Shown here: one piece after another, positions 1-64,000 of the stretch | Layout: each line of letters starts with the position of its first letter | Numbering within the stretch: position 1 is the stretch's first letter | From: an uncultured Gammaproteobacteria bacterium | GTDB taxonomy: Bacteria > Patescibacteriota > Microgenomatia > Daviesbacterales > UBA10151 | DNA length: 64,000 nt | Direction of reading: 5' to 3' | Assembly (NCBI GenBank): GCA_964500725.1 | Contig: CAZCNP010000004.1 | Span: 12,139 to 76,138, forward strand | Notes under the pieces: model-generated | What the model saw: only the letters and a program-made list of their open reading frames with translations | Database searches by the model: none | What the model was told of the DNA's origin: nothing | Translations under genes and position numbers: made by a program

Positions 1-642
1 GCCCTACTTTCTTTTCTAAAAATTAAATGGGATTTAAACTTGATAAATAATTTAGCCTATGAAGCAGAAAGAGTTTTCCATGGCAACCCCTCTGGTGGAG
101 ATAACTCAACTGTTGTTTTCGGAGGATTAATTTGGTTTAGAAAAGAAGATCCAAGTTTGAAATTAATTCAACCTTTGCAACTTACTATTCCCACCCAGTT
201 AGCTAAAAATTTTGTCTTAATCAACACAGGAACTCCAAAAGAAACTACTTTAGAAATGGTAACCTTAGTAAAAAATCTTTATAAAAAAAGACCAAATCTA
301 GTTGAAAAGTTCCTGACAAATCAGGAAAGCCTGGTAAGACAATTGTTAAATGTTATTAAAGAATGTAATGAGAAAGAATTTATTAAAATTATTAAAGCTG
401 GTGAACAGAATTTAGAAAGTATTGGTGTAGTTTCTCCTCTAGTTAAACCAATTATTAGAAAAATAGAACAAGCTGGTGGAGCTGCTAAAATCTGTGGGGC
501 TGGAGGCAAAACTGGCCCAACAGGAATACTACTTGCATACCATCAAGACAAAAGTAAATTAGAAAATATAGCCAAATCCTTTAACCTTTCCTTTTTCAGC
601 ACTGCTTTAGGAGTAGAAGGCATTGACAAAATGTACATTTAA
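1..642 (+). CDS. GHMP kinase family protein, C-terminal part (phosphomevalonate kinase-like); 5' end lies outside the window
   Basis: The reading frame is open back to position 1. The C-terminal glycine-rich motif KICGAGGKTGPTG is typical of GHMP kinases. The gene sits immediately upstream of mvk and mvaD. Confidence 0.5.
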   Translation, partial: ALLSFLKIKWDLNLINNLAYEAERVFHGNPSGGDNSTVVFGGLIWFRKEDPSLKLIQPLQLTIPTQLAKNFVLINTGTPKETTLEMVTLVKNLYKKRPNLVEKFLTNQESLVRQLLNVIKECNEKEFIKIIKAGEQNLESIGVVSPLVKPIIRKIEQAGGAAKICGAGGKTGPTGILLAYHQDKSKLENIAKSFNLSFFSTALGVEGIDKMYI

Positions 643-657
643 ATATACAATTAAAAT

Positions 658-921
658 ATGCTGTACATTACTACTACGGAGCTTAGAACTAAATCAAAAA
701 AACTAGTAGAAACTCTCAAGGAAGGTCGTTCTGTAAATTTAGTTCACAGGTCCAAGGTGGTGGGTGAAATTAAACCTAAAATTTATGATCCAAAACCATT
801 TAATGCAAAGAGGGTTTTAAAAATCATTGATAAGCTTAATCTTCCCAAGCTTACTCCCAGACAAATAGAAGCAAGATACAGGGCAGCTATGATGAAAAAA
901 CATGGCAAGAGTCTTTCTTGA
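658..921 (+). CDS. type II antitoxin (Phd/VapB-like)
   Basis: An 87-aa protein whose stop overlaps the start of the downstream PIN toxin. This is the typical antitoxin-toxin arrangement. Confidence 0.55.
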   Translation: MLYITTTELRTKSKKLVETLKEGRSVNLVHRSKVVGEIKPKIYDPKPFNAKRVLKIIDKLNLPKLTPRQIEARYRAAMMKKHGKSLS

Positions 922-1264
922 TACCAATTTTTATATTGATATAACTAAAAGAGCCAAGGAGAAATGGAGCTCTTTAGGGAAAAATTTACTGTTTATATCC
1001 CCTCTATCCACTCATATTCTATTTTATGCCCGCAAGCTAAAAGTTCCTGATCAAGAAATAAATGAACTTCAAGAAGAGTTTGGTATGGTACCCTTCACAA
1101 AATATATCCTTGAGAAAGCTTTAGAAGGTCCAACTAACGATTTAGAAGATAACATCCAGCTTCACTCTGCAGCAGAGGCTGATTGTGATGTCTTTTTAAC
1201 TGCTGATGCTAAACTGCTAAAAATGAGATTCTTTGGCAAGACTGAAATTAAATCTACCCTGTAA
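902..1264 (+). CDS. vapC: PIN-domain toxin VapC
   Basis: The N-terminus reads ARVFLDTNFYID with the conserved acidic residues, and TADAKLL near the C-terminus. The protein is 120 aa. Confidence 0.7.
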   Translation: MARVFLDTNFYIDITKRAKEKWSSLGKNLLFISPLSTHILFYARKLKVPDQEINELQEEFGMVPFTKYILEKALEGPTNDLEDNIQLHSAAEADCDVFLTADAKLLKMRFFGKTEIKSTL

Positions 1265-1316
1265 AATTTGTAATAATTTGCGCTAAAAGTTATAATTACC
1301 CTCAATGCCCAACTAA

Positions 1317-1703
1317 ATGAATAGGATTGAAGCTTCTGTAGAAAGATTCAAAAGCATCGCCAGGCTTACTGCAAACTCGCTAGTAGAGCCTCTGAGAAGT
1401 TCTGTTGTTTTATTTCATCTCGCTGGTTTAAAGACAGCTACTTATCCTTGGGTTCTACCAATTTCTGCCTCAGCAATTAGTTTTGCATTAACAAAGAATA
1501 CTACTCTATCTTTAGCACTTGGTGGTGGAGTATATATAGCAGAAGGCTTTGCTATAACAGCAGCAAATGAAGCTATCTTCAATAGAGCATCTTGTAAAAC
1601 TGTACAAATGAGGCAAGGAGCAAAAACAATAAGCCCCGAAGAACTGGCCAAACTTCTCACAGATGATAGCAAACCTAATAATGAAACTTATGAAGATCCA
1701 TAA
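1317..1703 (+). CDS. hypothetical protein
   Basis: A 128-aa ORF in the gap before mvk with no recognisable motif. Confidence 0.3.
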   Translation: MNRIEASVERFKSIARLTANSLVEPLRSSVVLFHLAGLKTATYPWVLPISASAISFALTKNTTLSLALGGGVYIAEGFAITAANEAIFNRASCKTVQMRQGAKTISPEELAKLLTDDSKPNNETYEDP

Positions 1704-1748
1704 AAGCATGTCTTTACAATTATTCAAAAGAAGGTAAAATCTTATAAG

Positions 1749-2738
1749 ATGAACAAGGTTACAGTTTCAGCACCAGGAAAATTAATGCTTTTGGGAGAAC
1801 ATGCTGTTGTGTATGGACAGCCATGCCTGGTAACTGCTGTGGGACAAAGAATGAAAGCAACAGTAGAGCTAACTGAGGAGGCTACTTTTCAGCTTGAAGC
1901 TCCTGATGTTAAAATTGAAGGCTACAGCAAGCCTATGTCCCAATTAGCCCAGGGTGATATTCCCAAAGGAGCAAAATTTGTAGAAATTGCTGTTAAAAAT
2001 TTTTCTGAAAAACACCCAATTGAAGGTGGTGTAAAGGTTAACACAGTCTCTGAATTTTCTTCTCAATTTGGATTTGGCTCCTCCTCTGCTTCTACTGTTT
2101 GTGTTATTAAAGCTCTCTCAGAAATTACTGGAGCAAATCTAGATAACAAATCAATTTTTGAATTGGCTTTTAAAACTGTGATAGATATTCAAGGCAAAGG
2201 CTCTGGATTTGATGTAGCTGCAGCTACATATGGAGGAACTCTATATTTTGTCATAGGAGGAAAAGTAATAGAACCTCTTCATATTGGCTCACTTCCCTTA
2301 ATTGTAGGTTATACAGGCATTAAATTTGATACTGTAGCTTTGATAAATGAAGTAGCCAAAAAGGCAGTAAAGTATCCTGAAGTTATAGATAATATTTATC
2401 AACAAATAGGAAGGTTGGTAGAAAAAGCTAAACAAACAGTATTGAACAAAGATTGGGCTACTTTAGGAGAGCTCATGGACTTTAACGAAGGTTACCTTGC
2501 TTCCCTAGGAGTAGAAAGTAATAAACTGGCTGCCATGATTTATGGAGCCAGAGAGGCTGGAGCTTATGGGAGTAAACTATCTGGAGCAGGTATTGGAGAT
2601 TGTATGATTTCCCTAGCTTCAGAAGATAGAACCCAAGCTGTTAAAGATGGAATAACTGCTGCCGATGGCCAAGTAATTGATATTGAAGCCAATGTAGAAG
2701 GAGTAAGAATCGAACATGGCGTCAAAGGAATGATTTAA
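1749..2738 (+). CDS. mvk: mevalonate kinase
   Basis: The N-terminal motif APGKLMLLGEHAVVYG is the mevalonate kinase signature. It also carries the GHMP motif GFGSSSAS and the C-terminal SKLSGAGIGDC. Confidence 0.85.
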   Translation: MNKVTVSAPGKLMLLGEHAVVYGQPCLVTAVGQRMKATVELTEEATFQLEAPDVKIEGYSKPMSQLAQGDIPKGAKFVEIAVKNFSEKHPIEGGVKVNTVSEFSSQFGFGSSSASTVCVIKALSEITGANLDNKSIFELAFKTVIDIQGKGSGFDVAAATYGGTLYFVIGGKVIEPLHIGSLPLIVGYTGIKFDTVALINEVAKKAVKYPEVIDNIYQQIGRLVEKAKQTVLNKDWATLGELMDFNEGYLASLGVESNKLAAMIYGAREAGAYGSKLSGAGIGDCMISLASEDRTQAVKDGITAADGQVIDIEANVEGVRIEHGVKGMI

Positions 2739-3154
2739 GGTAGCGTTTTGATGCCTACTTTTTTGAAATCTGAATCCAAACTGATAATGGAATCTATATT
2801 AAACCTTTTCATTAAAACTATAGTGGTAGCATCTGTTAGAGACAATTTATGCTCTGCGAACTTTTCTAAAGTTTCAAAAGCTTCAGCTTGAACCTGTTCA
2901 TCGACCCAAAGTTGGACTAAATTATTTTTTGCGATGCTATCTTTTATTAGATTGATAAACTGCTCTGTTATTTTGATATTAGTATCATAAATAAATCTGG
3001 TGACTGTTTCATCTATGACATCGTTTGAGGTACAAATTACTACACCATCTTTAATAAATCGTTTGATTAGGTTCTTAATATTTATATGTCTGGGTTGATC
3101 TGATCCTAAATATGAAATCCATGCTGAAGTATCCACAAAAATCTTACTGGCCAT
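2735..3154 (-). CDS. vapC: PIN-domain toxin VapC
   Basis: The N-terminus reads KIFVDTSAWISY and there is a C-terminal SLDSDF motif. The protein is 139 aa. Confidence 0.8.
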   Translation of the reverse strand: MASKIFVDTSAWISYLGSDQPRHINIKNLIKRFIKDGVVICTSNDVIDETVTRFIYDTNIKITEQFINLIKDSIAKNNLVQLWVDEQVQAEAFETLEKFAEHKLSLTDATTIVLMKRFNIDSIISLDSDFKKVGIKTLP

Positions 3155-3157
3155 GAG

Positions 3158-3409
3158 TTAATCTTTTAAATAAATTTCATCAATATTTTCAGCAATATTT
3201 TTACCAAACTTCGCGAAACCAGCCATCTTTAATAAAGGATTATTCTTAGCTCTGGTTTTGGCAAGCGCTTTAAGTAATTTAGAATATTGATCAGAGACTC
3301 TCTCTACAACATCCCTGATTATTTGTGAGCGGGACATACCAAGTTCTTTGGCCAAATCAGCCAGGGTGGAAACTGTATTGGGTTTTAAGTAAATCTGATA
3401 TCTTTGCAT
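3158..3409 (-). CDS. ribbon-helix-helix (CopG/VapB-type) antitoxin
   Basis: An 83-aa protein immediately upstream of the PIN gene on the same strand. The N-terminus YQIYLKPNTVSTLADLAKELGMSRSQIIRDVV looks like an RHH fold. Confidence 0.55.
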   Translation of the reverse strand: MQRYQIYLKPNTVSTLADLAKELGMSRSQIIRDVVERVSDQYSKLLKALAKTRAKNNPLLKMAGFAKFGKNIAENIDEIYLKD

Positions 3410-3473
3410 ATATACACCATATCATGAGTGGTGTATATTGTCAAGAGCCATAAGTTGAGCTATCATTGATCAC

Positions 3474-4454
3474 ATGAAAGCAACAGCCATTGGACCATCA
3501 GATATAGCACTAACCAAATACTGGGGCAGAAAAGATGAGGTCTTAAGACTACCTGAGAATGGTTCTATTTCCATGGTTTTAAGCAATCTTTTAACCACCA
3601 CCACAGTAGAGTTTTCCCCAGAATATAAAAAAGACCAAATTACTATAAATGGTGGAGGCTTGGAAGAGGGAGAAGCAGAAAGGGTTATTAAACATTTGGA
3701 CAGAATCAGAAAAATAGCCAAAATTGACTTAAAAGCTAAAGTAGTTTCCAAAAACAACTTTCCTATTGGCACAGGCCTGTCTTCTTCTGCTTCTGGCTTT
3801 GCTGCTTTAACTGTAGCTGCAAGCAGCGCAGCAGGTTTAAATTTATCAGAAAAAGAGTTATCAATTCTTTCTAGACAGGCCTCTGGATCCTCTTGTCGGC
3901 CTATTGCTGGGGGTTTTGTAGAGTGGCTGGATGGAAATACTTCCAATACTTCTTATGCCAAAACAATATTCCCTAAAAACTGGTGGAATATTGCAGATGT
4001 TGTAGCTGTTGTTTCTGAAGGCAGAAAAGAAGTACCTACTTCCACAGGTCATGCAAAAGCTCAATCCTCTCCTTTTCTAAAACTTAGGTTATCCAGAATG
4101 AAAGAAAAAAATAGATTAGTTAAAAAATATATTAAAGAAAGGGACTTTAAAGCTTTGGGAGAGTTAATAGAACAAGAAGCTTTAGAGCTGCATACCATCA
4201 TGCTAACCCAATACCCTCCTTTAATTTATTGGACTCCTGGAACTTTAACTATTATGAAATTAGTCTCACACTGGAGAGCAGAAGGAATTCCAGTTTACTT
4301 TACTATCAATACTGGTCAAAATATTCATCTTTTAACAGAGCAAAAAAATGTAGAAAAAGTTAAAGACAAACTTAAAAAGTTAGATTTTGTCAAAAATATT
4401 ATAGTAAATACTGCAGGCGAAGGAACCAGACTTTCTAAAGAACATTTATTTTAA
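3474..4454 (+). CDS. mvaD: diphosphomevalonate decarboxylase
   Basis: The motif IALTKYWGRKD matches the mevalonate decarboxylase consensus (IALIKYWGKRD-type). It carries the GHMP motif GLSSSASGFAAL and is 326 aa. Confidence 0.85.
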   Translation: MKATAIGPSDIALTKYWGRKDEVLRLPENGSISMVLSNLLTTTTVEFSPEYKKDQITINGGGLEEGEAERVIKHLDRIRKIAKIDLKAKVVSKNNFPIGTGLSSSASGFAALTVAASSAAGLNLSEKELSILSRQASGSSCRPIAGGFVEWLDGNTSNTSYAKTIFPKNWWNIADVVAVVSEGRKEVPTSTGHAKAQSSPFLKLRLSRMKEKNRLVKKYIKERDFKALGELIEQEALELHTIMLTQYPPLIYWTPGTLTIMKLVSHWRAEGIPVYFTINTGQNIHLLTEQKNVEKVKDKLKKLDFVKNIIVNTAGEGTRLSKEHLF

Positions 4455-4459
4455 GGTTA

Positions 4460-4700
4460 ATCTATAAAGCTATCAACACTAGGGAATCTTATCCTGCTTA
4501 GTAAACTTGCTCTTTCTATAGGGTCAGGCACATTTAAGAGGACAGGCTGCTGATCACCTGTCCTGGTAGAACGGAGAACACTAGCTCCTGAAACTACCTC
4601 CACTGTAGGCTCCTCACGGGATACTACCGCTTGGTCGTCACGAACTATCCTAAACTGTCCTTCACCTAGACTTTCTGTGCGTATTCCCATAGGTGTAAGA
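4460..4700. ncRNA. candidate structured non-coding RNA (unclassified); GC-rich island in a convergent intergenic gap
   Basis: GC content is locally much higher than the flanking sequence. There is an 8-bp hairpin aggacagg/cctgtcct plus several smaller hairpins. The 5' end (cactagggaat) and the 3' end (attcccatag) can pair into a closing helix. Confidence 0.3.
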
Positions 4701-4732
4701 AATGTACCTATATCAGGAATACTAAATTCCGC

Positions 4733-5254
4733 TTATCTTGTCAATAACTCAGCTGCTTCTCGTGCCCAAGGAGTATAATTTTGGGGGTTTTTGGCAATAT
4801 CTGCTAAAAAATCTCCTCTTTTTATCCATTTATACTCATAGCCTATATTTTGATCCAAATTAACTCCTCCATCATACTCACCAACTATAAGGTAACAGTG
4901 CTCATTCTCGCAAAGCTTCCCATATTGGGCAAAATAATTAAATACTCCCACTCTTTTTAAATTCTCAACTTTATCAATTTCCCATTCTTCTTGCAAGCAT
5001 CTTAAAGTTGCCTCTTCTATAGTCTCATCTGAACTATCAGACTTATGCAGAGGATGGGTAGCAGCTGTTAAATCCCAAATATTATCAAATATTTTATGTT
5101 TTCTTTTTTGCAGCAGCACTTCTCCTTTAGAATTATACAGAAGCGCAGCGATTGCCAGATGACGCTGACCTTTCCCTGTATGCCCTTTTTCTTTAAGAAT
5201 ATATTCTAAAAACTTTCCATTATCATCACAAGCTAAAATTATTTGTTTATTCAT
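4733..5254 (-). CDS. idi: probable isopentenyl-diphosphate delta-isomerase (type 1, Nudix family)
   Basis: A Nudix-box-like segment ETIEEATLRCLQEEWEI is present, with a conserved His/Cys/Glu pattern. The gene is next to the mevalonate genes. Confidence 0.55.
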   Translation of the reverse strand: MNKQIILACDDNGKFLEYILKEKGHTGKGQRHLAIAALLYNSKGEVLLQKRKHKIFDNIWDLTAATHPLHKSDSSDETIEEATLRCLQEEWEIDKVENLKRVGVFNYFAQYGKLCENEHCYLIVGEYDGGVNLDQNIGYEYKWIKRGDFLADIAKNPQNYTPWAREAAELLTR

Positions 5255-5267
5255 AAAAAATTTATTC

Positions 5268-6053
5268 TTAATGAGAAAATCCTAACAGCTGAAGAGATGT
5301 TACTGCCAGCCAAATTACCAAAACACCCAACAGCAGAAGTATCGTCTCAAGAAGCGCTACTGCTCTTTTATCTTCATTATGAATTTCTGGTATTAAATCT
5401 GATGCTGCTATATAGATAAAAAACCCAGCAGACAAAGATAGTAAAATAGGCAAAAACACCTCAATTGATTCTCCCACAAGATATGTAAGCAAAGCTCCAA
5501 CTAAGGCTGCCAGGGCACTTAAGAAATTTACCAGTAAAACTTTACTTCTTTTTATACCCCGATGAAGCAATATGCCAAAATCCCCTATTTCTTGAGGTAT
5601 TTCATGAGCTGCCACAGCCAAGGTGGTAACTATACCTAAAGGAATACTTACCAAAAAAGTGGCTGCAATTACTACTCCGTCAATAAAGTTATGCACACTA
5701 TCCCCTAAAATCACCAAAGGCACAATAGATTTGGCCTCTTTTTTTAATTCTGCAGAGGTATGACCATGATGGTGATGAAACCAGTGAATAAATCTTTCAA
5801 GTAAAAAGAAGGATAAAATGCCTATAAGCGTCCAGAGAAAAATATTAGTTCCTCCAAACTCCTCCGCATGTTCTTGCGCTTCGGGAAGCAAATCAAAAAA
5901 AGCTGTTCCAAGCAAAGCTCCAGCTGCAAACGAAGCAAGGTAATGAGATATTCTAATTGCCAGCTTTTCTCTTGCCAGCAATAGCACCCCTCCTACTAAA
6001 GCCACTACACTGCCAAGCAGGGTAAAAATTACAATATATGCCAAAACACTCAT
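5268..6053 (-). CDS. zupT: ZIP family zinc transporter
   Basis: A polytopic membrane protein with the ZIP motifs HNFIDG and HEIPQEIGDFG and a His-rich loop HHHHGH. Confidence 0.8.
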   Translation of the reverse strand: MSVLAYIVIFTLLGSVVALVGGVLLLAREKLAIRISHYLASFAAGALLGTAFFDLLPEAQEHAEEFGGTNIFLWTLIGILSFFLLERFIHWFHHHHGHTSAELKKEAKSIVPLVILGDSVHNFIDGVVIAATFLVSIPLGIVTTLAVAAHEIPQEIGDFGILLHRGIKRSKVLLVNFLSALAALVGALLTYLVGESIEVFLPILLSLSAGFFIYIAASDLIPEIHNEDKRAVALLETILLLLGVLVIWLAVTSLQLLGFSH

Positions 6054-6094
6054 TTCCCCATTCTAATTATAAATGAATTACTTGTCAAAGGAAA

Positions 6095-6847
6095 CTATTT
6101 TAAAAGAGGGTCTATAATTGCTTGAAAAGCAGAGTAAGGCTGAGCCCCAACTATAATTTGACCTGTGAAAGTACCCGAAGGATCAGATTTGCCAATGAAA
6201 AAAGATGGTGTCCCAGAAACTCCTGCTGTGCTACCATCAGAAGTATCCTTTTTAATCTCCTCTGCATATTTTGAAGAATCTGCGCAAGTTTTTAGAGTTG
6301 TTTGATTAATACCCTCCTCAGCAGCCAACTGGTAAACTTCGTCTTTGGTTAAACCATTTCCGTTAGATTTGGTTTTGGTAAATATGGCATCATGAAAGCT
6401 AAAGTAAGCGCTATCTCCCCCTTGTTCCCTGGCACAATTTGCTGCATTTGCTTCAAAAGTAGCCATGGGTTCATGAAAAGGCAAAGGATAATCCCTAAAA
6501 ACCATTTTAACTTTGCCTGTATCTATATAGTCTTTTTTCAACACAGGATAAACTTGATCAAAGTGTCTTTTACAAAAAGGGCACTCATAATCTGAAAATT
6601 CTACCAAAGTTACTGGAGCATCTTTATCTCCTATAACAGGGTCATCATCAACTGATATTTTAGCTGAGGTAGGTTGTGGGGCTTCCTGTTGAGGAAGGGC
6701 TGAAGCTGCAGGAACATTAGCTTGGGTACCTGCTGTCTTAGAACCTAATTTTATAATTCCTCCATGCATTAATATAGATACAGAAATTACAAAAGAACCT
6801 AGTAAAATTGCCACAGGGGTCGTTAAAAAGGAGCTTGATTTATCCAT
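6095..6847 (-). CDS. DsbA-family thiol:disulfide oxidoreductase (thioredoxin fold), membrane-anchored
   Basis: An N-terminal transmembrane segment is followed by the thioredoxin active site CPFC in the context EFSDYECPFCKR. Confidence 0.75.
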   Translation of the reverse strand: MDKSSSFLTTPVAILLGSFVISVSILMHGGIIKLGSKTAGTQANVPAASALPQQEAPQPTSAKISVDDDPVIGDKDAPVTLVEFSDYECPFCKRHFDQVYPVLKKDYIDTGKVKMVFRDYPLPFHEPMATFEANAANCAREQGGDSAYFSFHDAIFTKTKSNGNGLTKDEVYQLAAEEGINQTTLKTCADSSKYAEEIKKDTSDGSTAGVSGTPSFFIGKSDPSGTFTGQIIVGAQPYSAFQAIIDPLLK

Positions 6848-6917
6848 CGATATCTTAGTTTAAAAGAAGTAATATTTTATGTCAATGCACAGATACAAAT
6901 CTACGATTATTGTCTAT

Positions 6918-7181
6918 TTAGTCACTTAATCGTCTAGCAAGATCCTTAAAATCAATAATAGCGCCTTGCTGTTGTAATGATCCACCAAGTCTATCATCAC
7001 ATTTATTACATATAATTACTCCATCCGGACAAATCTCTTGAGCTTTTGTAGTATCGCGCAACACATCAACCACTTGTTCTGCAGTTAAAGACCTTTCTTG
7101 AACCACCTCACCTGCTAGTCCACTACTTTGACGACATACCCATGTGTGGGAAACTGGTGGTAAACATTTTTCTTTACCCAT
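6918..7181 (-). CDS. hypothetical small Cys-containing protein
   Basis: An 87-aa protein with five cysteines including CNKC. GC content is higher than in the surroundings. Confidence 0.3.
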   Translation of the reverse strand: MGKEKCLPPVSHTWVCRQSSGLAGEVVQERSLTAEQVVDVLRDTTKAQEICPDGVIICNKCDDRLGGSLQQQGAIIDFKDLARRLSD

Positions 7182-7217
7182 AAATATTGATATACTAAAT
7201 TATACTATAAAAGCGCT

Positions 7218-8042
7218 ATGGAAGCATCTTTGCAGTTACCAACTGAGCTTCGAGAAGCATTAACTTCTAGTCCAGTTTTGAGAATAGAAGCTAACGGTTA
7301 TAGAACAAGAGAAATTGTTCCTGTTAGAACCAATGACAAACTGGCTGATTGGCATTCTCTTAAAGGTGAAATTAACGTGGAAAAGGGTCCCCAGAGACAT
7401 TCAACTGATCCAAGTTTTGAAGTACTTTTTGACCCACTGACCCAACGATGGCTCAAGATAGCTCCTCCACATGCTCATCATTTTAATACCTATGTCCACA
7501 AACTCCAACTCAGCTCTCGTATCGGCCGTATTGCCTTGGATATCGCTGGTCTTCCAGATTTAGCAAATCAATTTGAAGATGCTAAAGTTGAAATTCGAGG
7601 AAGAGAAACATTTGGGTTTATATCACCTCATATTGGTCCTTCTTTAGAATATCTGCTTAAAACCTTAAAATCAGGCTCCTCAAAACCTACAGAAGCAAAA
7701 CAATTCTTGACGGCAGTCTATACTCAAGCTTTTTGGCAGGCACTCCGGCTTTATTTAGGTTATGGATTTTGGACTTATGATCCTAATCCAGGTAATATTC
7801 TTATTCGTAATGGTGATAATAAATTATTTATAGCTCCAATAGATTTTTCAAGTCCCGGGCAAGCTAAGGAAAATAAATTCAGCCAAGTGCCCATTATAGA
7901 CCGTAGGAGGCAATACCTACAAAAAAACCTCGATAACCTATACCACATTTTTAATAAGCAATGCGGTATAAATGGAATACCTTCCTTTAGTTACCCAGCC
8001 CAGCAGATAGGCGAGCTTATTGAAATTCAACTTTTATCTTAA
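7218..8042 (+). CDS. hypothetical protein with protein-kinase-like motifs
   Basis: The segment DPNPGNILI resembles a kinase catalytic loop, and a downstream IAPIDFSS resembles a DFG-like segment. GC content is higher than average. The assignment is weak. Confidence 0.4.
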   Translation: MEASLQLPTELREALTSSPVLRIEANGYRTREIVPVRTNDKLADWHSLKGEINVEKGPQRHSTDPSFEVLFDPLTQRWLKIAPPHAHHFNTYVHKLQLSSRIGRIALDIAGLPDLANQFEDAKVEIRGRETFGFISPHIGPSLEYLLKTLKSGSSKPTEAKQFLTAVYTQAFWQALRLYLGYGFWTYDPNPGNILIRNGDNKLFIAPIDFSSPGQAKENKFSQVPIIDRRRQYLQKNLDNLYHIFNKQCGINGIPSFSYPAQQIGELIEIQLLS

Positions 8043-8046
8043 ATTA

Positions 8047-8631
8047 TTAGTTAAACTGGTTCTGAGCTGACTCTATTCCCTGATCAAATAATATCTCTAT
8101 TACTTGTATTCCCTGTTTGATCATTTGTTTTACCTCAGATTTTTCCTTTGGTAAGAATTTCTCCAACACAAACTTTTCTGCAGAAAAAGAAATTCTTTTA
8201 TGTTCACCACTGTGAGATTTTTCATTACCTATCCCCAATCGCACCCTAATAAATTGGTCTGTTCCCAAAGAATTAATAATTGACTCCACCCCATGATGCC
8301 CTGCCCCACTGCCTCCTAACCTTACTTTAATCTTCCCTAAAGGTAAATCCAAATCATCATGAACAATTATTACATCCTCAGGAGGAATTTTATAGAAATT
8401 AACAATAGCAGCAACTGCAACTCCAGACTCATTCATATAAGTTTGAGGTCTTGCCAGAATTAAATCATTACCAACTTTTATCATCTCTGCCTTAAATTTA
8501 GCCTCAAAATCCCAATCTTCCAGATTATTTTTCCTTCTAAATTCCTCCAAAAGCTCAAATCCAAAATTATGCCTGGTATTTTTATACTTATCACCAGGAT
8601 TACCCAGCCCAACAATGAGAATCTTTTTCAT
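8047..8631 (-). CDS. pth: peptidyl-tRNA hydrolase
   Basis: The N-terminal motif LIVGLGNPGDKYKNTRHNFGF is the Pth signature. Confidence 0.9.
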   Translation of the reverse strand: MKKILIVGLGNPGDKYKNTRHNFGFELLEEFRRKNNLEDWDFEAKFKAEMIKVGNDLILARPQTYMNESGVAVAAIVNFYKIPPEDVIIVHDDLDLPLGKIKVRLGGSGAGHHGVESIINSLGTDQFIRVRLGIGNEKSHSGEHKRISFSAEKFVLEKFLPKEKSEVKQMIKQGIQVIEILFDQGIESAQNQFN

Positions 8632-8635
8632 TACT

Positions 8636-9415
8636 TCACGGGTTTAATACTTTCAAAATCTGATCATGTATCAAACCGTTAGAGGTTACAATTTCCAATC
8701 TCTTTTTTGACCAATCAATTTCCTCTCCTTTGCCATCAGTTACCCTGCCTCCAGCCTCGGTTATAATTACAGCACCTGCTATACAATCCCAAATATTGGT
8801 ATCTGTGGCAAACCCATCCAATACTCCATTTCCTACCAAAGCAAATATTAAAGCATCACCGCCTAAAGAAACCGGATAGCGAATCTTATTTAAAAACGGC
8901 ATGATATAAGTTTGAGTTTTTTTCATTCTTTTGGCCATATGGGCAAAATCAACTCCCAATACTGAATCTGATAAATCAGCAGTTTTGCTAACTGCTGTTT
9001 TTTTGCCATTTAAATAAGCTCCCTGCCCTTCAAAAGAATAATACAGATTATCCATTAAAGCCTGGTAAACTACTCCCAAGATAGGTTTTTCATCCTTTAA
9101 AAGGCCAATGGAAACTGAGAAAGTAGGCAACCCTACTGAAAAGACTATTGTTCCATCCAAAGGATCAATTACCCAGGTATATTCTGAACCATTCTGGGTT
9201 TCCCCTGCTTCTTCAGAAATAATATTATGTTTAGGAAAATTATCTTTTAAAGTTTTTAAGATTATTTTTTCTGCATCTAAATCAGCTTGGGTGGCAAAGT
9301 TGCTTTTTTCTCCTTTGACAAAATATTTATGTTTTTTCCCGTAATAGCCTAAGATAACTTGCCCAGCTTTTTTGGCTGCCTGCTTAGCAACTTCTAAAAG
9401 TTTTGACTCATCCAT
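8636..9415 (-). CDS. inositol monophosphatase family protein (SuhB-like)
   Basis: The motifs WVIDPLDGT and WDCIAGAVII are typical of the inositol monophosphatase family. Confidence 0.8.
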   Translation of the reverse strand: MDESKLLEVAKQAAKKAGQVILGYYGKKHKYFVKGEKSNFATQADLDAEKIILKTLKDNFPKHNIISEEAGETQNGSEYTWVIDPLDGTIVFSVGLPTFSVSIGLLKDEKPILGVVYQALMDNLYYSFEGQGAYLNGKKTAVSKTADLSDSVLGVDFAHMAKRMKKTQTYIMPFLNKIRYPVSLGGDALIFALVGNGVLDGFATDTNIWDCIAGAVIITEAGGRVTDGKGEEIDWSKKRLEIVTSNGLIHDQILKVLNP

Positions 9416-10073
9416 TTAGCAATTGTATCACCTCTTGATCTGTTACAGGCTCAAATTGATGGTAAAACTGACCTACAGCTTGGAAATATGCTGGTGCTTC
9501 CAATACCACTACCTGCTCAACCTCATCTTCAACTTTTTCTAAAGCGCTCTGACTTGCTATTGGCACAGCCAGTATGACTCTTGCCTGATGTCTTTTTAAG
9601 TATTCTATTGCAACTTGGGTTGTTGCTCCTGTGGCCATTCCATCATCTACTAAAATAATTGTTTTACCCCGAATATCTAGCAGCTTTTTACCTTGTCTAT
9701 ACAGCTTTTCTCTTCTGCTTATCTCTTGCCTTTCTTCCTCAATTTTTTCTTTTAAATCCTCTGCATCTAATTGCAGCGCTGAGAGTAGTTCCTCATCCCA
9801 AACTGCTTGTCCCTCAGAATCTAAAGCGCCTAATGCTAACTCAGGCTGTGTGGAAGCACCTATTTTCCTGGTGACAATAATATCCAAAGGTAGTTTGAGG
9901 ATTTTTGCTACCTCAGAGGCAACCACCACCCCACCTCTAGGAATCCCCAAGATAATATCAGCTTTAATAGCTTTTAATTTATTGGCCAGCAGCTTACCAG
10001 CAGACTGCCTATTTCTAAAAAGCTTCATTTCAGTCAAATAACCCCAACTGAGGCGCCTCTTTTTGTTCTTCAA
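9408..10073 (-). CDS. phosphoribosyltransferase (type I PRTase fold)
   Basis: The PRPP-binding motif ILVDDGMATGATT is present. Confidence 0.7.
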   Translation of the reverse strand: MKNKKRRLSWGYLTEMKLFRNRQSAGKLLANKLKAIKADIILGIPRGGVVVASEVAKILKLPLDIIVTRKIGASTQPELALGALDSEGQAVWDEELLSALQLDAEDLKEKIEEERQEISRREKLYRQGKKLLDIRGKTIILVDDGMATGATTQVAIEYLKRHQARVILAVPIASQSALEKVEDEVEQVVVLEAPAYFQAVGQFYHQFEPVTDQEVIQLLNG

Positions 10074-11328
10074 TCTTAGAACTGCCCTCAGCCCCCCAGA
10101 TTTTTACCACCCCATATACTCCATCATACCCTGGGTCAATTACCAAATCCCCTATTCTCACTTTACTAATTCCTTCTGCTATTTTATCCCCAGATACCTT
10201 GGCAATTTCCCTAATATCAACCTTTGTTAAAATCTTTATCTCGCTTCCTAAAATATTTGTTAACTTTTTATATTCATTTAAGACCTTTTGGGTTGTTGGA
10301 GCAGTTTGGTAAGCTTCTGCAATAATTTGTAAAAGCGGTACTAACATCCTATACCCTGCCTTCTGAGGAAAAGCTAAACTTTTGATAACCCCTTCCTTAT
10401 TTTCAATTTGTAAATCTTCATTTGACCTGCCAGCCAAAGCTTCTACCCTTTCCATTACCCCAACGGTTAATCCTCTGCCGCAAACAGGACACTTAGTTCC
10501 TTTGATTTTGGTATCTTCTGGCGAGTATTTCACATTACAACTTCTATGGCCAGTATAGTGATACTTACCCTCCTCTGGATAGAATTCGATAGTTCCAACT
10601 ATTTCCTGCTTTCTAATGGCCTGAAAGAGCCCTGAATACCCTAGGGAAACATCTTCTCCTATGACTGTTGATTCCCTACCCAAATTGGGCAAAGAATGAG
10701 CGTCTGAACAGGAAATAACTGACCTGCTGTCAAGCTCTTTTATCCTCCAATTCATTGCAGGGTCCGAGCTTAAACCAGTTTCTACTGCATAAATATAGGG
10801 AGTTAAATCCTCAAAAGCATCCTGTAAACTATCATATCCAGATTGGGAACCAAAAATCCCAAACCAGGGAGTCCAAGCATGCGAACAAATAAATAAAGCT
10901 TGCTCATCTATCTCTAAACACATCCGCAGTAAATCTTTAGAGGAAATCCCAACAATTGGCCTACCATCTGATGAAAGATTAGCCCGTTTGGCAAGAAGAG
11001 CTTGCTGCAGCTTAGCAGCAGATTCAAATGAAGGAAGAAATATTAAATTATGAACTCTTCTTACTGCCCCTTTATGGGAATAAATAGAAGAAACCTCTAC
11101 TGTTAAGACAAACTTAACATCTGAGGAATTATGAGTGAGAAATCCAGATCCATCTTCTTTTAACTGGCTTTTAAGTTCAGCAAACCATAAAGGGTGCAAA
11201 AAATCACCTGTGCCTAAAACATCAATTCCTTTTAGTTTGGCCCACTGCACCAAATTAGGCACATTTAATTGTTGGGAGCAGGCCCTACTAAACCTGGAAT
11301 GGATATGTAAATCTGCAATATATGCCAT
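10030..11328 (-). CDS. PHP-domain nuclease, EndoQ-like (TIGR00375-type)
   Basis: The N-terminal PHP motif ADLHIHSRFSRACS is followed by VLGTGDFLHPLW. There is an internal zinc-finger-like CPVCG. The protein is 432 aa. Confidence 0.6.
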   Translation of the reverse strand: MAYIADLHIHSRFSRACSQQLNVPNLVQWAKLKGIDVLGTGDFLHPLWFAELKSQLKEDGSGFLTHNSSDVKFVLTVEVSSIYSHKGAVRRVHNLIFLPSFESAAKLQQALLAKRANLSSDGRPIVGISSKDLLRMCLEIDEQALFICSHAWTPWFGIFGSQSGYDSLQDAFEDLTPYIYAVETGLSSDPAMNWRIKELDSRSVISCSDAHSLPNLGRESTVIGEDVSLGYSGLFQAIRKQEIVGTIEFYPEEGKYHYTGHRSCNVKYSPEDTKIKGTKCPVCGRGLTVGVMERVEALAGRSNEDLQIENKEGVIKSLAFPQKAGYRMLVPLLQIIAEAYQTAPTTQKVLNEYKKLTNILGSEIKILTKVDIREIAKVSGDKIAEGISKVRIGDLVIDPGYDGVYGVVKIWGAEGSSKIEEQKEAPQLGLFD

Positions 11329-11371
11329 GGCGCTATTTTAACATGTTTACAAAGTGTGTTAGTATTTTTAT

Positions 11372-11596
11372 ATGAGTGATGGAACTCCCAAAGAACCAGA
11401 TATAGCTGACCACGAAGGCACACTGTCCAAAGCATTCGGAAAGGGGTGGATGAACCAGTACAAGACAGACTATCGAGAGTTGAGTAAAAATCCTTCTGCA
11501 ACTGCTCCAGCAGCAAACACCAGTGAAAAACCAGCTCAACCTGCTCCCAAACAGCCCTTTTGGAAAAAAATTATTCCCTCCCGTTCCTCTGCCTAG
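11372..11596 (+). CDS. hypothetical small protein
   Basis: A 74-aa low-complexity ORF in a GC-richer stretch. Confidence 0.25.
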   Translation: MSDGTPKEPDIADHEGTLSKAFGKGWMNQYKTDYRELSKNPSATAPAANTSEKPAQPAPKQPFWKKIIPSRSSA

Positions 11597-13330
11597 TTAT
11601 TTTTTACCCTGAGTCTGATACATCTCTATTAGCTCTTTTACAGAAGTTGCATCTTCAACTTTTTTATCCTCTCCCCTAAATTTAACTAGCCTGGGAAATC
11701 TTAAAGCATAGCCTGGTTCTGTGCCTTGCTTGCCAGCAGTATGAACTGGAGATCTGGTAATCTCATCAGCCAACACTTCAATCACAATTTCTGGGCTAAT
11801 CCAAACAGATGGGATTAAAATAGAATTAACCCTGGCTGGTTTTTGATCTACTTTAATCTTGTCTGCTCTTTTGTGAATTTCCCTCCATTCCTCATCTGTT
11901 AAACCAGTGCCAATTTTAGAAACTGTCACAAACTCATCTTTATTTTTGTCATATACCCCTACCAGTAGCGCTCCTGCCCCAAATTCAACCCTCTTTCCTC
12001 TGCCAAAAATATACCCCAAAATCACACAATCAATAGTATCTTTTAACTCACCTGCAGAATGCCTTTTTAATTTTACCCAGTTAAAATTTCTGGCTCCTGC
12101 TTCATATTTAGAATCAGGGCGTTTGACTACCAATCCTTCTAAACCCTTAGAAATAGCATCATCTAACATTGTTTGCAGTTTGTCTGCCTTATCTATCATC
12201 TCTCCCCTCTCTACTAGCAAAGTGTCTCCACTTCCAACAGTCTTTTCTAAAATTTCTAACCTGTCTTTAAGCTCTAAATCAATTAAAGATTTACCATCTT
12301 TATATAAAATATCAAAACAAAAAGCCTTTAAAGGAATTTTTTTGGCCATCTCATCAATTTCATATTTTCTTCTTCTTTGAGTAGTTTCCTGGAAGGGCAA
12401 AAATTCATCTGAGGTTGGGTTAAAACCAATTGCCTCAGAGTCTAAAATAGCTGTTTTTGCCTTAATTTGTTTTTTAGCCCCTTCCACTATTTCAGGAAAC
12501 ATTGGAGTAGTCTCTTCTAAGTTTCTGGAAAAAAGTCTGACATTAGCTCCATCTTTGTGCACCTGAACGCGAAATCCATCTAACTTCCGTTGAGCATTTA
12601 CCACTCCTAGCTTCTCAATAACTTTTTCAGTAGTAGGCAATCTTTCAGCCAGCTGTGATCTAATTGGCCTGCCTACTGTTACATCTAATTTCTCAATTCC
12701 TTCCAGTCCCTTACTCCATAAAGTTTCTCCAATTAACCCCAAATCAGAAGTTTTATTATATGCCCCCTCAAGTAATTTCCTTTTGCTTTTATCTCCTAAT
12801 TTAAGCTTGGCAAAAGCATCCAAAATAGTTGGATCACCAATCCCAAGTCTTGATACTCCCAAAGGAATTCTCACTAAGTGCTTGGCTCCTACTGATTCCA
12901 CTTTTGAAAGCAACTCAGACAGTGTGGAAACCTTTTTTTCAACAGTCCCTTCCCCTGTCATCTTGGCAATATTTCTCAATGTTTCAAATACTTCATTTAC
13001 TGATAAATCACTTTTACTTTTTCCCTTGGATTTTTTACTTAATCTTAAGGCTACCAGCCCAAGATCACCTACCATACCATACTCTTTTAACACTTCTTCC
13101 CTGTCAATTTCATAAGCTCTAGCAATTGAAGCAGCCACCAACTTTTCACTCATCCCAATTTCTAAAGGTTCAAAAAAAGGCCCAACTCTGCCTTGAATCA
13201 AGTAAGAAACATGTCCAATCTCATTAAATTCCACTTGGGAGAAAAGCTCAGTTAAAATATCAATTAAGGCAAGCCTTGAGGAGGTTTCTTCCAGATGTTC
13301 AAAATACTGGGAAAGCTTAGAAAACAGCAT
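11597..13330 (-). CDS. lig: ATP-dependent DNA ligase
   Basis: The adenylation motif I KLDGFR appears in the context QRKLDGFRVQVHKDGANVRLFSRNLEE. The protein is 577 aa. Confidence 0.85.
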   Translation of the reverse strand: MLFSKLSQYFEHLEETSSRLALIDILTELFSQVEFNEIGHVSYLIQGRVGPFFEPLEIGMSEKLVAASIARAYEIDREEVLKEYGMVGDLGLVALRLSKKSKGKSKSDLSVNEVFETLRNIAKMTGEGTVEKKVSTLSELLSKVESVGAKHLVRIPLGVSRLGIGDPTILDAFAKLKLGDKSKRKLLEGAYNKTSDLGLIGETLWSKGLEGIEKLDVTVGRPIRSQLAERLPTTEKVIEKLGVVNAQRKLDGFRVQVHKDGANVRLFSRNLEETTPMFPEIVEGAKKQIKAKTAILDSEAIGFNPTSDEFLPFQETTQRRRKYEIDEMAKKIPLKAFCFDILYKDGKSLIDLELKDRLEILEKTVGSGDTLLVERGEMIDKADKLQTMLDDAISKGLEGLVVKRPDSKYEAGARNFNWVKLKRHSAGELKDTIDCVILGYIFGRGKRVEFGAGALLVGVYDKNKDEFVTVSKIGTGLTDEEWREIHKRADKIKVDQKPARVNSILIPSVWISPEIVIEVLADEITRSPVHTAGKQGTEPGYALRFPRLVKFRGEDKKVEDATSVKELIEMYQTQGKK

Positions 13331-13376
13331 AGATGGATTGTAATAAATCCTCTCGGTATTGTAAAATACCTACCCC

Positions 13377-13901
13377 ATGAGTTATCCTGAAATAATGCCA
13401 AACCTTTCTCCTGAGCAATCACCAATGCCAGAACAAAAAAACCCAAGAGAAACAGAATTAGAAGATCAATTACTGGCTATGTTCTATGATCTTATGGGAC
13501 CAAAAAGTCGTAATAAACCAGGTGCAATGGATATAATCCGCAGAAAGATACACCCATTTATAGCAGAACAAATCAGAAAAGAGAATGAATTAAAAACAGC
13601 AGCTACAGCAACTGGTCAAGCAGCTTTAACATCCATTACTGAAGAGTTAAGAGCACCTTTATCCCATTTTGTAGCATTTGCAGAGTTTGTACACTATGAT
13701 CCCAAAAAAGCAGTAAAGGTTGCAGAAGAATTTATTGGCGATGCGACAAAAAAATCTCTAAAAATAGTTGAAAGGTATGAGGAAGCTATAGCCTCAGGCG
13801 ATATTCGCCCTTCACCTCATGCTTTCCAACCTGGCACTACTGTTTTATCAGTTCATCCCTATTCCCAAGCTCAGGTAGATAAATCTGGCAATCCTACTTA
13901 A
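13377..13901 (+). CDS. hypothetical protein
   Basis: A 174-aa ORF with coding-like composition and no recognisable motif. Confidence 0.35.
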   Translation: MSYPEIMPNLSPEQSPMPEQKNPRETELEDQLLAMFYDLMGPKSRNKPGAMDIIRRKIHPFIAEQIRKENELKTAATATGQAALTSITEELRAPLSHFVAFAEFVHYDPKKAVKVAEEFIGDATKKSLKIVERYEEAIASGDIRPSPHAFQPGTTVLSVHPYSQAQVDKSGNPT

Positions 13902-15009
13902 GAACATATGCTGCCTTTTTAGTGCCACCACTCTTTTTCACCAAACCTTTTTGCCTTAAAAATTTTAGCTCCCTTAAAACTGTATCATCTGAATAATCTG
14001 GAAAGATTTTTCTAAACTCTTTATTTGATAAAGATTTATGCCTGTGAATGTATTCCATAATCATCATTTGTCTTTCGTTTAACATTAGCTGCTCGCCTAA
14101 TTTATCTTTAATTCTGGCATCTACAGAGATTCTTTGAACTTTTTCCTTAACCCTGCTTAATTCTATAGCCACCCCTTCTGTAAAATACTCCAGCCAGGGA
14201 GTTAAATCACGCTCATGAGTATCTAGCACCAGCTGGTTTGAAACAGCTTGTAGAGTCAAGTAATAATCCATTGGGTTTTCATCAAAGTATTCCTCAAACG
14301 AAAAGAATTTTCTGATATCATATCTATCTAAAAATAAAATTAATGTAGCCACAGCTCTGGCTACTCTACCATTTCCATCTACAAAAGGATGAATTCTAGC
14401 TAGTTCATAATGGATAATCCCAGCTTTGATAATTGGGTGAATTTGCTTCCCTTCATCTGAATTGATCCAATTAACTAAATCCTCTACCAAATATGGCACC
14501 TCTACTGCAGGAGGAGGTGTGTATGAAACCTGGCCAGTTTTGGTATTTTTAATTACCACCTGTCTTAACCTAAATTGCCCACAAGATTGTTCTGGCAAAA
14601 TCTTATCTGTGGTGAGTTTGTGCATTTCCAAAACGGTTTCTATAGTAAAACTGTAAGCACCTGATCCGCCAACCGCTGGACCAATTTGGGTTTGGACAGC
14701 ATCTATAAACTTTAAAACATTTCTGTAATTGATAACTTCCTGAACATCCCTGTCTCTGGCTATTACTTCCTGACCATCCAATACATCTTTAACTTCTTCA
14801 GGAGTTAAAGGGTTCCCCTCTAAATGAGTGCCATGATGGATAGTTCTTTCGATTGCTTCTTTTCTAAATTTAGCTTCCCAAGCAGGCACCAAAGGAGCAT
14901 TCATAATAATTTCTCTGGCAGCCTCAACTACACCAATGTCTTTTAATATTTTGTTAGTGATTGTATATTTGGGGACGAACATACCCTTATCTTCCCATAT
15001 TTCCCGCAA
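13894..15009 (-). CDS. Fic family protein (probable AMPylase) with a C-terminal winged-helix domain
   Basis: The canonical Fic motif HPFVDGNGRVARA is present. A candidate inhibitory-helix segment GTHLEGN lies upstream in the same protein, which would make it class II-like. Confidence 0.85.
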   Translation of the reverse strand: MREIWEDKGMFVPKYTITNKILKDIGVVEAAREIIMNAPLVPAWEAKFRKEAIERTIHHGTHLEGNPLTPEEVKDVLDGQEVIARDRDVQEVINYRNVLKFIDAVQTQIGPAVGGSGAYSFTIETVLEMHKLTTDKILPEQSCGQFRLRQVVIKNTKTGQVSYTPPPAVEVPYLVEDLVNWINSDEGKQIHPIIKAGIIHYELARIHPFVDGNGRVARAVATLILFLDRYDIRKFFSFEEYFDENPMDYYLTLQAVSNQLVLDTHERDLTPWLEYFTEGVAIELSRVKEKVQRISVDARIKDKLGEQLMLNERQMMIMEYIHRHKSLSNKEFRKIFPDYSDDTVLRELKFLRQKGLVKKSGGTKKAAYVLK

Positions 15010-15035
15010 AAAATCTAATATGGTAGTATTTTTGT

Positions 15036-15245
15036 ATGGAGTTTGTCCCAGAGCTTAATGATAAACAACTTGATAGAATTTCCGAATTCCTTTCTAACTT
15101 TTCACTTCTGGTAATTGCTACTCTAATCCTACCCAACATTTTCGGCCTCAATAAACCCAATATAAATGATCTAATATCAGGAATTTTGTTGACAATATTA
15201 ACCTTAACAATTAGTATGATAATACTAAGGAAAAATTATGAGTGA
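15036..15245 (+). CDS. hypothetical small membrane protein
   Basis: A 69-aa hydrophobic protein. Confidence 0.3.
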   Translation: MEFVPELNDKQLDRISEFLSNFSLLVIATLILPNIFGLNKPNINDLISGILLTILTLTISMIILRKNYE

Positions 15246-15314
15246 CTTGCAGACTTTTTATTTAATTGCAGCAATCGGGGTTTTGGCAATCTCCATTCTA
15301 GTTGCTCCCACTCT

Positions 15315-15587
15315 TTGGAAACGCTCAAAAAAGAAAAGAAAGTAGCGAAGCAAAAAGGCCTAGCTCCAGTATTAATAGTTCTGATCCTAGCAAGTCTCAT
15401 ACTGCTCATCCCTATACCCTATTACCAGAATAACGTGTTATGCCTACCAGGAGTTAATTGTCCAAAAGAAGGATGGTATTTTGGTGATCCTTTGTATAAA
15501 AAGATATATGCTTACTTTTATTCTATAAACAAACCAGGACCTACCGAATCTCTTATTGAAACCACCACACCACCTGTTAATCCTTAG
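15315..15587 (+). CDS. hypothetical small membrane protein
   Basis: A 90-aa protein with an N-terminal transmembrane segment. Confidence 0.3.
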   Translation: METLKKEKKVAKQKGLAPVLIVLILASLILLIPIPYYQNNVLCLPGVNCPKEGWYFGDPLYKKIYAYFYSINKPGPTESLIETTTPPVNP

Positions 15588-15825
15588 AAAACTTTTTCCA
15601 CTTTTAAATTCCTCCCCTAATCTAATTTATATTATTGGTATTGATACAAAATATGTTAAGTGGCGAAATTCAATGTAAACAAAAAATATTGATAATTTTG
15701 TCTCAGAAAACTCAATGAATCGAGACTAAACCAAATAACAAAATTATCACTAAGTGAGCAAGTTTCTACCGTGCGAACGCTTTTTTGCGACCAAACGAGC
15801 CACATTACTATTGCGGCCAAAAGTA

Positions 15826-18800
15826 TCAAGAAGAAACATATTCATCCCAGCTTTTGATTTGTAGATCTTCCATCTTTTTGGAAGCTAATGCTGAAGCTAA
15901 AAGTTCTGCTGCTTGTAAATTGGTAATAAGTGGTATACCTAAATCAACACAATTTCTTCTGATAATATACCCTTCTGTTTCCCCCATAGCTTGCTTTCCT
16001 TCAGATATATTTATTACCAAATCTATTCCCTCCTTTAAAAGATCCAAAACTGAAGGATGTTGATCTTCAAAAATCTTATAGATTCTGTTATTTTTAACAC
16101 CATTTTCAGTTAAAAACTTTGAGGTATGCTCTGTGGCATATATCTTTAACCCTAGACTTGCTAACACCTTAGCAGAAGCTAGCAAATCTAGCTTGTTTTT
16201 ATCTCCTCCAATTGATAAAAGAACCGAATTTTTAGGCATTTTAAAACCTGTTGCCAAAATTGCCTTCAAATACCCTTCTTGTAAATCATCCCCAAAACAA
16301 GCAACTTCTCCCGTGGAAGACATCTCTACCCTAAGCCTTGGATCTGCTCCTTTGATTCTACTAAAAGAAAACTGGGGTGCTTTTACACCTACATAATCTA
16401 AATCTATGGTTTTAAAATCACCTTTTATCTCTTCTCCTAACATAACCCTGGTTGCTAGCTCTACAAAATTATAGCCTGTGACTTTGGAGACAAATGGAAA
16501 AGAACGAGATGCTCTCAAATTCAGCTCTATCACCATGATTTTATTATCTTTGGCTAAAAACTGAATATTAAATGGGCCATTAATTTCTAAGGCTTTTAAA
16601 ATTTTTCTGGTAGCATTTTTCACTCTTCTAACAGTCTCCAGATATAATCTTTGAGGAGGCAGAACAATGGTTGCATCCCCTGAATGCACACCAGCATTTT
16701 CTACATGTTCAGAAATGGCATAAATTAACAAATCCCCTTTTACCCCTACTCCATCAACCTCAATTTCTTTAGCACCCTCTACGAATTTAGATATCACCAC
16801 AGGATGTTCGGTAGATATATCTGAAGCGCTTTTGAGAAACTTTTTCAACTCAGTAGCAGCATAGGCCACATTCATAGCAGATCCTGATAAAACATATGAG
16901 GGTCTAATTAGCACTGGATAGCCTATTTTTTTGGCAAAGGAAGCTGCATCCTCAACACTTTTTAGGCTTTGCCAGGCTGCTTGATCTATTCCTAATTTAT
17001 CCAAAAGCTTGGAGAACTTATCCCTATCTTCTGCCTGATCAATACTCTGAGCAGAGGTGCCTAGGATTTTATAGCCTGTCTGAAAACACTTCATAGCCAA
17101 ATTATTTGGCACTTGTCCGCCAAAACCTAAAACCAAACTAGCATCTTTTTCTATATCATAAATATCACTAACCCTCTCGTAGGTTAGCTGCTCAAAGTAT
17201 AGCTTATCTGCGCTATCATAATCTGTAGAAACTGTTTCAGGATTACAGTTGATAATAATGGTTTCTAGACCCTTAGAACGCAATGTTTGCGCACAAGTCA
17301 CAGAACACCAGTCAAATTCTACGGATGAACCAATTCTGTAAGGTCCAGAGCCTAAAACAATAGCCTTGTTAGTAGGCTCTTGCTTTTGCTCGCTTACCTC
17401 TGATTTATCTCCATGATAAGTTAAATACAAATAATTAGTTTTTGCTGGATATTCTCCTGCTAAAGTATCAATATGTTTTACCTGAGGAACTATTCCATGC
17501 TTTTTCCGATAATCTCTTATTTCCTGCTCACTTTTTTTGAACTTTCTGGCTATTACTTTATCTGAAAATCCCAACTTCTTTGCTTCCAGAATGGTTTTAT
17601 AGATGTTGGCTTTTAGCTGTTGGCTTTTAGCTGCTAATGGCAAATGGCCAATAGCCAGTAGCTCCCTCTCAAACTCGACCATCTCCTTAATTTGGTGTAA
17701 AAACCATGGATCAATACCTGTTGCTTCATAGATACTATCTACTGACTCCCCTTTTTCAAACCTTTTGGCTATTGCAAACAGTCTCTCTGTGGTAGGCAGC
17801 AGTTTAGTATCATCTACCTCATTTTCCAGCAGTCCATCCTGCCCAGTCTCCAACATTCTAATTGCTTTTTGCAAAACCTCAGGAAAACTTCTGCCTATTG
17901 CCATAACTTCTCCTACACTTTTCATTTCAGAACCTATTTGCTGTCTGGCTCCCACAAATTTTTGCAAATCCCATCTGGGAATTTTTACCACGATATAATC
18001 CAAACTTGGTTCAAAAAATGCAGAAGTCGATAAAGTCACACTGTTTTTTAACTCAGTTAGGTTGTAACCTAAACCAATTTTGGCAGCAATATAAGCCAGT
18101 GGATACCCGGTAGCTTTTGAGGCCAAAGCAGAAGAACGAGATAGCCTGGCATTAACTTCAATCACTCTATAGTCATTATTTGCAGGATTTAGGGCAAATT
18201 GAATATTACACTCTCCTATAATCCCTAGATGTTCAATTACTTGTAGGGAAAGTTTTCGCAAATAATAATACTGATAACTATTCAAGGTCTGTGAAGGCGC
18301 AACTACAATGCTTTCTCCTGTATGAATCCCCAGAGGATCAAAATTTTCCATGTTACAAACAGTAATTTTATTGCCTTGATTGTCCCTGACAACTTCATAT
18401 TCTATTTCTTTCCAATGCTTTAGATACTCCTCAACAGCAATTTGTGGGGCTTGTTTTAAAGCCAGTGCTACCATTTTGACAAATTCATCTTTACTATTTG
18501 CCACCCCAGACCCTAATCCCCCTAAAGAAAACCCTGATCTGATCAAAAGCGGATACCCCAGCTCCTCAGCAATCTTTAAAGCTTCATCAAGCGTGCGGGC
18601 AAATCCACCTTTTGGAACTTTAACCCTGATATTGCCAAGTTCGCGGGCAAACAGCTCTCTATCTTCGGTAATTTGGATACTTTTTACAGAAGAGCCTAAC
18701 ACTTTAATATTCCATTTTTTAAATACACCCATCTTATCCAAAGCCAACCCGCAATTTAGAGCAGTTTGCCCTCCAAAACCTAGGAAAATTCCATCTGGTT

Positions 18801-19035
18801 TTTCTTTCTCAATTACTTTTTGCACAAAATATGGGGTGACAGGCAGGAAATAAATTTTCTTTGCAAGCTCTTTTGAGGTTTGAATGGTGGCAATATTTGG
18901 GTTTATCAAAACTGCATCTATCCCTTCTTCTCTTAAGGCTTTCAGAGCTTGCGAACCAGAATAATCAAACTCACCTGCCTCGCCAATTTTTAATGCCCCA
19001 GAACCTAAAACAAGTACTTTTTTTAGCTTAATCAT
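15826..19035 (-). CDS. carB: carbamoyl-phosphate synthase large subunit
   Basis: A 1069-aa protein with two ATP-grasp halves. The N-terminus VLVLGSGALKIGEAGEFDYSGSQA matches CarB. Confidence 0.95.
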   Translation of the reverse strand: MIKLKKVLVLGSGALKIGEAGEFDYSGSQALKALREEGIDAVLINPNIATIQTSKELAKKIYFLPVTPYFVQKVIEKEKPDGIFLGFGGQTALNCGLALDKMGVFKKWNIKVLGSSVKSIQITEDRELFARELGNIRVKVPKGGFARTLDEALKIAEELGYPLLIRSGFSLGGLGSGVANSKDEFVKMVALALKQAPQIAVEEYLKHWKEIEYEVVRDNQGNKITVCNMENFDPLGIHTGESIVVAPSQTLNSYQYYYLRKLSLQVIEHLGIIGECNIQFALNPANNDYRVIEVNARLSRSSALASKATGYPLAYIAAKIGLGYNLTELKNSVTLSTSAFFEPSLDYIVVKIPRWDLQKFVGARQQIGSEMKSVGEVMAIGRSFPEVLQKAIRMLETGQDGLLENEVDDTKLLPTTERLFAIAKRFEKGESVDSIYEATGIDPWFLHQIKEMVEFERELLAIGHLPLAAKSQQLKANIYKTILEAKKLGFSDKVIARKFKKSEQEIRDYRKKHGIVPQVKHIDTLAGEYPAKTNYLYLTYHGDKSEVSEQKQEPTNKAIVLGSGPYRIGSSVEFDWCSVTCAQTLRSKGLETIIINCNPETVSTDYDSADKLYFEQLTYERVSDIYDIEKDASLVLGFGGQVPNNLAMKCFQTGYKILGTSAQSIDQAEDRDKFSKLLDKLGIDQAAWQSLKSVEDAASFAKKIGYPVLIRPSYVLSGSAMNVAYAATELKKFLKSASDISTEHPVVISKFVEGAKEIEVDGVGVKGDLLIYAISEHVENAGVHSGDATIVLPPQRLYLETVRRVKNATRKILKALEINGPFNIQFLAKDNKIMVIELNLRASRSFPFVSKVTGYNFVELATRVMLGEEIKGDFKTIDLDYVGVKAPQFSFSRIKGADPRLRVEMSSTGEVACFGDDLQEGYLKAILATGFKMPKNSVLLSIGGDKNKLDLLASAKVLASLGLKIYATEHTSKFLTENGVKNNRIYKIFEDQHPSVLDLLKEGIDLVINISEGKQAMGETEGYIIRRNCVDLGIPLITNLQAAELLASALASKKMEDLQIKSWDEYVSS

Positions 19036-20099
19036 AAGTTTTCCAAAAATTCATCAAATAAATATCCTGCATCAACTGGACCTGGGGAGGCTTCCGGGTG
19101 AAACTGAACTGCCATAAATGGCTTATTTTTATGTCTAATCCCCTCGTTTGTGCCATCATTTAGGTTAACAAACCACTCAATCCAATCTGCGCTTAAAGAA
19201 GTTGTATCAACTGCAAAACCATGATTTTGACTGGTTATGATAGCTTTTTTGCTAATTTGATCCTTTACTGGCTGATTATGACCCCTGTGACCAAATTTTA
19301 ATTTAAAAGTTTTCCCCCCAGCTGCCAAAGCAATAATTTGACTGCCTAAACAAATGCCAAAAGTGGGGATATTTTTATCTAGAAGTTTTTTAACATTTTC
19401 AATAGTTTTTTTAGCTTGCATTGGATCACCTGGACCATTTGAAACCATTACTCCATCAAACTTTAACCCCTCAGCTATAGGATCACAATCCCAAGGCACA
19501 ATTATAACCTGCACTCCCCTTTTAGTCAGGCTTCTGACAATATTTCCTTTAGTTCCACAATCTATTAAGATAATATTTTTCTTGCCGCTGCCAACAACTT
19601 CAATCTTCTCAACACTTACATTAGGCAAAACATTTTCCTTATTAGGATCATATTGAAGACGAGAATTGAATTGTCCATTTTCAATTTTCAATTTTCCATT
19701 TATTTCCATTCTTCCTAACATCACCCCATGGTCTCTTAGTTTAATAGTTAAAGCCCTGGTATCAATACCTTGCAAAGCAGGGATTTTTTCTTCTCTAAGC
19801 CAATCGCCTAAAGTTTTTTGGCTTTCAAAATGTGATAGGTTTTCAATATAATTTTGGACAATCAAACCCTTAACACGAATTTTGTTTGATTCCCAAAAAT
19901 CTTTTACTGGCACTCCATAATTTCCTTGTAAAGGATAAGTTAGAACTAAAATCTGCCCAAAATACGAAGGATCTGTCAATGATTCGGGGTAACCTACCAT
20001 TCCGGTGTTAAAAACTACCTCGCCTGAGGTGGAACCCTCAAACCCAAAACTTTGTCCTAAAAAAACTGTCCCATCGGACAGAATTAATCTACCCTGCAT
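19032..20099 (-). CDS. carA: carbamoyl-phosphate synthase small subunit (glutamine amidotransferase)
   Basis: The class I GATase triad context GICLGSQ is present, with a CarA-like N-terminal domain. The gene is translationally coupled to carB. Confidence 0.95.
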   Translation of the reverse strand: MQGRLILSDGTVFLGQSFGFEGSTSGEVVFNTGMVGYPESLTDPSYFGQILVLTYPLQGNYGVPVKDFWESNKIRVKGLIVQNYIENLSHFESQKTLGDWLREEKIPALQGIDTRALTIKLRDHGVMLGRMEINGKLKIENGQFNSRLQYDPNKENVLPNVSVEKIEVVGSGKKNIILIDCGTKGNIVRSLTKRGVQVIIVPWDCDPIAEGLKFDGVMVSNGPGDPMQAKKTIENVKKLLDKNIPTFGICLGSQIIALAAGGKTFKLKFGHRGHNQPVKDQISKKAIITSQNHGFAVDTTSLSADWIEWFVNLNDGTNEGIRHKNKPFMAVQFHPEASPGPVDAGYLFDEFLENL

Positions 20100-20115
20100 A
20101 TTTTTCTCCTGACTG

Positions 20116-21051
20116 CTATTTCAATCTTCCCAAAACTAAAGACAATAATGCTTCTCTTATATATAAACCATTCCTGGCTTGCTTAAAATAAATTGCGTTT
20201 GGATGCTCATCAAGGGATGAGTCAATTTCATTAATCCTGGGTAAAGGATGCATAAGTTTTAATCCTTTATCTAAGTATTTCTTAAAAGAAGCATCTAAAA
20301 TGAATTCATCTTTAACTTTTTTATATTCCTTTAAATCTTTAAACCTTTCTATTTGCACCCTGGTTTGATAAAGAAAATCAGCGTCCAAATCTTTTGGCAA
20401 ACGGTCATATTCTTCATACACCACTCCTCTTTCATCTAACACTTTGGTAAACTCCTCTGGCATTTTTAAGCTTTGGTGGGAGATAAAAATTTGTTTGACT
20501 TTAAAATGGGATAAAGCCACAGAAAGGGCATGAACAGTTCTGCCATATTTCAAATCACCCATAAAAGCTACTATAATTCCATCTAACTTGCCACCCTCTT
20601 TCATCATGGTGTAAAGATCAAGCATTGTTTGGGTAGGGTGTTGATTTGGGCCATCCCCAGCATTAATAACTGGAATTTGGGCTACTTCTGCTGCCTTCTT
20701 TGCTGAAAATGACTCCGGGTGTCTAATGATTAAAACATCAGCATAAGCATCCATAATCCTGATAGTATCGGAGAAGGTCTCACCTTTATGAATACTGGTT
20801 GACTCCGGATCATTAAAGCCTATTATGCCCATGCCTATTTTCTGAGCAGCAGATCTGAAAGATTGTTCTGTTCTGGTGGAAGGCTCAAAAAATAACACTG
20901 CTGCGATTTTACCCTGGGCAATGGTGTAGTTAGATCTATCACTTTTAACATATTGGGGATCAAATTTTTTGGCAGTTTTTAAAACATGAAGCAATTCTTC
21001 TTTGGAAAAATCACTTATATCTATAATGTCTCTGCCTTTAAAGCTTTTCAT
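20116..21051 (-). CDS. pyrB: aspartate carbamoyltransferase catalytic subunit
   Basis: The carbamoyl-phosphate binding motif STRTE/Q and the HPLP motif are both present. The protein is 311 aa. Confidence 0.9.
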   Translation of the reverse strand: MKSFKGRDIIDISDFSKEELLHVLKTAKKFDPQYVKSDRSNYTIAQGKIAAVLFFEPSTRTEQSFRSAAQKIGMGIIGFNDPESTSIHKGETFSDTIRIMDAYADVLIIRHPESFSAKKAAEVAQIPVINAGDGPNQHPTQTMLDLYTMMKEGGKLDGIIVAFMGDLKYGRTVHALSVALSHFKVKQIFISHQSLKMPEEFTKVLDERGVVYEEYDRLPKDLDADFLYQTRVQIERFKDLKEYKKVKDEFILDASFKKYLDKGLKLMHPLPRINEIDSSLDEHPNAIYFKQARNGLYIREALLSLVLGRLK

Positions 21052-21060
21052 AAAACCTTT

Positions 21061-21090
21061 AAAAAACCGCCCATTAGGCGGTCACTTTTT
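21061..21090. terminator. bidirectional rho-independent terminator or attenuator hairpin immediately upstream of pyrB
   Basis: A 6-bp GC-rich stem accgcc/ggcggt with a 5-nt loop is flanked by A6 on one side and T5 on the other. It lies about 15 nt upstream of the pyrB start codon. Confidence 0.5.
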
Positions 21091-21203
21091 ATCTATTAAA
21101 TTGTATATTTACAATGCATTTCACCATAACAATTTTCTAAATCTCCTGCTAGTTTAGTGCTAAAACCTCAATCTGTCAATATCTGCCTGATATTTAAGAA
21201 GAG

Positions 21204-21935
21204 CTATAACTCTTGATCAGGATCAGCTTTAAATTCCATCATACCCTGAACTTCTCCTCTGAGTACCTCAATATTACTCCTATAGAGCTCTTTCTTAGTC
21301 AATACAAATTCTGTTTTATCATCCCATAAATCAGGACCCTCTGTAATAAATCTATATCTTTCTTCTGGTAATTCTCTTCCTAATAATACCCAACCAAAAT
21401 CAAAGATAAATAGTTTATTGGCTCCATCAGGCTTTAGAATAAAACCCACTGAGTCTACTGATAATTTTATACCCTTGTCTGTTGCCTGCTTGCTTAAAAA
21501 TCCAATATCTTGAGGATCTGCAGGATCAAAATAGTGATTAAAGTCAGTTTCAGCCAATATCTTTCTCCAATTATCATTTAACACTGCATATCCTGATTCC
21601 ATAAAAAGATTCTTTTTACCCTCAGTTAGGTCAGTCATTAATATCCCCAGCATACCACTTGCATCTCTGCTCATCCTAAAAGTTGCAGGAACAGGTAATC
21701 CTGCCTCTTTTGCTGCCTGATGTCTCTCAACTAGAATTCCTGCTGTCTGGGGCAGATCTAAAACCTTATGGATTAAGTGAACCTTCCGTCTTCGTTCTCC
21801 TCTGGCTAGGGATACGTCTACATCAAAAATTTTACCCTCTGTACTACCTGGTCGTTCTCCAAGTTGCACAAGCTCCACTTTTGTTGGTCTGTAATCACCT
21901 CCTTTAATAACTTCAGTCTCTTTACGTTGATCCAT
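21204..21935 (-). CDS. hypothetical protein (possible kinase-like fold, DFG-like segment)
   Basis: A 243-aa protein with higher-than-local GC. The segment KLFIFDFGWVL is DFG-like. It lies in the accessory insert between pyrB and pyrC. Confidence 0.45.
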   Translation of the reverse strand: MDQRKETEVIKGGDYRPTKVELVQLGERPGSTEGKIFDVDVSLARGERRRKVHLIHKVLDLPQTAGILVERHQAAKEAGLPVPATFRMSRDASGMLGILMTDLTEGKKNLFMESGYAVLNDNWRKILAETDFNHYFDPADPQDIGFLSKQATDKGIKLSVDSVGFILKPDGANKLFIFDFGWVLLGRELPEERYRFITEGPDLWDDKTEFVLTKKELYRSNIEVLRGEVQGMMEFKADPDQEL

Positions 21936-21980
21936 AGTTATTCAGCACCATAAACTTCCCCAGGCAAGACTGTAATAAAC

Positions 21981-22244
21981 TTACGGTGATAATATACCCT
22001 TTTTAATATACTGTTTAATTAAAGACTGGTAGGGTATATTGATTTCATTAGCCTTCTCTTTAATCCTATTTAAAAGATATTCTGGGATCCTAATTGAAAT
22101 AGACCTAGTAGTTGGTTTTAAATTAGGAAAACTAACCCTTTCAAAATCAGAAGGTTCAAAATATTCAGAGAGATCTAATTTCCACCAGAACTCCCGTTCT
22201 TCATCCTCATTCTTAAATTTTGGTATCTTAAGCTGTTTCTTCAT
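21981..22244 (-). CDS. brnA: BrnA-type antitoxin
   Basis: The segment EDEEREFWWKLDLSEYFE and a C-terminal RHH-like region match the BrnA family. The gene is adjacent to a BrnT-like ORF. Confidence 0.65.
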   Translation of the reverse strand: MKKQLKIPKFKNEDEEREFWWKLDLSEYFEPSDFERVSFPNLKPTTRSISIRIPEYLLNRIKEKANEINIPYQSLIKQYIKKGILSP

Positions 22245-22422
22245 AATTCAACACCTCCTTTTTGTTAATATCTCTTACTGAAATTATCCTAATTTTCTTT
22301 CTTCTATAGGTAAACACTATGTAAAGTAATCTACCCTTCTTAGTCTTACCTAATATAATAAATCTTTCTTCATCTTTAGAATGAAATACGTCTTTATAGA
22401 TAACTTTTAAACAGACGCACAC
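22228..22422 (-). CDS. brnT: BrnT-like (DUF497) toxin, apparently N-terminally truncated (GTG start)
   Basis: The segment DEERFIILGKTKKGRLLYIVFTYRRKKIRIISVRDINKKE matches the conserved C-terminal two-thirds of BrnT. An in-frame stop lies immediately upstream of the start. Confidence 0.55.
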   Translation of the reverse strand: MCVCLKVIYKDVFHSKDEERFIILGKTKKGRLLYIVFTYRRKKIRIISVRDINKKEVLNYEETA

Positions 22423-22666
22423 ATCCCCTTGTTACTACAGACAAACCAGAATGGTTTTTTCTTGGATAAGGTCTAAAATACTCACCAAATATCCTGTTTA
22501 AATCCGTATTTTTTATATAATCTAAACTATACACTCTACTATTTCTGTCTTCGAGAAAATCCCAAAGAGATATTGGATCTGTTGGTAATTCCAAATACCC
22601 ATCACGCTGTGGAATATCAGGAAATAAAAATTCTCTCTGGGGTGTAATATCGGGTGACGTATTCAT
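22394..22666 (-). CDS. hypothetical protein
   Basis: A 90-aa ORF overlapping the start of the BrnT-like gene in another frame. It has no clear motif. Confidence 0.25.
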   Translation of the reverse strand: MNTSPDITPQREFLFPDIPQRDGYLELPTDPISLWDFLEDRNSRVYSLDYIKNTDLNRIFGEYFRPYPRKNHSGLSVVTRGCVRLFKSYL

Positions 22667-22670
22667 ATCC

Positions 22671-23015
22671 CTAAGTATATTCCTGAATTATTTTTTCAAT
22701 CTGTTGCTTGAGTACTGGTAAATCTTCTTTAATTGTCTTCCAAAGTATATCTAAATCAACTCCAAAATATTCATGTATTATCTTATTCCTCATACTAACC
22801 ATCTTGCCCCAGGGGATATCAGAGTATTTTTCTGCAGCTTCTTCAGGTATATTTCTGGCAGCCTCGCCCAGAATTTCTAGATTTCTTACAACAGCATCTA
22901 TTGTTTTCCAATCATTCTCCAAATCATTTAAAGAGAAATCTTTTGTGTAATCTTCAATTCTTAAAATAGAAGTTAGAATATCCTGTAGATAAAGAGTCAG
23001 CTCTCTTTTAGACAT
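22671..23015 (-). CDS. hepT: HepT (DUF86) RNase toxin
   Basis: The R(x4)HxY motif appears as RNKIIHEY. The protein is 114 aa and lies downstream of an MntA-type nucleotidyltransferase gene. Confidence 0.8.
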   Translation of the reverse strand: MSKRELTLYLQDILTSILRIEDYTKDFSLNDLENDWKTIDAVVRNLEILGEAARNIPEEAAEKYSDIPWGKMVSMRNKIIHEYFGVDLDILWKTIKEDLPVLKQQIEKIIQEYT

Positions 23016-23298
23016 AAATTACTTCTTGTAGGATTTCATTCTTAATGGCTGGTTTTAATGCCTTTTTGGTAACTAAATCAACTTTTTTACCAATTAATTT
23101 ACCTAAAAATTCTTCCAGTTCAATAAATTTAAAAAATCCTAAGGGTTTTGAGAATTCAACTAAAATATCAACATCACTTCCTTTTTTCTCTTCTCCTCTG
23201 CTGACAGAACCAAAGACGCCAATACTTTCTACACCATATTTGTTCCTTAAGGTGCTCATATTTTTATCAATTATGCTTGTAATTTGTTTTATCTGCAT
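23008..23298 (-). CDS. mntA: MntA-type nucleotidyltransferase antitoxin
   Basis: The minimal nucleotidyltransferase motif GSVSRGEEKKGSDVDILV is present. The likely start is the internal MQIKQ, because the longer ORF would overlap the pyrC start. Confidence 0.8.
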   Translation of the reverse strand: MQIKQITSIIDKNMSTLRNKYGVESIGVFGSVSRGEEKKGSDVDILVEFSKPLGFFKFIELEEFLGKLIGKKVDLVTKKALKPAIKNEILQEVIYV

Positions 23299-23305
23299 AG
23301 AAATA

Positions 23306-24373
23306 TTATACCACCACTTTCCCATATGGACCAAAGATATTTTGGCCATCGAAGGCAAGTTGACCTCTTAATACCACCTTTTTTATCCTTCCAGCCACTT
23401 CCATTCCAGCAAACGGCGTCCAGCCACATTTTGTTTGCAAATTCTTATCAGTAATTGTATATTTTTCTTCTAAATCTACTTCCACAAAAGTCTCAGGCTG
23501 CTCCTCTATCTTAAAAATCTTTTTCTGGTTTGTTGAAGTCAATTCTATCAGTCTTTCAATAGTTAGTTTTCCTTCATTTACTGCAGTTAACATTAAAGGC
23601 AAAGTTGTTTCCAAACCTGGTACTCCATAGATGGGTTTATCTGAATTTAATTTTTCCTCTTTAGTATGAGGAGCATGATCTGAGGCAATAATATCCACTA
23701 CTCCATCTGTAATTGCCTCCCACAAAGCATCTTGGTCTTGCCTGCTTGCCAGAGGCGGCCTCATCATGCCAAATGGACCCAGTTTTTTAACATCTTCCTC
23801 AGTTAAAAATAGATGATGAGCTGCTACTTCACAACTTACTTGTAATCCATCTTTTCTAGCTTGTTTAATAAGTTCAATTTCTTGCGCCAAAGACACATGG
23901 CAAACATGCAGTGTATTACCAAATTTTCTGGCTAAATTTATGGCTTTTTGCAAAGTATCCCCTTCTGCATGAACCATAAGTGGTTTATCCTTAGGCCAAT
24001 TTTTAAATACTTCATCCAAAACACTATCATTTTCCATCAGTAAATCTCCAGTAGTTGGATTCATATAAACTTTAAGTCCAAAAACTTTGTCTTTTACCTG
24101 ATTAAAAAACCCAATACTTTTGAGACTTGCTCCAAAATGGAATCCTACATCAGCATAAATTCTGCCTTTGGCTAAATCTTTCTTTTGCTGTAAAGTCTCT
24201 GGAGAAATGGTGGCAATAGGATTGTTGGGCATGTCCAAAACGCTAGTTATCCCCCCTGCAATAGCTGCTTTTGTTCCTGTCTCAAAGTCCTCTTTTTGAG
24301 TTGCTCCAGGCTCTCTTAAGTGAACATGAACATCAACAAGTCCTGGTAATTTAATAAGTTGCATTAACCACAT
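23306..24373 (-). CDS. pyrC: dihydroorotase
   Basis: The metal-binding motif VDVHVHLREPG is present, followed by the typical DMPN and AHHLFL regions. Confidence 0.9.
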   Translation of the reverse strand: MWLMQLIKLPGLVDVHVHLREPGATQKEDFETGTKAAIAGGITSVLDMPNNPIATISPETLQQKKDLAKGRIYADVGFHFGASLKSIGFFNQVKDKVFGLKVYMNPTTGDLLMENDSVLDEVFKNWPKDKPLMVHAEGDTLQKAINLARKFGNTLHVCHVSLAQEIELIKQARKDGLQVSCEVAAHHLFLTEEDVKKLGPFGMMRPPLASRQDQDALWEAITDGVVDIIASDHAPHTKEEKLNSDKPIYGVPGLETTLPLMLTAVNEGKLTIERLIELTSTNQKKIFKIEEQPETFVEVDLEEKYTITDKNLQTKCGWTPFAGMEVAGRIKKVVLRGQLAFDGQNIFGPYGKVVV

Positions 24374-24410
24374 TCTAACAAATGAGATAAGTTTTTGTTA
24401 GAATAAAAAC

Positions 24411-24680
24411 ATGACTAAAAAGAAAAACAGTAAAGGTCTTTTGCTTTATAGAGAATTTATTACTCAACTGGTAACTTTATCTACCTCAGCCTTTGGTTTA
24501 GCAGCAGCTTTGGCCTGGAATGAAACAATCCAGCAAGTAGTCAAAGATTTTGTCGAGCCTTCCTTACCAGGTTCAGGAATCTTATCAAGACTTATTTATG
24601 CTCTACTAGTTACCCTGCTGGCTGTGCTGGTTACTTTCCAACTCTCCCGCCTTGCCCAAAGATGGGGTATTAAAAAATAG
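24411..24680 (+). CDS. hypothetical small membrane protein
   Basis: An 89-aa protein with two predicted transmembrane helices. Confidence 0.35.
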   Translation: MTKKKNSKGLLLYREFITQLVTLSTSAFGLAAALAWNETIQQVVKDFVEPSLPGSGILSRLIYALLVTLLAVLVTFQLSRLAQRWGIKK

Positions 24681-24902
24681 TTATCTTAAAGCTCTCATAA
24701 AATCTTCCAGACTAATGTTGGCTTTTTTAATTTGAGCTTTTAAAAGAAATTGGGCTACTTCTTTATGAAGTGGAATGGACAAAGAAGGAGCATTTTGTTT
24801 TTGCAAAATAGCATGATCTCCAGAAGTATGAACATGAATATAGCCAAACTTTAAGAATGCTTTGACAGCATTTTTCCCAGAAATATTTGCGAGTTTAGGC
24901 AT
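24681..24902 (-). CDS. hicA: HicA-family mRNA interferase toxin
   Basis: A 73-aa protein with the context FGYIHVHTSGDHAIL, which is HicA/YcfA-like. It lies downstream of a HicB-like gene. Confidence 0.65.
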   Translation of the reverse strand: MPKLANISGKNAVKAFLKFGYIHVHTSGDHAILQKQNAPSLSIPLHKEVAQFLLKAQIKKANISLEDFMRALR

Positions 24903-25137
24903 TGAATACAGGAACTAAAGTATCTATAGATCTTTTAGCAAACTCTGAACCCTTTTCTTTTTTCAAATTCATTGCTTCCATATAGGCTCTAATTGCTTTT
25001 TCAACATTTTCTAATGCTTCTTTCTTAGTTTTCCCTTGAGACATACAACCATATAAATTCACCACATCAGCTACATAGCCTTTATATGTTTTATCATAAG
25101 TTAATTTAATTAAGAAGTCTAGTTTATCCTTTTGCAT
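24895..25137 (-). CDS. hicB: HicB-family antitoxin
   Basis: An 80-aa protein overlapping hicA by 8 nt. Its profile matches the HicB/UPF0150 fold. Confidence 0.6.
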   Translation of the reverse strand: MQKDKLDFLIKLTYDKTYKGYVADVVNLYGCMSQGKTKKEALENVEKAIRAYMEAMNLKKEKGSEFAKRSIDTLVPVFNA

Positions 25138-25144
25138 AACCTAA

Positions 25145-26194
25145 TTATACCACGATCTTTCCGTCCTCTACCTTTAAAATTCTGGAAGAATCTAAAAATT
25201 CTTGAGGAATATGTTCCAGTTCTACTGTAGCAATAATTGTCTGTTGCTTGCTAACTACATCTACTACATGTGCTCTATGAGAAGCATCCAGCTCAGAAAA
25301 AACATCATCCAAAAGCAGTATGGGTCGGGTGCCTAAAATTTTGGCCATATATTCAAGCTGGGCTAGCTTAAATGCTAATGTGGCTGTTCTTTGTTCACCA
25401 CGGGAGCCAAAATGGGCTAAATTACGCTCATCTTGTAGAATTTCAAAATCATCTCTATGCGGTCCAATTAAAGTAGCAGCTGCAACTATTTCCCTCCCGT
25501 TTGTTTCTATTAAATTTTCAACAGTAACCTCGGAAGGAATAAACTTAAAACTAAATCTGCCTAAGGGTTTTTCTAAAGCAGCAATAAACCCAAAAAATTC
25601 TTTTCTTTTGGCAGCAATTATTCTTCCTTGTTCTACTAATCCATCTGTCCAATAGGTTAGCTCATCCTTCCTGCTTATCCCCTCTCGGATTCTTTTTAAT
25701 ACCCTATTTCTAGCTGTTAAAAATTGTTCATAAATTGTTAAAGCCTTTTTATACGCTGAATCAATCTGGGCTAAACTTAAATCTAAATGCCACCTTCTAA
25801 GAGAGGGTGATCCAGTTACCATGTTAATATCCGAAGGATAAAAAATAACTGCCGGCAAATTACCAATAAAATCAACCACTCTTCTTGCTATTCCATTGAC
25901 CAACACCTTTTTCTTAAAACTAACTTCTTTAGTTGGCCTATTAATAATCACCATCAGCTGTGTATTGTTTTCCAAAACCCCCTCTACCCTGGCAAACTCC
26001 TCATTTCTTTTTATTAGCTCCTCTTCTATATCAGCGCGTAAAGATTTAGTGGTAGAAAGAAGATAAACAGCCTCCAATAAATTAGACTTACCAACAGCAT
26101 TATCACCTATTAAAATAGTTGGTCGGCTATCAAAGGTAAATTCTAAATTAGAATAGTTGCGGAAATTCGTTAAATTTAGCTTTTTGAGAAACAT
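25145..26194 (-). CDS. recF: DNA replication and repair protein RecF
   Basis: The Walker A region reads GDNAVGKSNLLEAVYLL. The protein has an SMC-like architecture and is 349 aa. Confidence 0.85.
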   Translation of the reverse strand: MFLKKLNLTNFRNYSNLEFTFDSRPTILIGDNAVGKSNLLEAVYLLSTTKSLRADIEEELIKRNEEFARVEGVLENNTQLMVIINRPTKEVSFKKKVLVNGIARRVVDFIGNLPAVIFYPSDINMVTGSPSLRRWHLDLSLAQIDSAYKKALTIYEQFLTARNRVLKRIREGISRKDELTYWTDGLVEQGRIIAAKRKEFFGFIAALEKPLGRFSFKFIPSEVTVENLIETNGREIVAAATLIGPHRDDFEILQDERNLAHFGSRGEQRTATLAFKLAQLEYMAKILGTRPILLLDDVFSELDASHRAHVVDVVSKQQTIIATVELEHIPQEFLDSSRILKVEDGKIVV

Positions 26195-26208
26195 ACCACC
26201 GAAGTATA

Positions 26209-27576
26209 CTACTTCCCTTCCCAGTGCCCCAAGCCTAGAAACTCTCTAACTCTGTAGGATAGATTTTCTTTTTTGAAAAATAAACTAGGCTTTAAACCAA
26301 ATAGGCCCAAACAGATAATAATTACCCCTAAACTTATAAATATCGGGGCAGTACCAAAAATATCAGCCAAGATGCCTGCCAGTAAAACAGGAACCAAAGC
26401 CAGTCCTGACATTGCCACACCTAAAACCGAAAATACTTTGCCTCTGTCTTCTTCAGGTGTATTTTCCTGCAGAACTGTTTGCGAGGGAACTAAAATAGAA
26501 ACCATGGCAATCCCCAACAAAAATGAGCCTACCACCAGTATTTTTGAAAGAGGAGGCTGATAGAAAAAAGGCAAAGGTTTGGGATGAGAAAAATAACGAA
26601 TAGCAGGAGAAATAAGAGGCGCAACTCCCATTAGGAAAAAAAGCAACCCTCCCAAGAGAATTCCTCTGGCAACCAATCTTCTCCTTATAAAACTAGCGCC
26701 AAATTTACCTAAGAGTATTCCTCCTATCACGATACCTATCCCAAGAGGCACCACTAACACATATGAGGCATCTGTGGCTTTAATTTGCAAAGCTTTTTCC
26801 AAAAATCCAGGCATCAGTACTGCCAAAATCCCCACTACCATTTGCACTCCCCCTAAGATCATTATTGATGTCAGCACTGGCAACTTTCCCCTAATTAACC
26901 TAATTGTTTCAGTAATTTCAAAAAGGCCAATCCTTTTAATCTCAGAGTATCTTTTTCTGCTCAAAGCTGCGATCAGCTGTTTCCCTTGCTGATCCGGGGT
27001 AGATTTGATAGAAGGAAAAGTCAAGGAAAGTAAAAAAGCCACAAAAAGGATAACTCCTCCTAGTACAAAAATCGTATTAATCCCTAGATTGCTGATTAAT
27101 GGTCCAGCCAAACCAAACCCCAGTAAAAAACAAGTATAAAGAGTGGCTGAAAAGATTGAATTAGCAGTTATTAACTGATGCTTTTTAACCACAATAGGTA
27201 TTGCTGAAGCCTCAGCAGGGGTATAAAATTGAGCCAAAGTGTTAATTAAAAAAGTTACCACCAAAATTGCCGGCAGACTTCCTTTTAAATAAATTAAACT
27301 AAACAGCAACAAACATAGGAAAAAATTGACCATTCTGATTATTTTGCGGCGATCTGTAACATCTACTAGTACCCCGCTAAATAGACCAAGGACAACTGCC
27401 GGAAGGTAGATGGCAAAAAGCAAGGCAGAAACAGCTGTATTTGAGTCTGTTAGTTTAAAAACCCAAATAATTAAAGCAAAATTTAAGGCATTATATGAAA
27501 GCTGAACTAAAATCTGGTTAACCCATAAATTTAAAAATCCCCGGTTTGCAAATACCGAGGTAAGTGTGTTTTTCAC
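26209..27576 (-). CDS. MFS transporter
   Basis: A 455-aa protein with about 12 predicted transmembrane helices. The D-R/K-x-G-R-R/K-like loop appears as VDVTDRRKII. Confidence 0.75.
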   Translation of the reverse strand: MKNTLTSVFANRGFLNLWVNQILVQLSYNALNFALIIWVFKLTDSNTAVSALLFAIYLPAVVLGLFSGVLVDVTDRRKIIRMVNFFLCLLLFSLIYLKGSLPAILVVTFLINTLAQFYTPAEASAIPIVVKKHQLITANSIFSATLYTCFLLGFGLAGPLISNLGINTIFVLGGVILFVAFLLSLTFPSIKSTPDQQGKQLIAALSRKRYSEIKRIGLFEITETIRLIRGKLPVLTSIMILGGVQMVVGILAVLMPGFLEKALQIKATDASYVLVVPLGIGIVIGGILLGKFGASFIRRRLVARGILLGGLLFFLMGVAPLISPAIRYFSHPKPLPFFYQPPLSKILVVGSFLLGIAMVSILVPSQTVLQENTPEEDRGKVFSVLGVAMSGLALVPVLLAGILADIFGTAPIFISLGVIIICLGLFGLKPSLFFKKENLSYRVREFLGLGHWEGK

Positions 27577-27588
27577 TATATAATTATA

Positions 27589-28458
27589 CTAGCTCTGACA
27601 ACTCGGACAAAAGTATGCGCCCCTTCCGCCCAACATGGTTTTCTTAATTTCTGTGCCGCATACCTTACATTTATGCTTATCTCTGCCATAAACAAAAGCA
27701 TAATCTAAAAAGTAACCTTTATGGCCTTCTGGATCCACAAAATGAGCTCGAGTTGATCCACCTCTTGCTATTCCTTCTTTTAAAGATTTTATTATTCCCT
27801 CAAAAAGAGCTTTAAACTGCTTATCTTGCAAATCTTTTACTTTGGTCCTGGGATCAATTTTGGCATTAAAGCATGCTTCATTTGCATAAATATTACCTAC
27901 CCCTGCTACCACTGATTGATCCATAATAGCTACTTTAACTGGCTGAGATTTATGTTTTAAGAGATTTGCTTTAAGAGTTTCCCAGGAAAACCCCTTCTCC
28001 AAAGGTTCTGGCCCTAATTTTTCCAACAAATTTTCAATTATCAATTTTCCATTTTCAATTACTTTAATCCAGCCAAACTTTCTCTGGTCATTAAAATATA
28101 GGTGCGACCCATCAGAAAAAGAAAATATTACCCTGGTATGAGTATTTGGCATTGCATCAACCATGTCAGGTGTAGGATGTCCTCCAATAAACCTTTCCCC
28201 TTTACCCTTCCTGCTTTCTCCTTTCCAGATTAGTTGTCCACTCATTTTTAGATGAAATAATAGAACTTTATCATCACTTACTTCTATGCCTAAAATCTTT
28301 GCCCTTCTCCATATATTGAGTATCTTTTGTCTCTCTACTTCATTAGGATTTCCTAGGAAAAATTTTTTGGATAAAATTTGGATTTTCTGGATTTTTGTAC
28401 CAATAATCCTCTTTTGCAAACCTAGCTTAATTATTTCAACCTCAGGAAGCTCTGGCAT
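27589..28458 (-). CDS. mutM: formamidopyrimidine-DNA glycosylase (Fpg/MutM family)
   Basis: The N-terminus reads MPELPEVE. The C-terminal zinc finger is CKVCGTEIKKTMLGGRGAYFCPSCQ. Confidence 0.85.
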   Translation of the reverse strand: MPELPEVEIIKLGLQKRIIGTKIQKIQILSKKFFLGNPNEVERQKILNIWRRAKILGIEVSDDKVLLFHLKMSGQLIWKGESRKGKGERFIGGHPTPDMVDAMPNTHTRVIFSFSDGSHLYFNDQRKFGWIKVIENGKLIIENLLEKLGPEPLEKGFSWETLKANLLKHKSQPVKVAIMDQSVVAGVGNIYANEACFNAKIDPRTKVKDLQDKQFKALFEGIIKSLKEGIARGGSTRAHFVDPEGHKGYFLDYAFVYGRDKHKCKVCGTEIKKTMLGGRGAYFCPSCQS

Positions 28459-28463
28459 CTTTT

Positions 28464-28811
28464 CTACTCCACTGGAACAACTTCTAACCCATTTTTACTG
28501 AATTTTAATACATTACTTCTGATTAATTTCTGTTTAAGATCCTTAAGGAAGAATTCAATTAGAAGATTAACCTTTAACGTGGGTATTTTAGGGAATGAAA
28601 AAATGACTACCTGTAAATTTTTAGGCTGATTTTTCAAAAAATCTTTATCAAAAGAGAGAACTATTCTTTTCTCTTTTAAAGCCATGCCTGCAACAGTTTT
28701 ATCAGATGACCCTTGAAGATTTTGCTGCTGAATAGTTTTAACAGAAAATCCAAGCTTTCTAATCTTAGTTACCAGAGGCTTGGGGAAATCTTCATCAGCG
28801 AGAAATTTCAT
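28464..28811 (-). CDS. DUF5615-like PIN-like putative toxin
   Basis: An N-terminal MKFLADEDF is characteristic of the family. The gene is paired with a DUF433-like gene directly upstream. Confidence 0.5.
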   Translation of the reverse strand: MKFLADEDFPKPLVTKIRKLGFSVKTIQQQNLQGSSDKTVAGMALKEKRIVLSFDKDFLKNQPKNLQVVIFSFPKIPTLKVNLLIEFFLKDLKQKLIRSNVLKFSKNGLEVVPVE

Positions 28812-29061
28812 GAGTATACAAAGTTATAGGAGATATATCTTCGCTCGCAGGTCTTGATTTTTGTGCCACTAATTTTTTGGCATAAGCTACAGCAGCATGT
28901 ATTTGCTCAGGAGCTAAATGAGGGTAATCTGCTAAAATCTCCTTTTCGCTCATTCCAGCGGACATTCTATCCAATATCAACTCAACAGAGATTCGCGTAC
29001 CTGCAACGATAGGTTTACCGCCTAAAATTTTTGGATCAGAGATAATCTGTGGTTTCCTCAT
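28795..29061 (-). CDS. DUF433-like putative antitoxin
   Basis: An 88-aa protein with DUF433-like PQIISDPKILGGKPIVAGTRISV, overlapping the downstream partner gene. Confidence 0.55.
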   Translation of the reverse strand: MRKPQIISDPKILGGKPIVAGTRISVELILDRMSAGMSEKEILADYPHLAPEQIHAAVAYAKKLVAQKSRPASEDISPITLYTHEISR

Positions 29062-29067
29062 AACTAT

Positions 29068-30078
29068 TTAATTATACCATCTATGGGAACGTTCTGGAGA
29101 CCGTGCTTCTGAAACTTTTTTGGCTCTTTCCAGGAAGGCTTTTTGGGCTGCTTCTTTGTTTTCCTGCTTACCTGCCCAAACTTTTAAGGCTTCATCTTGT
29201 AAGGCTCTGCCATAAGAATAGCTTAACTGCCAAGGACTACCGGGGATTGAGTTAATTTCTTTTAAGGTTTCTGTAGCCTCATCTGGAGTTTGACCACCAG
29301 ATAAAAAGACAATTCCAGGCACTTCTTTTGGTACTGCCTCTAAGAAAGTTTCTACTGTAGCTTGAGCTATTTCTTTACTGCTTGCTTGAGTAGGATTTTC
29401 TTTACCAGAAATGACCATGTTGGGTTTTAAGATCATTCCCTCTAAAACAACCTTGTGAAGCTTTAATCTTTCAAATACTGCTTTTAAGACTTTTGCTGTC
29501 GCTTCTTTACACTGTTCTAAACTATGCCCCCCATCCATTAACACTTCTGGTTCAACAATAGGCACTATATCCTGTTCCTGACAAAGAGCCGCATACCTGG
29601 CTAAACTTTCAGCATTAGCCTCTATACAAGTATCTGTTGGTATCCCCTCTCCAATGGTAATTACAGCCCTCCATTTGGCAAATTTTGCCCCCATCTCTTT
29701 ATATTCTATTAATCTATCTCTTAGATTATCCAGTCCTTCAGTAATTTTTTCTTCTTCAAAATTAGCCAACCTCCAGGCTCCTTTATCTACTTTTATTCCT
29801 GGGAGTATTCCTTTGCTTTGCAGATATTCTGGCACAGACTTACCATCAATTGATTGCCTGATAGTTTCATCATATAAAATTACCCCAGAAATATATTCTT
29901 CTATCCCAGGGGTCGCAAAAAGCATTCCTCTATATTTTAAGTTAGTTTCAGGAGTTGAAGTTACACCAATTTTGTCAAATCTTTTTTGAACAGTTTTAGA
30001 AGACTCATCAGCAGCCAGTATGCCTTTTCCAGGCGCAACCATAGCTTGGGCTGTTTGTTTTAACGAATTAATATTCAT
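29068..30078 (-). CDS. fba: fructose-bisphosphate aldolase, class I
   Basis: The class I aldolase signatures GKGILAADESS and KPNMV are present. Confidence 0.85.
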   Translation of the reverse strand: MNINSLKQTAQAMVAPGKGILAADESSKTVQKRFDKIGVTSTPETNLKYRGMLFATPGIEEYISGVILYDETIRQSIDGKSVPEYLQSKGILPGIKVDKGAWRLANFEEEKITEGLDNLRDRLIEYKEMGAKFAKWRAVITIGEGIPTDTCIEANAESLARYAALCQEQDIVPIVEPEVLMDGGHSLEQCKEATAKVLKAVFERLKLHKVVLEGMILKPNMVISGKENPTQASSKEIAQATVETFLEAVPKEVPGIVFLSGGQTPDEATETLKEINSIPGSPWQLSYSYGRALQDEALKVWAGKQENKEAAQKAFLERAKKVSEARSPERSHRWYN

Positions 30079-30082
30079 AAAT

Positions 30083-31036
30083 CTATCTGTGTAATTGCTG
30101 CTCTATCTTTACACCATCTGTTGAAACTGTCAAGGTAGTATGGGGGAGCAGATCAAACCATCTATTATCCCCTGTAATAGCAGATATTGATACAAAACAA
30201 TCTTGCTTTTTACCAGGAACCAAATCATTATTCGTCCATCTTTTTGCATTGATTTTCTTGTCAGGAGACCAGGCTTTTCCCTCTCCAACAGCGTCCAGGG
30301 CTTTGGCTGCTACTGCAGCCATTACTCCTTCTTCAAAACCTCCAATACCTACCACTAAATGAATGCCTTTTTTATGTTTTGCAGGGCTCATACAAGATAA
30401 AATAGAAGGCAAAAAATCCCCAGCTTTAAGCAGGATTAAATTGACTCCAAACTTTTGGGCAGCATTTATTAAATGCGCATTTCTATCCCGATCCATCATT
30501 ACTACATTTATTTCTGATGGTTTAACTTTGAAAGTACCCACTACTTCCGCTAGATTCTCCTCCAAAGGCTTGTCAATCGAAATTTTACCGGCAAGCTCTG
30601 GCGGACCAAACAATTTATCCATATAATCTGTATCAGGAGGGGTTGGCATTAAACCCTTATGTGATCCTACGGCTATAACGGAAACTGCTCCGGAAATATT
30701 AAGCTTGGCAGCTTTTGATCCTTCCACCACATCATTGACCATATCTAATCTCAAATTCCCGCTGCCAAATACTCCTTCTAAAGTCGGCAATGCTTCACCA
30801 TATTGATGTATATGTTTTCTGCCTTCAGAACCCACTACCTCTAAAACAAAAGGAACATCAGTTAAGGCGGTTCGCATTGCATCTACTCCGGCTTGATCGA
30901 TTAACTTTTCTCTTATCTTTGATTCTTCTTCTGTTAAAAGATCTTCCGAGGTAAAACCCTTTTCTTTGATAAGTCTCCAGACGGATAGAGCAGTCAATTG
31001 GGTAGCGCGGGTTATATAATCTCTTACTTTTTGCAT
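30083..31036 (-). CDS. glpX: probable fructose-1,6-bisphosphatase class II (GlpX-like)
   Basis: A 317-aa protein with GlpX-like length and profile. It sits next to fba. The assignment is moderate. Confidence 0.5.
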   Translation of the reverse strand: MQKVRDYITRATQLTALSVWRLIKEKGFTSEDLLTEEESKIREKLIDQAGVDAMRTALTDVPFVLEVVGSEGRKHIHQYGEALPTLEGVFGSGNLRLDMVNDVVEGSKAAKLNISGAVSVIAVGSHKGLMPTPPDTDYMDKLFGPPELAGKISIDKPLEENLAEVVGTFKVKPSEINVVMMDRDRNAHLINAAQKFGVNLILLKAGDFLPSILSCMSPAKHKKGIHLVVGIGGFEEGVMAAVAAKALDAVGEGKAWSPDKKINAKRWTNNDLVPGKKQDCFVSISAITGDNRWFDLLPHTTLTVSTDGVKIEQQLHR

Positions 31037-31058
31037 AAAGCCCTGAATCTAGGAAGCG

Positions 31059-31445
31059 CTAATTAGCAATAGCTGCAACAGGATCTGTTATATAAACAAA
31101 CTGACCATTCTTTTCTGCAATCAAAACAAAATAATATCTTTTATCGCTTCTTAAATAATCTACTGTAAAGGTATTAGTAGTATTAGCAACAGCTGGCAGA
31201 TTTAAAGCTCCCCATTTATATTCCCCTGGTTTAGGTCCATAAAGCAGAGCAAACTTGTCAGCGCTGCCATCGTTATAATATTTCAAGTTAATTTTTCTTA
31301 TCCTCCAGCTGGCCTCAGCTTTAAATTTATATTTACCAACTGGACCTCCTGTGATATTGGCTGCTGCATAAATTGGACTAATCAGTAAGATAAGGGTGGA
31401 AACTAAAAGAGTAAAACAAAATACTGCTTTTATTTTTAACTTCAT
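31059..31445 (-). CDS. hypothetical secreted protein
   Basis: An N-terminal signal peptide ending in AAA is present. The protein is 128 aa. Confidence 0.4.
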   Translation of the reverse strand: MKLKIKAVFCFTLLVSTLILLISPIYAAANITGGPVGKYKFKAEASWRIRKINLKYYNDGSADKFALLYGPKPGEYKWGALNLPAVANTTNTFTVDYLRSDKRYYFVLIAEKNGQFVYITDPVAAIAN

Positions 31446-31482
31446 ATATTCACACTAACATCCTAATTTAGGCATGTCAATA

Positions 31483-32535
31483 TTAGGATAGTTTAACTAC
31501 AAAGCTACTTTCCACCGCAGCACCTTTTTCAGTTGAACAAGCTGTTACTAATCTTAAACTTCCCTCTCTTAATTTACCTCCTAAATAAGGTTGCGCCTCT
31601 CCGTTGGTTGCCAAAACCTCTGTCAACCACTGATCTATTCTTAAAGTAGAACCAAATTCAACAGGCCCAATAAACTTTAAGTCTGCGCTTTGTATATCTA
31701 TATGGGTTCCTCTCTCTGCTAAACCTTCTAGCCTGGTAGTCAAGCTACCTAAGTCTATCAAACTACTTAAAACCCCTGGCGCTATTGAATCACCAAAACG
31801 AGTAAGTCTCCCATATCTCTCGTCTGAATCTTTTCTTTGTAACCCTCTATAAATTATTACTTTCCCAGTTTGATCATATTGAATATCCCCCTCTTCGTTT
31901 CTTGCTACCCAAGCATTTTTATCATGCAATGCTTGTTGATCGTCACTTACTTGGAATGTACGTTCACTTCTTGCTTGGGTTATTTCAAATCCATAGGCTG
32001 GGAATTCTTGAAGGATATTGCTTGGCCTTCGCACTACCCTGGCTGAAGCTATTTGTAAACGTGTGGGAAACGGATCAATTACCAATAAAGCCTCTCCGCT
32101 TGCAATACATTCTCCTTGATAACTTGCTTGGGTGGTAAAAGTTGCCTTTCCTAAAGTTTGACCTGTTTCATCTGGCACCACCATAGAGGCTGTATTTATA
32201 AAGCTTACTGCTCCATTGATATCGTGTACAGATCTAGCTAATCTAATACCATACTTTCCAAAAATAACTGTTGAATTACCTCCAGTTAATTGTGTTAATT
32301 CAGCAAAATCAGCAGAACTTGCATCCATCAAGGCCCATACTTTTGCTATTTCTATGGCGTTACGACGAGCTACCGAACTGATCTGAGACAATCTCTGCCC
32401 AGCTAAGGAAATTGATTGACGAGCTTTTCTATCAGTAACTTGGTGTATACTAACGAACCTATCACCTGTGTGTATACCTGCAACAGCAGAGAGATCTGAG
32501 CTATCACCTTTTACTTCTCTAAGTATTGTGGACAT
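31483..32535 (-). CDS. hypothetical protein (compositionally atypical)
   Basis: A 350-aa ORF with higher GC and different amino-acid usage from its neighbours. No motif was recognised. Confidence 0.5.
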   Translation of the reverse strand: MSTILREVKGDSSDLSAVAGIHTGDRFVSIHQVTDRKARQSISLAGQRLSQISSVARRNAIEIAKVWALMDASSADFAELTQLTGGNSTVIFGKYGIRLARSVHDINGAVSFINTASMVVPDETGQTLGKATFTTQASYQGECIASGEALLVIDPFPTRLQIASARVVRRPSNILQEFPAYGFEITQARSERTFQVSDDQQALHDKNAWVARNEEGDIQYDQTGKVIIYRGLQRKDSDERYGRLTRFGDSIAPGVLSSLIDLGSLTTRLEGLAERGTHIDIQSADLKFIGPVEFGSTLRIDQWLTEVLATNGEAQPYLGGKLREGSLRLVTACSTEKGAAVESSFVVKLS

Positions 32536-32655
32536 TTTTTATTAAGCAGTCCAATTAAAACTAAAATAACCTATTTAAAATGTATATATCTTTACTTTAC
32601 TCTTGTCAATAGATCTTTATCTGCAAACTCTACATTTATACTTTATAATAAAAAT

Positions 32656-33849
32656 ATGACAGAGTTTTCTCCCCAACAAGCAGTCGGGGAACTGTTACAA
32701 AATCAAACATCCCGTAATCGAACTACTGTTGAAGCTGTTAAACAACAAATTATTGACCAAAAAATTGGCCTAGCAAATGCCCAACAACAAATAGTAGGAA
32801 TTATAGCCATAGATCCTGATGCAGATTTACCAACCCTTCAATTGCACACCCAACAACTACTGGCTCCTCATAATCCCTCACAAGAACAAAAAGACTTTGC
32901 CAACGCCGTTTTAACAACTTATCATGATATCCATTCAAAAATTAAAATCCTTCGCCAAGAATACCCTGCAGACCAAGAATTAGTTAAAGCTTTGTTTGGT
33001 TTTATACCGAAAGGGACTACCCAAGCAATACAAGATCCTATTTCTTTTTATATTCGCTTTGCTAGTCTTGATGACTTTGTCAGAGCCTACAGAGGAAATC
33101 CTACGGAAGAACTCAGAGGCTATGATTATGATAAAGCAAAAGCAGTCCAGGCTTTTACGTGCGAACGATTAGGTCAACAAAAAGAATTGGAAGGGTTTGT
33201 AATGATTGAAAACGCCGGCTTTTTTGGGATTCGAAGGAGATTTGATCCTCATACTAATGAACGTTATCAACACGAACATCAACATGTTGTAGATTTCCTT
33301 TTTGAGAAAGCTACAGCAGAACCCATTCCTTGGGGTTCAACCAGAGGACTAGAAAGATATCGCAGATCTATGGAGATGCATAAACGGTTTGAATTAGATT
33401 TTCGATATGCTAAAACAGCAGAGGAACGCAAGGATATCATATTAAAGTTTGCTAGAGCGAAGAGAAAGACCTTAACTGACGCTAATTTTAAAAAGGAGCT
33501 ATTAGCCTTTACACAAGAAGGGACTTCTGTAGGCCATATCTCCAGAATGATGTTTCTACCTGCTTTCCTTAGTGGCTACAAAAGATTTCTTAATGAAGAT
33601 AGACAGTTTTTAAGAGACCTTATACCAGCAATCATTGGTTCTCAATATCAAGAATTAGGCGCACAAATAACTAAACAGGTCTATGATAAGGAATTTATGA
33701 TTATCCTAAAACAAGCATTAGATAGTATAAAATTGCTACGGCAATTATCTTTTACTGATAACCAAATAACTTCAATACTGATGCATGAAGATATGGATAA
33801 ATGGTATAAAACAACAACCAGAATACAAAAAGCCAGGCAAAATAGATAA
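32656..33849 (+). CDS. hypothetical protein (compositionally atypical, Q/R-rich)
   Basis: A 397-aa ORF transcribed divergently from the previous gene. No motif was recognised. Confidence 0.5.
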   Translation: MTEFSPQQAVGELLQNQTSRNRTTVEAVKQQIIDQKIGLANAQQQIVGIIAIDPDADLPTLQLHTQQLLAPHNPSQEQKDFANAVLTTYHDIHSKIKILRQEYPADQELVKALFGFIPKGTTQAIQDPISFYIRFASLDDFVRAYRGNPTEELRGYDYDKAKAVQAFTCERLGQQKELEGFVMIENAGFFGIRRRFDPHTNERYQHEHQHVVDFLFEKATAEPIPWGSTRGLERYRRSMEMHKRFELDFRYAKTAEERKDIILKFARAKRKTLTDANFKKELLAFTQEGTSVGHISRMMFLPAFLSGYKRFLNEDRQFLRDLIPAIIGSQYQELGAQITKQVYDKEFMIILKQALDSIKLLRQLSFTDNQITSILMHEDMDKWYKTTTRIQKARQNR

Positions 33850-33854
33850 AATCT

Positions 33855-34988
33855 TTATGGCTTAAGGTTTTCCTCTACTAATTCCAAAATTTCTTTTTTA
33901 AATCTTTCTTTAGAAAACTTTTCTGCATTTTTTCTGCAAACTTGGGGATCAAACTTTAGGCTTTCAAATTCATGCAAAGCTTTTATTAAGCTTCCTGTAT
34001 TAACCATCCCTGGACCACCATATAACAACCCAGTCTTTTTATCTTCCACTGTTTCTAAAAATCCACCAGATGAGGGAGCAATTACTGGAGTTCCTGCAGC
34101 CTGGGCTTCTATAGAGGTAATCCCAAAATCTTCATCTTCAGCAGCTACTATTAAAGCTTTCGCATTCTGCAGTAAAGTTACCCTTTCCTCATCAGACACC
34201 CAACCTAGAAAGTTCGTAGTTCGTAGTTTGTAGTTGGTAGATAGTTGCTTCAAATTTTCCATCTCCGGGCCGGTGCCTACTACTTTCAAGGGTAAACCTA
34301 ATCTACCGCAAGCTTCAACTACTACATCCGCCCCTTTTCCTCTAACCAATCTACTTAGTACTAAAAAGTAATTTTCCTTCCCCCTTTCCCCTTTATTCTT
34401 TACCCTAAATTCAGACAGATCAACAGGAGGATATATCACTACACTATCTCTTCTGTAAAACTTTTTAATCCTTTTTTGAATATTGTTAGAATTAGCCACT
34501 AATATATCTGGTCTTTGGGAAACTTCAAAATCATAAATTCTTAGAAAATGATTAGCCAACTCCCCTAAGACTCTAGTAACAGGGTTTTTCTTATAGTTAA
34601 AAGAGGTGACATAACCATATAAAAATCTAGGAGGGGTATGAATGTAGCTAATATGTAAAGTTTCTGGTTTGGTTATAACTGCCTTTGCTAGATAGGCTGC
34701 AGAGGAGGAAGAAATCACCAAATCAAACTCTCCCAAATCAAAGCTTTCAAACATCATGGGAGCAAACAACCTAAAAGGAGATAATAATTTATTTGCAAAA
34801 GGGAATTTCTGAAACCAGGAAGTCCTAATATCCCAACTTTTAAATCTTTTGCCATTCTCACCTAAACTCTCAGGGTTATAATAGGCAGTAAAAATGGGAG
34901 CTTCAGGGAAAATATCATGCAGAGCTTCCAATACCCTCTCAGCTCCCCCATATTCCCTTAAATAATCATGTGCCAACGCTACTTTCAT
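33855..34988 (-). CDS. glycosyltransferase family 4 (GT-B fold)
   Basis: The C-terminal GT4 signature EDFGITSIEAQAAGTPVIA is present. The gene carries an in-frame heptamer-repeat insertion at 34211-34247. Confidence 0.8.
   Translation of the reverse strand: MKVALAHDYLREYGGAERVLEALHDIFPEAPIFTAYYNPESLGENGKRFKSWDIRTSWFQKFPFANKLLSPFRLFAPMMFESFDLGEFDLVISSSSAAYLAKAVITKPETLHISYIHTPPRFLYGYVTSFNYKKNPVTRVLGELANHFLRIYDFEVSQRPDILVANSNNIQKRIKKFYRRDSVVIYPPVDLSEFRVKNKGERGKENYFLVLSRLVRGKGADVVVEACGRLGLPLKVVGTGPEMENLKQLSTNYKLRTTNFLGWVSDEERVTLLQNAKALIVAAEDEDFGITSIEAQAAGTPVIAPSSGGFLETVEDKKTGLLYGGPGMVNTGSLIKALHEFESLKFDPQVCRKNAEKFSKERFKKEILELVEENLKP
34211..34247. repeat. tandem heptamer repeat (AGTTNGT)x5 inside the GT4 gene, in frame
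   Basis: The sequence is agttcgt agttcgt agtttgt agttggt agatagt. It shares an identical 23-mer with the trpS gene (48757-48779). Confidence 0.8.
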
Positions 34989-34992
34989 AATT

Positions 34993-35060
34993 AGTGGCTA
35001 GTCGCTAGAGTCTAGAATCAAGCTTGAATTTATTTTCCTAGACTCTTAACTCTAGTCACT
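34993..35060. repeat. short palindromic repeat element (MITE/REP-like), intergenic copy
   Basis: The 5' arm agtggctagtcgctagagtctag and the 3' arm ctagactcttaactctagtcact are imperfect inverted repeats. The 20-mer agtggctagtcgctagagtc is identical to 37723-37742 inside polA. Confidence 0.7.
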
Positions 35061-35863
35061 TAACCCTCCTTTACTGCTTCAATTAATTGCTCAAAACTTA
35101 ATCTAGTTGGTTTGCTATCTGGAGCAGAAGATGAACCACAAATTACCATGTGGTGTGATTGGTGTAGAAACCATGAAGCCTCGGAATCTAACTCTTTTAC
35201 CCTTGTATAAATAGCTTCTATATCTTTATTTGGAGCAAAAAATTGAACTGAGGTATATTTTGGATCATACATTAAATAAAGATCCCCACCCTGCTCCCTG
35301 CAAAATTCCCTATCTACTGTTTCAGAAGAAACTGCAAAAGACTTACCAAATTTGGATTCAAACTCAACCCTTTTTTCCCAATCAATAATTGACTGTTCTC
35401 TCTTTTTCAAAACTTCCAAAATTCTATTTAAGATCTCCTCTCCTAACTCTACCGACTTTAAAGAAGACTCACTAGAATTATCTTTAGTTCTGATAAATGA
35501 TTGAATACTAAACTCATCAAATTGAGAATCTGGAGCTTTTCCTGTATCAATCAATTTATTCCACTCCACCAATTTTTCTAAAGCCTTTTGGGCAATCCCT
35601 TCAGGAATATAGCCTTCTTGTTTTAAATACTCATAAACCAAAGATCCAGCACAGGTTAGCAAACCTTCTTTATGTTCATCAAATTTACCTCCCCCAGTTC
35701 CTAAAAATATTTTGTCTTCATTTTCCTCTTTAGCTGCCAGGTCACGTGATGCAGAAACAAATTCTATTTTTGCCTCTTTAAAATCAGGATGATATTTTTT
35801 AAAAAGCCAAATAGCAGCAATATCATCCAGGTGAGGGTTAATATGTGTAACTAAGGTTTTCAT
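35060..35863 (-). CDS. hypothetical protein (weak DHH-phosphoesterase-like N-terminal motif)
   Basis: The N-terminus THINPHLDDIAAIW resembles DHH motif I. The assignment is not confident. Confidence 0.3.
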   Translation of the reverse strand: MKTLVTHINPHLDDIAAIWLFKKYHPDFKEAKIEFVSASRDLAAKEENEDKIFLGTGGGKFDEHKEGLLTCAGSLVYEYLKQEGYIPEGIAQKALEKLVEWNKLIDTGKAPDSQFDEFSIQSFIRTKDNSSESSLKSVELGEEILNRILEVLKKREQSIIDWEKRVEFESKFGKSFAVSSETVDREFCREQGGDLYLMYDPKYTSVQFFAPNKDIEAIYTRVKELDSEASWFLHQSHHMVICGSSSAPDSKPTRLSFEQLIEAVKEG

Positions 35864-35894
35864 ATATGTATAATGATACTATCTTAATTTTACC

Positions 35895-36827
35895 ATGCTC
35901 ATACTCAAAAAGCTTATTCTTGCCCCTTTTTTTGCAATTATTTTTGCTCTCTTAATTTATCAGCTTACCAGCTTATTAAAGTCTTACGATTTTGTTTTTT
36001 CTTTATCTTTAAACACTTTTACTAGTCTACTGATTCTGTCTGCTTTAATTTGTCTTTCAAGTTTTTTATTTATTCTATTTGCATCTTTATCGCAAGATTT
36101 AAAAATCACCCTACCGGCTACTTTACTCTTTGCTTTGATACCTTTAATCTTTTTGGATATATCTTTGGCATTAGTTTTGGTTGTGGCAATTTTTGTAAGT
36201 TTACTGCTCGCTAGTTTAAATTTAGCTACTAGTTTGAAAAGTTATTTAACCTTCCAGGCTGGAGATTTACTTGGACCTGCTATTAGACATTTATCAGGCT
36301 TTTTGATTTTATCTTTTTGTATAGTTTATTTTTTATCCTCCAGCAAATTAGTTAGTCAAAATGGATTTCAGATCCCCGATTCTTTAATTGATACTGCCTT
36401 AAAATTTAGTATGCCTGCAATCCCCAATAATCAACTTGATCAAGTACAAACAAGCCTTCCTCAAATCACCCCAGAACAACTAGATCTTTTAAAACAAAAC
36501 CCCGATTTACTAAGACAATCTGGTTTGGATCCTAAAATCCTGGATAGTTTAAGCAACCCACAAAAAAATACTCAATCACCAGCAAATTTAACCAATGACC
36601 TGATTAAACAAACAGTCAAGGATCAGATACAAGGCTTTTTAAAACCCTATCTAAGCTTTATTCCTGCAATTTTAGCAGTCCTGCTTTTTTTAACACTTCA
36701 ATCATTTACTTCTATTATCAATCTTCTAATCTATCCACTTCTCTCAGGAACATTTTATATTTTAGAAAAGTCAGGATTTATCAGGTATGAAACAGAACAA
36801 AGACCAGTCAAAAAAATGGTAGTTTAA
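35895..36827 (+). CDS. hypothetical polytopic membrane protein
   Basis: A 310-aa protein with several transmembrane helices and a Q/P-rich loop. Confidence 0.45.
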   Translation: MLILKKLILAPFFAIIFALLIYQLTSLLKSYDFVFSLSLNTFTSLLILSALICLSSFLFILFASLSQDLKITLPATLLFALIPLIFLDISLALVLVVAIFVSLLLASLNLATSLKSYLTFQAGDLLGPAIRHLSGFLILSFCIVYFLSSSKLVSQNGFQIPDSLIDTALKFSMPAIPNNQLDQVQTSLPQITPEQLDLLKQNPDLLRQSGLDPKILDSLSNPQKNTQSPANLTNDLIKQTVKDQIQGFLKPYLSFIPAILAVLLFLTLQSFTSIINLLIYPLLSGTFYILEKSGFIRYETEQRPVKKMVV

Positions 36828-37270
36828 CCGAACTTTCTAACTAACCTTTTTTTAAACACTGTCTCAAAATCATTATCAAAAGTAGCAAAATATTTAATTT
36901 GATTTTCTCTCATCATAAATAGATGATAAGCATCCCTGGCCCTAAGCTGATATTTTTCCATTAATTTTAGTACTTTTGTTTGTTTTTTAAGCTCAAGTGT
37001 AGAGTGAACTAAATTGATATTCTTAAGTTTCTTAATTTTGCCAAAACCTTTTTTCAAATCCTGTAATGCCTCCTTTTTAGGAAATTGAGAAAATCTTAAA
37101 GCATTATGGAAATATTCATCTAATACTAGCGCGGAAATAAATAATGCCCAATTCTGCAGTAAAAGACTAGATATTAATTCTACCGTCTTTTCGTGAAGCT
37201 CCGCAGACGGATTGGTAAAGTATAATAAAATATTAGTGTCAAGATAGCATTTTTTCATATCTCTCTTCAT
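36824..37270 (-). CDS. vapC: PIN-domain toxin VapC
   Basis: The N-terminus reads CYLDTNILLYF and a C-terminal FATFDNDF motif is present. Confidence 0.8.
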   Translation of the reverse strand: MKRDMKKCYLDTNILLYFTNPSAELHEKTVELISSLLLQNWALFISALVLDEYFHNALRFSQFPKKEALQDLKKGFGKIKKLKNINLVHSTLELKKQTKVLKLMEKYQLRARDAYHLFMMRENQIKYFATFDNDFETVFKKRLVRKFG

Positions 37271-37517
37271 ACCTTCTATCCAGCTCTTCCTTAATTTCTT
37301 CAGGGGTCAGATTTGATTTCAATCTAAGACCTACTGCCAAACTTCTAACAAATTTTCTAATTTCCTCTTCCCTATTTTTTTTCTTTCGTTTCAATATAAT
37401 ATTTCCCTGCTTTGCTTCAATTTTCATTTTTTGCCCAGGTTTAATCCCTAACTCCTTGGGTAAAGTTACCACAATAGAAGAACCAAGTTGAAAAGCTGTC
37501 ACTTCATCTTTTATCAT
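37239..37517 (-). CDS. AbrB/MazE-type (SpoVT/AbrB fold) antitoxin
   Basis: A 92-aa protein overlapping the downstream PIN gene. The N-terminus EVTAFQLGSSIVVTLPKELGIKPGQ is a swapped-hairpin-like segment. Confidence 0.6.
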   Translation of the reverse strand: MIKDEVTAFQLGSSIVVTLPKELGIKPGQKMKIEAKQGNIILKRKKKNREEEIRKFVRSLAVGLRLKSNLTPEEIKEELDRRYEERYEKMLS

Positions 37518-37550
37518 ATATATAATATTATCATTTTGATATATATCAAG

Positions 37551-39731
37551 TCAAATTGTAAGTGGCTTCATTTCTCCCCAATTAGGACCAATCTTGAGAT
37601 CAACTATTACTGGCACAGAAAGTTTTAGAGCATTTTCCATTTTATCTTTAACCATTTTGGCAGTCTCTTCTACAGATTTAGGATCACATTCAAATAACAG
37701 CTCATCATGAACCTGGAGGATCATCTGACAGGAGTGGCTAGTCGCTAGAGTCGAGAGTCTAGGAGGGGTATTTTCTTGACTCTTGACTCTAGACTCTAGA
37801 CTCTTATCTATTTCCACCATGGCTTTTTTGATCATGTCAGCGCTCGTCCCTTGAATGGGCATATTGACTGCTGCCCTTTCCCCTGCTGCTTTTAAGCTTC
37901 TATTGCCTACCTTTAGTTCTGGAATATATCTTCTTCTGCCCCAGAGAGTTTCTACATAGCCTTTTTCATATCCAAAAGCTAAAGTTTCCTGCATCCATTC
38001 CCTAACTTTGGGAAACTTTAAAAAATACTCAGCAATATATTCTCTGGCCATTTCATAGCTAATACCCAACTGTCTAGATAAAGCATGTGGGCCCTGTCCA
38101 TATAAAGTAGCAAAATTGATTGTTTTTCCTATCATTCTTTGCTGTCTTGTTACCTCATCTATTGGTACATTAAAAATATTGGCAGCAGTTGCAGCATGCA
38201 CATCCAACTCCTGCTCAAAGGCCTTTTTCAAACCTGGATCATCTGCCAAATGTGCCATAATCCTCAGCTCGATTTGGGAATAATCAGCTGCCAGCAAAAT
38301 TTTACCTTTGGGAGCTATAAAAGCTTTTCTAATTTCTCCTCCCATCTCACCTTTAATAGGGATGTTCTGCATGTTCGGATCTTTAGAAGAGAGCCTGCCT
38401 GTGGCTGCCCCTTCTACATTAAAGGTAGAATGGATTCTTCCTTTTTCGTCTGTATACTTTGGCAAAGCATCAATATAGGTGGAAACCAGCTTGAATAGCT
38501 GTCTGTATTCTAAAAGCAAAGGTATTACAGGATGAGCAGCAGATAGTTCATGCAGAGTAGCTTCATCTGTAGAACGGCCTGTTTTAGTCTTTCTTACTAC
38601 TGTTAAATTTAACTCATCAAAAAGTATCTCTGATAACTGCTTTGGACTGTTTATATTAAACTGATGTCCTACTTTTGAGTAAATATCTTGTTCTAAATCA
38701 ACTAATTTATCCTTTAGCTGCTTGCCAAACTTATTTAAAAACTTAAGGTCTATCAATACTCCAGCAGCAGACATTTTTTGCAAAACTTGTTCTACCTGCT
38801 TATCTAATTTAGCTGTCGCTGACAACTCCTCTTTGACAGCAGGCGTTTGATGTGTAAGAGCTGTTCCGCCAGGAATCCTTTCTATTAAGCTTTTAAATTC
38901 TAGCTCCTCAAATAATTTAATAACTTCCTGCTTGTCAAAATCATGCACTATACATTTTTCTAAATCCAAGCTTATAGGGGCTTTTAGATCTAAAGTCGCT
39001 AATTTTTTGCTAAGGGTTGCAGACTCTGCCCCTTCTGCCAATAGAGTCTGCGTTCTTTGGGGCAAAGTCTGTAGATTTTCTGCCTTATAAATTTCCTCTA
39101 CAGTCCCAAATTGGTGTATTAACTTGGTGGCTGTCACCTCTCCAATCCCATTTACCCCAGGAATATTATCTGAAGCATCTCCTGCTAAGCCTTTGTAATC
39201 CACCAGTTGCTTAGGAAAAAAGCCATACTTGGCAACAAATTCTTCTACTCCATACAAACCTACATCGTTAATAGTTTTTTTAGGCATAAATACCTTAATT
39301 TTTTTATCTATAAGCTGCATAATATCCCTATCACCTGTTACTACCACAATCTCTAAATTTTTATCTTTGTCTGCTTGAATAGCTAGTGTGCCAATTAAAT
39401 CATCTGCCTCAAAGCCTGCCAGGCTAAATTCGGGGATATTAAAGGCTTTGACTACTTCATGAACTCTTTTGTATTGGTTGAATAATCCATCATCTGCAGG
39501 ACCTCTAGTGGCTTTATATTGAGTATATGCCTGATGTCTGAAAGTAGGCCCTTTTTCATCCCAGGCAATGGCAATATATTCTGGATGCAGGTCTGAAACT
39601 ACCCGCAAAAGCATGGAAGAAAATCCATAAACAGCATTAACTAACTCCCCTGTTGAGGTAGTAAAAGGAGGTGTAGCATGATATGCCCTGTGAAGCAGGG
39701 CATTTCCATCAACCAAAACCAGTCTTTGCAT
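37551..39731 (-). CDS. polA: DNA polymerase I (5'-3' exonuclease plus polymerase domains)
   Basis: The N-terminus reads LVLVDGNALLHRAYHA. Motif C reads QVHDELLFE. The protein is 726 aa and carries an in-frame repeat-element insertion just before motif C. Confidence 0.95.
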   Translation of the reverse strand: MQRLVLVDGNALLHRAYHATPPFTTSTGELVNAVYGFSSMLLRVVSDLHPEYIAIAWDEKGPTFRHQAYTQYKATRGPADDGLFNQYKRVHEVVKAFNIPEFSLAGFEADDLIGTLAIQADKDKNLEIVVVTGDRDIMQLIDKKIKVFMPKKTINDVGLYGVEEFVAKYGFFPKQLVDYKGLAGDASDNIPGVNGIGEVTATKLIHQFGTVEEIYKAENLQTLPQRTQTLLAEGAESATLSKKLATLDLKAPISLDLEKCIVHDFDKQEVIKLFEELEFKSLIERIPGGTALTHQTPAVKEELSATAKLDKQVEQVLQKMSAAGVLIDLKFLNKFGKQLKDKLVDLEQDIYSKVGHQFNINSPKQLSEILFDELNLTVVRKTKTGRSTDEATLHELSAAHPVIPLLLEYRQLFKLVSTYIDALPKYTDEKGRIHSTFNVEGAATGRLSSKDPNMQNIPIKGEMGGEIRKAFIAPKGKILLAADYSQIELRIMAHLADDPGLKKAFEQELDVHAATAANIFNVPIDEVTRQQRMIGKTINFATLYGQGPHALSRQLGISYEMAREYIAEYFLKFPKVREWMQETLAFGYEKGYVETLWGRRRYIPELKVGNRSLKAAGERAAVNMPIQGTSADMIKKAMVEIDKSLESRVKSQENTPPRLSTLATSHSCQMILQVHDELLFECDPKSVEETAKMVKDKMENALKLSVPVIVDLKIGPNWGEMKPLTI
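37723..37796. repeat. short palindromic repeat element, intragenic in-frame copy within polA
   Basis: The 20-mer matches 34993-35012 exactly. Palindromic arms are built from ctagactc/gagtctag units. The element encodes an extra segment, roughly RVKSQENTPPRLSTLATSHS, in the PolA protein. Confidence 0.7.
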
Positions 39732-39748
39732 GAGGAAATTCTAACATA

Positions 39749-40753
39749 TTATCTAAATAGAGTTTTGGTATATTCTAAGTATTCAGGATAACCATTTTGA
39801 GCCATGTAAAACCACCACTCCACTCCCCAAAGATAGATAGAATCAAAACCAGTTTTTTGGGCGTACAAAACATTACCTTGTAAATCTTTTGCGCTAAATA
39901 ACCTGACTTGCTCATCCAAAGAAGTATCCAAAACCCCTATATTTGTCCAAGGCTCAGCCTGCAACTCAGAGATAAAAATCTTTTGATTGTTTGGAGCAAA
40001 GAGTTTCTTAACTAAGTTTGCTTTTGCTGGATACATCCACACCGGCAAAGGATATGTTATATACAAATTAAATAGCGAGCTGTATGAGCGCCTATATAGG
40101 GATATGCCTAAGATATCAGACAATTTCATTGGGTCTATCCAATCACTCCATTCTCCACTGTCTGTTGTAACTACTGGTCTACTATCCAGCTTTTTTACTA
40201 GATTAATTTCCTCTTGTAAGAATTTTATATCCGGGGTATCACAATTTTCACCAAACCAATAAGCAAATGGCTCATTTTCCACTTGCCAGGCTGAAATTAC
40301 ATCACTAGTTTTATATTTTTCTACTACAGCTTTTATAAACTCTAATACTTTTTGCTGCCTTTGGGTAATAGTTAAATCTTTTGCCCAGGTAGGAATATGA
40401 CACTCTGGCCAGCGAGGCTGTCTGCTGCCTAATACTAAAACTGCTTTCGCCTCTCTTTTACCAGCCTCCTTTATCAAAAAATCTGTCTCTGAAAAATCAT
40501 ATTGGGCTTTTTGGAATTCTATAGTGTCCCAATAACTGGTTAATCTTAAATTCCTCACCTTTAGATCATCCAAAATCTGAGTATAAACTTTTTGCCAATC
40601 CAAGTTTAAATACTTTGCATATCTAGGAGAAAAAGTCACCCCATATTCCACTTTTTGTGAGGAAGAGTATAACTGCTCATAGACTCTCCCTGAAATAAAT
40701 ATACTTACAAGAATAAATAGTGCTACTAGCGCGGAAAAAAAGATTATGCGCAT
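39749..40753 (-). CDS. putative glycoside hydrolase (TIM-barrel, GH5-like)
   Basis: An N-terminal signal or anchor is present. The catalytic-acid context WQVENEP is typical of clan GH-A. Confidence 0.5.
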   Translation of the reverse strand: MRIIFFSALVALFILVSIFISGRVYEQLYSSSQKVEYGVTFSPRYAKYLNLDWQKVYTQILDDLKVRNLRLTSYWDTIEFQKAQYDFSETDFLIKEAGKREAKAVLVLGSRQPRWPECHIPTWAKDLTITQRQQKVLEFIKAVVEKYKTSDVISAWQVENEPFAYWFGENCDTPDIKFLQEEINLVKKLDSRPVVTTDSGEWSDWIDPMKLSDILGISLYRRSYSSLFNLYITYPLPVWMYPAKANLVKKLFAPNNQKIFISELQAEPWTNIGVLDTSLDEQVRLFSAKDLQGNVLYAQKTGFDSIYLWGVEWWFYMAQNGYPEYLEYTKTLFR

Positions 40754-40774
40754 ACACTACTATCATAACTTGTT

Positions 40775-41560
40775 TTGGGAAAGATTGAAAATCTTAGTAT
40801 AATATTACTCATGCAGGCTAAAAAATTAAAAATAGCTTCAATAATCGTTACCTACAACCGTGTTAAAGAGGCTAAAGCCCAAATGGATATAATACGGGAG
40901 CTTTGGCAACCCCGTTTTGAAAGTATTGATATTTATCATGAGTTCAATGGCAGAAGAAATTGGTATAGAGAAAAGTATAAGGAGGATTTTTTACACTATC
41001 ATAAGAAGATGGCACATTTTTTTGGAGCAGGCTATATGTTAAACCAAGGAATACACCATGTTTTAACCTCATCTAAAAAATATGACTATATTATAGTCAC
41101 ATCAGCAGATACCTGGTTTTATGATCCGATCAAATTGAAGAGAATGATATTAACCTGCCATAAGAAAAAGATTCAACTTACTACATCTTTATGGATGGGC
41201 ATAGTCCTGGGAACAGAATTTTTTATCATTACCCCTGAACTGGCGAAAAAAGTTTTTCCCATCAAATTTATTCACACTATCAACAAATATCAATTTATCA
41301 ACTGGGTCCGTCCAGGCAAAATAGCTTTATTTGAAACCCTCTTTACATTACGAGTAATGAGGGTTTTAAAAAATCCGAATAAGATTTATTTAATACCTGG
41401 CCGTAGAACAGTTTGGCCAAGGAATAGATATTGGTCTGCTAATTTTTACGCCTCACATCACGATCGAGCTCAAAGGAAAAAAGATATCTTACCGCAAATC
41501 CACAATGTTCTAGGAAGCAGAATTGAGAAGATGCCAAGCCTCATTAGGTTCCTAGCCTAA
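40775..41560 (+). CDS. hypothetical protein, possible GT-A glycosyltransferase
   Basis: The segment ASIIVTYNR resembles the GT2 N-terminal motif. The start is probably the internal MQAKK. Confidence 0.35.
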   Translation: MGKIENLSIILLMQAKKLKIASIIVTYNRVKEAKAQMDIIRELWQPRFESIDIYHEFNGRRNWYREKYKEDFLHYHKKMAHFFGAGYMLNQGIHHVLTSSKKYDYIIVTSADTWFYDPIKLKRMILTCHKKKIQLTTSLWMGIVLGTEFFIITPELAKKVFPIKFIHTINKYQFINWVRPGKIALFETLFTLRVMRVLKNPNKIYLIPGRRTVWPRNRYWSANFYASHHDRAQRKKDILPQIHNVLGSRIEKMPSLIRFLA

Positions 41561-41569
41561 AACCGAGCT

Positions 41570-42328
41570 TTAGCGCTTGGGTTTGGTAAAATGCCCAAAT
41601 TCATATTCAACTCGGCTTCTTCTAAAACCATGCACTAGTAAATTAAACCCAAACATAATCATCTTTAAAGCATATTTTCTCCTGCCTTCTTGCTCAATTC
41701 GTCTAGTAGAAGTATACAATTTAACGCTTTTCAGAAAAAGCAACTCACCGCCAATACTGACAATTTTATTAACTATATGCGAATCCTCGCCCACCGCAAT
41801 CTCTTCATCAAAGCCACCGACTTTATTAAAAATTGCGCGTTTTATATATAAATTTCTGGCAGTAATAACAGGAAAAAAATATTTGGAAGCTCGAAAGAGT
41901 AAATCTTCAGTTGTAAAATAAATTGAATCTTTCCAATGTTTGGTATCAGGCAAATTGGAGGCTGCAGCCACATCAGGTTTTCTTGTTAATACCTCATTAA
42001 AATATTTTTCCAGAGCATTTTTTTCTCTTAACTCCATATCCGCATCAAGAAATAACAGATGAGGAGAGATAGTTTTTTTGACTCCGAAATTGCGCTGTCT
42101 GGCAACGGTATATTTAGAAATCCGGAAATACTGCAAACTTGGCATATTCATTTGCCTTTTTTTAATTTCAGCAATAGTTTTATCTTTTGAATATGCATCC
42201 ACCACCACCAGTTGCTGAGGTATAACTGTCTGACTGGCAATAGAATCAAGCAGCCTGCCTATAAAACGTTCCTCATTTAAAGCAGGAATAATTACGGCAA
42301 GATCAATTATGGTTTTAGAATAAGACAT
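41570..42328 (-). CDS. glycosyltransferase family 2
   Basis: The GT2 signatures VIIPALNEE, DADME (DxD) and a later ED motif are present. Confidence 0.8.
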   Translation of the reverse strand: MSYSKTIIDLAVIIPALNEERFIGRLLDSIASQTVIPQQLVVVDAYSKDKTIAEIKKRQMNMPSLQYFRISKYTVARQRNFGVKKTISPHLLFLDADMELREKNALEKYFNEVLTRKPDVAAASNLPDTKHWKDSIYFTTEDLLFRASKYFFPVITARNLYIKRAIFNKVGGFDEEIAVGEDSHIVNKIVSIGGELLFLKSVKLYTSTRRIEQEGRRKYALKMIMFGFNLLVHGFRRSRVEYEFGHFTKPKR

Positions 42329-42984
42329 TTTTGGACTCTTTCCGAAAGCACAGTTTTTTCCACTTCATTTAAAGCCGAGGACGAAGCTTCTTTAGCTAAA
42401 AAAGCACAGCTTTGCAATTGATATTTGCTAATCTTATCAGTCAAATGTGGTTTACTCAACTCAGTTAATTTATCAATTAGCTCTTTGTTCCATAAAGAAA
42501 CCCTGTTGACAGTAGATCTAATAGCCATTCTAGCCCGTTTATCTGAAACCTGATTGTAGATTGATTGCAACACACTCATTTGCTCATTTATTCTCCCTGT
42601 TACCTTCTCTATAGCTACCTCGTCTCTGATATTAATCATGCCTTTTAACTCTTGCAGGTGAAATAAATAGCGAATAAGAGTTGGTTCAATCAAATCCTGA
42701 CGAGCTTCAACTAAGCTTTTTGCCTCTCTTATTCTACGTGTGGCAAATTCCATTTGTCTGTAAGCTTTAATTTGACCGTTTCCAGCAAATTGCAGTTCAA
42801 ATATTTCCCTGACTGATTTTAAAAAATATAAAGGTGAAGCTGGAGTAATCTTTGACTCACCAATTGAATCAACTTGGGCATAAGCTGGAGTAATGTAAAA
42901 TGTAAAATGTAAAATGTAAAATGTAAAAAGCAGTAAAACCAATCTAATTGTAAATTGTACATTGTAAATTGTAAATTTTCTCAT
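42307..42984 (-). CDS. secreted hypothetical protein (DUF5667-like)
   Basis: A signal peptide is present. The motif SPLYFLKSVRE is typical of a family common in Patescibacteria. The 5' end of the gene contains heptamer tandem repeats. Confidence 0.4.
   Translation of the reverse strand: MRKFTIYNVQFTIRLVLLLFTFYILHFTFYITPAYAQVDSIGESKITPASPLYFLKSVREIFELQFAGNGQIKAYRQMEFATRRIREAKSLVEARQDLIEPTLIRYLFHLQELKGMINIRDEVAIEKVTGRINEQMSVLQSIYNQVSDKRARMAIRSTVNRVSLWNKELIDKLTELSKPHLTDKISKYQLQSCAFLAKEASSSALNEVEKTVLSERVQKCLILKP
42893..42977. repeat. heptamer tandem arrays (ATGTAAA)x5 and (ATTGTAA)x4
   Basis: The sequence runs aatgtaaaatgtaaaatgtaaaatgtaaaatgtaaaa ... attgtaaattgtacattgtaaattgtaaatt. It overlaps the signal-peptide codons of the 42307..42984 gene and lies downstream of the ABC exporter gene. 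Confidence 0.85.
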
Positions 42985-42994
42985 TACCCCTATT

Positions 42995-44779
42995 CTATCC
43001 TTTTAGTTCGTTTTGGGCAACAATTTTGGCATAAACCCCCTGTTTTGCAAGTAATTGGGCATGTGTCCCATGTTCAACTATTTTACCCTTCTCCATCACC
43101 AATATTTGGTCTGCGTTTTTTACAGTCGAGAGTCTATGAGCAATAATAACTTTGGTAAAAGAACGCTCTACTGATAGATCTTTTAAAGCTTGCTGAATCA
43201 GGCTTTCAGAATGTATATCTAAATGAGAAGTAGGTTCATCCATAATTAATATTTTTGGCTGAGGAAACAAAGACCTGGCTATTGCCAACCTTTGTCTTTG
43301 CCCACCTGATAATTTAACTCCCCTTTCCCCTATTTGAGTTTGATACCCTTGAGGAAGTTCAGCAATAAATTCATCTGCATATGCTAGCCTTGCAGCCTGA
43401 AAAACCTTTTGCTTAACATCAGAAAACTCTACTTTGCCTGCTCCATAAGAAATGATTTCCCAAACTTTTCTGTTTTGGACTGGAGAATCCTGAAAAACTA
43501 CTGAAGTTTGGCCTCTGTAACAATCTAGCTCTAAATCTTTTAAATTATATTTACCGTCAATAACTATTTGGCCCACTTGAGGGTCATAATACCTGCTTAA
43601 AAGTTTGGCGATGGTGGTTTTCCCAGAACCAGATTTACCCACCAAAGCTGTAAAAGAACCTGCAGGAATAGTAAAGCTGACATTTTTTAGGACTCCTTTT
43701 TTCTTATATGCAAAAGTTACATGTTTAAAACTGATTCTCCCTGCAATATCTACTGTAAGCGCACCGGGACTATTAACAATACTGGGCTTTTGAGACAGCA
43801 AGGAGATTACCCTATCCACTGGCTCAGAGGCATCAATCGCTCTTTCATAAATCCAGCCCAATTGAAAAATATTGGAATAGGCTCTTTCAGTTAAAGAAAT
43901 TAAAAACACCAAGCTTCCTACAGTTATTAATCCCAACCTAATTTCATAAATACCTACTATCAAAAGCACGGCATACATAAATTCTATGCTCAAACTCCTT
44001 AAAAACCCATTGATCATATGCAACCTAAACTCTTTTACGGAAAAAGCTTTAATCTCGTCCCAAATTGAGGAGAAGGTTTTGGCCTCCCTGTCTTCTTGAG
44101 CAAAAGCTTTTACTACTGTAATATTTGTCAGCGTATCCCCTATCTCACCTGAGGAGGTTTCATAAGCATTATGACGCGCCTCCCTAAATTTATGAGTAGT
44201 TTGATAAGTCTTGAACATATTTATAATGAAAGGGATTAAAGAAAGAGTAAAAATAATTCCAAAAATCCAGTTAACAAAAATCATCAACACTCCACTAACA
44301 ATAAGTTGGATTACCACAGGTTGAAAACTCCAACCATAGGTGGCTAAAAGATCAATTAATTTATCCCTTCCTTTGTTAACAATATTGATTTTATTACCAG
44401 TATTTTCTCTTTCATGGTAATCCAAAGAAAGCTGCAACATCTTATTAAAAGTTTGCCTGGAGACATATTGCTCAGACTTCCATAGAAGCCTTACCAAAAC
44501 AATATCTATTAAGTAATCAATGATCAAAGATAAAATCCTGATTCCTATTAAGCCTCCAATTACCAAAGCTGCTGATTTAAAAGTTAAAAGACCTTTGGTA
44601 GAAATTAACAGATCCAGTATTTTTCCAAAAAGGTATGGGGCTATCATCCTGACTATTTGGAAAATTACAGTTATGAAGACAATAGAATAGAAATCCCTAC
44701 GAAAGGGCTTCATCAAAAGCCATATTTTTTGTAATACATTCATTCTCTTTGATCGTAACATATCTTCCTCTCTTACCAT
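42995..44779 (-). CDS. ABC transporter, fused permease/ATP-binding protein (exporter type)
   Basis: A 6-TM N-terminal domain is followed by the Walker A GKSGSGKTT, the ABC signature LSGGQRQRLAIARSL and the Walker B ILIMDEPTS. Confidence 0.9.
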   Translation of the reverse strand: MVREEDMLRSKRMNVLQKIWLLMKPFRRDFYSIVFITVIFQIVRMIAPYLFGKILDLLISTKGLLTFKSAALVIGGLIGIRILSLIIDYLIDIVLVRLLWKSEQYVSRQTFNKMLQLSLDYHERENTGNKINIVNKGRDKLIDLLATYGWSFQPVVIQLIVSGVLMIFVNWIFGIIFTLSLIPFIINMFKTYQTTHKFREARHNAYETSSGEIGDTLTNITVVKAFAQEDREAKTFSSIWDEIKAFSVKEFRLHMINGFLRSLSIEFMYAVLLIVGIYEIRLGLITVGSLVFLISLTERAYSNIFQLGWIYERAIDASEPVDRVISLLSQKPSIVNSPGALTVDIAGRISFKHVTFAYKKKGVLKNVSFTIPAGSFTALVGKSGSGKTTIAKLLSRYYDPQVGQIVIDGKYNLKDLELDCYRGQTSVVFQDSPVQNRKVWEIISYGAGKVEFSDVKQKVFQAARLAYADEFIAELPQGYQTQIGERGVKLSGGQRQRLAIARSLFPQPKILIMDEPTSHLDIHSESLIQQALKDLSVERSFTKVIIAHRLSTVKNADQILVMEKGKIVEHGTHAQLLAKQGVYAKIVAQNELKG

Positions 44780-44780
44780 T

Positions 44781-44812
44781 AAAAAACCAGCCTGCTTAAG
44801 CTGGTTTCCATA
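44781..44812 (-). terminator. hairpin plus U-tract (minus-strand terminator/attenuator) just upstream of the ABC exporter start
   Basis: The stem accagc/gctggt (aaaccagcctgcttaagctggttt) is followed on the minus strand by TTTTTT. Confidence 0.4.
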
Positions 44813-44814
44813 AT

Positions 44815-44846
44815 TTTAAATTGTAAATTATAAATTTTAAATTTCT
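44815..44846. repeat. TGTAAAT-like heptamer repeat tract
   Basis: The tract ttttaaattgtaaattataaattttaaattt is related to the array at 42947-42977. It sits on the other side of the ABC exporter gene. Confidence 0.6.
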
Positions 44847-45111
44847 TCCATTTTTAGTTTAAAAGTTATGGAAATTCCCCTCGCTTGAAGAGAAAAACCA
44901 GCGAAAATATTTAACTTAGGTACGTGTATTGCCATATACAGGTTGATTTCCAACTTTGGTTTGAGGGAAACTGGCCAAGAAGGAGTTTAAACCTTTTGAG
45001 TACAAATTGTCAACTTTTGCTACAATCAAACTAATGGCCATAATTTACACTAAGCATGCAAACGAAATGTTAGTTGTTAGGGACATCAATAAAAAGTAAA
45101 ATACAATAACT

Positions 45112-45345
45112 ATGAAAATCTCTTATGATAAAAAAATAGATGCCATGTATATTTACCTGACCTCTAACAAAAAGCGGATTACTGAAACTAAAGAGTTAGA
45201 TGATGGTTGGATTGCTGACTATGCTGGTGAAGAACTAGTAGGGATCGAAATTCTTGATGCCTCTAAAGTTTTAGGATCAAAATTGGGGCTGAAATCAACT
45301 AATAAGTCAAATTATACTGCAGCTATCCCCCACAAAATCCGCTAA
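45112..45345 (+). CDS. DUF2283-like small protein
   Basis: The N-terminus KISYDKKIDAMYIYL matches the YDxexDalYI pattern. Confidence 0.55.
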   Translation: MKISYDKKIDAMYIYLTSNKKRITETKELDDGWIADYAGEELVGIEILDASKVLGSKLGLKSTNKSNYTAAIPHKIR

Positions 45346-45364
45346 AAAGCATTGTATGATTTAT

Positions 45365-45589
45365 TTAGAAATGCAACCCTGGCATTATGCCATTTCTTTC
45401 AATATCTTCAGTATTTTCTGCTGCTGTTCTAGATTGCGCTAACATTGCTGCATAATCCTTTTTCTCTGATCTGGCTAAAATAGCTGCCAATGGCACAGAT
45501 AGAATTAAAGCGCCTACTGCAGCTATACCTATTCTGGGTAAAAGCGGTCCGAGGGCTTGCCTATTAGAAGAAGCATCTACTGAAAACAC
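45365..45589 (-). CDS. hypothetical small protein
   Basis: A 74-aa ORF that may be spurious. Confidence 0.2.
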   Translation of the reverse strand: MFSVDASSNRQALGPLLPRIGIAAVGALILSVPLAAILARSEKKDYAAMLAQSRTAAENTEDIERNGIMPGLHF

Positions 45590-45718
45590 AAATTCATATA
45601 AACCAAGGATTGTAGCAATCTTCTAAACTTAGATTTAACTTCTTAAATAACTCAACGCTGCAAAGATCATTTCAGATTGTTTTTTACTGGTGATAGTAGC
45701 TATTTTATTCATGCAAGG

Positions 45719-47563
45719 CTACTTCTTTTTTCCTACTATTTTTTCAAACTCATCAGATTCCAGGGTCTCTTTCTCTAGAAGTTGCTTGGCAACAGCATCA
45801 AGCTTTGTTTTATATTTTCTGAGTAAAGCTTGGGCTTGAGAATAACCCGCATCCATAATCTTTTTTATCTCTGCATCTACTGCGTCATGCATTTTTGGAG
45901 ACATCTCTCCTCCCTCATCCATCCCTCTCCATATCCCAAACATTGGCCTTGGGTTTATACTAAGAGGGCCTAAAGAGGACATTCCATATTGAGTTACCAT
46001 TGCTCTGGCAATATTGGTCGCAACTTCGATATCAGAAGCTGCTCCGGTAGAAATATCTTTAAATATTAAGTTTTCAGCTGCCTGCCCACCTAAGGCAGCA
46101 GTAATTTGCTCCACCAAACGGGATTTGCTTTCGTTTGACCTATCCTCTGTGGGAGGGAATAATGTGTGTCCCCCAGACATACCTCTGGAAACAATAGAAA
46201 TACGGTGGACTGGATCAACATTTTTCAAAAAGTGGCCAACAACAGCATGCCCTGCCTCATGGTAAGCTGCCAATTTTCTATCACGCTCAGACTGCATCCT
46301 CTTTCTTTGTGGACCTAATTTTTCCTTTGTTGCAGCTTCTTCCAAATCTTTATTATCTATGGCAGTTTTACCTTCCCTGGCTGCTAAAATTGCTGCCTCA
46401 TTTAGCATATTAGCCAAATCTGCTCCGGAAAACCCTACAGTTCTTCTGGCTAGTTTTTCAGTTGAAACTTCTTTGGTAAAAGGTTTACCCTTCATATGCA
46501 GTTCAATAATGGCTTTTCTTTCCTGCAAATCAGGCAAAGACAGCATCACTCGCCTGTCAAAACGCCCTGGCCTTATCAACGCTGCATCTAGCAAATCTGG
46601 CCTATTCGTAGCAGCAATAATAATCACCCGATCATTAGGAGTAAACCCGTCCATTTCCACTAAAATCTGATTTAAGGTTTGCTCTCTTTCATCATGTCCT
46701 CCAGAAATTCCCATACCTCTTTGTCTACCAATTGATTCAATCTCATCCACAAAAATAATAGCTGGGGCTGCCTTTTTGGCCTGGGCAAACATATCCCTAA
46801 CCCTAGCTGCTCCAACTCCAACTAACATTTCCATAAACTCTGACCCTGCTATAGAGAAAAATGGCACTCCAGCCTCCCCTGCTATTGCGCGCGCCAATAA
46901 AGTCTTTCCAACACCCGCCGGACCAACTAAAAGCACTCCTCTTGGGATTCTGGCTCCTAAAGCCTTAAATTTATCTGGGGTTTTAAGAAATTCCACTATC
47001 TCAGAAAGCTCTTTTTTGGCTTCTTCTGCTCCTGCTACATCTGTAAACTTGATTTGTGGCTGGTCTTTAGTAAACAACCTGGCTCTGCTTTGGGCAAAGG
47101 AAAAAATACCCTGGGCTCCTTCCCTGGCATTCCTAAAAAGCAAAAACATCAGTCCCACCAGTATCAAAATTGGCAAAACTGCTGATAAAATCCCAATCCA
47201 AGCCTGCTGTAAAGACAGGTCTTTCACTTCAATAGTCACAGTTTTGGGATCTACCCCTGAGGATTCCAATATTTTATAAATTGATTCTCCAGCTTCTTTA
47301 CGAGATATAAGCTTTTGATCAGAACCTTTTACCTCAGCTGTAATTTTATCCCCTTCTAAAGAGATCTTTTGGACTTTTCCTTCTTTGACATCAGAAACTA
47401 TTTGAGAAATAGGAACTTCATTGCTTAAAGAGGTGGAAGGACTCCCTGAAACTTGGTAGAAGAAAATCAAGGCAGCCACAGCAATTAGGATATAAACAAT
47501 CAAGCCCTTAAAAATGGAAAAGAATTTTTTATTTAGGTTAATTTTCCTCTTGCCATTTGCCAT
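45719..47563 (-). CDS. ftsH: ATP-dependent zinc metalloprotease FtsH
   Basis: A transmembrane N-terminus is followed by the AAA Walker [24 protein letters not shown], an SRH region and the zinc motif HEAGHAVV. Confidence 0.95.
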
Positions 47564-47603
47564 AATACCGGCAATTTTAGCACACTGGAGGTTAAATCGC
47601 TAG

Positions 47604-47924
47604 CTACCGGATTTTTGATCCTGGAGGAACTTTTTGGGATGGTTTTAGGAAAATAGGTTTGTTGTTATCTGCGCACAAAATCATCCCTTGAGACTCTAAA
47701 CCCATCATCATCCTTGGTTCTAAATTAGCTACCACAACCGCTTGTTTGCCTTTCAAATCTTCGCTCTTATACCATTGTTTTATGCCTGCCAGAATCTGTC
47801 TAGGTTGTTCTTCCCCTAAATCCACCTTTAGTTTAATTAGTTTCTCAGATCCTTCTATATCCTCTGCCTCCAGAACAGTACCAACTTTTAATTCAACCTT
47901 GGCAAAGTCTTCTATTGCAATCAT
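47604..47924 (-). CDS. tRNA-binding domain protein (CsaA / EMAP-II-like)
   Basis: The segment FAKVELKVGTVLEAE is typical of the OB-fold tRNA-binding domain. Confidence 0.7.
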   Translation of the reverse strand: MIAIEDFAKVELKVGTVLEAEDIEGSEKLIKLKVDLGEEQPRQILAGIKQWYKSEDLKGKQAVVVANLEPRMMMGLESQGMILCADNNKPIFLKPSQKVPPGSKIR

Positions 47925-48274
47925 AGTTGCTCCAACCCTAATACTAATTTCACTGCTTCTTCCACTTCTTGCAGCTTACTTTTGGAGATCTGCCCAATCT
48001 TTTTAATTAAACGATCCTGATCAATACTTCTAATAAGTACTGGCACTAAAACAGAGTGCTCATCAAAACCTCTTGGTTTGCCTAAATCTATGATCTCGGA
48101 AGTATAAGAAACAGGCACTATTGAACTACTCGGTATAACAATTACATGATATGTACCTTGATTAACGCTGTTATCCGAAATTATTAGAGCAGGTCGTTTT
48201 TTATGAATTTCCCTACCAAATGCAGGCTCTAAATTAACTACCCAAAATTCCCCTCTTGTAATTAGTTTGGCCAT
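47921..48274 (-). CDS. mazF: MazF/PemK-family endoribonuclease toxin
   Basis: The segment RGEFWVVNLEPAFGREIHKKRPALIIS is MazF/PemK-like. Confidence 0.8.
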   Translation of the reverse strand: MAKLITRGEFWVVNLEPAFGREIHKKRPALIISDNSVNQGTYHVIVIPSSSIVPVSYTSEIIDLGKPRGFDEHSVLVPVLIRSIDQDRLIKKIGQISKSKLQEVEEAVKLVLGLEQL

Positions 48275-48492
48275 CCTTCAATCTCAGTAGCTTTCCACTC
48301 TTCAGCAATTTTTTTATAAAAGTCTCTATTAATTTTTAAACTTTTAATAAGCTCTTTTTTAAGATTTCTCTTGGGTAACTTTTCTCTAACAGCATTTGCT
48401 ATAAACTTGCTTCTTTTTTTAGCAGGAATAGCCCTTTTCAGGTCTCTAGCCAATTCATATGGTAAAGTAATATTTAATCTTTGAGCTTGCAT
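48262..48492 (-). CDS. antitoxin (RHH/MazE-like) of the MazF pair
   Basis: A 76-aa protein whose N-terminus NITLPYELARDLKRAIP looks RHH-like. It overlaps the mazF start. Confidence 0.5.
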   Translation of the reverse strand: MQAQRLNITLPYELARDLKRAIPAKKRSKFIANAVREKLPKRNLKKELIKSLKINRDFYKKIAEEWKATEIEGWPN

Positions 48493-48528
48493 AATTCACC
48501 CTCCTTAATACACACTAATTATACACAC

Positions 48529-49524
48529 TTATTTAAAGTAGTCAAGTTTCATGGCCTTTTTAACTTCAGCCAAAGTCTTTTGGGCTTCTGCCCGGGCTTT
48601 GTCAGTTCCCTCTTTTAATATCTTTTCTACCAATTCTGGCTGGGTTTCATATTCAGCTCTCTTTTTTCTAATTGGATCCAAGAAATTATTTAAAACTTGG
48701 ACTAGATATTTTTTTACCTCAATATCCCCTACTTGGCCCCTTGAGTAAAGTAGTTTGTAGTTCGTAGTTTGTAGTTGGTCGCTCTCAGACCCAAAAGCAT
48801 CAAGATATATAAAAACAGGGTTTCCCTCTACATGTCCTGGGTCTGTAGCTTTTATTCTAGTAGGGTCTGTATACATACTCATCACTTTTTTTTCTACTTC
48901 CTCAGTTGAATCAGTTAAAAAAATGGCATTATTTAAAGATTTTCCCATTTTAGCTTGGCCATCTATACCTGGTAAAGTTGGCACCTCCCCTATCAAAGGT
49001 TCAGGGATAGGAAAAACTTCTCCATAAGTGCTATTAAACTTAATGGCAATATCCCTAGCATATTCCACATGAGCTTTTTGGTCTTTTCCTACAGGCACTA
49101 GATTAGCCCGAGGAAGCAAAATATCTGCAGCCATTAAAACTGGGTAATAAAATAAACCCACAGTATCTTCAGACCCTTGGTCTAATTTTTCCTTTAAAGC
49201 AGGCTGCCTGGCAATCAAAGCTCTAGGGGTTAAAACACTTAAAAAATAAGCCAGCTCTAACACTTCTGGAACTTGGGATTGGATAAAAAAGGTAACTTTA
49301 TTAGGATCTAACCCCACAGATAAATACCCTAACATCAATCCTTTAATATTTTCTTCCAGCTGATCTGCTTTATTAAAATGAGTAGTCAGAGCATGGAGAT
49401 CTACCAAGGGTATAAACATTTCATACTCATCTTGCAGTTTAACCCTATTTTTTAAAGAACCAATGTAATTACCCAGATGAAAACTATCATTGGTAGGCCT
49501 ATCCCCTGTTAAAATCCGTTTCAT
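48529..49524 (-). CDS. trpS: tryptophan--tRNA ligase
   Basis: A class I HIGH-like signature TGDRPTNDSFHLGNYIG is present, with the KMGKS-like KMGKSLNNA. It contains an in-frame heptamer-repeat insertion. Confidence 0.95.
   Translation of the reverse strand: MKRILTGDRPTNDSFHLGNYIGSLKNRVKLQDEYEMFIPLVDLHALTTHFNKADQLEENIKGLMLGYLSVGLDPNKVTFFIQSQVPEVLELAYFLSVLTPRALIARQPALKEKLDQGSEDTVGLFYYPVLMAADILLPRANLVPVGKDQKAHVEYARDIAIKFNSTYGEVFPIPEPLIGEVPTLPGIDGQAKMGKSLNNAIFLTDSTEEVEKKVMSMYTDPTRIKATDPGHVEGNPVFIYLDAFGSESDQLQTTNYKLLYSRGQVGDIEVKKYLVQVLNNFLDPIRKKRAEYETQPELVEKILKEGTDKARAEAQKTLAEVKKAMKLDYFK
48749..48780. repeat. tandem heptamer repeat (AGTTNGT)x4 inside trpS, in frame
   Basis: The sequence is agtagtttgtagttcgtagtttgtagttggtc. 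A 23-mer is identical to GT4 gene positions 34216-34238. It encodes the segment ...QLQTTNYKLLYS.... Confidence 0.8.
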
Positions 49525-49970
49525 GATTTATTTCCTTTTACCATATCTTCTTTAATTAGCTCTTCGGCAAGCTTCAACCCTTGTTTGGTATAAAAACCAT
49601 CATAGGTAAATACACCATCAGCTTTAATTTTTTTAGCAACAACTGCTACTGAACAATCAATTAGCGTATTTTTCTTGCTTCCCTTAGGATTAAATAGCGC
49701 AGCTGAGTTCTTTAAAATACCCTCATCAACAATATGAACTAACAATTGGTCATTTTTAATCATCTCAATAAGCTGAGTAGTTACCGCAGGTGACGGTAAC
49801 ACACGTTGAAATAGTGATATTATTTCAAAAAGTACTGAAGTGGGATAAATAAGCTTAAAACTTTGGGCAATTAATTGCTCAAATGTCCTGGTTGCTTTAG
49901 GATTTAGTGGATCGTTAGGATTATATAAAGCAAAAATAGCATCTGAGTCAACTACCACAGCTTTAACCAT
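49521..49970 (-). CDS. PIN-domain toxin (VapC-like)
   Basis: The N-terminal acidic-residue context VVVDSDAIFAL is followed by a second conserved D context. It lies downstream of a Phd-type antitoxin gene. Confidence 0.65.
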   Translation of the reverse strand: MVKAVVVDSDAIFALYNPNDPLNPKATRTFEQLIAQSFKLIYPTSVLFEIISLFQRVLPSPAVTTQLIEMIKNDQLLVHIVDEGILKNSAALFNPKGSKKNTLIDCSVAVVAKKIKADGVFTYDGFYTKQGLKLAEELIKEDMVKGNKS

Positions 49971-50238
49971 ATAATATACTGTCTGCCCTTTCGCGCAAAT
50001 CAGATGGTAAACTTTTCAACTGCTCTCTGCTGTCACTTGCTAATTTAAGCATATCTAAAGAAGCCTGCAAAGCCTTAGTTTGCTTCAGTTTCTCTAAATC
50101 CTCGAGGCTAATAATTGCGGCTTGAGGCTTATTGTTAGTAGTTAAAACTACTGCATGTTTTTTGGTCTTAACAGCTTCAATGATAGATTTATAAGACTTC
50201 TGCAGATTTCTGGCTGGCATAGTATGGGTATTTAACAT
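49963..50238 (-). CDS. Phd/YefM-type antitoxin
   Basis: A 91-aa protein with a Phd-like N-terminus. It overlaps the downstream PIN gene. Confidence 0.6.
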   Translation of the reverse strand: MLNTHTMPARNLQKSYKSIIEAVKTKKHAVVLTTNNKPQAAIISLEDLEKLKQTKALQASLDMLKLASDSREQLKSLPSDLRERADSILYG

Positions 50239-50265
50239 AGTAACATGCTACCAAATATGATATCA

Positions 50266-50295
50266 TTTGTCAATATCAATAAGCAATATCATTCA
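50266..50295. promoter_or_regulatory. putative promoter/operator of the Phd-PIN operon (copy 1)
   Basis: The sequence tttgtcaatatcaataagcaatatcattca contains the direct repeat CAATATCA twice. It is 29/30 identical to 50999-51028, upstream of the second Phd-PIN operon. Confidence 0.5.
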
Positions 50296-50326
50296 TTTGT
50301 AAGCCTATCCCCTGTAAGAATTCTTT

Positions 50327-50710
50327 TCACGCTAATTTTAACCCTTGTATCCTTTTAAAATGATTCATATTCCTAGTTAGTAATGTTAGATTATTTTCCA
50401 GAGCAACTGAGGCAATCAAAAGGTCAAAATCTTCCAGTCGTTTCCCATCCTTTTCCAACTCAGCTTTGATTTTACCAAATTCTATCATAATCTCATCATT
50501 TAGATTTAACATACCAAGATTAAGTATATTCAAAGTATATTTTAACAGTTCATAGGATTTTGTTGGATTATCTGATTTATAAACACCATATAATAATTCC
50601 CCCAAAGTAATAATACTAATTGCTGCTCCTTTTTCTAGGATATCTTTATCAAGGAATTTTTTCTTTCTTAAATGATCAACTAGAATATCTGTATCAAGTA
50701 AGTATTTCAT
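50327..50710 (-). CDS. vapC: PIN-domain toxin VapC
   Basis: The N-terminus reads KYLLDTDILVDHL and a C-terminal LLTRNMNHF motif is present. Confidence 0.8.
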   Translation of the reverse strand: MKYLLDTDILVDHLRKKKFLDKDILEKGAAISIITLGELLYGVYKSDNPTKSYELLKYTLNILNLGMLNLNDEIMIEFGKIKAELEKDGKRLEDFDLLIASVALENNLTLLTRNMNHFKRIQGLKLA

Positions 50711-50968
50711 CTACAAAAGAGGTGGGATCTTTCTCCTACGGGAATGACGGAACTTGGTAACATCAGGAAAATCAGGTAAAATCCCAAAAGTGGCATCAAG
50801 CGCCTTTTTAATATCCATTTTACCCGTCTTTGGCTTTTTAACAGGCACAATCTCGGCAATAGGTTTACCATGTTTTTCTATTATAGTGACTGTTTCATTA
50901 TAGTAGACTGAATTTAACACTGCAGAAAGTTTATTTTTCAGTTCAGTAGCGGAAATTGTGTTAATCAT
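50711..50968 (-). CDS. Phd/YefM-type antitoxin
   Basis: An 85-aa protein that directly abuts the PIN gene. The N-terminus ISATELKNKLSAVL is Phd-like. Confidence 0.6.
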   Translation of the reverse strand: MINTISATELKNKLSAVLNSVYYNETVTIIEKHGKPIAEIVPVKKPKTGKMDIKKALDATFGILPDFPDVTKFRHSRRRKIPPLL

Positions 50969-50998
50969 AATATATACATTTTAGCCAAAATGGCCATT

Positions 50999-51028
50999 TT
51001 TGTCAATATCAGTAAGCAATATCATTCA
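50999..51028. promoter_or_regulatory. putative promoter/operator of the Phd-PIN operon (copy 2)
   Basis: The sequence tttgtcaatatcagtaagcaatatcattca is a near-identical copy of 50266-50295. Confidence 0.5.
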
Positions 51029-51098
51029 GAACCAATATAATAGCTAAAAGATATCGCCTGGGGATAAAAATACGAGGTTTCAATACTCTCTTAAATTA

Positions 51099-51584
51099 TC
51101 AGATTACACTGTCAATTTTTATACCTATGTTAGGCGGAGTTTCAGGACAGGCTAGCCTACAGGGTAAACCTAATCTTCTTCCTATTTCGGTTTTTATTTC
51201 TTGAAGGCGTATATTAAAAAAGCTGCCAGCGAAGATCACTTCCCGATCTCGCTCCTCCCTGCTTATAGGAGAAACTGCGCATTCTTGTAGGACCACTCCA
51301 CCGCCGATAACATGGCTCGGTGTAAGAGCTTCAACCTCTCTCACAGGGTATGTATTAGCTTCGAACTGTCCTGTCTCTGGATTAATATCTAAGGCTTGAA
51401 AAAAATCACCCTCTTGTGAGACTACTAGGGTCGACCGTACGCCAGCAAGCCTACCAGCTAAGAATTGATAAACTCTAAAGGGCCTCCCTGAATCTATACC
51501 CTGTCTTAACATTACTGACTCGAGCTCTTGTCTATTCAGAACTTGAGTTACCCTAGGTCTTTCATTTACTAATCTATCTACCAT
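51099..51584 (-). CDS. hypothetical protein in a GC-rich islet
   Basis: A 161-aa ORF with markedly higher GC than the surroundings. No motif was recognised. Confidence 0.4.
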   Translation of the reverse strand: MVDRLVNERPRVTQVLNRQELESVMLRQGIDSGRPFRVYQFLAGRLAGVRSTLVVSQEGDFFQALDINPETGQFEANTYPVREVEALTPSHVIGGGVVLQECAVSPISREERDREVIFAGSFFNIRLQEIKTEIGRRLGLPCRLACPETPPNIGIKIDSVI

Positions 51585-51861
51585 AATATTCTCCTTAAAT
51601 TGTCATTTAGACAACTTAACCCACAAAAAAACCGCTCCTATTTTTGAAGCGGCTTGAGTAGAAAAATTCCTTTTTTCAAGGTTTTCCTCATTCAAACCAC
51701 TCTTCAGTAATGAAGAGGTGCCTAAGTAATTTAAAGCTGTAAACAAATATATTCATATTTACTTTAACAATAATCATATCGTTAAAAGCTTATCAATACT
51801 AATATTATGCTATAGGTTCTACCCAAAGTCAAGTGGTTGTGGTATATTTAGGCCTCAAATT

Positions 51862-52866
51862 ATGCTGGCTGTTTTAAAAGAAAAAAAAGCTCCTGGTGTA
51901 ACAATTACTGATGTACCTATTCCTGAGCCCCAAAAAGATGAAGTGCTGGTTAAAATTATCTATGCTTCAATTTGTGGAACAGATATAGGGATCTATGACT
52001 GGATTCCTTGGGCTGCAGCCCATATTAAGCCTCCAACCATAATTGGCCATGAAATAGTAGGAAAAGTCGTTCAAGTAAATAGCAACACCAAAACAGACCT
52101 TAAAGCAGGAGACCTTGTTTCTTCAGAAACTCATATTTTTTGTTTAAATTGTTATCAATGTATGATTAAAAACTATCATATCTGCGAGAATATGAACCTG
52201 TTTGGCATTGGCAGGGAGGGTGGTTTTGCCCAATATGCCACTATCCCCTTGCGAACTACCTGGAAAAATGATCCCAAAATCCCAGTTGAGTTTATGAGTG
52301 TACAAGAGCCTTTAGGCAATGCTGTTCATTGTGTTACCAAAGCAGGAGTAAAGAACAAAAAAGTCTTAGTAATGGGTTTAGGACCAGTTGGACTTTGCGC
52401 TGGAGCAGTTAGCAAAGCTATGGGAGCCAAAGAGGTAGTTGGAATAAATGATGAGCCTTACAGAAGAAAAATTGCCAAGAAAATGGGTTTTGACAGAATT
52501 TTAGGCAAGCTGCCAGAAAAAGAGTATGGTAGTTTTGATGTAGTTTTGGAAATGAGTGGCAATAGATTAGGTATAGATGTGGCCTTTGATGCAGCCAGAA
52601 TTGGGGGTAAATTTGTGGCCTTTGGGATCCCTAAAGAATCAGTCACTATTGATTGGGGCAAATATATGATCAACAAAGAGCTAACTATTTTATCTGTATT
52701 TGGCAGAAGGCTGTGGGAAACTTGGAGACAAACCAGCCAACTTTTAAAGTCAAATAAAATAAATCTTGCTCCCCTAATTACCCACAAATTTGCTTTAAAA
52801 GATTTTGAAAAAGCTATGGCCCTTATGAAAAGTAGAAGGTGTGGTAAAATCCTGCTCAAACCGTAG
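51862..52866 (+). CDS. tdh: L-threonine 3-dehydrogenase (zinc-dependent MDR family)
   Basis: The zinc site CGTD appears as [13 protein letters not shown], with GHE further on. It is followed by kbl, the classic tdh-kbl pairing. Confidence 0.8.
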
Positions 52867-52868
52867 TT

Positions 52869-54056
52869 ATGACAGATTTCTATAAAAATCTAACAAACTC
52901 ACTGTCTAATAAAAAGCCTTTTGTAATCTCTTCAGGAGAAGGAGCGTATTTGACTATTGATGGTAAAAAAAGGCTGAATTTTTGTTCTAGTCACTACTTA
53001 GGTTTGGCTGTAGCAAACAGAATCAAAAAAGCCATTGTAAAAGCAGTAGATAAATATGGGGTAGGTACTGGCTACCGGACATTGGCAGGCAACCATATTT
53101 TGCACCTGCAACTAGAAGAGGCTTTGGCTAAATTCAAAAAAGCAGAAGCAGCAATTATTTTAACAGGAGGTTATATGGCCAACTGCGCTGCCATCCAAAC
53201 TATCATAGGCAAAGAAGATATTGTGATCTCTGATGAGTTAAATCATGCCTCCATTATTGATGCTGTAAGACTTTCCCAGGTTAAAAATAAGCTGATTTAT
53301 AAGCATAAAGATACGGGTGAGCTGGAAGAGAGACTCAAAGAAGCCATCAAACTACAAAAAACCCTTAAAGGAAATGGTGAAAAACCAGTGATTTTAATTG
53401 TGACTGATGGAGTTTTTTCGATGGATGGAGATTTAGCTCCCCTGCCAGAAATTGTGAAACTGGCTAAAAAATACCAAGCTTTAACCATGGTTGATGATGC
53501 GCACGGTGAAGGAGTTTTAGGCAAAGGCGGCAGGGGCATTGTTGATCACTATAGCCTGCATGGCCAAGTAGATATTGAAGTAGGCACTCTGTCTAAAGCA
53601 TTTAGTGTCATGGGTGGGTTTATTACTGGCCAAAAGGTATTGATTGATTATTATAAACAAAAAGCCAGGCAATTTTTATTCTCCAATGCTTTAACAATTC
53701 CGGATACTGCTGCTATTTTAGAAGGAGTGAAAATTTTATCAGCTTCAGATAAACTGGTTAAAACTTTATGGAGTAACACAAATTATCTAAAATCAGAGTT
53801 TAAAAAATTAGGCTTTGATATAGGAGAATCTCTTACTCCGATTACCCCAGTTATGCTGCCAAATGAAGATATTGCAAAAGAGTTTAGCTTAAAACTTTTT
53901 AATTTAGGAGTGCTAGCTACCCCTATTGTTTTCCCAATGGTAGCCAAAGATAAAGCCAGAATCAGAGTTATCCCTTCAGCAGCTCACACCAAATTAGATA
54001 TGGAATTTGGTATTAAGGCGTTTGAAAAAGTCGGCAAAGCTTTAAAAGTAATTTAA
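52869..54056 (+). CDS. kbl: 2-amino-3-ketobutyrate CoA ligase (glycine C-acetyltransferase)
   Basis: Conserved blocks read [37 protein letters not shown] and the PLP-lysine region GTLSKAF. These run in parallel with known Kbl proteins. Confidence 0.85.
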
Positions 54057-55342
54057 ATCTTTTTTCTAAACTGCTCGTAGCTTGTTAAAACTGGAGTATG
54101 TTCTGAAGTTTGATATTCCTGCTTAACTAAAATCTTGGTATCATCTTTTATGTCTTGATGCAACACTACCCCAGGGCCTACTAAAGAATTTGATCCCACT
54201 CTAACGCCTGGCATAGTGGAAGCATTTACTCCAATCCTGGCTCCCCTGCCAGCTATTAAGCCTAATTTATTCCTGCCTGTATCAATTTTTTGTTCAGCAA
54301 CTTTTATTGTTTGGTTATCTAACCTTAAATTTGCCAGCACAGCTCCGGAGCCCATCCCAAAATCCCCTTCTATAACCGAATCACCAATATAGTTGGTGTG
54401 AAACCAGCAATTTGCTCCAATATAGCTCCTAGTAATATCAGAGTTAAAACCAGTTACACAGCCTGCTTCTAAATCAACTTCTCTGATCATTGAGTTATTG
54501 CCCACAATACAATTTTTTCCAATATATGCAGGCCCTTTTATAGCTGCTCCTTCAAAAACCTTTGCCCCCTCCTCTATGATTACTTTACCCTCTATAATAG
54601 CTTTACTGGACACCTTAGCCCCTGGGGATATTTCTTGCTCAACCTGGGATAAAAAGTAAGTTGTAATATCTAAAATATGCCAGGGATATTTTAGAGGAAG
54701 CCATACCCCGCTATACTTGGCAAATCTGACTTTCAACCCATCTTGAATCATTTGATCCAAGGCCACCTCATACACATCATCTTTGCTGCTTTTAGCTTTT
54801 TGTAAATAATTTATAAGCTGTTGGCCATCTTTAAAGTAGTCAACCACTAATTTAACTAAATCTGAGGGCTCATTTCCTTCCCCTGGCTTTTCTACTATAC
54901 CCTCTACCCTATCCCCTAAACCCTTTTTTATATACCCTCCGGGAAAATACTTTTTAACTTGTAATCCTGTCAGGACTATATCTGCCTCTTGAACATTTAC
55001 AACTCCCTCAAATATTTTAGGCTCTATGACATCTTCCGCATTTATTATTACAAGTTCTCCGTCTAGCAAATCTTTGGCAGACAGTATTGCATCAGACATA
55101 CCTGTAGGCTCATTTTGCAGTCTAATCTGAAACTTCAGATTCAAGCTTTGAGCAATCTCGGCAATTGCCCCTTTGCTGCTTTCTTTGGTCACAATAATAA
55201 ATTGGTCAAAATTAGCTATTTGAGAGAGATGTTTTAAGTTGTGGTAAATCAGAGGTTGTCCTAAAAATGGCAGCAGGTATTTTTCTTCAACAATAGGCCA
55301 CATTCTCTTACCCTCCCCTGCTGCCAAAACCAAAATTTGCAT
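54053..55342 (-). CDS. sugar-phosphate nucleotidyltransferase with a C-terminal left-handed beta-helix (GlmU-like two-domain protein)
   Basis: The N-terminal NTP-transferase motif [13 protein letters not shown] is present. The C-terminal half has hexapeptide repeats. Confidence 0.7.
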
Positions 55343-55365
55343 ATAAATATTATATCAGGACTAAA

Positions 55366-57693
55366 TTATTTATTCTTTAGCTGACTGATTAAATATTCCC
55401 TAAATCCAGAGGGTCTGGAAAAAGCTATAACCTCTTTTATTCCTTTTTCTTTAGCGTACAAGAGGGCTTGTTCAATTAAAAGAATACTTGGTCTTTGGGT
55501 ATTGGAACGGATGATTTTGACGTTTTCTAAGCCTGGATATTTCATTAACACATTGTAACCCATGGAAGACTGATCCTGATCTCTGCCACCCTCTAATATC
55601 TTCCATACTATCGCCCCAGGCAGACCTCCCTTACTCTGACGATGAAAGTTTAAAACATGATCTAAATCTGAATTAACATACCATTCAATCTTTTCTTTAG
55701 CCAGCTGCGCTAACTTTTCTTTATCAATCCCATTAGTTTGCAGGTTTTGCTGCTCACCCTTTTTAGACAATCTAACAGAAATAGCCACACAAACCAGAGC
55801 ATCCCCATTTGGATCATTATTTTGTAAAGTACCACCATCTGTGGCTTGTTCCCAACTGGTTAAAGACTCCGCAATTTGGCTTTTTAGCCTGATACAAGAC
55901 AATGTTCCTACCAACCCTAATTTTTCTTCAAACACCCCTAGCAAAACTCCATTTTCAGCCCTACTGGCAAATTCAGATAAAGGAGCTTTCAAAGGAGCAA
56001 AACGCTCATTATTAATCTCTGTTGCAGTTTTTAAAATCTCAGTTTCTGTAGACAAAATCTGTCTAACAAAGTAGCGCTTCTCTTCCTGGCCTTCTTTTAA
56101 TAGCTTATCCACCTTTTTTTTAGTCTCAAACCTTTGGATTTTACCTGTAGAAGTCTTTGGTAAACTCTCAAAAACAAATACTTTTTTTGGCACCTCATAG
56201 GCAGAAATTCCTGTTATCTTACCCTCTTGTCCAGCCTCAATAATTTGTTTTACTAGAACTTGTCCATCAATTCCTTTTTTAGGAACAATTGCAGCACCTA
56301 CTTCCTCCCCCATTCTTACATCTTCAATCCCCACTACTGCCACCTCATCAATCCCAGGAAAATTTTTAAGCAAACTATCCTCAATTGCAGAGGGAGACAA
56401 ATTTACCCCACCCTTGATAATGATTTCTTTTATTCTACCAATCAAAAAGAAATACTTTTTTCCATCAATTATTTTAAAATATCCTAAATCCCCAGAATGA
56501 AACCAGCCTTTTTTAAATGCTTTGGCAGTTTCTTCAGGATTGTTTAAATAACCATCGGCCAAAACAGGACCGCTCATGCACACTTCTCCATGTTCCCCTT
56601 CCTTCTTTTCATTGTTATCTTGATCCATTACAGCTATTTCATCATTGGCAAGATGCACACCGATAGTATTTATCTTAACCATTTTTTGATAATCCTTTTC
56701 AGGCAAATCAACAGGCACACCAGCCACTCTTAAGGCAGTCTCTGTTTGACCATAGCCTTGAACTACCCTAATACCAAATGTTTTATAAAACCTTAAAGTT
56801 TCCTCAGGCAAAACTGGAGCTGAACCAATACAAATTCTTTTAAAAGAAGTTACATCCAGTTTTTCTGCTTTAAACTCATCATAGCGGGTTAATAAATCGT
56901 GTAAGATAGTAGGCACAATACTAGTATTGGTGGCCTTGTACTTTGCTGCTATCTGCCAAAATTTAGAAGCTGAGTAACGGGAATTTAGAATAATAGTCCC
57001 TCCTGCCAATAGTGTGGCCAAACAGAATTCAGTGGAGTTGATATGATGCAGAGGCAGCACAATATTAAACCTAGTATTCACATCCATCCTTTGCCAATCA
57101 ACAATACCTAAAGCATTTAAAAGACAAGCTTTAGTTGATAAAAGCACCCCTTTAGGCATGGCTGTTGTTCCTGAAGTATATAAAACAACATAATGAGTAT
57201 CTAAAGATTGATTATAATGATCTTCTGTAGTTTCTACAGGTAATAATTTCTCAAATTCTGCAAAATCAGACCAAGAAAAAATCTTAATAGGATAAATTTT
57301 TTCTATTTCTACCAGTTCTGCCTGCTTGTTGTCTTCTTCTAATTTAATAAAAAGGGCTTTAGAGCTTGTGTCCTTAAGTTTGAATACTTTTCTTTCTAAG
57401 GTATCTCTTTTTGAGTCCAAAGGCACAGTAGTTGCCCCAATTAAGGCACCAGCTAGTTCAAATAACAATACTTCTGGGGTATTGTTCATCAAAATTGCAT
57501 ACCTATCTCCTTTTTTAATACCTAAATTAGTTAAAAATGAAGCGGTTTGGGCTACCAATTTATATAATTTTTTATAGGAAATTATTTGCTCTTTATCAGA
57601 ATCAACAGAAGCAGCAATTATTGCCTGCTTGTCTGCAAACCTTTGAGCATGATTTTCCAGAAGTTGTCCAATTGATTGCAAATCATTTTGCAT
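55366..57693 (-). CDS. AMP-dependent synthetase/ligase (ANL superfamily) fused to a ~250-aa C-terminal domain (possibly GNAT-like acyltransferase)
   Basis: The AMP-binding motif YTSGTTAMPKGV and further ANL core motifs are present. A C-terminal extension of about 250 aa ends ...ILLIEQALLYAKEKGIKEVIAFSRP. Confidence 0.75.
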   Translation of the reverse strand: MQNDLQSIGQLLENHAQRFADKQAIIAASVDSDKEQIISYKKLYKLVAQTASFLTNLGIKKGDRYAILMNNTPEVLLFELAGALIGATTVPLDSKRDTLERKVFKLKDTSSKALFIKLEEDNKQAELVEIEKIYPIKIFSWSDFAEFEKLLPVETTEDHYNQSLDTHYVVLYTSGTTAMPKGVLLSTKACLLNALGIVDWQRMDVNTRFNIVLPLHHINSTEFCLATLLAGGTIILNSRYSASKFWQIAAKYKATNTSIVPTILHDLLTRYDEFKAEKLDVTSFKRICIGSAPVLPEETLRFYKTFGIRVVQGYGQTETALRVAGVPVDLPEKDYQKMVKINTIGVHLANDEIAVMDQDNNEKKEGEHGEVCMSGPVLADGYLNNPEETAKAFKKGWFHSGDLGYFKIIDGKKYFFLIGRIKEIIIKGGVNLSPSAIEDSLLKNFPGIDEVAVVGIEDVRMGEEVGAAIVPKKGIDGQVLVKQIIEAGQEGKITGISAYEVPKKVFVFESLPKTSTGKIQRFETKKKVDKLLKEGQEEKRYFVRQILSTETEILKTATEINNERFAPLKAPLSEFASRAENGVLLGVFEEKLGLVGTLSCIRLKSQIAESLTSWEQATDGGTLQNNDPNGDALVCVAISVRLSKKGEQQNLQTNGIDKEKLAQLAKEKIEWYVNSDLDHVLNFHRQSKGGLPGAIVWKILEGGRDQDQSSMGYNVLMKYPGLENVKIIRSNTQRPSILLIEQALLYAKEKGIKEVIAFSRPSGFREYLISQLKNK

Positions 57694-57699
57694 ATTAAG

Positions 57700-57772
57700 T
57701 ACCAGGGGTGGGGTGCGCGCCCACGACCGCCGGGATATGAATCCGGTGCTCTACTAGCTGAGCTACCCTGGC
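57700..57772 (-). tRNA. tRNA(CAU) (elongator Met-like) with a non-canonical T-loop
   Basis: A 73-nt cloverleaf forms on the minus strand. The acceptor is GCCAGGG/CCCTGGT, the D-arm GCTC-AGCTAGTA-GAGC and the anticodon arm CCGGA-TTCATAT-CCCGG. The T-arm is GTGGG-CGCGCAC-CCCAC, which lacks T54, psi55 and A58, and the D-loop has A18 instead of G18. Confidence 0.5.
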
Positions 57773-57838
57773 ATAAATCCTGAATAAGGGAATTTTATCA
57801 TATTGACTACCTATAACCCACTGGTTTACTGTTAAACT

Positions 57839-59212
57839 ATGACTTCTAATAAAATCCTGGAAACAGTAGTCAGCGCTCCAGCAATTATGCTGGATAAAAC
57901 AATTGACACTTCCAAACAAATTACACAAACCTTCAATTCCCACAAACACTTTGGCCAGGCCAAACAATATTGGAAAAGCCTTGGTCCAGGCTTAACAACT
58001 GGCGCAGCAGATGATGATCCTTCTGGCATTACTACCTATTCTCAGGTAGGAGCAGCTTACGGCTTTAACTTTTTATGGCTGGCTCCGTATTCTTTTCCTT
58101 TAATGGCAGTAATCCAGGAAATGTGTGCTAGGATTGGACTTGTCACTGGTCGGGGCCTGGCAGCAAATATCAGACAAAACTACCCTAGGTGGGTTTTGTA
58201 TATTGCTACCCTTTTACTCTTTGTTGCCAATACATTAAATATTGGCGCAGATTTAGGAGCAATGGCCAAAGCAACCCAGCTGCTACTGCCTCAAGCTAGC
58301 TTCACCACTCTAATTTTAGGCTTTACTATCATCAGCTTAGCTCTGCAAATATTTACCACATATGAAAAATATGCCAAGTACTTAAAATGGTTAGCCTTAA
58401 TCCTTTTATCCTATGTTTTTTCTGCCCTTACTATCAATATAAACTGGGTAGAGGTGCTGCAAAAATCTATCATTCCTACCATTGTTATATCTAAAGATCA
58501 AATATTTTTAATCACTGCTGTTTTAGGAACCACTATTTCACCTTATTTATTTTTCTGGCAAACTTCACAGGAAGTTGAAGAACAAATTTTAGATGGCAAG
58601 ACTACCCTAAAACTTCGTCAGGCTGAAACAACCCGCCAGGAAGTTAAAAATATGAGAACAGATGTCTGGTCAGGGATGTTTTTATCAAATTTAGTCATGT
58701 TTTTTATCATTGCAGCTGCAGCAGCCACTTTAAACACCCATGGGATAACCAATATTACCAATGCTGCTCAAGCAGCAGAGGCTTTAAGACCAATAGCTGG
58801 AGAAAAAACTTATCTGCTTTTTGCCTTAGGAGTTATTGGAACAGGCATGTTGGCAGTTCCCATCTTGGCAGGATCTGCCTCTTATGCTCTATCTGAATGT
58901 ATGGGCTGGAAATTTGGGCTGTATAGAAAGCTACGCGAGGCTAATGCTTTTTATGGCGTAATTATTATCTCCACCGGTATCGGACTGCTTATTAACCTAC
59001 TGGGATTTGATACCATCAAGGCATTAATCTATTCTGCTGTGTTAAACGGCCTAATGGCTCCTGTAATTTTAACTTTAATAGTATTACTAAGCAGTAATTC
59101 TAAAATTATGGATAAATGGGTGAATGGAAGAATTACTAATATTCTTGGCTGGGCAGTTGTGGCTTTGATGAGCTTGGCAGGCATAGCAACGATTGTTTCA
59201 CTACTTACATAA
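57839..59212 (+). CDS. mntH: NRAMP-family divalent metal transporter (MntH-like)
   Basis: The NRAMP signature LGPGLTTGAADDDPSGITTYSQVGA is present, and there are about 11 transmembrane helices. Confidence 0.85.
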   Translation: MTSNKILETVVSAPAIMLDKTIDTSKQITQTFNSHKHFGQAKQYWKSLGPGLTTGAADDDPSGITTYSQVGAAYGFNFLWLAPYSFPLMAVIQEMCARIGLVTGRGLAANIRQNYPRWVLYIATLLLFVANTLNIGADLGAMAKATQLLLPQASFTTLILGFTIISLALQIFTTYEKYAKYLKWLALILLSYVFSALTININWVEVLQKSIIPTIVISKDQIFLITAVLGTTISPYLFFWQTSQEVEEQILDGKTTLKLRQAETTRQEVKNMRTDVWSGMFLSNLVMFFIIAAAAATLNTHGITNITNAAQAAEALRPIAGEKTYLLFALGVIGTGMLAVPILAGSASYALSECMGWKFGLYRKLREANAFYGVIIISTGIGLLINLLGFDTIKALIYSAVLNGLMAPVILTLIVLLSSNSKIMDKWVNGRITNILGWAVVALMSLAGIATIVSLLT

Positions 59213-59437
59213 GTTAAGCTTCTCTTTTTTACTCCAACTTTTGATTTCAGCCTCTCTTTTTAAAGCCTCTGGATGAGTAATTATTTTTTCCTGATACACA
59301 ATTCTAAGCGGTGGATGAGATCTGGTGTATCTGCCACCCTTCCCTTTTTTATGTTCGTTAAATCTTTTTTGAAGATTATTAGTAATTCCTGTATATAAAC
59401 TTCCATCTTGGCAGAGCAAAATATATACAACCCACAT
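59201..59437 (-). CDS. GIY-YIG nuclease family protein
   Basis: The segment VVYILLCQDGSLYTGITNNLQKRFNEHKKGKGGRYT is the GIY-YIG motif with the conserved Arg, Glu and Asn. The protein is 78 aa. Confidence 0.8.
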   Translation of the reverse strand: MWVVYILLCQDGSLYTGITNNLQKRFNEHKKGKGGRYTRSHPPLRIVYQEKIITHPEALKREAEIKSWSKKEKLNLCK

Positions 59438-59463
59438 TTAGTAATTATATGTTACAATATGCA

Positions 59464-59535
59464 CGCGGGGAAGTGTAACGGCTGCACACAAGGCTCATAA
59501 TCTTGAGGCAGTAGGTTCAACTCCTACCCCCGCAA
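59464..59535 (+). tRNA. tRNA-Met (CAU), initiator-like (C1xA72 mismatch)
   Basis: A 72-nt cloverleaf with acceptor CGCGGGG...CCCCGCA and A73, the same ends as bacterial tRNA-fMet. The anticodon loop is CTCATAA and the T-loop TTCAACT. Confidence 0.75.
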
Positions 59536-59548
59536 CACAATTTAGTCC

Positions 59549-59842
59549 TTGAAAAGTCCTGAAATTGGTGCTATACTAGCTTCAATGATTACTCAACAAA
59601 CTCAGATAAAAATAAATCTTCCTCTAGCTCTTAAAGAATTTTTGGAGAGCAAAGCCAACAAATTTGGCATGCCTTTAGCAGGTTATATCAAACATTTAAT
59701 GTTAAAAGATGTAGAAGAAATGGAATATCCTGTATTTGAAGCATCTGATAGAACTATCCGAAAAGCCAAGGAGGCTTTAAAGAATAAAGATAAGTCCATA
59801 CTAGTGGAAGATATTGATGGATTTTTCAAAAATCTAAAATAA
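59549..59842 (+). CDS. antitoxin of a RelE/ParE-type pair (RHH-like)
   Basis: Its stop overlaps the start of the downstream RelE/ParE-like toxin gene. The true start is likely the internal MITQQT. Confidence 0.45.
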   Translation: MKSPEIGAILASMITQQTQIKINLPLALKEFLESKANKFGMPLAGYIKHLMLKDVEEMEYPVFEASDRTIRKAKEALKNKDKSILVEDIDGFFKNLK

Positions 59843-60114
59843 TGCAAATCCGGCTGGACGGAAAGCTTCAAAAAGAACTTGAAGTCCTAAGTAAAAAAGA
59901 TCTAAAGCTTTTTAAGAAAGTTCAGAAACAACTAAATCTTTTTGCTGACAATCCCAAACATAAATCGCTTCGTGTTCATAAACTTTCAGGAGAACTCGAG
60001 AATATGCGAAGTATTTCTATTACTAAAAGTATAAGAATGAGTTATTTACAAAACGGTAATGAAGCTTACTTTTTTGATATTGGAACTCATGATGAAGTTT
60101 ATAGAAAAAAATAG
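59842..60114 (+). CDS. RelE/ParE-family toxin
   Basis: A 90-aa protein with C-terminal ...YFFDIGTHDEVYRK, a typical RelE/ParE ending. Confidence 0.65.
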   Translation: MQIRLDGKLQKELEVLSKKDLKLFKKVQKQLNLFADNPKHKSLRVHKLSGELENMRSISITKSIRMSYLQNGNEAYFFDIGTHDEVYRKK

Positions 60115-60115
60115 G

Positions 60116-60466
60116 TTATTTGAAGAATAGTTTTAACCAGCCTAACCAGTTTGGCAGTCTGATTTGAGCAGAAGAACTAACTCCTAAGATCGTTTTTAAT
60201 TTTTCCTCAGGAATAACTACTACAGTCTCCCCTTTTTTGGCAAATCCTAATTTATTTCTCACCTCTTGCTCAATAAATTCAGGAGATTGTATTAAAGAAA
60301 GCTCTTTTTTTAACTGCCGGTTTTTGATCTCCAGCTTGTAAACTACCTCTGCAGCTTGAGACAGCCTCTCCCCTGACTTGGCTGTCTCAACAGCTTGAGT
60401 AATTAAGTTATACCCTATTATTAAACTTACTAAAATTATCAATCCTAAACTGATCTTTTTGATCAT
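60116..60466 (-). CDS. septum-formation initiator family protein (FtsB/DivIC-like)
   Basis: An N-terminal transmembrane helix is followed by a coiled coil LEIKNRQLKKELSLIQSPEFIEQEVR. Confidence 0.5.
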   Translation of the reverse strand: MIKKISLGLIILVSLIIGYNLITQAVETAKSGERLSQAAEVVYKLEIKNRQLKKELSLIQSPEFIEQEVRNKLGFAKKGETVVVIPEEKLKTILGVSSSAQIRLPNWLGWLKLFFK

Positions 60467-60484
60467 AATTTTAAAAATTGTGTA

Positions 60485-61384
60485 TTGACATCTATAACCT
60501 ATAACATTATAATATGTATTATGATTACTCTACGCGATGCACACCAGCAATTCATTGGACACCTTAAAGGCAAATCCAGAGCCTCAGCTACTATCTTAGC
60601 TTATGGCAAAGACATTGATCAACTGGTAAGCTATTTACAAGACTTGGGCAAAACAGATCCAAAAAGTGTAACAACTGAGGATTTAGTAGCTTTTATGCAA
60701 AAGTTGAGCAAAGAAGACTACACCCCAAAATCAATCTCTAGAAAAACTAACTCTACTAAAACCTTCTTCAAATATTTAAAAACATCAAACATTATTGATG
60801 CTGACCCAGCCACTAACTTAGAACACCCAAAATTTGAAAATAAACCCCCTAGGATTTTAACCAAATTAGAATACCGCAGTCTGCGCGATGCAGCCAGAGC
60901 AGATACTAGAATGATAGCAGTTATAGAATTGCTTTTACAAACTGGCATTAGAATTGGAGAACTTGCCAAACTCAGGGTTGAGGATATTGATTTGGAAAAC
61001 CTCACACTTCATGTTCCCCTATTTGAAGACACCAGAGAAAGAACTATCCCATTAAATAAATCAGCAGCTGAAGCCATTAAAAATTACCTTCCCAAAAGAG
61101 CAAAAACTCCAAATCATGCCCTTTTTGTCACCAAAACTGGCAGACCTTTACTTATTAGAAATATCAGAACTGCCATTGATAGATACTTTAGGGTAGCTGG
61201 TATTAAAGGAGCTAAAGTTAATGATTTAAGACACACTTGGGTAGCTTTTCAATTACAAGCAGGTGTTCCTATGACTATGGTTTCAAAACTTGCAGGTCAC
61301 AAAAGACTCTCCACCACTGAAAAATACCTTCAATTTATCCAGGGACAAACAGTTGAAGGTAAAGTCAAATTAGAAGAGCTTTAA
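60485..61384 (+). CDS. tyrosine recombinase (XerC/XerD-like, phage-integrase family)
   Basis: The catalytic region reads LRHTWVAFQLQAGVPMTMVSKLAGHKRLSTTEKYLQ, with R, H..R and Y. An N-terminal SAM-like domain is present. Confidence 0.85.
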   Translation: MTSITYNIIICIMITLRDAHQQFIGHLKGKSRASATILAYGKDIDQLVSYLQDLGKTDPKSVTTEDLVAFMQKLSKEDYTPKSISRKTNSTKTFFKYLKTSNIIDADPATNLEHPKFENKPPRILTKLEYRSLRDAARADTRMIAVIELLLQTGIRIGELAKLRVEDIDLENLTLHVPLFEDTRERTIPLNKSAAEAIKNYLPKRAKTPNHALFVTKTGRPLLIRNIRTAIDRYFRVAGIKGAKVNDLRHTWVAFQLQAGVPMTMVSKLAGHKRLSTTEKYLQFIQGQTVEGKVKLEEL

Positions 61385-61681
61385 ATTCTTGCCAGCAGCC
61401 TTTAGCGATATTCCTATTAGGTACATTATATATAGCAGAATAAGGCTTAATCCAAAAGTCATTATAGATACTATTAGATACTGAGTCATCTCATTATGTT
61501 GATAAAAACCAGCTGCTGTTCCTATCCAAACACTAATCATAAATGGAAACAGAGGAATAAATGCTAACCATAAAATAAGGTCTGAAGAGATTATCCATAA
61601 CAGAAAAAATAGGATAAAACAAAAAAGAGTCCATAATCCAGCTAGTAAGAGAAGTATACGGAACGAGAGAGGTTTATTCAT
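61370..61681 (-). CDS. hypothetical membrane protein
   Basis: A 103-aa protein with three predicted transmembrane helices. Confidence 0.4.
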   Translation of the reverse strand: MNKPLSFRILLLLAGLWTLFCFILFFLLWIISSDLILWLAFIPLFPFMISVWIGTAAGFYQHNEMTQYLIVSIMTFGLSLILLYIMYLIGISLKAAGKNLKLF

Positions 61682-61700
61682 ATGCGGTCAGACCTGGATT

Positions 61701-61774
61701 TGGTAGGCCCGGAAGGAATCGAACCCTCGTCTTGACTGTATAAGAATCAGGTATTACCATTATACGACGGGCCT
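61701..61774 (-). tRNA. tRNA-Ile (UAU)
   Basis: A 74-nt cloverleaf with encoded CCA. The acceptor is AGGCCCG/CGGGCCT with A73, the D-arm GTAT-AATGGTA-ATAC, the anticodon arm TGATT-CTTATAC-AGTCA (anticodon TAT) and the T-arm GAGGG-TTCGATT-CCTTC. Confidence 0.6.
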
Positions 61775-61805
61775 GCCGCTAATTGTACCAAAGATTCCAG
61801 AAAAA

Positions 61806-63983
61806 CTACAACTGGGCTCTTGAGGCTACCTCTGCTTCTACTTGGGTCACATCTTTGCCAAACTTTAACCTAGATAACTCTCTGATTGCCTGGCCTATTT
61901 GAGGATTTAACATTGCTTGCCATTTTTTCATATCTTTGGTGGTATCCAGTGAAAATGGCACCACTGGTTCACCATGAACAATAGTTTTAATATAAGCATG
62001 AGGAGATTCTATATTTACCAAATCAGCCTCAGTAAAAGTGGGGGAAAATTCATGCTGCAGGTAATTGGCATCAGTAACTCCCACTCTAAAGCCAATTACT
62101 GTACCCACATTACCAAAAACAGCATTTTTTAAATCCTCCCCAATTTGGCCAATAAATTGGTTAGCCACAGTTAAATTAAGTCTATATTTTCTAGCCTCAG
62201 ATAAAATATCTGCAAAAGTATCTGTGGCAAAATTTTGGAACTCGTCAACATACAAATAAAAATCTCTTCTTTTTTCCATATCCATATCCGATCGGGACAT
62301 GGCTGCTTGCAAAATTTTGGGGACCAAAATTAATCCCAGGAAGTTGGAATTTTCCTCCCCTATTCTTCCCTTTGATAAATTCATAATCAAAATTTTACCC
62401 TCATCCATAACTTGTCTTAAGTTAAAAGCAGACTTTGATTGACCAATAATATTTCTCATCATCCTATTGGTAACAAAACGGCCAAACTTGGAAACTGTGT
62501 AGTCCAACACTTCTGATTTATGAAAATCTGTAGTTTGGGCAATTTGATCTGTCCAATAACGCCTAACCACTGGATCAGAAACTTTTGGCAGCAATTCTCT
62601 GACAAAATTAGCATCAGTCATCAGCCTAACCACTTCAACAAAAGTAGCTCCAGGGCTGCTCATTGCAGTCAACATCGCATTTCTGACCCCATGCTCAAAA
62701 CGGGGACCAATAATACCTGTTTTATTAGGATCAAACAGCTTATACATCAAACCAATAATAGAGGCTACCACAAAATGTTTTTGCTCCTCAGTGTAGGATT
62801 CAAGCATGTTTAAACCAAAAGGCCTACTCATATCTGAAGGGTCAAAATAAATAACATCTTCAGATCTGTGGGAAGGAATAAGCTGCAGCAACTCCTCTGC
62901 TGCATCCCCATGTGGGTCAATAAAACACAATCCTTTTCCTGCTAAAATATCCTGCAGCATTAAACTTTTCAAAAGCTCTGATTTACCAGTTCCTGTTCTA
63001 CCAATAATATACATATGCCTGCGCCTATCATCCTCTGATAAATAGACAGGTCTTTCAACACCTCGAAAAACTGATTTACCTAAATAAAGACCAGAGGTAG
63101 GAATTTTTTCCGGGGCTGGAGCCCTTTTGGAAGAAAGCCAGCTGATATAGGGTGTTTCTACGGACTTATTTGGAAGATGCAAAATCGAAGCAAGCTCATC
63201 TGCTGTTAAAACCGAAACCTTACTATACCTTGGCATATATCGGTAAATAAAATCAGTTAAAAATCCCTTTTCAGAATAAACCTTTGCCCCAGAGAAAGAA
63301 TTGTAGGGACCGCTAAATTGTTCAAAAGCTGCTTTGATATTAGTAAGATGCGCCTTGGCAGATTCAGCTGAAGTGCTTGAAGTCACAATCCTGATACTAG
63401 TTTCAAAGCCTGCCTTAGAGAGTTTTCCTTCCACTGCTTCGAGCTGTTTTGCATCTGGTGGGGCTTTAGGATTTTTCTCATCTCCTGGGTCTTTTTCTTT
63501 TTTCAGCCACTTTTTACCAATATCTTTCCAAGTGCTATCAGCTGGAGAAATCATCATCTGAATAGCTGCGCCTTCGTTTACCTGCATTTTGGCCAAAGCT
63601 GAGGTAACAGCAGAAAGAGGGTCTGTAGGCAAGTCTCTAAAAGTTTTAATTGGAAAATGATCAGCGCCTTTTAACTTTAGTTGGGCATAAGCTGTTTCTC
63701 CTACTTCAGAAAAAATATTATATTCAGGAACTTCTTTAATTTCTGCATCAGGGTATGCTCCATGAATTTGTTTTTCTACTAAATCTTGATGCGCTCTATG
63801 ACAGGATATAAAAAACCTTATAGACTCATGCAAGGCCACAATCTCAAAAGATAAATGGGGCTGTGGAGTAAACATAGACAACATCCCCCCAGATTTTCTT
63901 AAGGAGGCAAAGGTGGCAAAAAGTTGTTCAGCAGCATCAATTTTGATTTCATTTCCGCGCGGGACTTTTATCTGCAGAAGCAC
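61806..63983 (-). CDS. HerA/FtsK-like P-loop ATPase (DUF87-type; T4SS coupling-protein/VirD4-like family)
   Basis: The Walker A region MYIIGRTGTGKSELLKSL is followed by CFIDPHGD and the Walker B FYLYVDEFQNF. An N-terminal domain of about 330 aa precedes them. Confidence 0.5.
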   Translation of the reverse strand: MLLQIKVPRGNEIKIDAAEQLFATFASLRKSGGMLSMFTPQPHLSFEIVALHESIRFFISCHRAHQDLVEKQIHGAYPDAEIKEVPEYNIFSEVGETAYAQLKLKGADHFPIKTFRDLPTDPLSAVTSALAKMQVNEGAAIQMMISPADSTWKDIGKKWLKKEKDPGDEKNPKAPPDAKQLEAVEGKLSKAGFETSIRIVTSSTSAESAKAHLTNIKAAFEQFSGPYNSFSGAKVYSEKGFLTDFIYRYMPRYSKVSVLTADELASILHLPNKSVETPYISWLSSKRAPAPEKIPTSGLYLGKSVFRGVERPVYLSEDDRRRHMYIIGRTGTGKSELLKSLMLQDILAGKGLCFIDPHGDAAEELLQLIPSHRSEDVIYFDPSDMSRPFGLNMLESYTEEQKHFVVASIIGLMYKLFDPNKTGIIGPRFEHGVRNAMLTAMSSPGATFVEVVRLMTDANFVRELLPKVSDPVVRRYWTDQIAQTTDFHKSEVLDYTVSKFGRFVTNRMMRNIIGQSKSAFNLRQVMDEGKILIMNLSKGRIGEENSNFLGLILVPKILQAAMSRSDMDMEKRRDFYLYVDEFQNFATDTFADILSEARKYRLNLTVANQFIGQIGEDLKNAVFGNVGTVIGFRVGVTDANYLQHEFSPTFTEADLVNIESPHAYIKTIVHGEPVVPFSLDTTKDMKKWQAMLNPQIGQAIRELSRLKFGKDVTQVEAEVASRAQL

Positions 63984-64000
63984 AAACTGTAGAGATTCTT

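Follow-up and report, generated by a model that had tools for sequence, protein, structure and literature searches.

The STRR families of heterocystous cyanobacteria, known since 1990, are built of units such as CCCCAGT, TTGGTCA and CAACAGT and are mostly intergenic, and small dispersed repeats of cyanobacteria have reportedly been treated by Elhai et al. in 2008. A survey of long simple-sequence repeats (LSSRs) dates from 2007. Heptanucleotide repeats are the most abundant LSSR class in most bacterial genomes, and polymerase slippage has been proposed for them (Mrazek, Guo and Shah 2007, as cited in PMC4679880 and PMC4692102). An STRR can sit inside a functional gene, that for RNase P RNA (Vioque 1997, as cited in PMC2858038), and for TAACTGA repeats MacGregor pointed out that stop codons dictate which strand can code (PMC4679880). 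In Geobacter metallireducens, elements of four GGACCGG heptamers are present in 49 copies (PMC2700814). The Rickettsia palindromic elements (RPEs) are palindromes of about 150 bp that constitute net insertions and code for a single conserved peptide in a single frame (PMC10969869). It has long been asked why bacteria favour a 7-base unit in their long simple repeats and how STRR-like families come about and spread; a literature search found no report of heptamer repeats in CPR bacteria or Daviesbacteria.

Here we report heptamer arrays in a 64-kb window (the whole stretch of DNA that was analysed) from Candidatus Daviesbacteria, two of which share the 23-mer GTAGTTCGTAGTTTGTAGTTGGT, which occurs exactly and on the plus strand within a GT4-family glycosyltransferase gene and within trpS (Table 1). 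The initial annotation had described the 23-mer as identical in the two genes, as part of 7-base arrays, as free of stop codons and as encoding KQLSTNYKLRTTNFLG and SESDQLQTTNYKLLYS, and on all of these points it was right: the match is exact, none arose in 100 shuffled sequences, both arrays have a period of 7, and both lie within open minus-strand ORFs. We estimate a probability of roughly 0.6 that the GT4 and trpS 23-mers belong to one (AACTACN)n family of heptanucleotide simple-sequence arrays that were made and homogenised locally by slippage.

Table 1. Heptamer arrays of the window and the two genes that carry the common 23-mer; coordinates are window positions.
Feature	Position	Strand	Details
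(AACTACN) x4.3 array, GT4 glycosyltransferase	34211..34240	-	TRF period 7; S-TNYKLRTTN-F, aa 250-260; holds 23-mer 34216-34238
(AACTACN) x4 array (TRF 3.9 copies), trpS	48750..48779	-	TRF period 7 at 48750-48776; DQLQTTNYKL, aa 249-259; holds 23-mer 48757-48779
Host gene 1: GT4-family glycosyltransferase, 377 aa	33855..34988	-	Pfam Glycos_transf_1 + Glyco_transf_4; stop-free ORF
Host gene 2: tryptophan--tRNA ligase (TrpRS), 331 aa	48529..49524	-	Pfam tRNA-synt_1b; stop-free ORF
(GGAAAGG)-type array, GT4 interdomain linker	34376..34394	-	encodes KGERGKE, aa 199-205
(GGAAAGG)-type array, fpg/mutM	28192..28226	-	aa 78-89; +6 aa vs L205 and L206
(GAAAATT) array, fpg interdomain linker	28029..28060	-	aa 133-144; length-neutral; (NACAGGT)n there in L204-L206
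(GAAAATT) array, carA, linker between CPSase small-chain and GATase domains	19669..19701	-	aa 133-144
(AGAGTCN) array, polA	37774..37805	-	aa 643-653; hot spot after MVEID motif
(TTTACAT) x5.3 + (TTTACAA) x4.6 arrays, DUF5667 protein	42892..42977	-	two arrays encode N-terminal hydrophobic segment
(AATTTTA)-type array, intergenic	44812..44844	.	~35 nt upstream of ABC-transporter start
(GGTATAG)-type array, nucleotidyl-transferase/hexapeptide-repeat gene	54895..54924	-	aa 140-150

Like LSSRs, both arrays hold at least three head-to-tail 7-nt copies, with 90-91% matches between units (TRF). The likeness of the GT4 and trpS copies extends over 28 nt with one mismatch and ends at the array edges, and no other AACTACN-family array lies in the window. 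The two copies had been described as sharing a reading frame, which is incorrect: the 23-mer begins at codon position 1 in GT4 (ACC AAC TAC AAA CTA CGA ACT AC, TNYKLRT) and at codon position 2 in trpS (G/AC CAA CTA CAA ACT ACG AAC TAC, DQLQTTNY), so that the frames are 1 nt apart. The two peptides look alike because a 7-base repeat passes through all three frames in turn. The arrays do lie on the same strand, as had been noted, but this common orientation is forced and carries no information, because the complement GTAGTTN holds TAG and only the AACTACN strand can code; among the matches listed, 47 of 47 AACTACN arrays within long ORFs of other phyla are in the AACTACN sense. What the two genes have in common is a repeat at the DNA level, translated in different frames, rather than a conserved protein motif. 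Protein-level conservation was rejected as the cause of the match, given that the frames differ and that codons are more often identical in the array than elsewhere in the gene.

The initial annotation had interpreted the repeat as a small inserting element analogous to RPEs. The arrays are neither RPE- nor MITE-like, because palindromes, terminal repeats and flanking homology are all lacking. No hairpin or palindrome was found at the GT4 and trpS arrays, where DNA folding gave -2.8 kcal/mol (z-score -0.05) and -2.2 kcal/mol (z-score +0.53); the GT4 site has no inverted or terminal repeats and trpS only distant weak ones in its vicinity; and homology between the two genes stops at the array edges. 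The fixed ends and the size of about 100-150 bp that characterize RPEs and MITEs are replaced here by a 28-nt likeness and by array lengths that vary among orthologues, and the GT4 and trpS arrays do not represent a same-frame net insertion of one conserved peptide. With the hairpin, inverted-repeat and flanking-homology tests all negative, the RPE/MITE reading was rejected; the data give no sign of a discrete element that transposes or inserts.

The two genes differ in what the arrays do to their products. Peptide segments had been said to be added to both proteins, and were expected to be insertions in surface loops; the addition holds for GT4, which gains four residues near a loop relative to its short orthologues, and fails for TrpRS, where the segment is helical and length-neutral. 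The TrpRS protein is a 100% match to one annotated as Candidatus Daviesbacteria, and identical proteins are present in three assemblies. Its array segment aligns to the closest solved structure (2a4m, D. radiodurans TrpRS II), lies inside helix 247-261 of the predicted structure (pLDDT >90), and has the same length in all orthologues read. Insertion into a TrpRS surface loop was rejected on these grounds: the array replaces an ancestral helix without a change of length.

The unit family at the trpS site differs by lineage and includes AACTACN, AAATCTC (five perfect units), AAATTTC, GAAACTC, ACAAGAG and CAAGTCA/CAAGTTA; in the codon alignment AACTACN, AAATCTC, AAATTTC and CAAGTCA/CAAGTTA all leave the segment length unchanged. 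Among the versions of the segment are QTTNYKLLYS, ENLKSQISNLKSRY and QIAKYKDQYTK. Array edges vary between equal-length orthologues, one of which, L127, has one extra unit on the left (SENYQLQTTNYKLLY). Orthologues without an overt array vary freely at the array positions, show an identity of 0.38 at lag 7 and 0.45 at lag 14, against 0.26 in control windows, and contain seed codons such as GCA AAC TAC AAA in L137.

The array is present both in a clade with more than 78% TrpRS identity and in a clade with 60-65%, and its codons are ~100% identical across TrpRS lineages with 61-64% protein identity. Where residues are identical, the same codon is used at 11 of 11 array positions as compared with 85 of 194 in the rest of the gene, which is saturated (p = 2e-4; 44-49% in the rest). 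About 25 of 120 close orthologues have the peptide QTTNYKLLYS, as do four distant ones (L172, L173, L187 and L191); the initial annotation had named such distant occurrences as evidence for conserved sequence over insertion, and for TrpRS they do count against insertion, with a patchy distribution. This patchiness was seen on a neighbour-joining tree built with the array segment left out, which is star-like and without support values, so the occurrence of the array in both clades is its only firm feature.

In GT4, whose Daviesbacteria orthologues are 73-85% identical, in the structure model the array runs from the last part of helix 243-252 into the loop that leads to strand 260-262, and some orthologues have further insertions nested within it. 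The interdomain-linker site of the same protein (KGERGKE) is hypervariable, with 11 to 43 residues across orthologues. Net length changes amount to +2, +3, +4 and +11 aa at the GT4 sites and +6 aa at the fpg site; none of these corresponds to whole steps of 7 or 21 nt, which requires further, compensating indels to be postulated. At the polA, fpg and GT4 hot spots the family varies from genome to genome. At the polA site, other genomes carry CAGTCGT, GGAAAAT/AATTCTC, AAAAYTC or no array; genomes whose TrpRS proteins are 90% identical have entirely different families there and show no obvious local seed, and in L206 polA, GT4 and fpg are all free of arrays. The same family can also recur within a genome: at both variable GT4 sites in L207 (at the DNA level) and in P0134, P0136 and P0159 (at the peptide level only), in polA and GT4 of L203 (CAGTCGT), and in two genes of L157 (perfect AAAGTGC arrays).

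Period 7 stands out across the whole region. The window contains 7 period-7 arrays against 0.1 expected from shuffles, and none of any other period; 893 kb of related DNA contain 53 period-7 arrays compared with 0-4 for each other period, and 50 kb of E. coli analysed by the same method contain none. Such over-representation, relative to both other periods and shuffles, is typical of LSSRs. The density in the lineage is about 8-14 arrays per 100 kb, and the 62 arrays comprise about 45 unit families; 48 of the 62 arrays (77%) lie within ORFs of at least 120 codons. Units within arrays are ordered XXYY, adjoining units being most alike. Three same-family pairs are found in the window (AACTACN, GAAAATT and GGAAAGG), in which an Rfam scan detected tRNAs and no other known RNA family. 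AACTACN was rejected as a lineage-specific unit, as (AACTACN)3 arrays are present in many phyla among the matches listed, with coding copies always in the sense orientation.

Under the slippage model, each array would be seeded by a local proto-repeat. For trpS the seed may have been the ancestral ACA AAC TAC AAA (T-N-Y-K), in which ACAAA already recurs at a spacing of 7 bases. Misaligned replication in a 7-base register, either as slippage or as a transient slip, copy and realignment, would then lengthen and homogenise the proto-repeat, with the outcome that adjoining codons are overwritten at constant length or that units are added together with small compensating indels. Selection would retain arrays that lack an in-frame stop and lie at tolerant places, such as interdomain linkers, loops, a variable helix or a signal peptide. 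Since a 7-base repeat passes through all three frames, the 7-residue periodic peptide is the same whichever frame is used. The exact 23-base identity of the GT4 and trpS copies would need no more than a widespread, stop-free unit in common and matching bases at the three degenerate N positions, and the arrays would be functionless in themselves, with tolerant protein segments being recoded. The XXYY unit order, the moving array edges and the cryptic lag-7/14 periodicity are indirect signs in keeping with slippage, although neither slippage nor unit-number polymorphism was seen directly. The model is weakened by the net length changes at the GT4 and fpg sites, by the complete family differences at polA, and by the sharing of families between and within genes, including the two trpS bases that agree with GT4.

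Arrays might instead be copied between loci, by ectopic gene conversion or by a templated or mobile process, so that a limited repertoire hops among permissive sites; we regard this as unlikely, and it is the reading that comes nearest to what the initial annotation proposed and to the small dispersed repeats described in cyanobacteria. The GT4 and trpS 23-mers would then be a recent copy or conversion event, which agrees with the two base differences of the window's trpS array from its closest relative, L208, both of which match the GT4 array. Copying is further suggested by the recurrence of one family at two sites of one gene (L207, and P0134 and P0159 at the peptide level) and in the gene pairs of L203 and L157, by the insertions nested inside the array in GT4 orthologues, and by an identical 30-mer common to TrpRS lineages that are only 64% identical. 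Families are shared at non-orthologous sites in 5.0% of cases, about three times the 1.7% of random stop-free coding heptamers, but this null leaves out the Lys/Asn/Gln-rich composition of the loops, which itself favours AAA-containing units. The rate of same-family pairs within a locus or genome (5/59) does not differ significantly from that between loci or genomes (105/2149), in a test that clusters sites coarsely and takes all its loci from around trpS or GT4. Copying is also difficult to reconcile with the lack of defined ends, terminal repeats, target duplications and flanking homology, with array lengths and edges that vary between orthologues, with a trpS site that has no insertion and whose seed pre-exists in ancestral codons, and with the breadth of the repertoire, some 45 families in 62 arrays. 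A more specific version, slightly less probable still, sees in the arrays a minimal intragenic repeat that spreads in trans, either by ectopic conversion or through an enzyme adding templated 7-base repeats where the DNA is broken, with a stop-free set comprising AACTACN, AAAGTKC, CAGTCGT, GGAAAGG and GAAAATT and with the GT4/trpS 23-mer as a recent product. If this were true, heptamer units would move among the housekeeping proteins of CPR bacteria, steadily rewriting loops, linkers and even helices.

A selected function of the array DNA, mRNA or peptide is improbable. It could take the form of heptamer-per-domain protein binding, translation pacing, or a heptad-periodic helix or linker; a reading of one heptamer per domain has been proposed for cold-shock and S1-type proteins with TAACTGA repeats, and regulatory roles have been proposed for the heptamer repeats of Nostoc and Beggiatoaceae. 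A function would account for trpS array nucleotides that are kept where TrpRS is only 61-64% identical, for the recurrence of arrays at the same sites in many genomes, and for an array of 7-residue periodicity within a confidently predicted helix. Yet relatives carry unrelated units or no array at the same site (L206 has none at polA, GT4 and fpg), which speaks against a role that depends on sequence. The host genes, moreover, are housekeeping genes without relation to one another, identical DNA is translated in more than one frame, and arrays are gained or replaced even among genomes that have 90% TrpRS identity. Finally, QTTNYKLLYS could be plain ancestral TrpRS sequence that matches GT4 by chance between low-complexity stretches. 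The frequency of this peptide among close and distant orthologues fits this reading, and, given two AACTACN arrays, agreement at the three N positions has a chance of about 5-10%, as a rough estimate from N usage. We consider it highly improbable, and it is already largely refuted by the shuffles, the period-7 enrichment genome-wide and the codon identity far above the rest of the gene, to which the patchy distribution on the tree built without the segment and the free variation of non-array orthologues at those positions can be added.

These observations have several consequences. An essential aminoacyl-tRNA synthetase can have one of its structured helices rewritten by a mutational process while its length stays the same. 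The recurrent CPR peptides TTNYKL, KVQSAKFK and SVVSRQSS, among others, are DNA-repeat by-products that should not be taken as conserved motifs, and annotation of the arrays as mobile elements is unwarranted. Daviesbacteria, with hundreds of related genomes and fixed alignable sites in trpS, polA, fpg, GT4 and carA, provide a natural test bed. Array states range from none through cryptic periodicity to five perfect units, and one site can hold different families in different genomes. Because the arrays stand at fixed alignable sites in many states, a phylogeny of this lineage allows gains, family switches and unit homogenisation to be counted and in-situ slippage to be told apart from inter-locus copying.

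Among described systems, the Daviesbacteria arrays resemble LSSRs in their head-to-tail 7-nt units, short arrays, over-represented period 7, many families per genome and proposed origin by polymerase slippage, to judge from the accounts of LSSRs in PMC4679880 and PMC4692102. They differ from them in lying mostly inside protein-coding genes, essential ones included, in recurring at the same permissive sites across genomes while the unit family turns over, in overwriting codons at constant length in trpS and fpg, and in their CPR/Patescibacteria host lineage. They are not phase-variable SSR switches: their hosts are housekeeping or essential genes (trpS, polA, fpg and carA), and in all orthologues read the trpS array keeps both its frame and its length. 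With RPEs and intragenic MITEs they have in common that repeated DNA stands in frame within unrelated housekeeping genes that remain intact (PMC10969869), and the GT4 array likewise adds residues at a loop; unlike RPEs, they are 28-30 nt long and non-palindromic, are read in several frames, are length-neutral in TrpRS, and have no element ends. The Geobacter elements are also arrays of four heptamers of ~28 nt, but form one GC-rich family of many near-identical copies that were interpreted as regulatory RNA elements (PMC2700814), whereas the Daviesbacteria arrays comprise dozens of AT-rich families with few copies each and vary at orthologous sites. The STRRs of heterocystous cyanobacteria and the TAACTGA repeats of Beggiatoaceae, Cyanobacteria and Bacteroidetes are likewise tandem heptamers, in few families dispersed over the genome, but lie chiefly between genes, in many cases directly before a start codon, and reach up to 43 units (PMC4679880). 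TAACTGA repeats, moreover, cannot be read through on the sense strand, and their units differ from those described here. The present arrays stand apart from cyanobacterial STRRs sensu stricto in their Candidatus Daviesbacteria host, in their different units and in the 77% that lie within ORFs.

Exactly two copies of the 23-mer GTAGTTCGTAGTTTGTAGTTGGT lie on the plus strand of the window, one within a GT4 glycosyltransferase gene and one within trpS, which encodes tryptophan--tRNA ligase (TrpRS); 100 dinucleotide-preserving shuffles gave 0 matches. Each copy belongs to a short tandem array of 7-nt units, AACTACN on the coding strand, and the in-frame translations, KQLSTNYKLRTTNFLG and SESDQLQTTNYKLLYS, agree with the peptides quoted in the initial annotation. 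That annotation read the 23-mer as a small element resembling Rickettsia palindromic elements (RPEs), inserted into both genes in the same orientation and reading frame. The frames differ (ACC AAC TAC AAA CTA CGA ACT AC in GT4; (G)AC CAA CTA CAA ACT ACG AAC TAC in trpS, the G preceding the 23-mer), and the peptides look alike only because a 7-base repeat runs through three frames per 21 bases. The common orientation is real but uninformative, being forced by the TAG in the complement GTAGTTN; among the (AACTACN)3 matches listed in a genome-collection scan of other phyla, AACTACN was the sense strand in 47/47 arrays within long stop-free stretches. The likeness between the two sites covers 28 nt with 1 mismatch and stops at the array edges, neither site folds better than shuffles, and a search for terminal inverted repeats at both found none, so the analogy with RPEs fails.

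The TrpRS of the window matches, at 100% identity, a protein assigned to Candidatus Daviesbacteria (CPR/Patescibacteria) and has hundreds of orthologues at 78-90% identity. Tandem Repeats Finder (TRF) detected eleven period-7 arrays in the window, all but one within ORFs. By a simple lag-identity score there were 7 period-7 arrays vs 0.1 in shuffles, 0 at periods 4-6, 8-11, 13 and 15, one at period 12, with the rest at period 14, twice the unit length. Related DNA round trpS orthologues (893 kb) held 53 period-7 arrays vs 0-4 at other non-multiple periods; at a slightly lower threshold, 48/62 arrays lay in ORFs of 120 codons or more, with about 45 unit families. The analysis covered 64 kb of this genome and, from relatives, about 1 Mb of DNA taken from around trpS or GT4. 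Daviesbacteria had 8-14 arrays per 100 kb, compared with 3.6 per 100 kb for relatives whose TrpRS is 59-66% identical, and a 50-kb E. coli control had no arrays. The arrays occupy interdomain linkers (carA, one of two fpg sites, and GT4, which also has one in a loop), the stretch after the MVEID motif of polA, residues 140-150 of a nucleotidyl-transferase, the N-terminal hydrophobic segment of a DUF5667 protein (two arrays), and a helix of TrpRS.

The repeats had also been taken to add peptide to their hosts; in TrpRS the segment is no insertion, the region being of equal length in nearly all of 120 orthologues. Most of these read Q[IV][AT][KSN]YK[ED]QYTK, the segment aligns with ...VQA--LKDQYRAGG... 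of D. radiodurans TrpRS II, and it sits in a predicted helix (residues 247-261, pLDDT >90). An almost invariant QTTNYKLLYS is present in about 25/120 orthologues, scattered on a tree made without the segment, which is star-like and lacks support values. At the DNA level, other lineages carry different heptamer arrays at this site: five perfect AAATCTC units (ENLKSQISNLKSRY) in the relatives' loci L131, L162 and L176, AAATTTC (ENFKFQISNFKLLY) in L166, CAAGTCA/CAAGTTA in L152 and L177, and, located by array scan only, GAAACTC in L148 and ACAAGAG in L146. Codon alignment gives the same segment length for AAATCTC, AAATTTC, CAAGTCA/CAAGTTA and AACTACN, and array boundaries shift while protein length stays constant, L127 having one extra unit. 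Orthologues without an overt array show identities of 0.38 at lag 7 and 0.45 at lag 14 across the 51-nt segment, vs 0.26 for control windows taken from those genes. The common ancestral codons ACA AAC TAC AAA (T-N-Y-K) already repeat ACAAA at lag 7 and could readily seed the AACTACN unit. An AACTACN array also occurs in TrpRS only 60-65% identical to that of the window (L172, L173, L187, L191), and an identical 30-mer is common to L208, from the closest relative (TrpRS 90% identical), L172 and L173 (64%). At identical amino acids, codons are identical at 11/11 array positions vs 85/194 elsewhere in the gene (p = 2e-4), which marks the array as a DNA-level entity; with unit and phase fixed and only N positions free, such codon identity is just what would be expected if arrays were homogenised independently from one seed.

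GT4 orthologues have two hypervariable sites. Site 2, which holds the 23-mer, maps in the structural model to where helix 243-252 ends and to the loop preceding strand 260-262. Its short form has 13 residues between GPE and FLGWV (...LKKIAGKNVE), expanded forms have 17 (ATNYQLPTTN, AVTCNLKPET, KFKVQSAKFKTIE and others), and some orthologues have further insertions nested within the array, up to 29 residues. In syntenic loci, site 2 DNA carries AACTACC arrays (L203, L204), GTAACCT/GAAACCT (L205), AAAGTKC (L207) or no array (L206). Site 1, the interdomain linker, is modelled as coil and varies from 11 to 43 residues; its recurrent peptides GKGERGK, KVQSAKLKV and SRQSSVVRQSESRRLKA correspond to the units GGAAAGG, AAAGTKC and CAGTCGT. 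The stretches nested within the AACTACN array of site 2, 4-12 extra residues long, e.g. NYKQHTSHSGLPTTN, are visible at the protein level in GT4 orthologues P0150, P0138, P0194, P0123, P0216 and P0211, and recall the way in which small dispersed repeats interrupt heptamer arrays of cyanobacteria.

Other hot spots behave alike. The polA site bears AGAGTCN, CAGTCGT, GGAAAAT plus AATTCTC, AAAGTGC or AAAAYTC, or no array, and the fpg linker has GAAAATT in some cases and NACAGGT in others, with no change in length. Arrays can turn over rapidly: the trpS array is common to the window and L208, whose TrpRS are 90% identical, yet their polA arrays are unrelated, and the DUF5667 arrays are absent from L208. 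In the DUF5667 protein, the hydrophobic/signal segment (LFTFYILHFTFYI, KFTIYNVQFTI) is coded wholly by two heptamer arrays, also found in L130, and L208 has an unrelated N-terminus. The sole intergenic array of the window lies about 35 nt upstream of an ABC-transporter start codon, adjoined by a short hairpin, ccagcctgcttaagctgg; its placement is like that of the start-proximal heptamer repeats of Nostoc and Beggiatoaceae. In many arrays two units of one variant are followed by two of another (XXYY), so that likeness is greatest between neighbouring units, the pattern to be expected if single units are duplicated or converted locally.

The trpS gene is embedded among toxin-antitoxin genes. Some Daviesbacteria have TrpRS fused to PF01588 (P0085, P0104, P0108), and P0042 is a fusion with a YbaK-like PF04073 domain. 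Three syntenic loci contain small genes for four-helix-bundle proteins of the 23S_rRNA_IVP / bAvd-like kind: in L203 and L204 the gene lies directly downstream of polA, and in L208 it is upstream of trpS, a long way from polA. Diversity-generating retroelements use bAvd as their accessory protein; the three stretches showed no reverse transcriptase. The tRNA-Ile with anticodon TAT is an unusual isoacceptor in bacteria.

Coordinates of arrays and neighbouring features (window unless a relative's locus is named)
Feature	Position	Strand	Detail
23-mer in GT4	34216-34238	+	
23-mer in trpS	48757-48779	+	
GT4 array	34211-34240		4.3 copies (TRF); XXYY
trpS array	48750-48776		3.9 copies (TRF)
GT4 ORF	33855-34988	-	
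trpS ORF	48529-49524	-	
Array	37774-37805		XXYY
Array, L203	10782-10811		XXYY
Array, L205	10764-10793		XXYY
Array, L207	998-1028		XXYY
DUF5667 segment	42892-42977	-	
Intergenic array region	44782-44844		
14-nt unit TAGCTGTTGGCTTT	17600-17633		2.4 copies; period 2 x 7 nt; in 1069-aa ORF 15826-19035
Toxin-antitoxin region	47604-50710		
tRNA_bind (PF01588) gene	47604-47924		stand-alone
PemK/MazF-like gene	47921-48274		
PIN gene	49521-49970		paired with PhdYeFM
PhdYeFM gene	49963-50238		
Second PIN gene	50327-50710		
tRNA-Ile	61701-61774	-	anticodon TAT
Further tRNA	57700-57772	-	Rfam; missed by ARAGORN
bAvd-like gene, L203	7265-7570		
bAvd-like gene, L204	6981-7343		
bAvd-like gene, L208	8137-8493		

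The arrays display period specificity, hot spots, length-neutral replacement and moving boundaries, as well as cryptic periodicity, local seeds and closest likeness between neighbouring units. The best-supported reading is that they are heptanucleotide simple-sequence arrays, made and homogenised in situ by 7-base replication misalignment. Such misalignment would create and homogenise arrays in place, probably by slippage, or by slip, copy and realign, and selection would pass only arrays whose actual phase is free of in-frame stops and that lie at structurally tolerant positions, the arrays themselves probably being nearly neutral. A T at N of AACTACN gives TAA in one of three phases; the N bases in the arrays of the window are C, A and G, and L204 tolerates two T because both fall out of frame.

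Several findings sit awkwardly with this reading. A trans-copying process between array loci is kept alive by net length changes (GT4 +2, +3, +4 and +11 aa; fpg +6 aa) that correspond to no multiple of 7 or 21 nt, by families occurring at two sites in some genes or genomes (L207, L203, L157; in the window three pairs, AACTACN, GAAAATT and GGAAAGG), and by the two base differences between the trpS arrays of the window and L208, both matching the GT4 array. Same-family arrays at different sites are also about 3x as frequent as among random stop-free coding heptamers (5.0% vs 1.7%), but this null ignores loop composition, and sharing within loci (5/59) does not differ significantly from that between loci (105/2149), the site clustering and null model behind all these rates being crude. 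A sequence-specific function is unlikely, since the same sites hold unrelated units, or none.

Among known repeats, RPEs are about 150 bp long, palindromic and code for one conserved peptide (PMC10969869); every testable defining RPE feature failed for the arrays. The nearest match is the heptanucleotide long simple sequence repeat, which in most bacterial genomes outnumbers every other class of long repeat according to Mrazek 2007 as described in PMC4679880 and PMC4692102, where slippage is the proposed cause. The STRR (short tandemly repeated repetitive) heptamers and the TAACTGA repeats known from cyanobacteria and Beggiatoaceae have a related form but lie mainly between genes, and intragenic four-heptamer elements have been reported in Geobacter metallireducens (PMC2700814). 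We found no description of such heptamer arrays in the literature on CPR bacteria. What is new here is that the arrays predominate inside housekeeping genes, that permissive sites recur with turnover of families, and that a structured helix of an essential synthetase is rewritten at constant length.

What the first reader, a model, noticed from the sequence alone, without database searches (positions are those of the whole stretch)
34993..35060. Palindromic MITE/REP-like element present both intergenically and in frame inside polA
A ~70-bp element with imperfect terminal inverted repeats (agtggctagtcgctagagtctag ... ctagactcttaactctagtcact) lies between the GT4 gene and the next ORF. A second copy sharing an exact 20-mer, with the same palindromic ctagactc/gagtctag architecture, lies at 37723-37796 inside the DNA polymerase I gene. 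There it is read in frame and adds ~16-24 residues just before catalytic motif C (QVHDEL). A mobile palindromic element tolerated inside an essential polymerase is notable.
Basis: seen in the sequence. Interest (0 to 1): 0.75.

Follow-up and report, generated by a model that had tools for sequence, protein, structure and literature searches.

The report
Palindromic repeat read inside DNA polymerase I
Two copies of a roughly 70-base hairpin-forming repeat sit in this Candidatus Daviesbacteria (CPR) genome, one filling a gene junction and one translated as about 20 extra residues in a loop of DNA polymerase I; this is a new phylum and architecture for a phenomenon already known from Rickettsia elements and intragenic REPs.

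Summary
The sequences at 34993-35060 and 37733-37806 share an exact 20-mer (0 expected by chance). Both fold as hairpins (z about -4.5). Their arms are inverted runs of the heptamer GAGTCTA/TAGACTC.

The window comes from a Candidatus Daviesbacteria MAG. Scans of public genomes and metagenomes found about 49 non-redundant copies.
- 29 lie at operon junctions, 0-10 nt before an ATG.
- 15 are in frame in PolA, RecG, Fpg, RadA, GyrA, DnaX and TsaD.

The 14 in-frame copies that pass filtering all use one frame (..ESRVKSQ..RLSTLATS[HD]) that is free of stop codons.

Orthologous sites exist empty and filled, both for the GT4 junction and for the polA loop. PolA gains 18 residues relative to Taq, between helix Q and the motif C strand. 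In 35 of 52 Daviesbacteria PolA orthologues this loop carries 13 or more extra residues. At least five unrelated hairpin families were verified at this site at the DNA level.

Best reading: a non-autonomous REP/REPIN- or MITE-like palindromic element that survives only at permissive sites. No target-site duplication or transposase was found. Tests for a promoter, a terminator, an Rfam family, strand asymmetry and SD-bridging enrichment were all negative.

Precedents are the Rickettsia RPEs and intragenic REPs in repair genes, including Pol I. I rate it a new variant of a known kind, of moderate interest.

The parts
34993..35060 (.). Element copy 1. It is a 68-nt hairpin with arms 34993-35015 and 35038-35060 and a loop at 35016-35037. 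It fills the junction between the 267-aa ORF and the GT4 gene.
   Evidence: Sequence. Fold -24.8/-24.5 kcal/mol, z -4.8/-4.3. Stop codons in all six frames.
34993..35012 (-). Conserved terminal 20-mer of copy 1. It reads GACTCTAGCGACTAGCCACT in the sense of the flanking genes and ends 4 nt before the GT4 ATG.
37733..37806 (-). Element copy 2. It is a 74-nt hairpin translated in the polA frame as ..K-SLESRVKSQENTPPRLSTLATSH-SC.. (residues about 644-666).
   Evidence: Sequence. Translation. Fold -41.4/-32.7 kcal/mol, z -4.6/-4.9. Zero stops in the used frame, 2 and 4 stops in the other two sense frames.
37733..37752 (-). Conserved terminal 20-mer of copy 2, identical to that of copy 1.
37774..37805 (.). 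Period-7 array (TCTTGAC/TCTAGAC, 4.6 units) that forms one arm of copy 2.
   Evidence: Tandem Repeats Finder.
37551..39731 (-). polA. It encodes a 726-aa family A DNA polymerase with a 5'-nuclease domain, no recognisable 3'-5' exonuclease domain, and intact motifs A, B and C. This is the host gene of copy 2.
   Evidence: ORF. 100% identical to an NCBI Candidatus Daviesbacteria protein with PF02739, PF01367 and PF00476. Taq/Klenow/Bst alignment E 1e-108.
33855..34988 (-). GT4 glycosyltransferase gene. Its ATG lies 4 nt after copy 1.
35060..35863 (-). 267-aa ORF with no Pfam match. The last base of its TAA stop is the first base of copy 1.
35065..35071 (-). Shine-Dalgarno-like AAGGAGG, 5 nt 5' of the hairpin base of copy 1. 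It lies 77 nt from the ATG in the linear sequence and about 7 nt away if the hairpin folds. It is shown as a feature only. The family-wide test for this arrangement was not significant.
   Evidence: control (13 observed, 11.1 expected, p=0.28).

Best explanation
Both sequences are copies of a non-autonomous, DNA-level palindromic repeat family of Daviesbacteria-type CPR bacteria. The family is REP/REPIN-like or MITE-like. The basic unit is about 30 nt, CTAG(N3) repeated with period 7, and ends in ..CTAGCGACTAG(Y)CACT. The unit contains its own 25-nt stem-loop. Two units in inverted orientation form the 60-125 nt hairpin (median 71 nt). Copies are gained and lost at individual loci. In a genome that is about 95% coding, they persist only where they do little harm. 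One such place is the tiny stop-start junctions inside operons, where the element's TAGs often supply the upstream stop codon and its end abuts the next ATG. The other is the single stop-free reading frame in surface loops or linkers of proteins. In polA the copy is translated. It lengthens the loop between helix Q and the beta-strand carrying motif C by about 20 residues without touching the catalytic motifs. What is shown: the repeat family, the hairpins, the dispersal, the empty and filled orthologous sites, the single reading frame, the purging of stop codons from intragenic copies, and the hot spot in PolA. What is inferred: transposition (or another copy-and-insert process) driven by an enzyme encoded elsewhere, neutrality of the PolA insert, and surface exposure of the loop.
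For: - An exact 20-mer is shared by the two window copies, with 0 expected by chance. Both are hairpins with z about -4.5.
- The 20-mer occurs at 12 loci in at least 8 genomes. A degenerate form occurs at 45 metagenome loci. Together these give 54 non-redundant hits, about 49 of them credible, at different genes.
- Junction copies sit before rplW, rpsQ, rplO, rpsC, rplN, rpmI, dnaK, lon, pnp, ftsA, ahcY, mevalonate-pathway genes and GT4.
- In-frame copies sit in PolA, RecG, Fpg, RadA, GyrA, DnaX and TsaD.
- All 14 filtered in-frame copies use the same frame with 0 stops, and 26 of 27 junction copies have stops in that frame.
- Empty versus filled orthologous sites were found for the GT4 junction (empty in L016/L017, TAA-TA-GTG; filled in the window and L015), the polA loop (empty in L016; filled in the window, L014 and L015), Fpg, and the S17, S3 and L14 junctions.
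- PolA orthologues without an insert have a Taq-length loop.
- The same loop carries unrelated hairpin inserts in L013, L063, L064 and L065 (z -4.0 to -5.0), and the empty allele has no hairpin.
- In the AF2 model the insert has pLDDT below 50 across residues 654-668.
- Published precedents: RPEs fused in frame in 19 Rickettsia ORFs (PMC2229807, PMC10969869); intragenic REPs encoding 20-30 aa in replication and repair proteins including DNA polymerase I; and REP termini supplying TAG stops to flanking ORFs (PMC3733652).
Against: - No target-site duplication could be defined. In the filled alleles of polA and fpg the short host loop (TGK; SFSDGS) is replaced rather than simply interrupted.
- No transposase or RAYT was identified, and the search for one was not done.
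- The 20-mer is exact, or nearly so, across genomes whose PolA proteins are only 70-80% identical. A 33-nt unit is almost invariant at one orthologous junction in six diverged contigs. This suggests selection or gene conversion rather than neutral junk.
- Orientation relative to the flanking genes is strongly biased: about 31:3 at junctions and 14:0 in frame. A purely random insertion model does not predict this.
- Recurrent occupation of one PolA loop by many families needs either a very small set of permissive sites or hairpin-targeted insertion.
Confidence: 0.7

Rival explanations
1. The unit is a selected cis-acting signal at gene starts, for example an mRNA-processing or stabilising hairpin, or a module for translational coupling or a split ribosome-binding site. 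On this view the intragenic copies, including polA, are by-products.
For: - 29 of 54 copies end 0-10 nt before an ATG. Many of the downstream genes are highly expressed (ribosomal proteins, DnaK, Lon, PNPase).
- Orientation is biased about 31:3.
- The unit is nearly invariant at one junction in six diverged contigs.
- In empty S17 and S3 junctions the SD lies 6-9 nt from the ATG, and in filled ones the unit sits between that SD and the ATG.
- In the window copy AAGGAGG comes within about 7 nt of the AUG if the hairpin folds.
Against: - The close spacing to the ATG is expected anyway, because the original junctions were only 0-15 nt long.
- The family-wide SD-bridging test was not significant: 13 observed, 11.1 expected, p=0.28.
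- No promoter-like or terminator-like match lies at the element, and there is no Rfam family.
- There is no sense/antisense folding asymmetry that would point to an RNA-level structure (p=0.5).
- The same junctions are empty in related genomes.
- Three junction copies are in the opposite orientation.
Confidence: 0.2
2. The hairpins arise locally, through heptamer slippage followed by template switching at a structurally fragile site. They are not copies of a dispersed element.
For: The window is rich in period-7 tandem repeats, many of them in frame in genes. The polA loop carries different heptamer-based hairpins in different lineages.
Against: An identical 20-mer and a 30-nt arm at about 49 unrelated loci and in many genomes cannot be generated independently. 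Most other period-7 arrays in the window do not form hairpins.
Confidence: 0.03
3. The polA segment is not part of the mature protein. It would be removed like an intron or intein, or bypassed by the ribosome, or it would be a MAG assembly artefact.
For: A strong hairpin lies inside an essential gene. Inteins do occur in some PolA orthologues (P0029, P0072).
Against: All 14 filtered in-frame copies keep one frame free of stops, while the other sense frames and the junction copies are full of stops. This is the signature of translation. The inteins sit elsewhere, at QG|T around residues 627-629. There is no Rfam intron match. Three independent assemblies carry the orthologous insert.
Confidence: 0.04

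Closest known systems
Rickettsia palindromic elements (RPE; Ogata et al. 2000, as reviewed in PMC2229807 and PMC10969869)
   Same: Both are dispersed palindromic repeats found intergenically and fused in frame into conserved, often essential proteins. Both use an open frame carried by the element. The inserts are thought to be tolerated in loops.
   Different: RPEs are 105-146 bp, specific to Rickettsia, and unrelated in sequence. The present element has a median length of about 71 nt, is built from period-7 CTAG units, occurs in CPR bacteria, and often occurs as a solo half-unit at junctions.
Intragenic REPs of the GTAG/CGTC superfamilies (Di Nocera et al. 2013, PMC3733652) and REPIN-RAYT systems (PMC3116915)
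   Same: Both have a short stem-loop unit with a terminal tetranucleotide. Inverted dimers form a larger hairpin. The termini supply TAG stop codons to flanking ORFs. Intragenic inserts encode 20-30 aa and are concentrated in replication and repair proteins, including DNA polymerase I. Here 6 of the 7 in-frame host proteins are DNA enzymes.
   Different: The terminal tag here is GTGG/GTGA/GTCG, not GTAG. The arms are heptamer-periodic. No RAYT has been sought or found. About 30% of copies are intragenic, far more than is usual for REPs.
Bacterial MITEs (Correia/NEMIS, ERIC, RUP; PMC2229807)
   Same: Both are small, have terminal inverted repeats, encode no transposase, occur in many copies, fold into long stem-loops, and sometimes form in-frame fusions.
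   Different: No TA or other target-site duplication could be demonstrated, and no cognate IS is known.
Cyanobacterial STRR heptamer repeats (from my own knowledge, not tested here)
   Same: Both are tandem heptanucleotide units that can occur as inverted arrays able to form hairpins.
   Different: STRRs are intergenic, cyanobacterial and different in sequence. Here the arrays are frequently translated.

Membership tests
MITE | Small size (<300 bp) with no transposase coding capacity | tested here: met
   The window copies are 68 and 74 nt. The family spans 60-125 nt. The junction copy has stops in all six frames.
MITE | Terminal inverted repeats | tested here: met
   AGTGGCTAGTCGCTAGAGTCTAG ... 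CTAGACTCTTAACTCTAGTCACT. The conserved terminus is ..CTAG(Y)CACT.
MITE | Target-site duplication | tested here: inconclusive
   Filled and empty alleles were compared for the GT4 junction, polA, fpg and the ribosomal-protein junctions. No consistent duplication appeared. The flanks are A/T-rich (TAA/TA), and the host loop residues are replaced.
MITE | Many copies at non-homologous loci, with presence/absence at orthologous loci | tested here: met
   about 49 copies; empty and filled sites.
MITE | Cognate autonomous IS with matching termini | not tested
   No whole genome was available to scan. None of the fetched loci shows a transposase between two element ends.
REP / REPIN (GTAG superfamily) | 20-40 nt imperfect palindromic unit | tested here: met
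   A 25-nt stem-loop CTAGTCNCTAG-ACT-CTAGCGACTAG lies inside the conserved arm (folds).
REP / REPIN (GTAG superfamily) | Conserved terminal GTAG tag outside the stem | tested here: inconclusive
   The terminus reads GTGG, GTGA or GTCG. A GTGG variant is reported for Opitutus terrae GTAG-20 (PMC3733652). Canonical GTAG is not present here.
REP / REPIN (GTAG superfamily) | Inverted dimers forming a larger hairpin (REPIN) | tested here: met
   30 of 47 copies have a recognisable inverted left arm. 17 are solo or have a degenerate left arm.
REP / REPIN (GTAG superfamily) | Extragenic location | tested here: not met
   15 of 54 copies are in frame inside genes. Intragenic REPs are nevertheless documented (PMC3733652).
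REP / REPIN (GTAG superfamily) | Single-copy RAYT (Y1 transposase) in the same genome, flanked by REPs | not tested
   This needs whole-genome protein searches of Daviesbacteria MAGs.
Rickettsia palindromic elements | Membership of the RPE-1..10 sequence families of Rickettsia, 105-146 bp | tested here: not met
   The host is Candidatus Daviesbacteria. The median size is 71 nt. Sequence similarity to RPEs was not compared directly.
Rickettsia palindromic elements | In-frame fusion into conserved proteins through one open frame of the element | tested here: met
   All 14 filtered in-frame copies use one frame in 7 proteins.
Family A DNA polymerase (host gene) | Intact motifs A (DYSQIELR), B (RxxxKxxNFxxxYG) and C (QVHDE) | tested here: met
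   Translation; alignment to Taq, Klenow and Bst, E about 1e-108.

The most novel reading that the evidence does not exclude
Daviesbacteria and related CPR bacteria may carry several families of heptamer-periodic palindromic modules that are not simply tolerated. On this reading they are actively directed to a few hairpin-prone sites: the loop before motif C of PolA, the PolA domain linker, loops of other DNA enzymes, and stop-start junctions. They turn over there rapidly. They are kept by selection, for example to tune the activity or fidelity of replication and repair enzymes (as speculated for intragenic REPs in PMC3733652), or to organise translation in largely SD-less, leaderless-type genomes. 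The period-7 architecture would then point to one shared, still unknown generating enzyme.
Probability: 0.12. Interest if true: 0.8.

Novelty: new variant of a known kind. Interest (0 to 1): 0.55.

Why it matters
CPR bacteria are regarded as extremely streamlined. Even so, this lineage carries several families of hairpin repeats that are written into essential proteins and into the junctions of ribosomal-protein operons.
- This affects annotation: spurious C-terminal tails, shifted start codons and apparent 'hypervariable' protein regions.
- It affects MAG assembly and phylogenetic markers.
- It extends the puzzling link between intragenic palindromic repeats and DNA replication and repair enzymes, previously noted in Proteobacteria, Verrucomicrobia and Rickettsia, to a deeply divergent phylum.
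- The PolA loop is occupied by many unrelated hairpins or by none. It is therefore a natural experiment on how much insertion a family A polymerase palm can accept.

Tried and rejected
- **Exact-sequence lookup of the window PolA:** it found nothing, although an identical NCBI protein exists.
- **Rfam:** no family matched at E<=1 across 34500-38300.
- **Sigma-70 promoter and intrinsic terminator scans:** no match at either copy, and counts were no higher than in shuffles.
- **Viral contigs:** no copy found.
- **RNA-strand asymmetry (G-U versus A-C pairs):** sense and antisense folds did not differ over 47 copies (p=0.5).
- **CTAG/GANTC avoidance elsewhere in the window:** only mild (CTAG 0.74 of expectation).
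- **Split ribosome-binding site (hairpin bringing SD to AUG):** this looked attractive for the window copy and some ribosomal-protein junctions. A position-matched control gave 13 observed against 11.1 expected, so I do not claim it.
- **Intein-scar idea for the conserved Cys after the insert:** rejected, because the inteins of P0029 and P0072 sit at QG|T about 40 residues upstream.
- **AlphaFold2 model of PolA:** too poor (mean pLDDT 66.5, pTM 0.43) to map the loop in three dimensions. Placement therefore rests on the alignment to Taq.
- **Target-site duplications:** not resolved.
- **Other period-7 repeats in the window:** mostly not hairpins, so they are a related curiosity and not copies of this element.
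- **NJ tree of PolA:** too star-like to count independent insertions rigorously.

Full report
**Observation.** The sequence at 34993-35060 reads AGTGGCTAGTCGCTAGAGTCTAG, then a 22-nt loop, then CTAGACTCTTAACTCTAGTCACT. A second sequence at 37733-37806 starts with the same 20 bases and ends in a run of TCTTGAC/TCTAGAC heptamers. The 20-mer occurs exactly twice in the 64-kb window, even when 3 mismatches are allowed, and never in 100 shuffles. Both regions fold into long hairpins on either strand (-24.5 to -41.4 kcal/mol, z -4.3 to -4.9). The arms are inverted arrays of one heptamer (GAGTCTA/GAGTCAA and its complement), so CTAG recurs every 7 nt.

**Context.** Copy 1 fills the entire gap between two co-directional minus-strand genes. 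The last base of the TAA stop of a 267-aa ORF is the first base of the element. The ATG of a GT4 glycosyltransferase follows the other end after 4 nt. Copy 2 lies inside a 726-aa family A polymerase gene (37551-39731, minus strand). That protein is 100% identical to an NCBI protein of Candidatus Daviesbacteria. The element is read in frame as K-SLESRVKSQENTPPRLSTLATSH-SC, immediately before QMILQVHDEL, which is motif C. Motifs A and B are intact.

In the alignment to Taq polymerase (E 1e-108) the query has 18 extra residues between AMVKLF and PRLEEMGARMLLQVHDEL. This is the loop between helix Q and the strand that carries the catalytic aspartate. The naming of these structural elements comes from established knowledge of Klentaq. 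An AlphaFold2 model was of low quality overall (pLDDT 66.5). It places residues 654-668 in a coil with pLDDT below 50, between a helix (629-652) and a strand (671-674).

**Orthologues.** I aligned 52 Daviesbacteria PolA proteins (68-82% identical by BLASTP). The stretch between DMIKKAM and QVHDEL varies from 31 to 57 residues.
- Eleven proteins have a Taq-like short loop (for example KELTGKCNLILQ).
- Thirty-five carry 13 or more extra residues.
- The extra residues fall into many unrelated sequence types.

I verified this at the DNA level. The window, L014 and L015 carry the GAGTCTA family. L013 carries a TCAGTCG/CTGA family. L063 carries a GAAAATTG family. L064 carries a GCTAACAGC family. L065 carries a GTCATTCCCGC...GGGATGAC family. 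All of these fold as hairpins (z -3.6 to -5.3). The empty allele in L016 does not fold (z +0.6). A second hot spot is the linker after the 5'-nuclease domain.

An NJ tree of the conserved columns is star-like. It places the same insert type on separate branches, with different types or none in neighbouring proteins. This suggests rapid turnover, although the tree cannot count events.

**The family.** The exact 20-mer occurs at 12 loci in at least 8 species-representative genomes. A slightly degenerate pattern hits 45 metagenome loci. None occurs in viral contigs. After removing duplicates there are 54 hits, about 49 of them credible.
- Twenty-nine end 0-10 nt upstream of an ATG. The downstream genes differ: ribosomal proteins L23, S17, L15, S3, L14 and L35, dnaK, lon, pnp, ftsA, ahcY, mevalonate-pathway genes, rseP, GT4, and a small membrane protein.
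- Fifteen lie inside long ORFs: PolA, RecG, Fpg, RadA, GyrA, DnaX and TsaD.
- The rest include three junction copies in the opposite orientation.

All 14 filtered in-frame copies use one and the same reading frame (..ESRVKSQ..[S/P]RLSTLATS[HD]..). That frame has no stops, while the other two sense frames do. In contrast, 26 of 27 junction copies have stops in that frame too. The difference comes from GAGTCTA units being replaced by GAGTCAA. This is the pattern expected if intragenic copies are translated and purged of stop codons.

Thirteen of 14 in-frame copies are full hairpins. About half of the junction copies are solo right arms, or have a degenerate left arm that lies within the 3' end of the upstream ORF. 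Upstream ORFs frequently run into the element and end at one of its TAGs, 20-36 nt before the next ATG.

**Gain and loss.** The GT4 junction is empty in L016/L017 (TAA-TA-GTG) and filled in the window and in L015. In L013 it holds an unrelated 576-nt insert. The polA loop is empty in L016. The Fpg site filled in L008 and L041 is empty in the window and in L016. The S17, S3 and L14 junctions occur empty, filled with this family, or filled with the CTGA family in different contigs. No consistent target-site duplication emerges from these pairs. In polA and fpg the few host loop residues are replaced rather than flanking the insert.

**Tests of function.** There is no Rfam match. No promoter-like or terminator-like site lies at either copy. 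Sense and antisense strands fold equally well, so nothing points to a strand-specific RNA structure.

Most genes of this genome lack a Shine-Dalgarno sequence, and many have TATAAT ending 6 nt before the ATG. In the window copy an AAGGAGG sits 5 nt before the hairpin base, and the ATG sits 4-5 nt after it. Folding would therefore restore a normal SD-AUG distance. In empty ribosomal-protein junctions the SD lies 6-9 nt from the ATG, whereas in filled ones the unit separates them. However, a position-matched control shows that the family-wide frequency of such arrangements is what chance predicts (13 against 11.1, p=0.28). I therefore treat this as a possible reason for tolerance at individual sites, not as a demonstrated function.

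**Comparison with known systems.**
- In behaviour the element matches Rickettsia RPEs, which are in-frame fusions in conserved proteins (PMC2229807, PMC10969869).
- It matches even more closely the intragenic REPs described by Di Nocera et al. (PMC3733652). Those are short stem-loop units with a terminal tetranucleotide. Inverted dimers are common. The termini provide TAG stops to neighbouring ORFs. The inserts encode 20-30 aa and are concentrated in replication and repair proteins, including DNA polymerase I. Here 6 of the 7 in-frame host proteins are DNA enzymes, which echoes that report. With 7 sites and an unknown sampling bias I do not put a p-value on it.
- Membership of the GTAG-REP superfamily is not established. 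The tag here is GTGG/GTGA/GTCG, and no RAYT has been looked for.
- Membership of MITEs fails on the unresolved target-site duplication and the unknown parent IS.
- The heptamer-periodic construction, the high intragenic fraction (about 30%), the CPR host, and the multi-family hot spot in one PolA loop are the new aspects.

**Conclusion.** The most likely account (about 0.7) is a non-autonomous palindromic repeat that spreads by an unlinked enzyme. It is retained at the few permissive places a 95%-coding genome offers, and the polA copy is a translated, probably near-neutral loop extension. The main rival (about 0.2, and not mutually exclusive) is that the junction copies are selected as RNA or translation modules. 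That rival rests on the strong conservation of the unit across diverged genomes and on the orientation bias, both of which remain unexplained.

Noticed in passing
window-wide, e.g. 39732-39760 (upstream of polA), 35864-35890, 28812-28830, 25138-25160: Only about 20% of ORFs have an SD-like motif. Many have TATAAT/TAGAAT (often with TG) ending 6 nt before the ATG. This suggests widespread leaderless-type starts in this Daviesbacteria genome.
   Followed up: partly
17600-17633 (carB), 19669-19701 (carA), 28029-28060 and 28192-28226 (fpg), 34211-34240 and 34376-34394 (GT4), 48750-48776 (class I Trp/Tyr-tRNA synthetase), 54895-54924 (NTP transferase): Imperfect period-7 tandem repeats are read in frame inside ordinary enzymes. 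Most do not form hairpins. Two of them (34211, 48750) are (GTAGTTN)n arrays.
   Followed up: partly
16152-16191: A near-perfect 14-bp hairpin (GCTAGATTTGCTAGC...GTTAGCAAGTCTAG) lies in frame inside carB, z -2.9.
   Followed up: no
42880-42995 and 44780-44870: Heptamer arrays (AATGTAA, AATTGTA, AATTTTA) form hairpins at the 5' end of a DUF5667 gene and upstream of the neighbouring 594-aa gene (z -3.9 and -3.2). The annotated N-terminus MRKFTIYNVQFTI... is probably element-derived.
   Followed up: no
PolA orthologues P0001-P0120; linker after FKSLIxRxPG (window residues about 286-308): This is a second hypervariable hot spot, in the 5'-nuclease/polymerase linker. It carries peptides typical of translated palindromic repeats (VIPANAGIQ...LDPRLRGDD; VIASGAKQS...IASSPAPRND). 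DNA hairpins were verified in L015 (z -4.6), L064 and L065. The window's own linker shows no hairpin (z -1.2).
   Followed up: partly
P0029, P0072 (PolA orthologues of 1164 and 1153 aa): Inteins with LAGLIDADG/Hom_end domains are inserted at QG|T (window residues 627-629), about 40 residues upstream of the hairpin hot spot.
   Followed up: partly
L005, L007, L012, L014 (binchicken MAGs titled 'uncultured Gammaproteobacteria'): These contigs carry Daviesbacteria-like genes. Their PolA is 75% identical to the window's, and their RecG is nearly identical to that of a Daviesbacteria MAG. They also carry the same repeat. The taxonomic label looks wrong.
   Followed up: no
L013:14467-14967: In the closest relative (PolA 82% identical), the GT4 junction that holds copy 1 in the window instead carries a 576-nt insert with an antisense 166-aa ORF. 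That ORF weakly resembles ROS/MucR zinc-finger regulators (E 1.4e-4, below the Pfam cut-off).
   Followed up: partly
L003:1850-1982, L055:8350-8484, L013 polA loop: A second heptamer family (TCTGACAGCTGAAAGCTGAAGACTGATAGC, with AGCT every 7 nt) behaves in parallel. It sits between SD and ATG of rpsC and rplN, and in frame at the same PolA loop.
   Followed up: partly
L019 (radA): One RadA protein carries two different in-frame palindromic inserts. The GAGTCTA family follows the zinc ribbon, and a LAVSDSLLAAKSEQRKAN-type insert lies further on.
   Followed up: no
In-frame hosts across loci (L007, L008, L010, L019, L021, L022, L029, L036, L039, L041, window): Six of the seven distinct proteins carrying this family in frame are DNA replication or repair enzymes (PolA, RecG, Fpg, RadA, GyrA, DnaX). 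A junction copy also precedes gyrB (L032). This parallels the published enrichment of intragenic REPs in such genes (PMC3733652).
   Followed up: partly

What the first reader, a model, noticed from the sequence alone, without database searches (positions are those of the whole stretch)
37723..37796. polA in-frame palindromic insertion preceding motif C
The nucleotide repeat encodes ...SLESRVKSQENTPPRLSTLATSHSCQMILQVHDELL, whereas E. coli has only ~14 residues between the corresponding Asp and Gln. The insertion preserves the frame and the polymerase motifs.
Basis: partly seen in the sequence, partly recalled or inferred. Interest (0 to 1): 0.55.

Follow-up and report, generated by a model that had tools for sequence, protein, structure and literature searches.

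The report
Hairpin repeat carried inside polA
A 75-base hairpin-forming repeat, also found between genes and inside other genes of related bacteria, sits in frame in a tolerant surface loop of DNA polymerase I of a Daviesbacteria (CPR) genome, and related species hold a dozen different such repeats at the same spot.

Summary
polA (37551..39731, minus strand, 726 aa) carries an in-frame segment of about 72 nt (37731-37802, SLESRVKSQENTPPRLSTLATSHS) just before motif C (QVHDE). It adds 18 aa relative to Taq Pol I and 21 aa relative to the shortest orthologues. It folds as a hairpin: 30-nt arms, 12-nt loop, RNA z-score -3.65. Each arm is a run of four 7-nt units (GAGTCTA/GAGTCAA).

It is not a polA oddity. 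It belongs to a dispersed repeat family. A second copy fills the intergenic spacer at 34991-35067. Other copies lie in frame in polA and gyrA, or between genes, in other Daviesbacteria assemblies.

Among 118 orthologous PolA proteins the same loop is hypervariable, with 0-26 extra residues and at least 12 unrelated insert types. Of 35 long inserts, 89% fold as hairpins and 30 show a 7-nt period.

The arms are conserved as nucleotides: third-codon-position identity is 0.85-0.93, against 0.51 in the flanking gene.

Best reading: tolerated, selfish-looking palindromic DNA in a permissive loop. It resembles Rickettsia palindromic elements, with the heptanucleotide-repeat build described in Geobacter, Nostoc and Xanthomonas. 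How it spreads is unknown. I rate it a new variant of a known kind, of moderate interest.

The parts
37551..39731 (-). polA, 726 aa: 5' nuclease domain, short linker and family-A polymerase domain. No 3'-5' exonuclease-like domain.
   Evidence: ORF; Pfam domains; alignment to Taq (Taq 285-431 corresponds to query 286-307); 100% identical to P0001, Candidatus Daviesbacteria.
37730..37805 (-). Palindromic repeat element ('family A'), translated in frame as residues 644-667.
   Evidence: nhmmer hit at 37805..37730, E = 5.5e-22; translation; hairpin.
37775..37804 (-). 5' arm in mRNA sense: four heptanucleotide units (GAGTCTA x2, GAGTCAA x2), encoding KSLESRVKSQ.
37763..37774 (-). Hairpin loop, A-rich in the sense strand (AAAATACCCCTC), encoding ENTP.
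37733..37762 (-). 3' arm (CTAGACTCTCGACTCTAGCGACTAGCCACT), encoding PRLSTLATSH. It contains the family signature GACTCTAGCGACTAGC.
37701..37715 (-). Motif C codons (QVHDE), intact, starting 5 codons downstream of the insert.
34991..35067 (-). Second, untranslated copy of the same element. It fills the 71-nt spacer between the stop of 35060..35863(-) and the ATG of 33855..34988(-).
   Evidence: E = 8e-18; stop codons in all three sense frames.
17600..17660 (-). In-frame hairpin of a different family in carB (ELLAIGHLPLAAKSQQLKA). It is the same family that occupies the polA loop in L024.

Best explanation
The segment is a copy of a dispersed palindromic repeat of about 75 nt. Its two arms are each about four heptanucleotide units, around a loop that is A-rich in the sense strand. 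It lies in frame in a permissive loop of PolA, between helix Q and the beta-strand that carries motif C. It is transcribed and most likely translated, as a short extension of helix Q followed by a disordered surface loop, leaving the catalytic core intact.

Shown: the family is multi-copy and occurs between genes and in frame in other essential genes. Its arms are conserved at the nucleotide level regardless of codon position. Only one sense reading frame of the element is free of stop codons, and every coding copy uses that frame. The same PolA loop holds many unrelated hairpin or heptamer inserts in related species.

Inferred: copies arrive by insertion, or by copying from other genomic copies. 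Only arrivals that are in frame, stop-free and in a tolerant loop survive. Heptamer slippage then changes arm length, and deletions leave half-elements. The element is neutral or selfish rather than useful to PolA. The enzyme or process that spreads the copies is not identified.
For: Multi-copy family: the 16-mer GACTCTAGCGACTAGC occurs twice in the window, against 0.27 expected even with 3 mismatches allowed. nhmmer finds the family in the polA loops of L004, L009, L018 and L045, in the L045 polA linker, in the window's intergenic copy and in 12 metagenome contigs (E from 1e-11 to 1e-22). Four of those contigs carry it in frame in gyrA.

Nucleotide-level conservation: identity by codon position is 0.82/0.82/0.93 in the 5' arm and 0.85/0.82/0.85 in the 3' arm, against 0.81/0.87/0.51 in the flanking polA. 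Overall insert identity is 76-87%, against 69-81% in the flanks.

No simple vertical pattern: carriers of this family are no closer in PolA than random orthologue sets (0.236 against 0.229). The four closest relatives carry other inserts.

Hotspot: among 118 orthologues the loop has 0-26 extra residues and at least 12 recurrent insert types. Of 35 long inserts, 89% have MFE z < -2, against 4% of control polA segments, and the best direct-repeat period is 7 in 30 of 35.

Frame filter: the polA copy is open in only one of the three sense frames, and the intergenic copy in none. The coding copies in polA and gyrA all read ..L(S/L)TLATS...

Protein tolerance: in the AlphaFold2 model (mean pLDDT 83.2), helix 611-652 runs into the insert, residues 656-665 have pLDDT < 50, and strand 668-674 follows. 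The model matches Taq, Bst and Pol1 structures.

Genome-wide habit: there are 6 stringent period-7 tandem repeats in the window against 0.0 in shuffles, and none at any other period from 4 to 14. They encode loop insertions in carA (+9 aa) and fpg (+14 aa).
Against: No insertion event was caught. I saw no target-site duplication, and no closely related empty/filled pair. No transposase (IS200/IS605, RAYT or other) is encoded by the 52 window ORFs scanned against Pfam. Within family A there are no compensatory base-pair changes (0 of 19 pairs), so selection on the hairpin itself is not shown. High arm identity could also come from purifying selection on a function I did not find. The PolA phylogeny is nearly star-like (mean pairwise distance 0.229, sd 0.029), so the test of vertical against repeated acquisition is weak. 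Translation and enzyme activity were not tested. Only one assembly holds this exact sequence.
Confidence: 0.72

Rival explanations
1. The insert arose on the spot, with no mobility. Replication slippage built a heptanucleotide array in the loop. A fold-back (template-switch) event then copied it in inverted orientation, producing the hairpin.
For: Some orthologues have plain tandem heptamer arrays with no inverted arm at this site (L023, L030, L033, L041, L026, L044). Heptamer copy number varies between copies of the same family (3 to 9 or more units). Period-7 repeats are the only enriched tandem-repeat period in the window. Published work links the excess of heptamer repeats in bacteria to polymerase slippage (PMC4692102).
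Against: The same sequence, not merely the same architecture, recurs at unrelated sites: an intergenic spacer, the polA linker and gyrA, in several genomes (nhmmer E from 1e-11 to 1e-22). Third-position identity of 0.85-0.93 between lineages whose flanking third positions are 0.51 identical is not what independent local origins would give. Slippage probably does shape arm length after arrival, so this idea partly overlaps the best explanation.
Confidence: 0.15
2. The hairpin or its peptide is functional for polA. It might be an mRNA structure that sets stability, processing or ribosome pausing before motif C. Alternatively, the added loop might modulate the polymerase or bind a partner.
For: Among the 35 orthologous DNA loci with a long insert, 89% fold significantly. 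The arms are conserved at the nucleotide level. Intergenic copies often abut start codons, 0-4 nt away in four distinct loci, which hints at some RNA-level role for the family.
Against: 24 of 118 orthologues have a near-minimal loop (4 or fewer extra residues) and 30 more have only 5-9 extra, so the insert is dispensable. Insert types are unrelated in sequence and peptide. The same families sit in other genes. There is no covariation, no Rfam match and no terminator-like site. The peptide region is predicted to be disordered.
Confidence: 0.1
3. It is an assembly or amplification artefact, such as a chimeric fold-back read assembled into the MAG.
For: Only one assembly (GCA_016198315.1, JACQIW010000017.1) carries this exact gene. 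Palindromes are a known product of some amplification chemistries (my own knowledge).
Against: The insert is in frame and stop-free in the one frame that allows it. Homologous inserts occur at the same site in five independent assemblies. A second copy lies 2.7 kb away.
Confidence: 0.03

Closest known systems
Rickettsia palindromic elements (RPE; Ogata et al. 2000 and Claverie & Ogata 2003, cited from my own knowledge and not read here)
   Same: A dispersed palindromic repeat found both between genes and in frame inside conserved protein genes.
   Different: The host lineage is different (Daviesbacteria, CPR). The element is shorter, about 75 nt. Its arms are built of 7-nt tandem units. Many unrelated families compete for the same codon position. 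No sequence relationship to RPEs was tested or is expected.
Multicopy heptanucleotide-repeat elements: Geobacter metallireducens (four or five tandem heptamers, 49 intergenic and intragenic sites; PMC2700814), Xanthomonas/Nostoc GGGAATC-type arrays including inverted pairs (PMC4692102), and cyanobacterial STRR (my own knowledge)
   Same: Units of 7 nt repeated about four times. Multicopy. Found within genes as well as between them. Some occur as inverted pairs able to form stem-loops. Length varies between relatives.
   Different: The unit sequences differ (GAGTCWA here). Here the two arrays form one compact hairpin that is read through by the ribosome in essential enzymes. The published cases were mostly treated as intergenic regulatory or G-quadruplex elements.
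REP / BIME / REPIN elements (PMC3733652, PMC3116915)
   Same: Short imperfect palindromes in many copies per genome. The window's second copy sits between two co-directional genes, as REPs do.
   Different: REPs are extragenic, carry a GTAG or CGTC head, and are tied to a RAYT transposase. Here copies lie inside genes, no such head was seen, and no RAYT gene is present in the window.
Coding palindromes in Nematomorpha mitochondrial genes (PMC6649704)
   Same: Inverted repeats embedded in protein-coding sequence, with both arms translated.
   Different: Those are long (up to 284 bp), perfect and organellar. They are not a dispersed family shared between loci.

Membership tests
In-frame palindromic repeat elements of the RPE kind | Repeat family with several copies per genome or lineage | tested here: met
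   There are 2 copies in 64 kb. Copies also occur in 4 other polA loci, one polA linker and 12 metagenome contigs.
In-frame palindromic repeat elements of the RPE kind | Palindromic; able to form a stem-loop | tested here: met
   30-nt arms, 77% complementary. MFE z-score is -3.65 and -5.74 for the core.
In-frame palindromic repeat elements of the RPE kind | Inserted in frame in conserved protein genes, always in the permitted frame | tested here: met
   Copies in the polA loop, the polA linker and gyrA are all read as ..LSTLATS... The other sense frames contain stops.
In-frame palindromic repeat elements of the RPE kind | Insertion lies in a surface segment and leaves the fold intact | tested here: inconclusive
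   In the AF2 model the insert is a helix extension plus a loop with pLDDT < 50, and the flanking elements are confident. The overall fold matches Pol I structures. Solvent exposure was not computed and activity was not tested.
In-frame palindromic repeat elements of the RPE kind | Sequence homology to the named Rickettsia RPE families | not tested
   No RPE sequences were available to compare. I therefore file this as 'works like', not as a member.
Heptanucleotide tandem-repeat elements | Tandem units of 7 nt, three or more copies | tested here: met
   TRF reports period 7, 4.6 copies, 92% matches. In-register copies are shown. Only period 7 is enriched in the window, 6 against 0.0 expected.
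Heptanucleotide tandem-repeat elements | The same unit recurs at several loci | tested here: met
   GAGTCWA arrays occur at the second window copy and in the metagenome copies, with 3 to 9 or more units.
REP/REPIN (RAYT-mobilised) | Extragenic location | tested here: not met
   The copy under study and several others lie inside ORFs.
REP/REPIN (RAYT-mobilised) | Associated RAYT / IS200-IS605-type transposase gene | tested here: inconclusive
   None was found in the 52 window ORFs scanned against Pfam. However, 64 kb is only part of the genome.
MITE | Terminal inverted repeats flanked by a target-site duplication | tested here: inconclusive
   The arms act as inverted repeats. No duplication is evident at the junctions, and no closely related empty site was available to define the ends.
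Family-A DNA polymerase (PolA) | Full DNA_pol_A domain with motif C QVHDE, plus the 5' nuclease domains | tested here: met
   PF00476 matches 3-381 of 381 at E = 2.9e-148, with PF02739 and PF01367 also present. Motif C is confirmed.

The most novel reading that the evidence does not exclude
Daviesbacteria, and perhaps other Microgenomates, carry a diverse and undescribed population of heptamer-armed hairpin elements. These repeatedly enter, replace one another and decay at a few fixed codon positions of essential enzymes (PolA, GyrA, CarB, Fpg and others). This implies either a hairpin-targeted or site-preferring copying mechanism with no recognisable transposase, or a lineage-specific mutational process. 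It would be a steady source of new disordered loops in otherwise streamlined CPR proteomes.
Probability: 0.3. Interest if true: 0.7.

Novelty: new variant of a known kind. Interest (0 to 1): 0.5.

Why it matters
The case shows that an essential replication and repair enzyme in a genome-reduced CPR bacterium tolerates, and keeps acquiring, repeat DNA a few codons from its catalytic aspartate.

Across 118 natural variants it maps three insertion-tolerant sites in a compact Pol I that lacks an exonuclease domain. That is useful for engineering loops or tags into family-A polymerases.

It also warns annotators that odd low-complexity peptides in CPR proteins (..LSTLATS.., ..IPAKAGI.., ..VIASEAKQS..) are translated repeat elements rather than lineage-specific motifs.

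If the turnover at one codon reflects targeting rather than selection alone, it points to a way of spreading small hairpins that has not been characterised.

Tried and rejected
1. Peptide-level survey of host proteins for the element. A doubled 56-aa peptide gave 8 candidates and no scoring hit. A 30-aa phmmer search of 1.84 billion representatives gave 0 hits at E <= 0.001. Short peptides lack the statistical power, so the DNA pattern scan was used instead.

2. Rfam scan of 34900-38000 at E <= 1 found nothing. The terminator scan found nothing.

3. Covariation within the family: 0 of 19 pairs show compensatory change, so there is no structural-selection argument from this family alone.

4. 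Search for a mobilising enzyme. Pfam scans of 52 window ORFs found housekeeping genes and several toxin-antitoxin pairs, but no transposase.

5. Phage origin. The 20-mer signature is absent from IMG/VR. The bare heptamer array GAGTCWA x3 occurs in 16 viral contigs of very different G+C content (0.31-0.58). One of them has a near-perfect heptamer-armed hairpin (L096), but these are not the same element.

6. A first neighbour-joining run timed out. Distance clustering and permutation tests replaced it.

7. Literature searches found no description of such elements in CPR/Patescibacteria; 'heptamer' has zero occurrences in the 12 listed of the 52 matching CPR papers.

8. I considered the idea that pure heptamer arrays are open in all three frames and so insert freely. 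I dropped it because the real arms are open in only one frame.

Full report
**What is there.** The window comes from a Candidatus Daviesbacteria MAG (GCA_016198315.1, contig JACQIW010000017.1). The minus-strand ORF 37551..39731 encodes a 726-aa PolA. All three Pfam domains match full-length or nearly so: the two 5'-nuclease domains and the family-A polymerase domain (PF00476, 3-381 of 381, E = 2.9e-148).

Window 37731-37802(-) translates to SLESRVKSQENTPPRLSTLATSHS, and 37701-37715(-) translates to QVHDE. Against Taq Pol I the query has 14 + 4 = 18 extra residues at this point.

The DNA is an inverted repeat with arms at 37733-37762 and 37775-37804 (30 nt, 77% complementary) and 12 nt between them. 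As RNA it folds at -41 kcal/mol, z = -3.65 against dinucleotide shuffles.

In the sense strand these read GAGTCTA GAGTCTA GAGTCAA GAGTCAA. TRF reports period 7, 4.6 copies and 92% matches.

**It is a copy of a dispersed repeat.**
- An inverted-repeat scan of the whole window returned a second hairpin with the same arm sequence at 34993-35060.
- The first 20 nt of the two copies are identical.
- The 16-mer GACTCTAGCGACTAGC occurs exactly twice in the window, against 0.27 expected even with three mismatches allowed.
- This second copy is not translated, since all three sense frames have stops.
- It fills the whole 71-nt spacer between the stop codon of 35060..35863(-) and the ATG of the GT4 glycosyltransferase gene 33855..34988(-).

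A 20-nt signature scan of JGI metagenomes found 12 more contigs. An HMM built from seven copies recovers all of them (E from 1e-11 to 1e-22). In four of these contigs the element lies in frame in gyrA, in the loop after ..YMIEHP. In the others it is intergenic, and in four distinct loci it ends 0-4 nt before a start codon. One orthologue (L045) has a copy in the PolA interdomain linker as well as in the pre-motif C loop.

**The PolA loop is a hotspot.** I aligned 118 Daviesbacteria PolA orthologues, 70-82% identical to the query.
- Length variation is concentrated mainly in three places: after residue ~120, in the interdomain linker after ~295, and in this loop after ~646.
- In this loop the segment ranges from 0 to 26 extra residues. 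24 proteins have 4 or fewer extra, 30 have 5-9, and 64 have 10 or more.
- The long inserts fall into at least 12 recurrent, mutually unrelated types. These include the query's ESRVKSQ..TLATS, SVVSRQSSD..KADSERSERS, VIPAKAGI..GMT, KMENGELK..FQFSTFN and LLAVSSSPLAANSQKPIAKS. The type ..PRNDVIASEAKQS also leaves half-elements such as SVIASEAKQS.

DNA for 62 loci was fetched from GTDB genomes. Of the 35 with long inserts, 89% have an MFE z-score below -2 (median -3.67), against 4% of length-matched control segments of the same genes. The strongest direct-repeat period is 7 nt in 30 of 35. Some short loops are plain heptamer arrays with no inverted arm, for example TGTCAAA x4 in L023.

More distant PolAs (Parcubacteria, Saccharibacteria and non-CPR phyla) have short plain loops. 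A 51%-identical Patescibacteria PolA (L046) again has a heptamer array at the site.

**The insert evolves as DNA, not as coding sequence.** I compared the query with the four other polA carriers of its family.
- The insert is 76-87% identical overall, while the flanking polA DNA is 69-81% identical.
- By codon position, arm identity is 0.82/0.82/0.93 (5' arm) and 0.85/0.82/0.85 (3' arm).
- The flanking gene shows the usual coding pattern of 0.81/0.87/0.51.
- Carriers of the family are no closer to each other in PolA than random sets of orthologues (mean distance 0.236 against 0.229).
- The query's four nearest relatives (14-18% divergent) carry three other insert types.

Hence either the element arrived separately in these lineages from a conserved pool, or it is kept uniform by copying between genomic copies, or its nucleotide sequence is under direct selection. 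The near star-like phylogeny prevents a stronger statement. Within the family there are no compensatory changes.

**Evidence that it is read through.** The polA copy is open in one of the three sense frames only. That same frame (..L[S/L]TLATS[D/H]S..) is used by every coding copy in polA and gyrA. In that frame the third heptamer would give a TAG codon if it were GAGTCTA; it is GAGTCAA instead. Every orthologous locus covering this region and not interrupted by masked bases keeps both anchors in one frame. An RNA-level excision would not need these constraints.

AlphaFold2 with the 118-sequence alignment gives mean pLDDT 83.2. Helix 611-652 continues into the first ten insert residues, residues 656-665 have pLDDT < 50, and strand 668-674 follows. 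The model matches Taq, Bst and M. smegmatis Pol I structures. That the loop points away from the DNA cleft is my inference; it was not computed.

**A wider habit of this genome.**
- Stringent period-7 tandem repeats number 6 in the window against 0.0 in dinucleotide shuffles. No other period from 4 to 14 gives any.
- These arrays lie in carA, fpg, the GT4 gene, polA, a DUF5667 gene and a TrpRS/TyrRS gene.
- They correspond to loop insertions relative to solved homologues: +9 aa in carA and +14 aa in fpg.
- carB carries an in-frame hairpin of the LLA..PLAA..SQ family at about 17600-17660, the family that occupies the PolA loop in L024. So the same families sit at different sites in different genomes.
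- A gene-by-gene comparison with 22 kb of the closest relative (L080) shows that several of their in-frame indels are small palindromes (CCGCCAGCTGGCGG, read as GPPAG) or heptamer runs.

**Mechanism.** My best reading (confidence 0.72) is a selfish or neutral palindromic repeat that is tolerated in a permissive loop. It survived because it is in frame, stop-free and hydrophilic, and it was later reshaped by heptamer slippage and partial deletion.

How copies spread is unknown. I saw no target duplication, and no transposase among the 52 window ORFs scanned against Pfam. A purely local origin by slippage plus fold-back explains the architecture and the plain arrays. It does not explain the recurrence of one sequence at unrelated sites.

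A function for polA is unlikely, because almost half of the orthologues lack a full insert and the insert types are unrelated. An assembly artefact is very unlikely, given five independent assemblies with homologous inserts at the same site.

**Comparison with what is known.** In behaviour this matches Rickettsia palindromic elements, which are in-frame, single-frame and located in surface loops (my own knowledge). In build it matches the multicopy heptanucleotide-repeat elements reported inside and between genes of Geobacter metallireducens (PMC2700814) and the heptamer arrays of Xanthomonas and Nostoc (PMC4692102). It fails the REP/REPIN criteria of extragenic location and RAYT linkage (PMC3733652, PMC3116915).

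I found no description of such elements in CPR bacteria in the searchable literature. I therefore rate it a new variant of a known kind. Interest is 0.5: the single insertion is ordinary once explained, but the turnover of a dozen hairpin families at one codon of an essential polymerase deserves follow-up.

Noticed in passing
window 38811-38876 (polA residues 286-307): This PolA has no 3'-5' exonuclease or exonuclease-like domain. Taq residues 285-431 correspond to a 22-aa linker. In orthologues that linker is a second hotspot for translated repeat elements such as IPANAGIQ..LDPRLRGDD and VIASEAKQS..EIATS.
   Followed up: partly
proteins P0029 and P0072 (orthologues of window polA, at residue ~628): Two orthologues (1164 and 1153 aa) carry intein Pfam domains (PF14528 LAGLIDADG_3, PF14890 Intein_splicing). 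In P0029, aligned to the query, the ~418-aa insert lies at PVQG|C...N|TAADMIKK, about 15 residues upstream of the hairpin loop. P0029 also has an LLAVS-type hairpin insert in the loop.
   Followed up: partly
window 34991-35067; also L083, L087/L092, L088: Intergenic copies of the same element end 0-4 nt before the start codon of the downstream gene, with a conserved ..AGCCACTA(A)T terminus. This leaves no room for a separate ribosome-binding site. A role in translation or mRNA stability was not tested.
   Followed up: partly
window 17600-17660 (carB, 15826..19035 minus strand): carB carries an in-frame hairpin of a different repeat family (ELLAIGHLPLAAKSQQLKA), within the span matched to the oligomerisation domain. 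The same family fills the PolA loop in L024.
   Followed up: partly
window 19674-19701, 28029-28060, 28192-28226, 34211-34240, 34376-34412, 42890-42977, 44817-44844, 48750-48776, 54895-54924: Heptanucleotide tandem repeats are the only enriched tandem-repeat period (6 against 0.0 expected). Most lie inside housekeeping genes (carA, fpg, GT4, a DUF5667 gene, TrpRS/TyrRS, a nucleotidyl-transferase gene). They encode loop insertions of +9 aa in carA and +14 aa in fpg relative to solved homologues.
   Followed up: partly
L081, L082, L086, L089 (metagenome contigs): The family-A element is in frame in DNA gyrase subunit A, after ..YMIEHP and before ..ATVEDLIQF, in at least three distinct genomes.
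   Followed up: yes
window 37763-37778 and about 34640: The 14-mer ATACCCCTCCTAGA of the polA hairpin loop (NTPPRL) also occurs in the GT4 gene 3 kb away, encoding HTPPRF. By my rough estimate the chance probability is about 0.03. This could be coincidence or a template-switch patch.
   Followed up: no
window 36824-37517 versus L080 12310-12615: A MazE-like/PIN toxin-antitoxin pair lies directly downstream of polA. In the closest relative, a 23S_rRNA_IVP-family gene occupies this position in an otherwise syntenic stretch. The window holds several more toxin-antitoxin modules: PIN, HepT/MNT, PemK and Phd.
   Followed up: no
L080 around 15190 and 17150: The closest relative carries a 12-nt mini-palindrome (CCGCCAGCTGGCGG or CCGCCATCTGGCGG, read as GPPAG or GPPSG) in frame in two different genes, at positions where the window genome has none. 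The same GPPAGG peptide appears in the residue-120 hotspot of some PolA orthologues.
   Followed up: no
L094-L109 (IMG/VR contigs), notably L096 9211-9232: Arrays of the same unit, GAGTCWA x3 or more, occur in 16 viral contigs with G+C from 0.31 to 0.58. L096 has a near-perfect hairpin with four-heptamer arms. They may be iteron-like repeats and are not the family-A element.
   Followed up: partly
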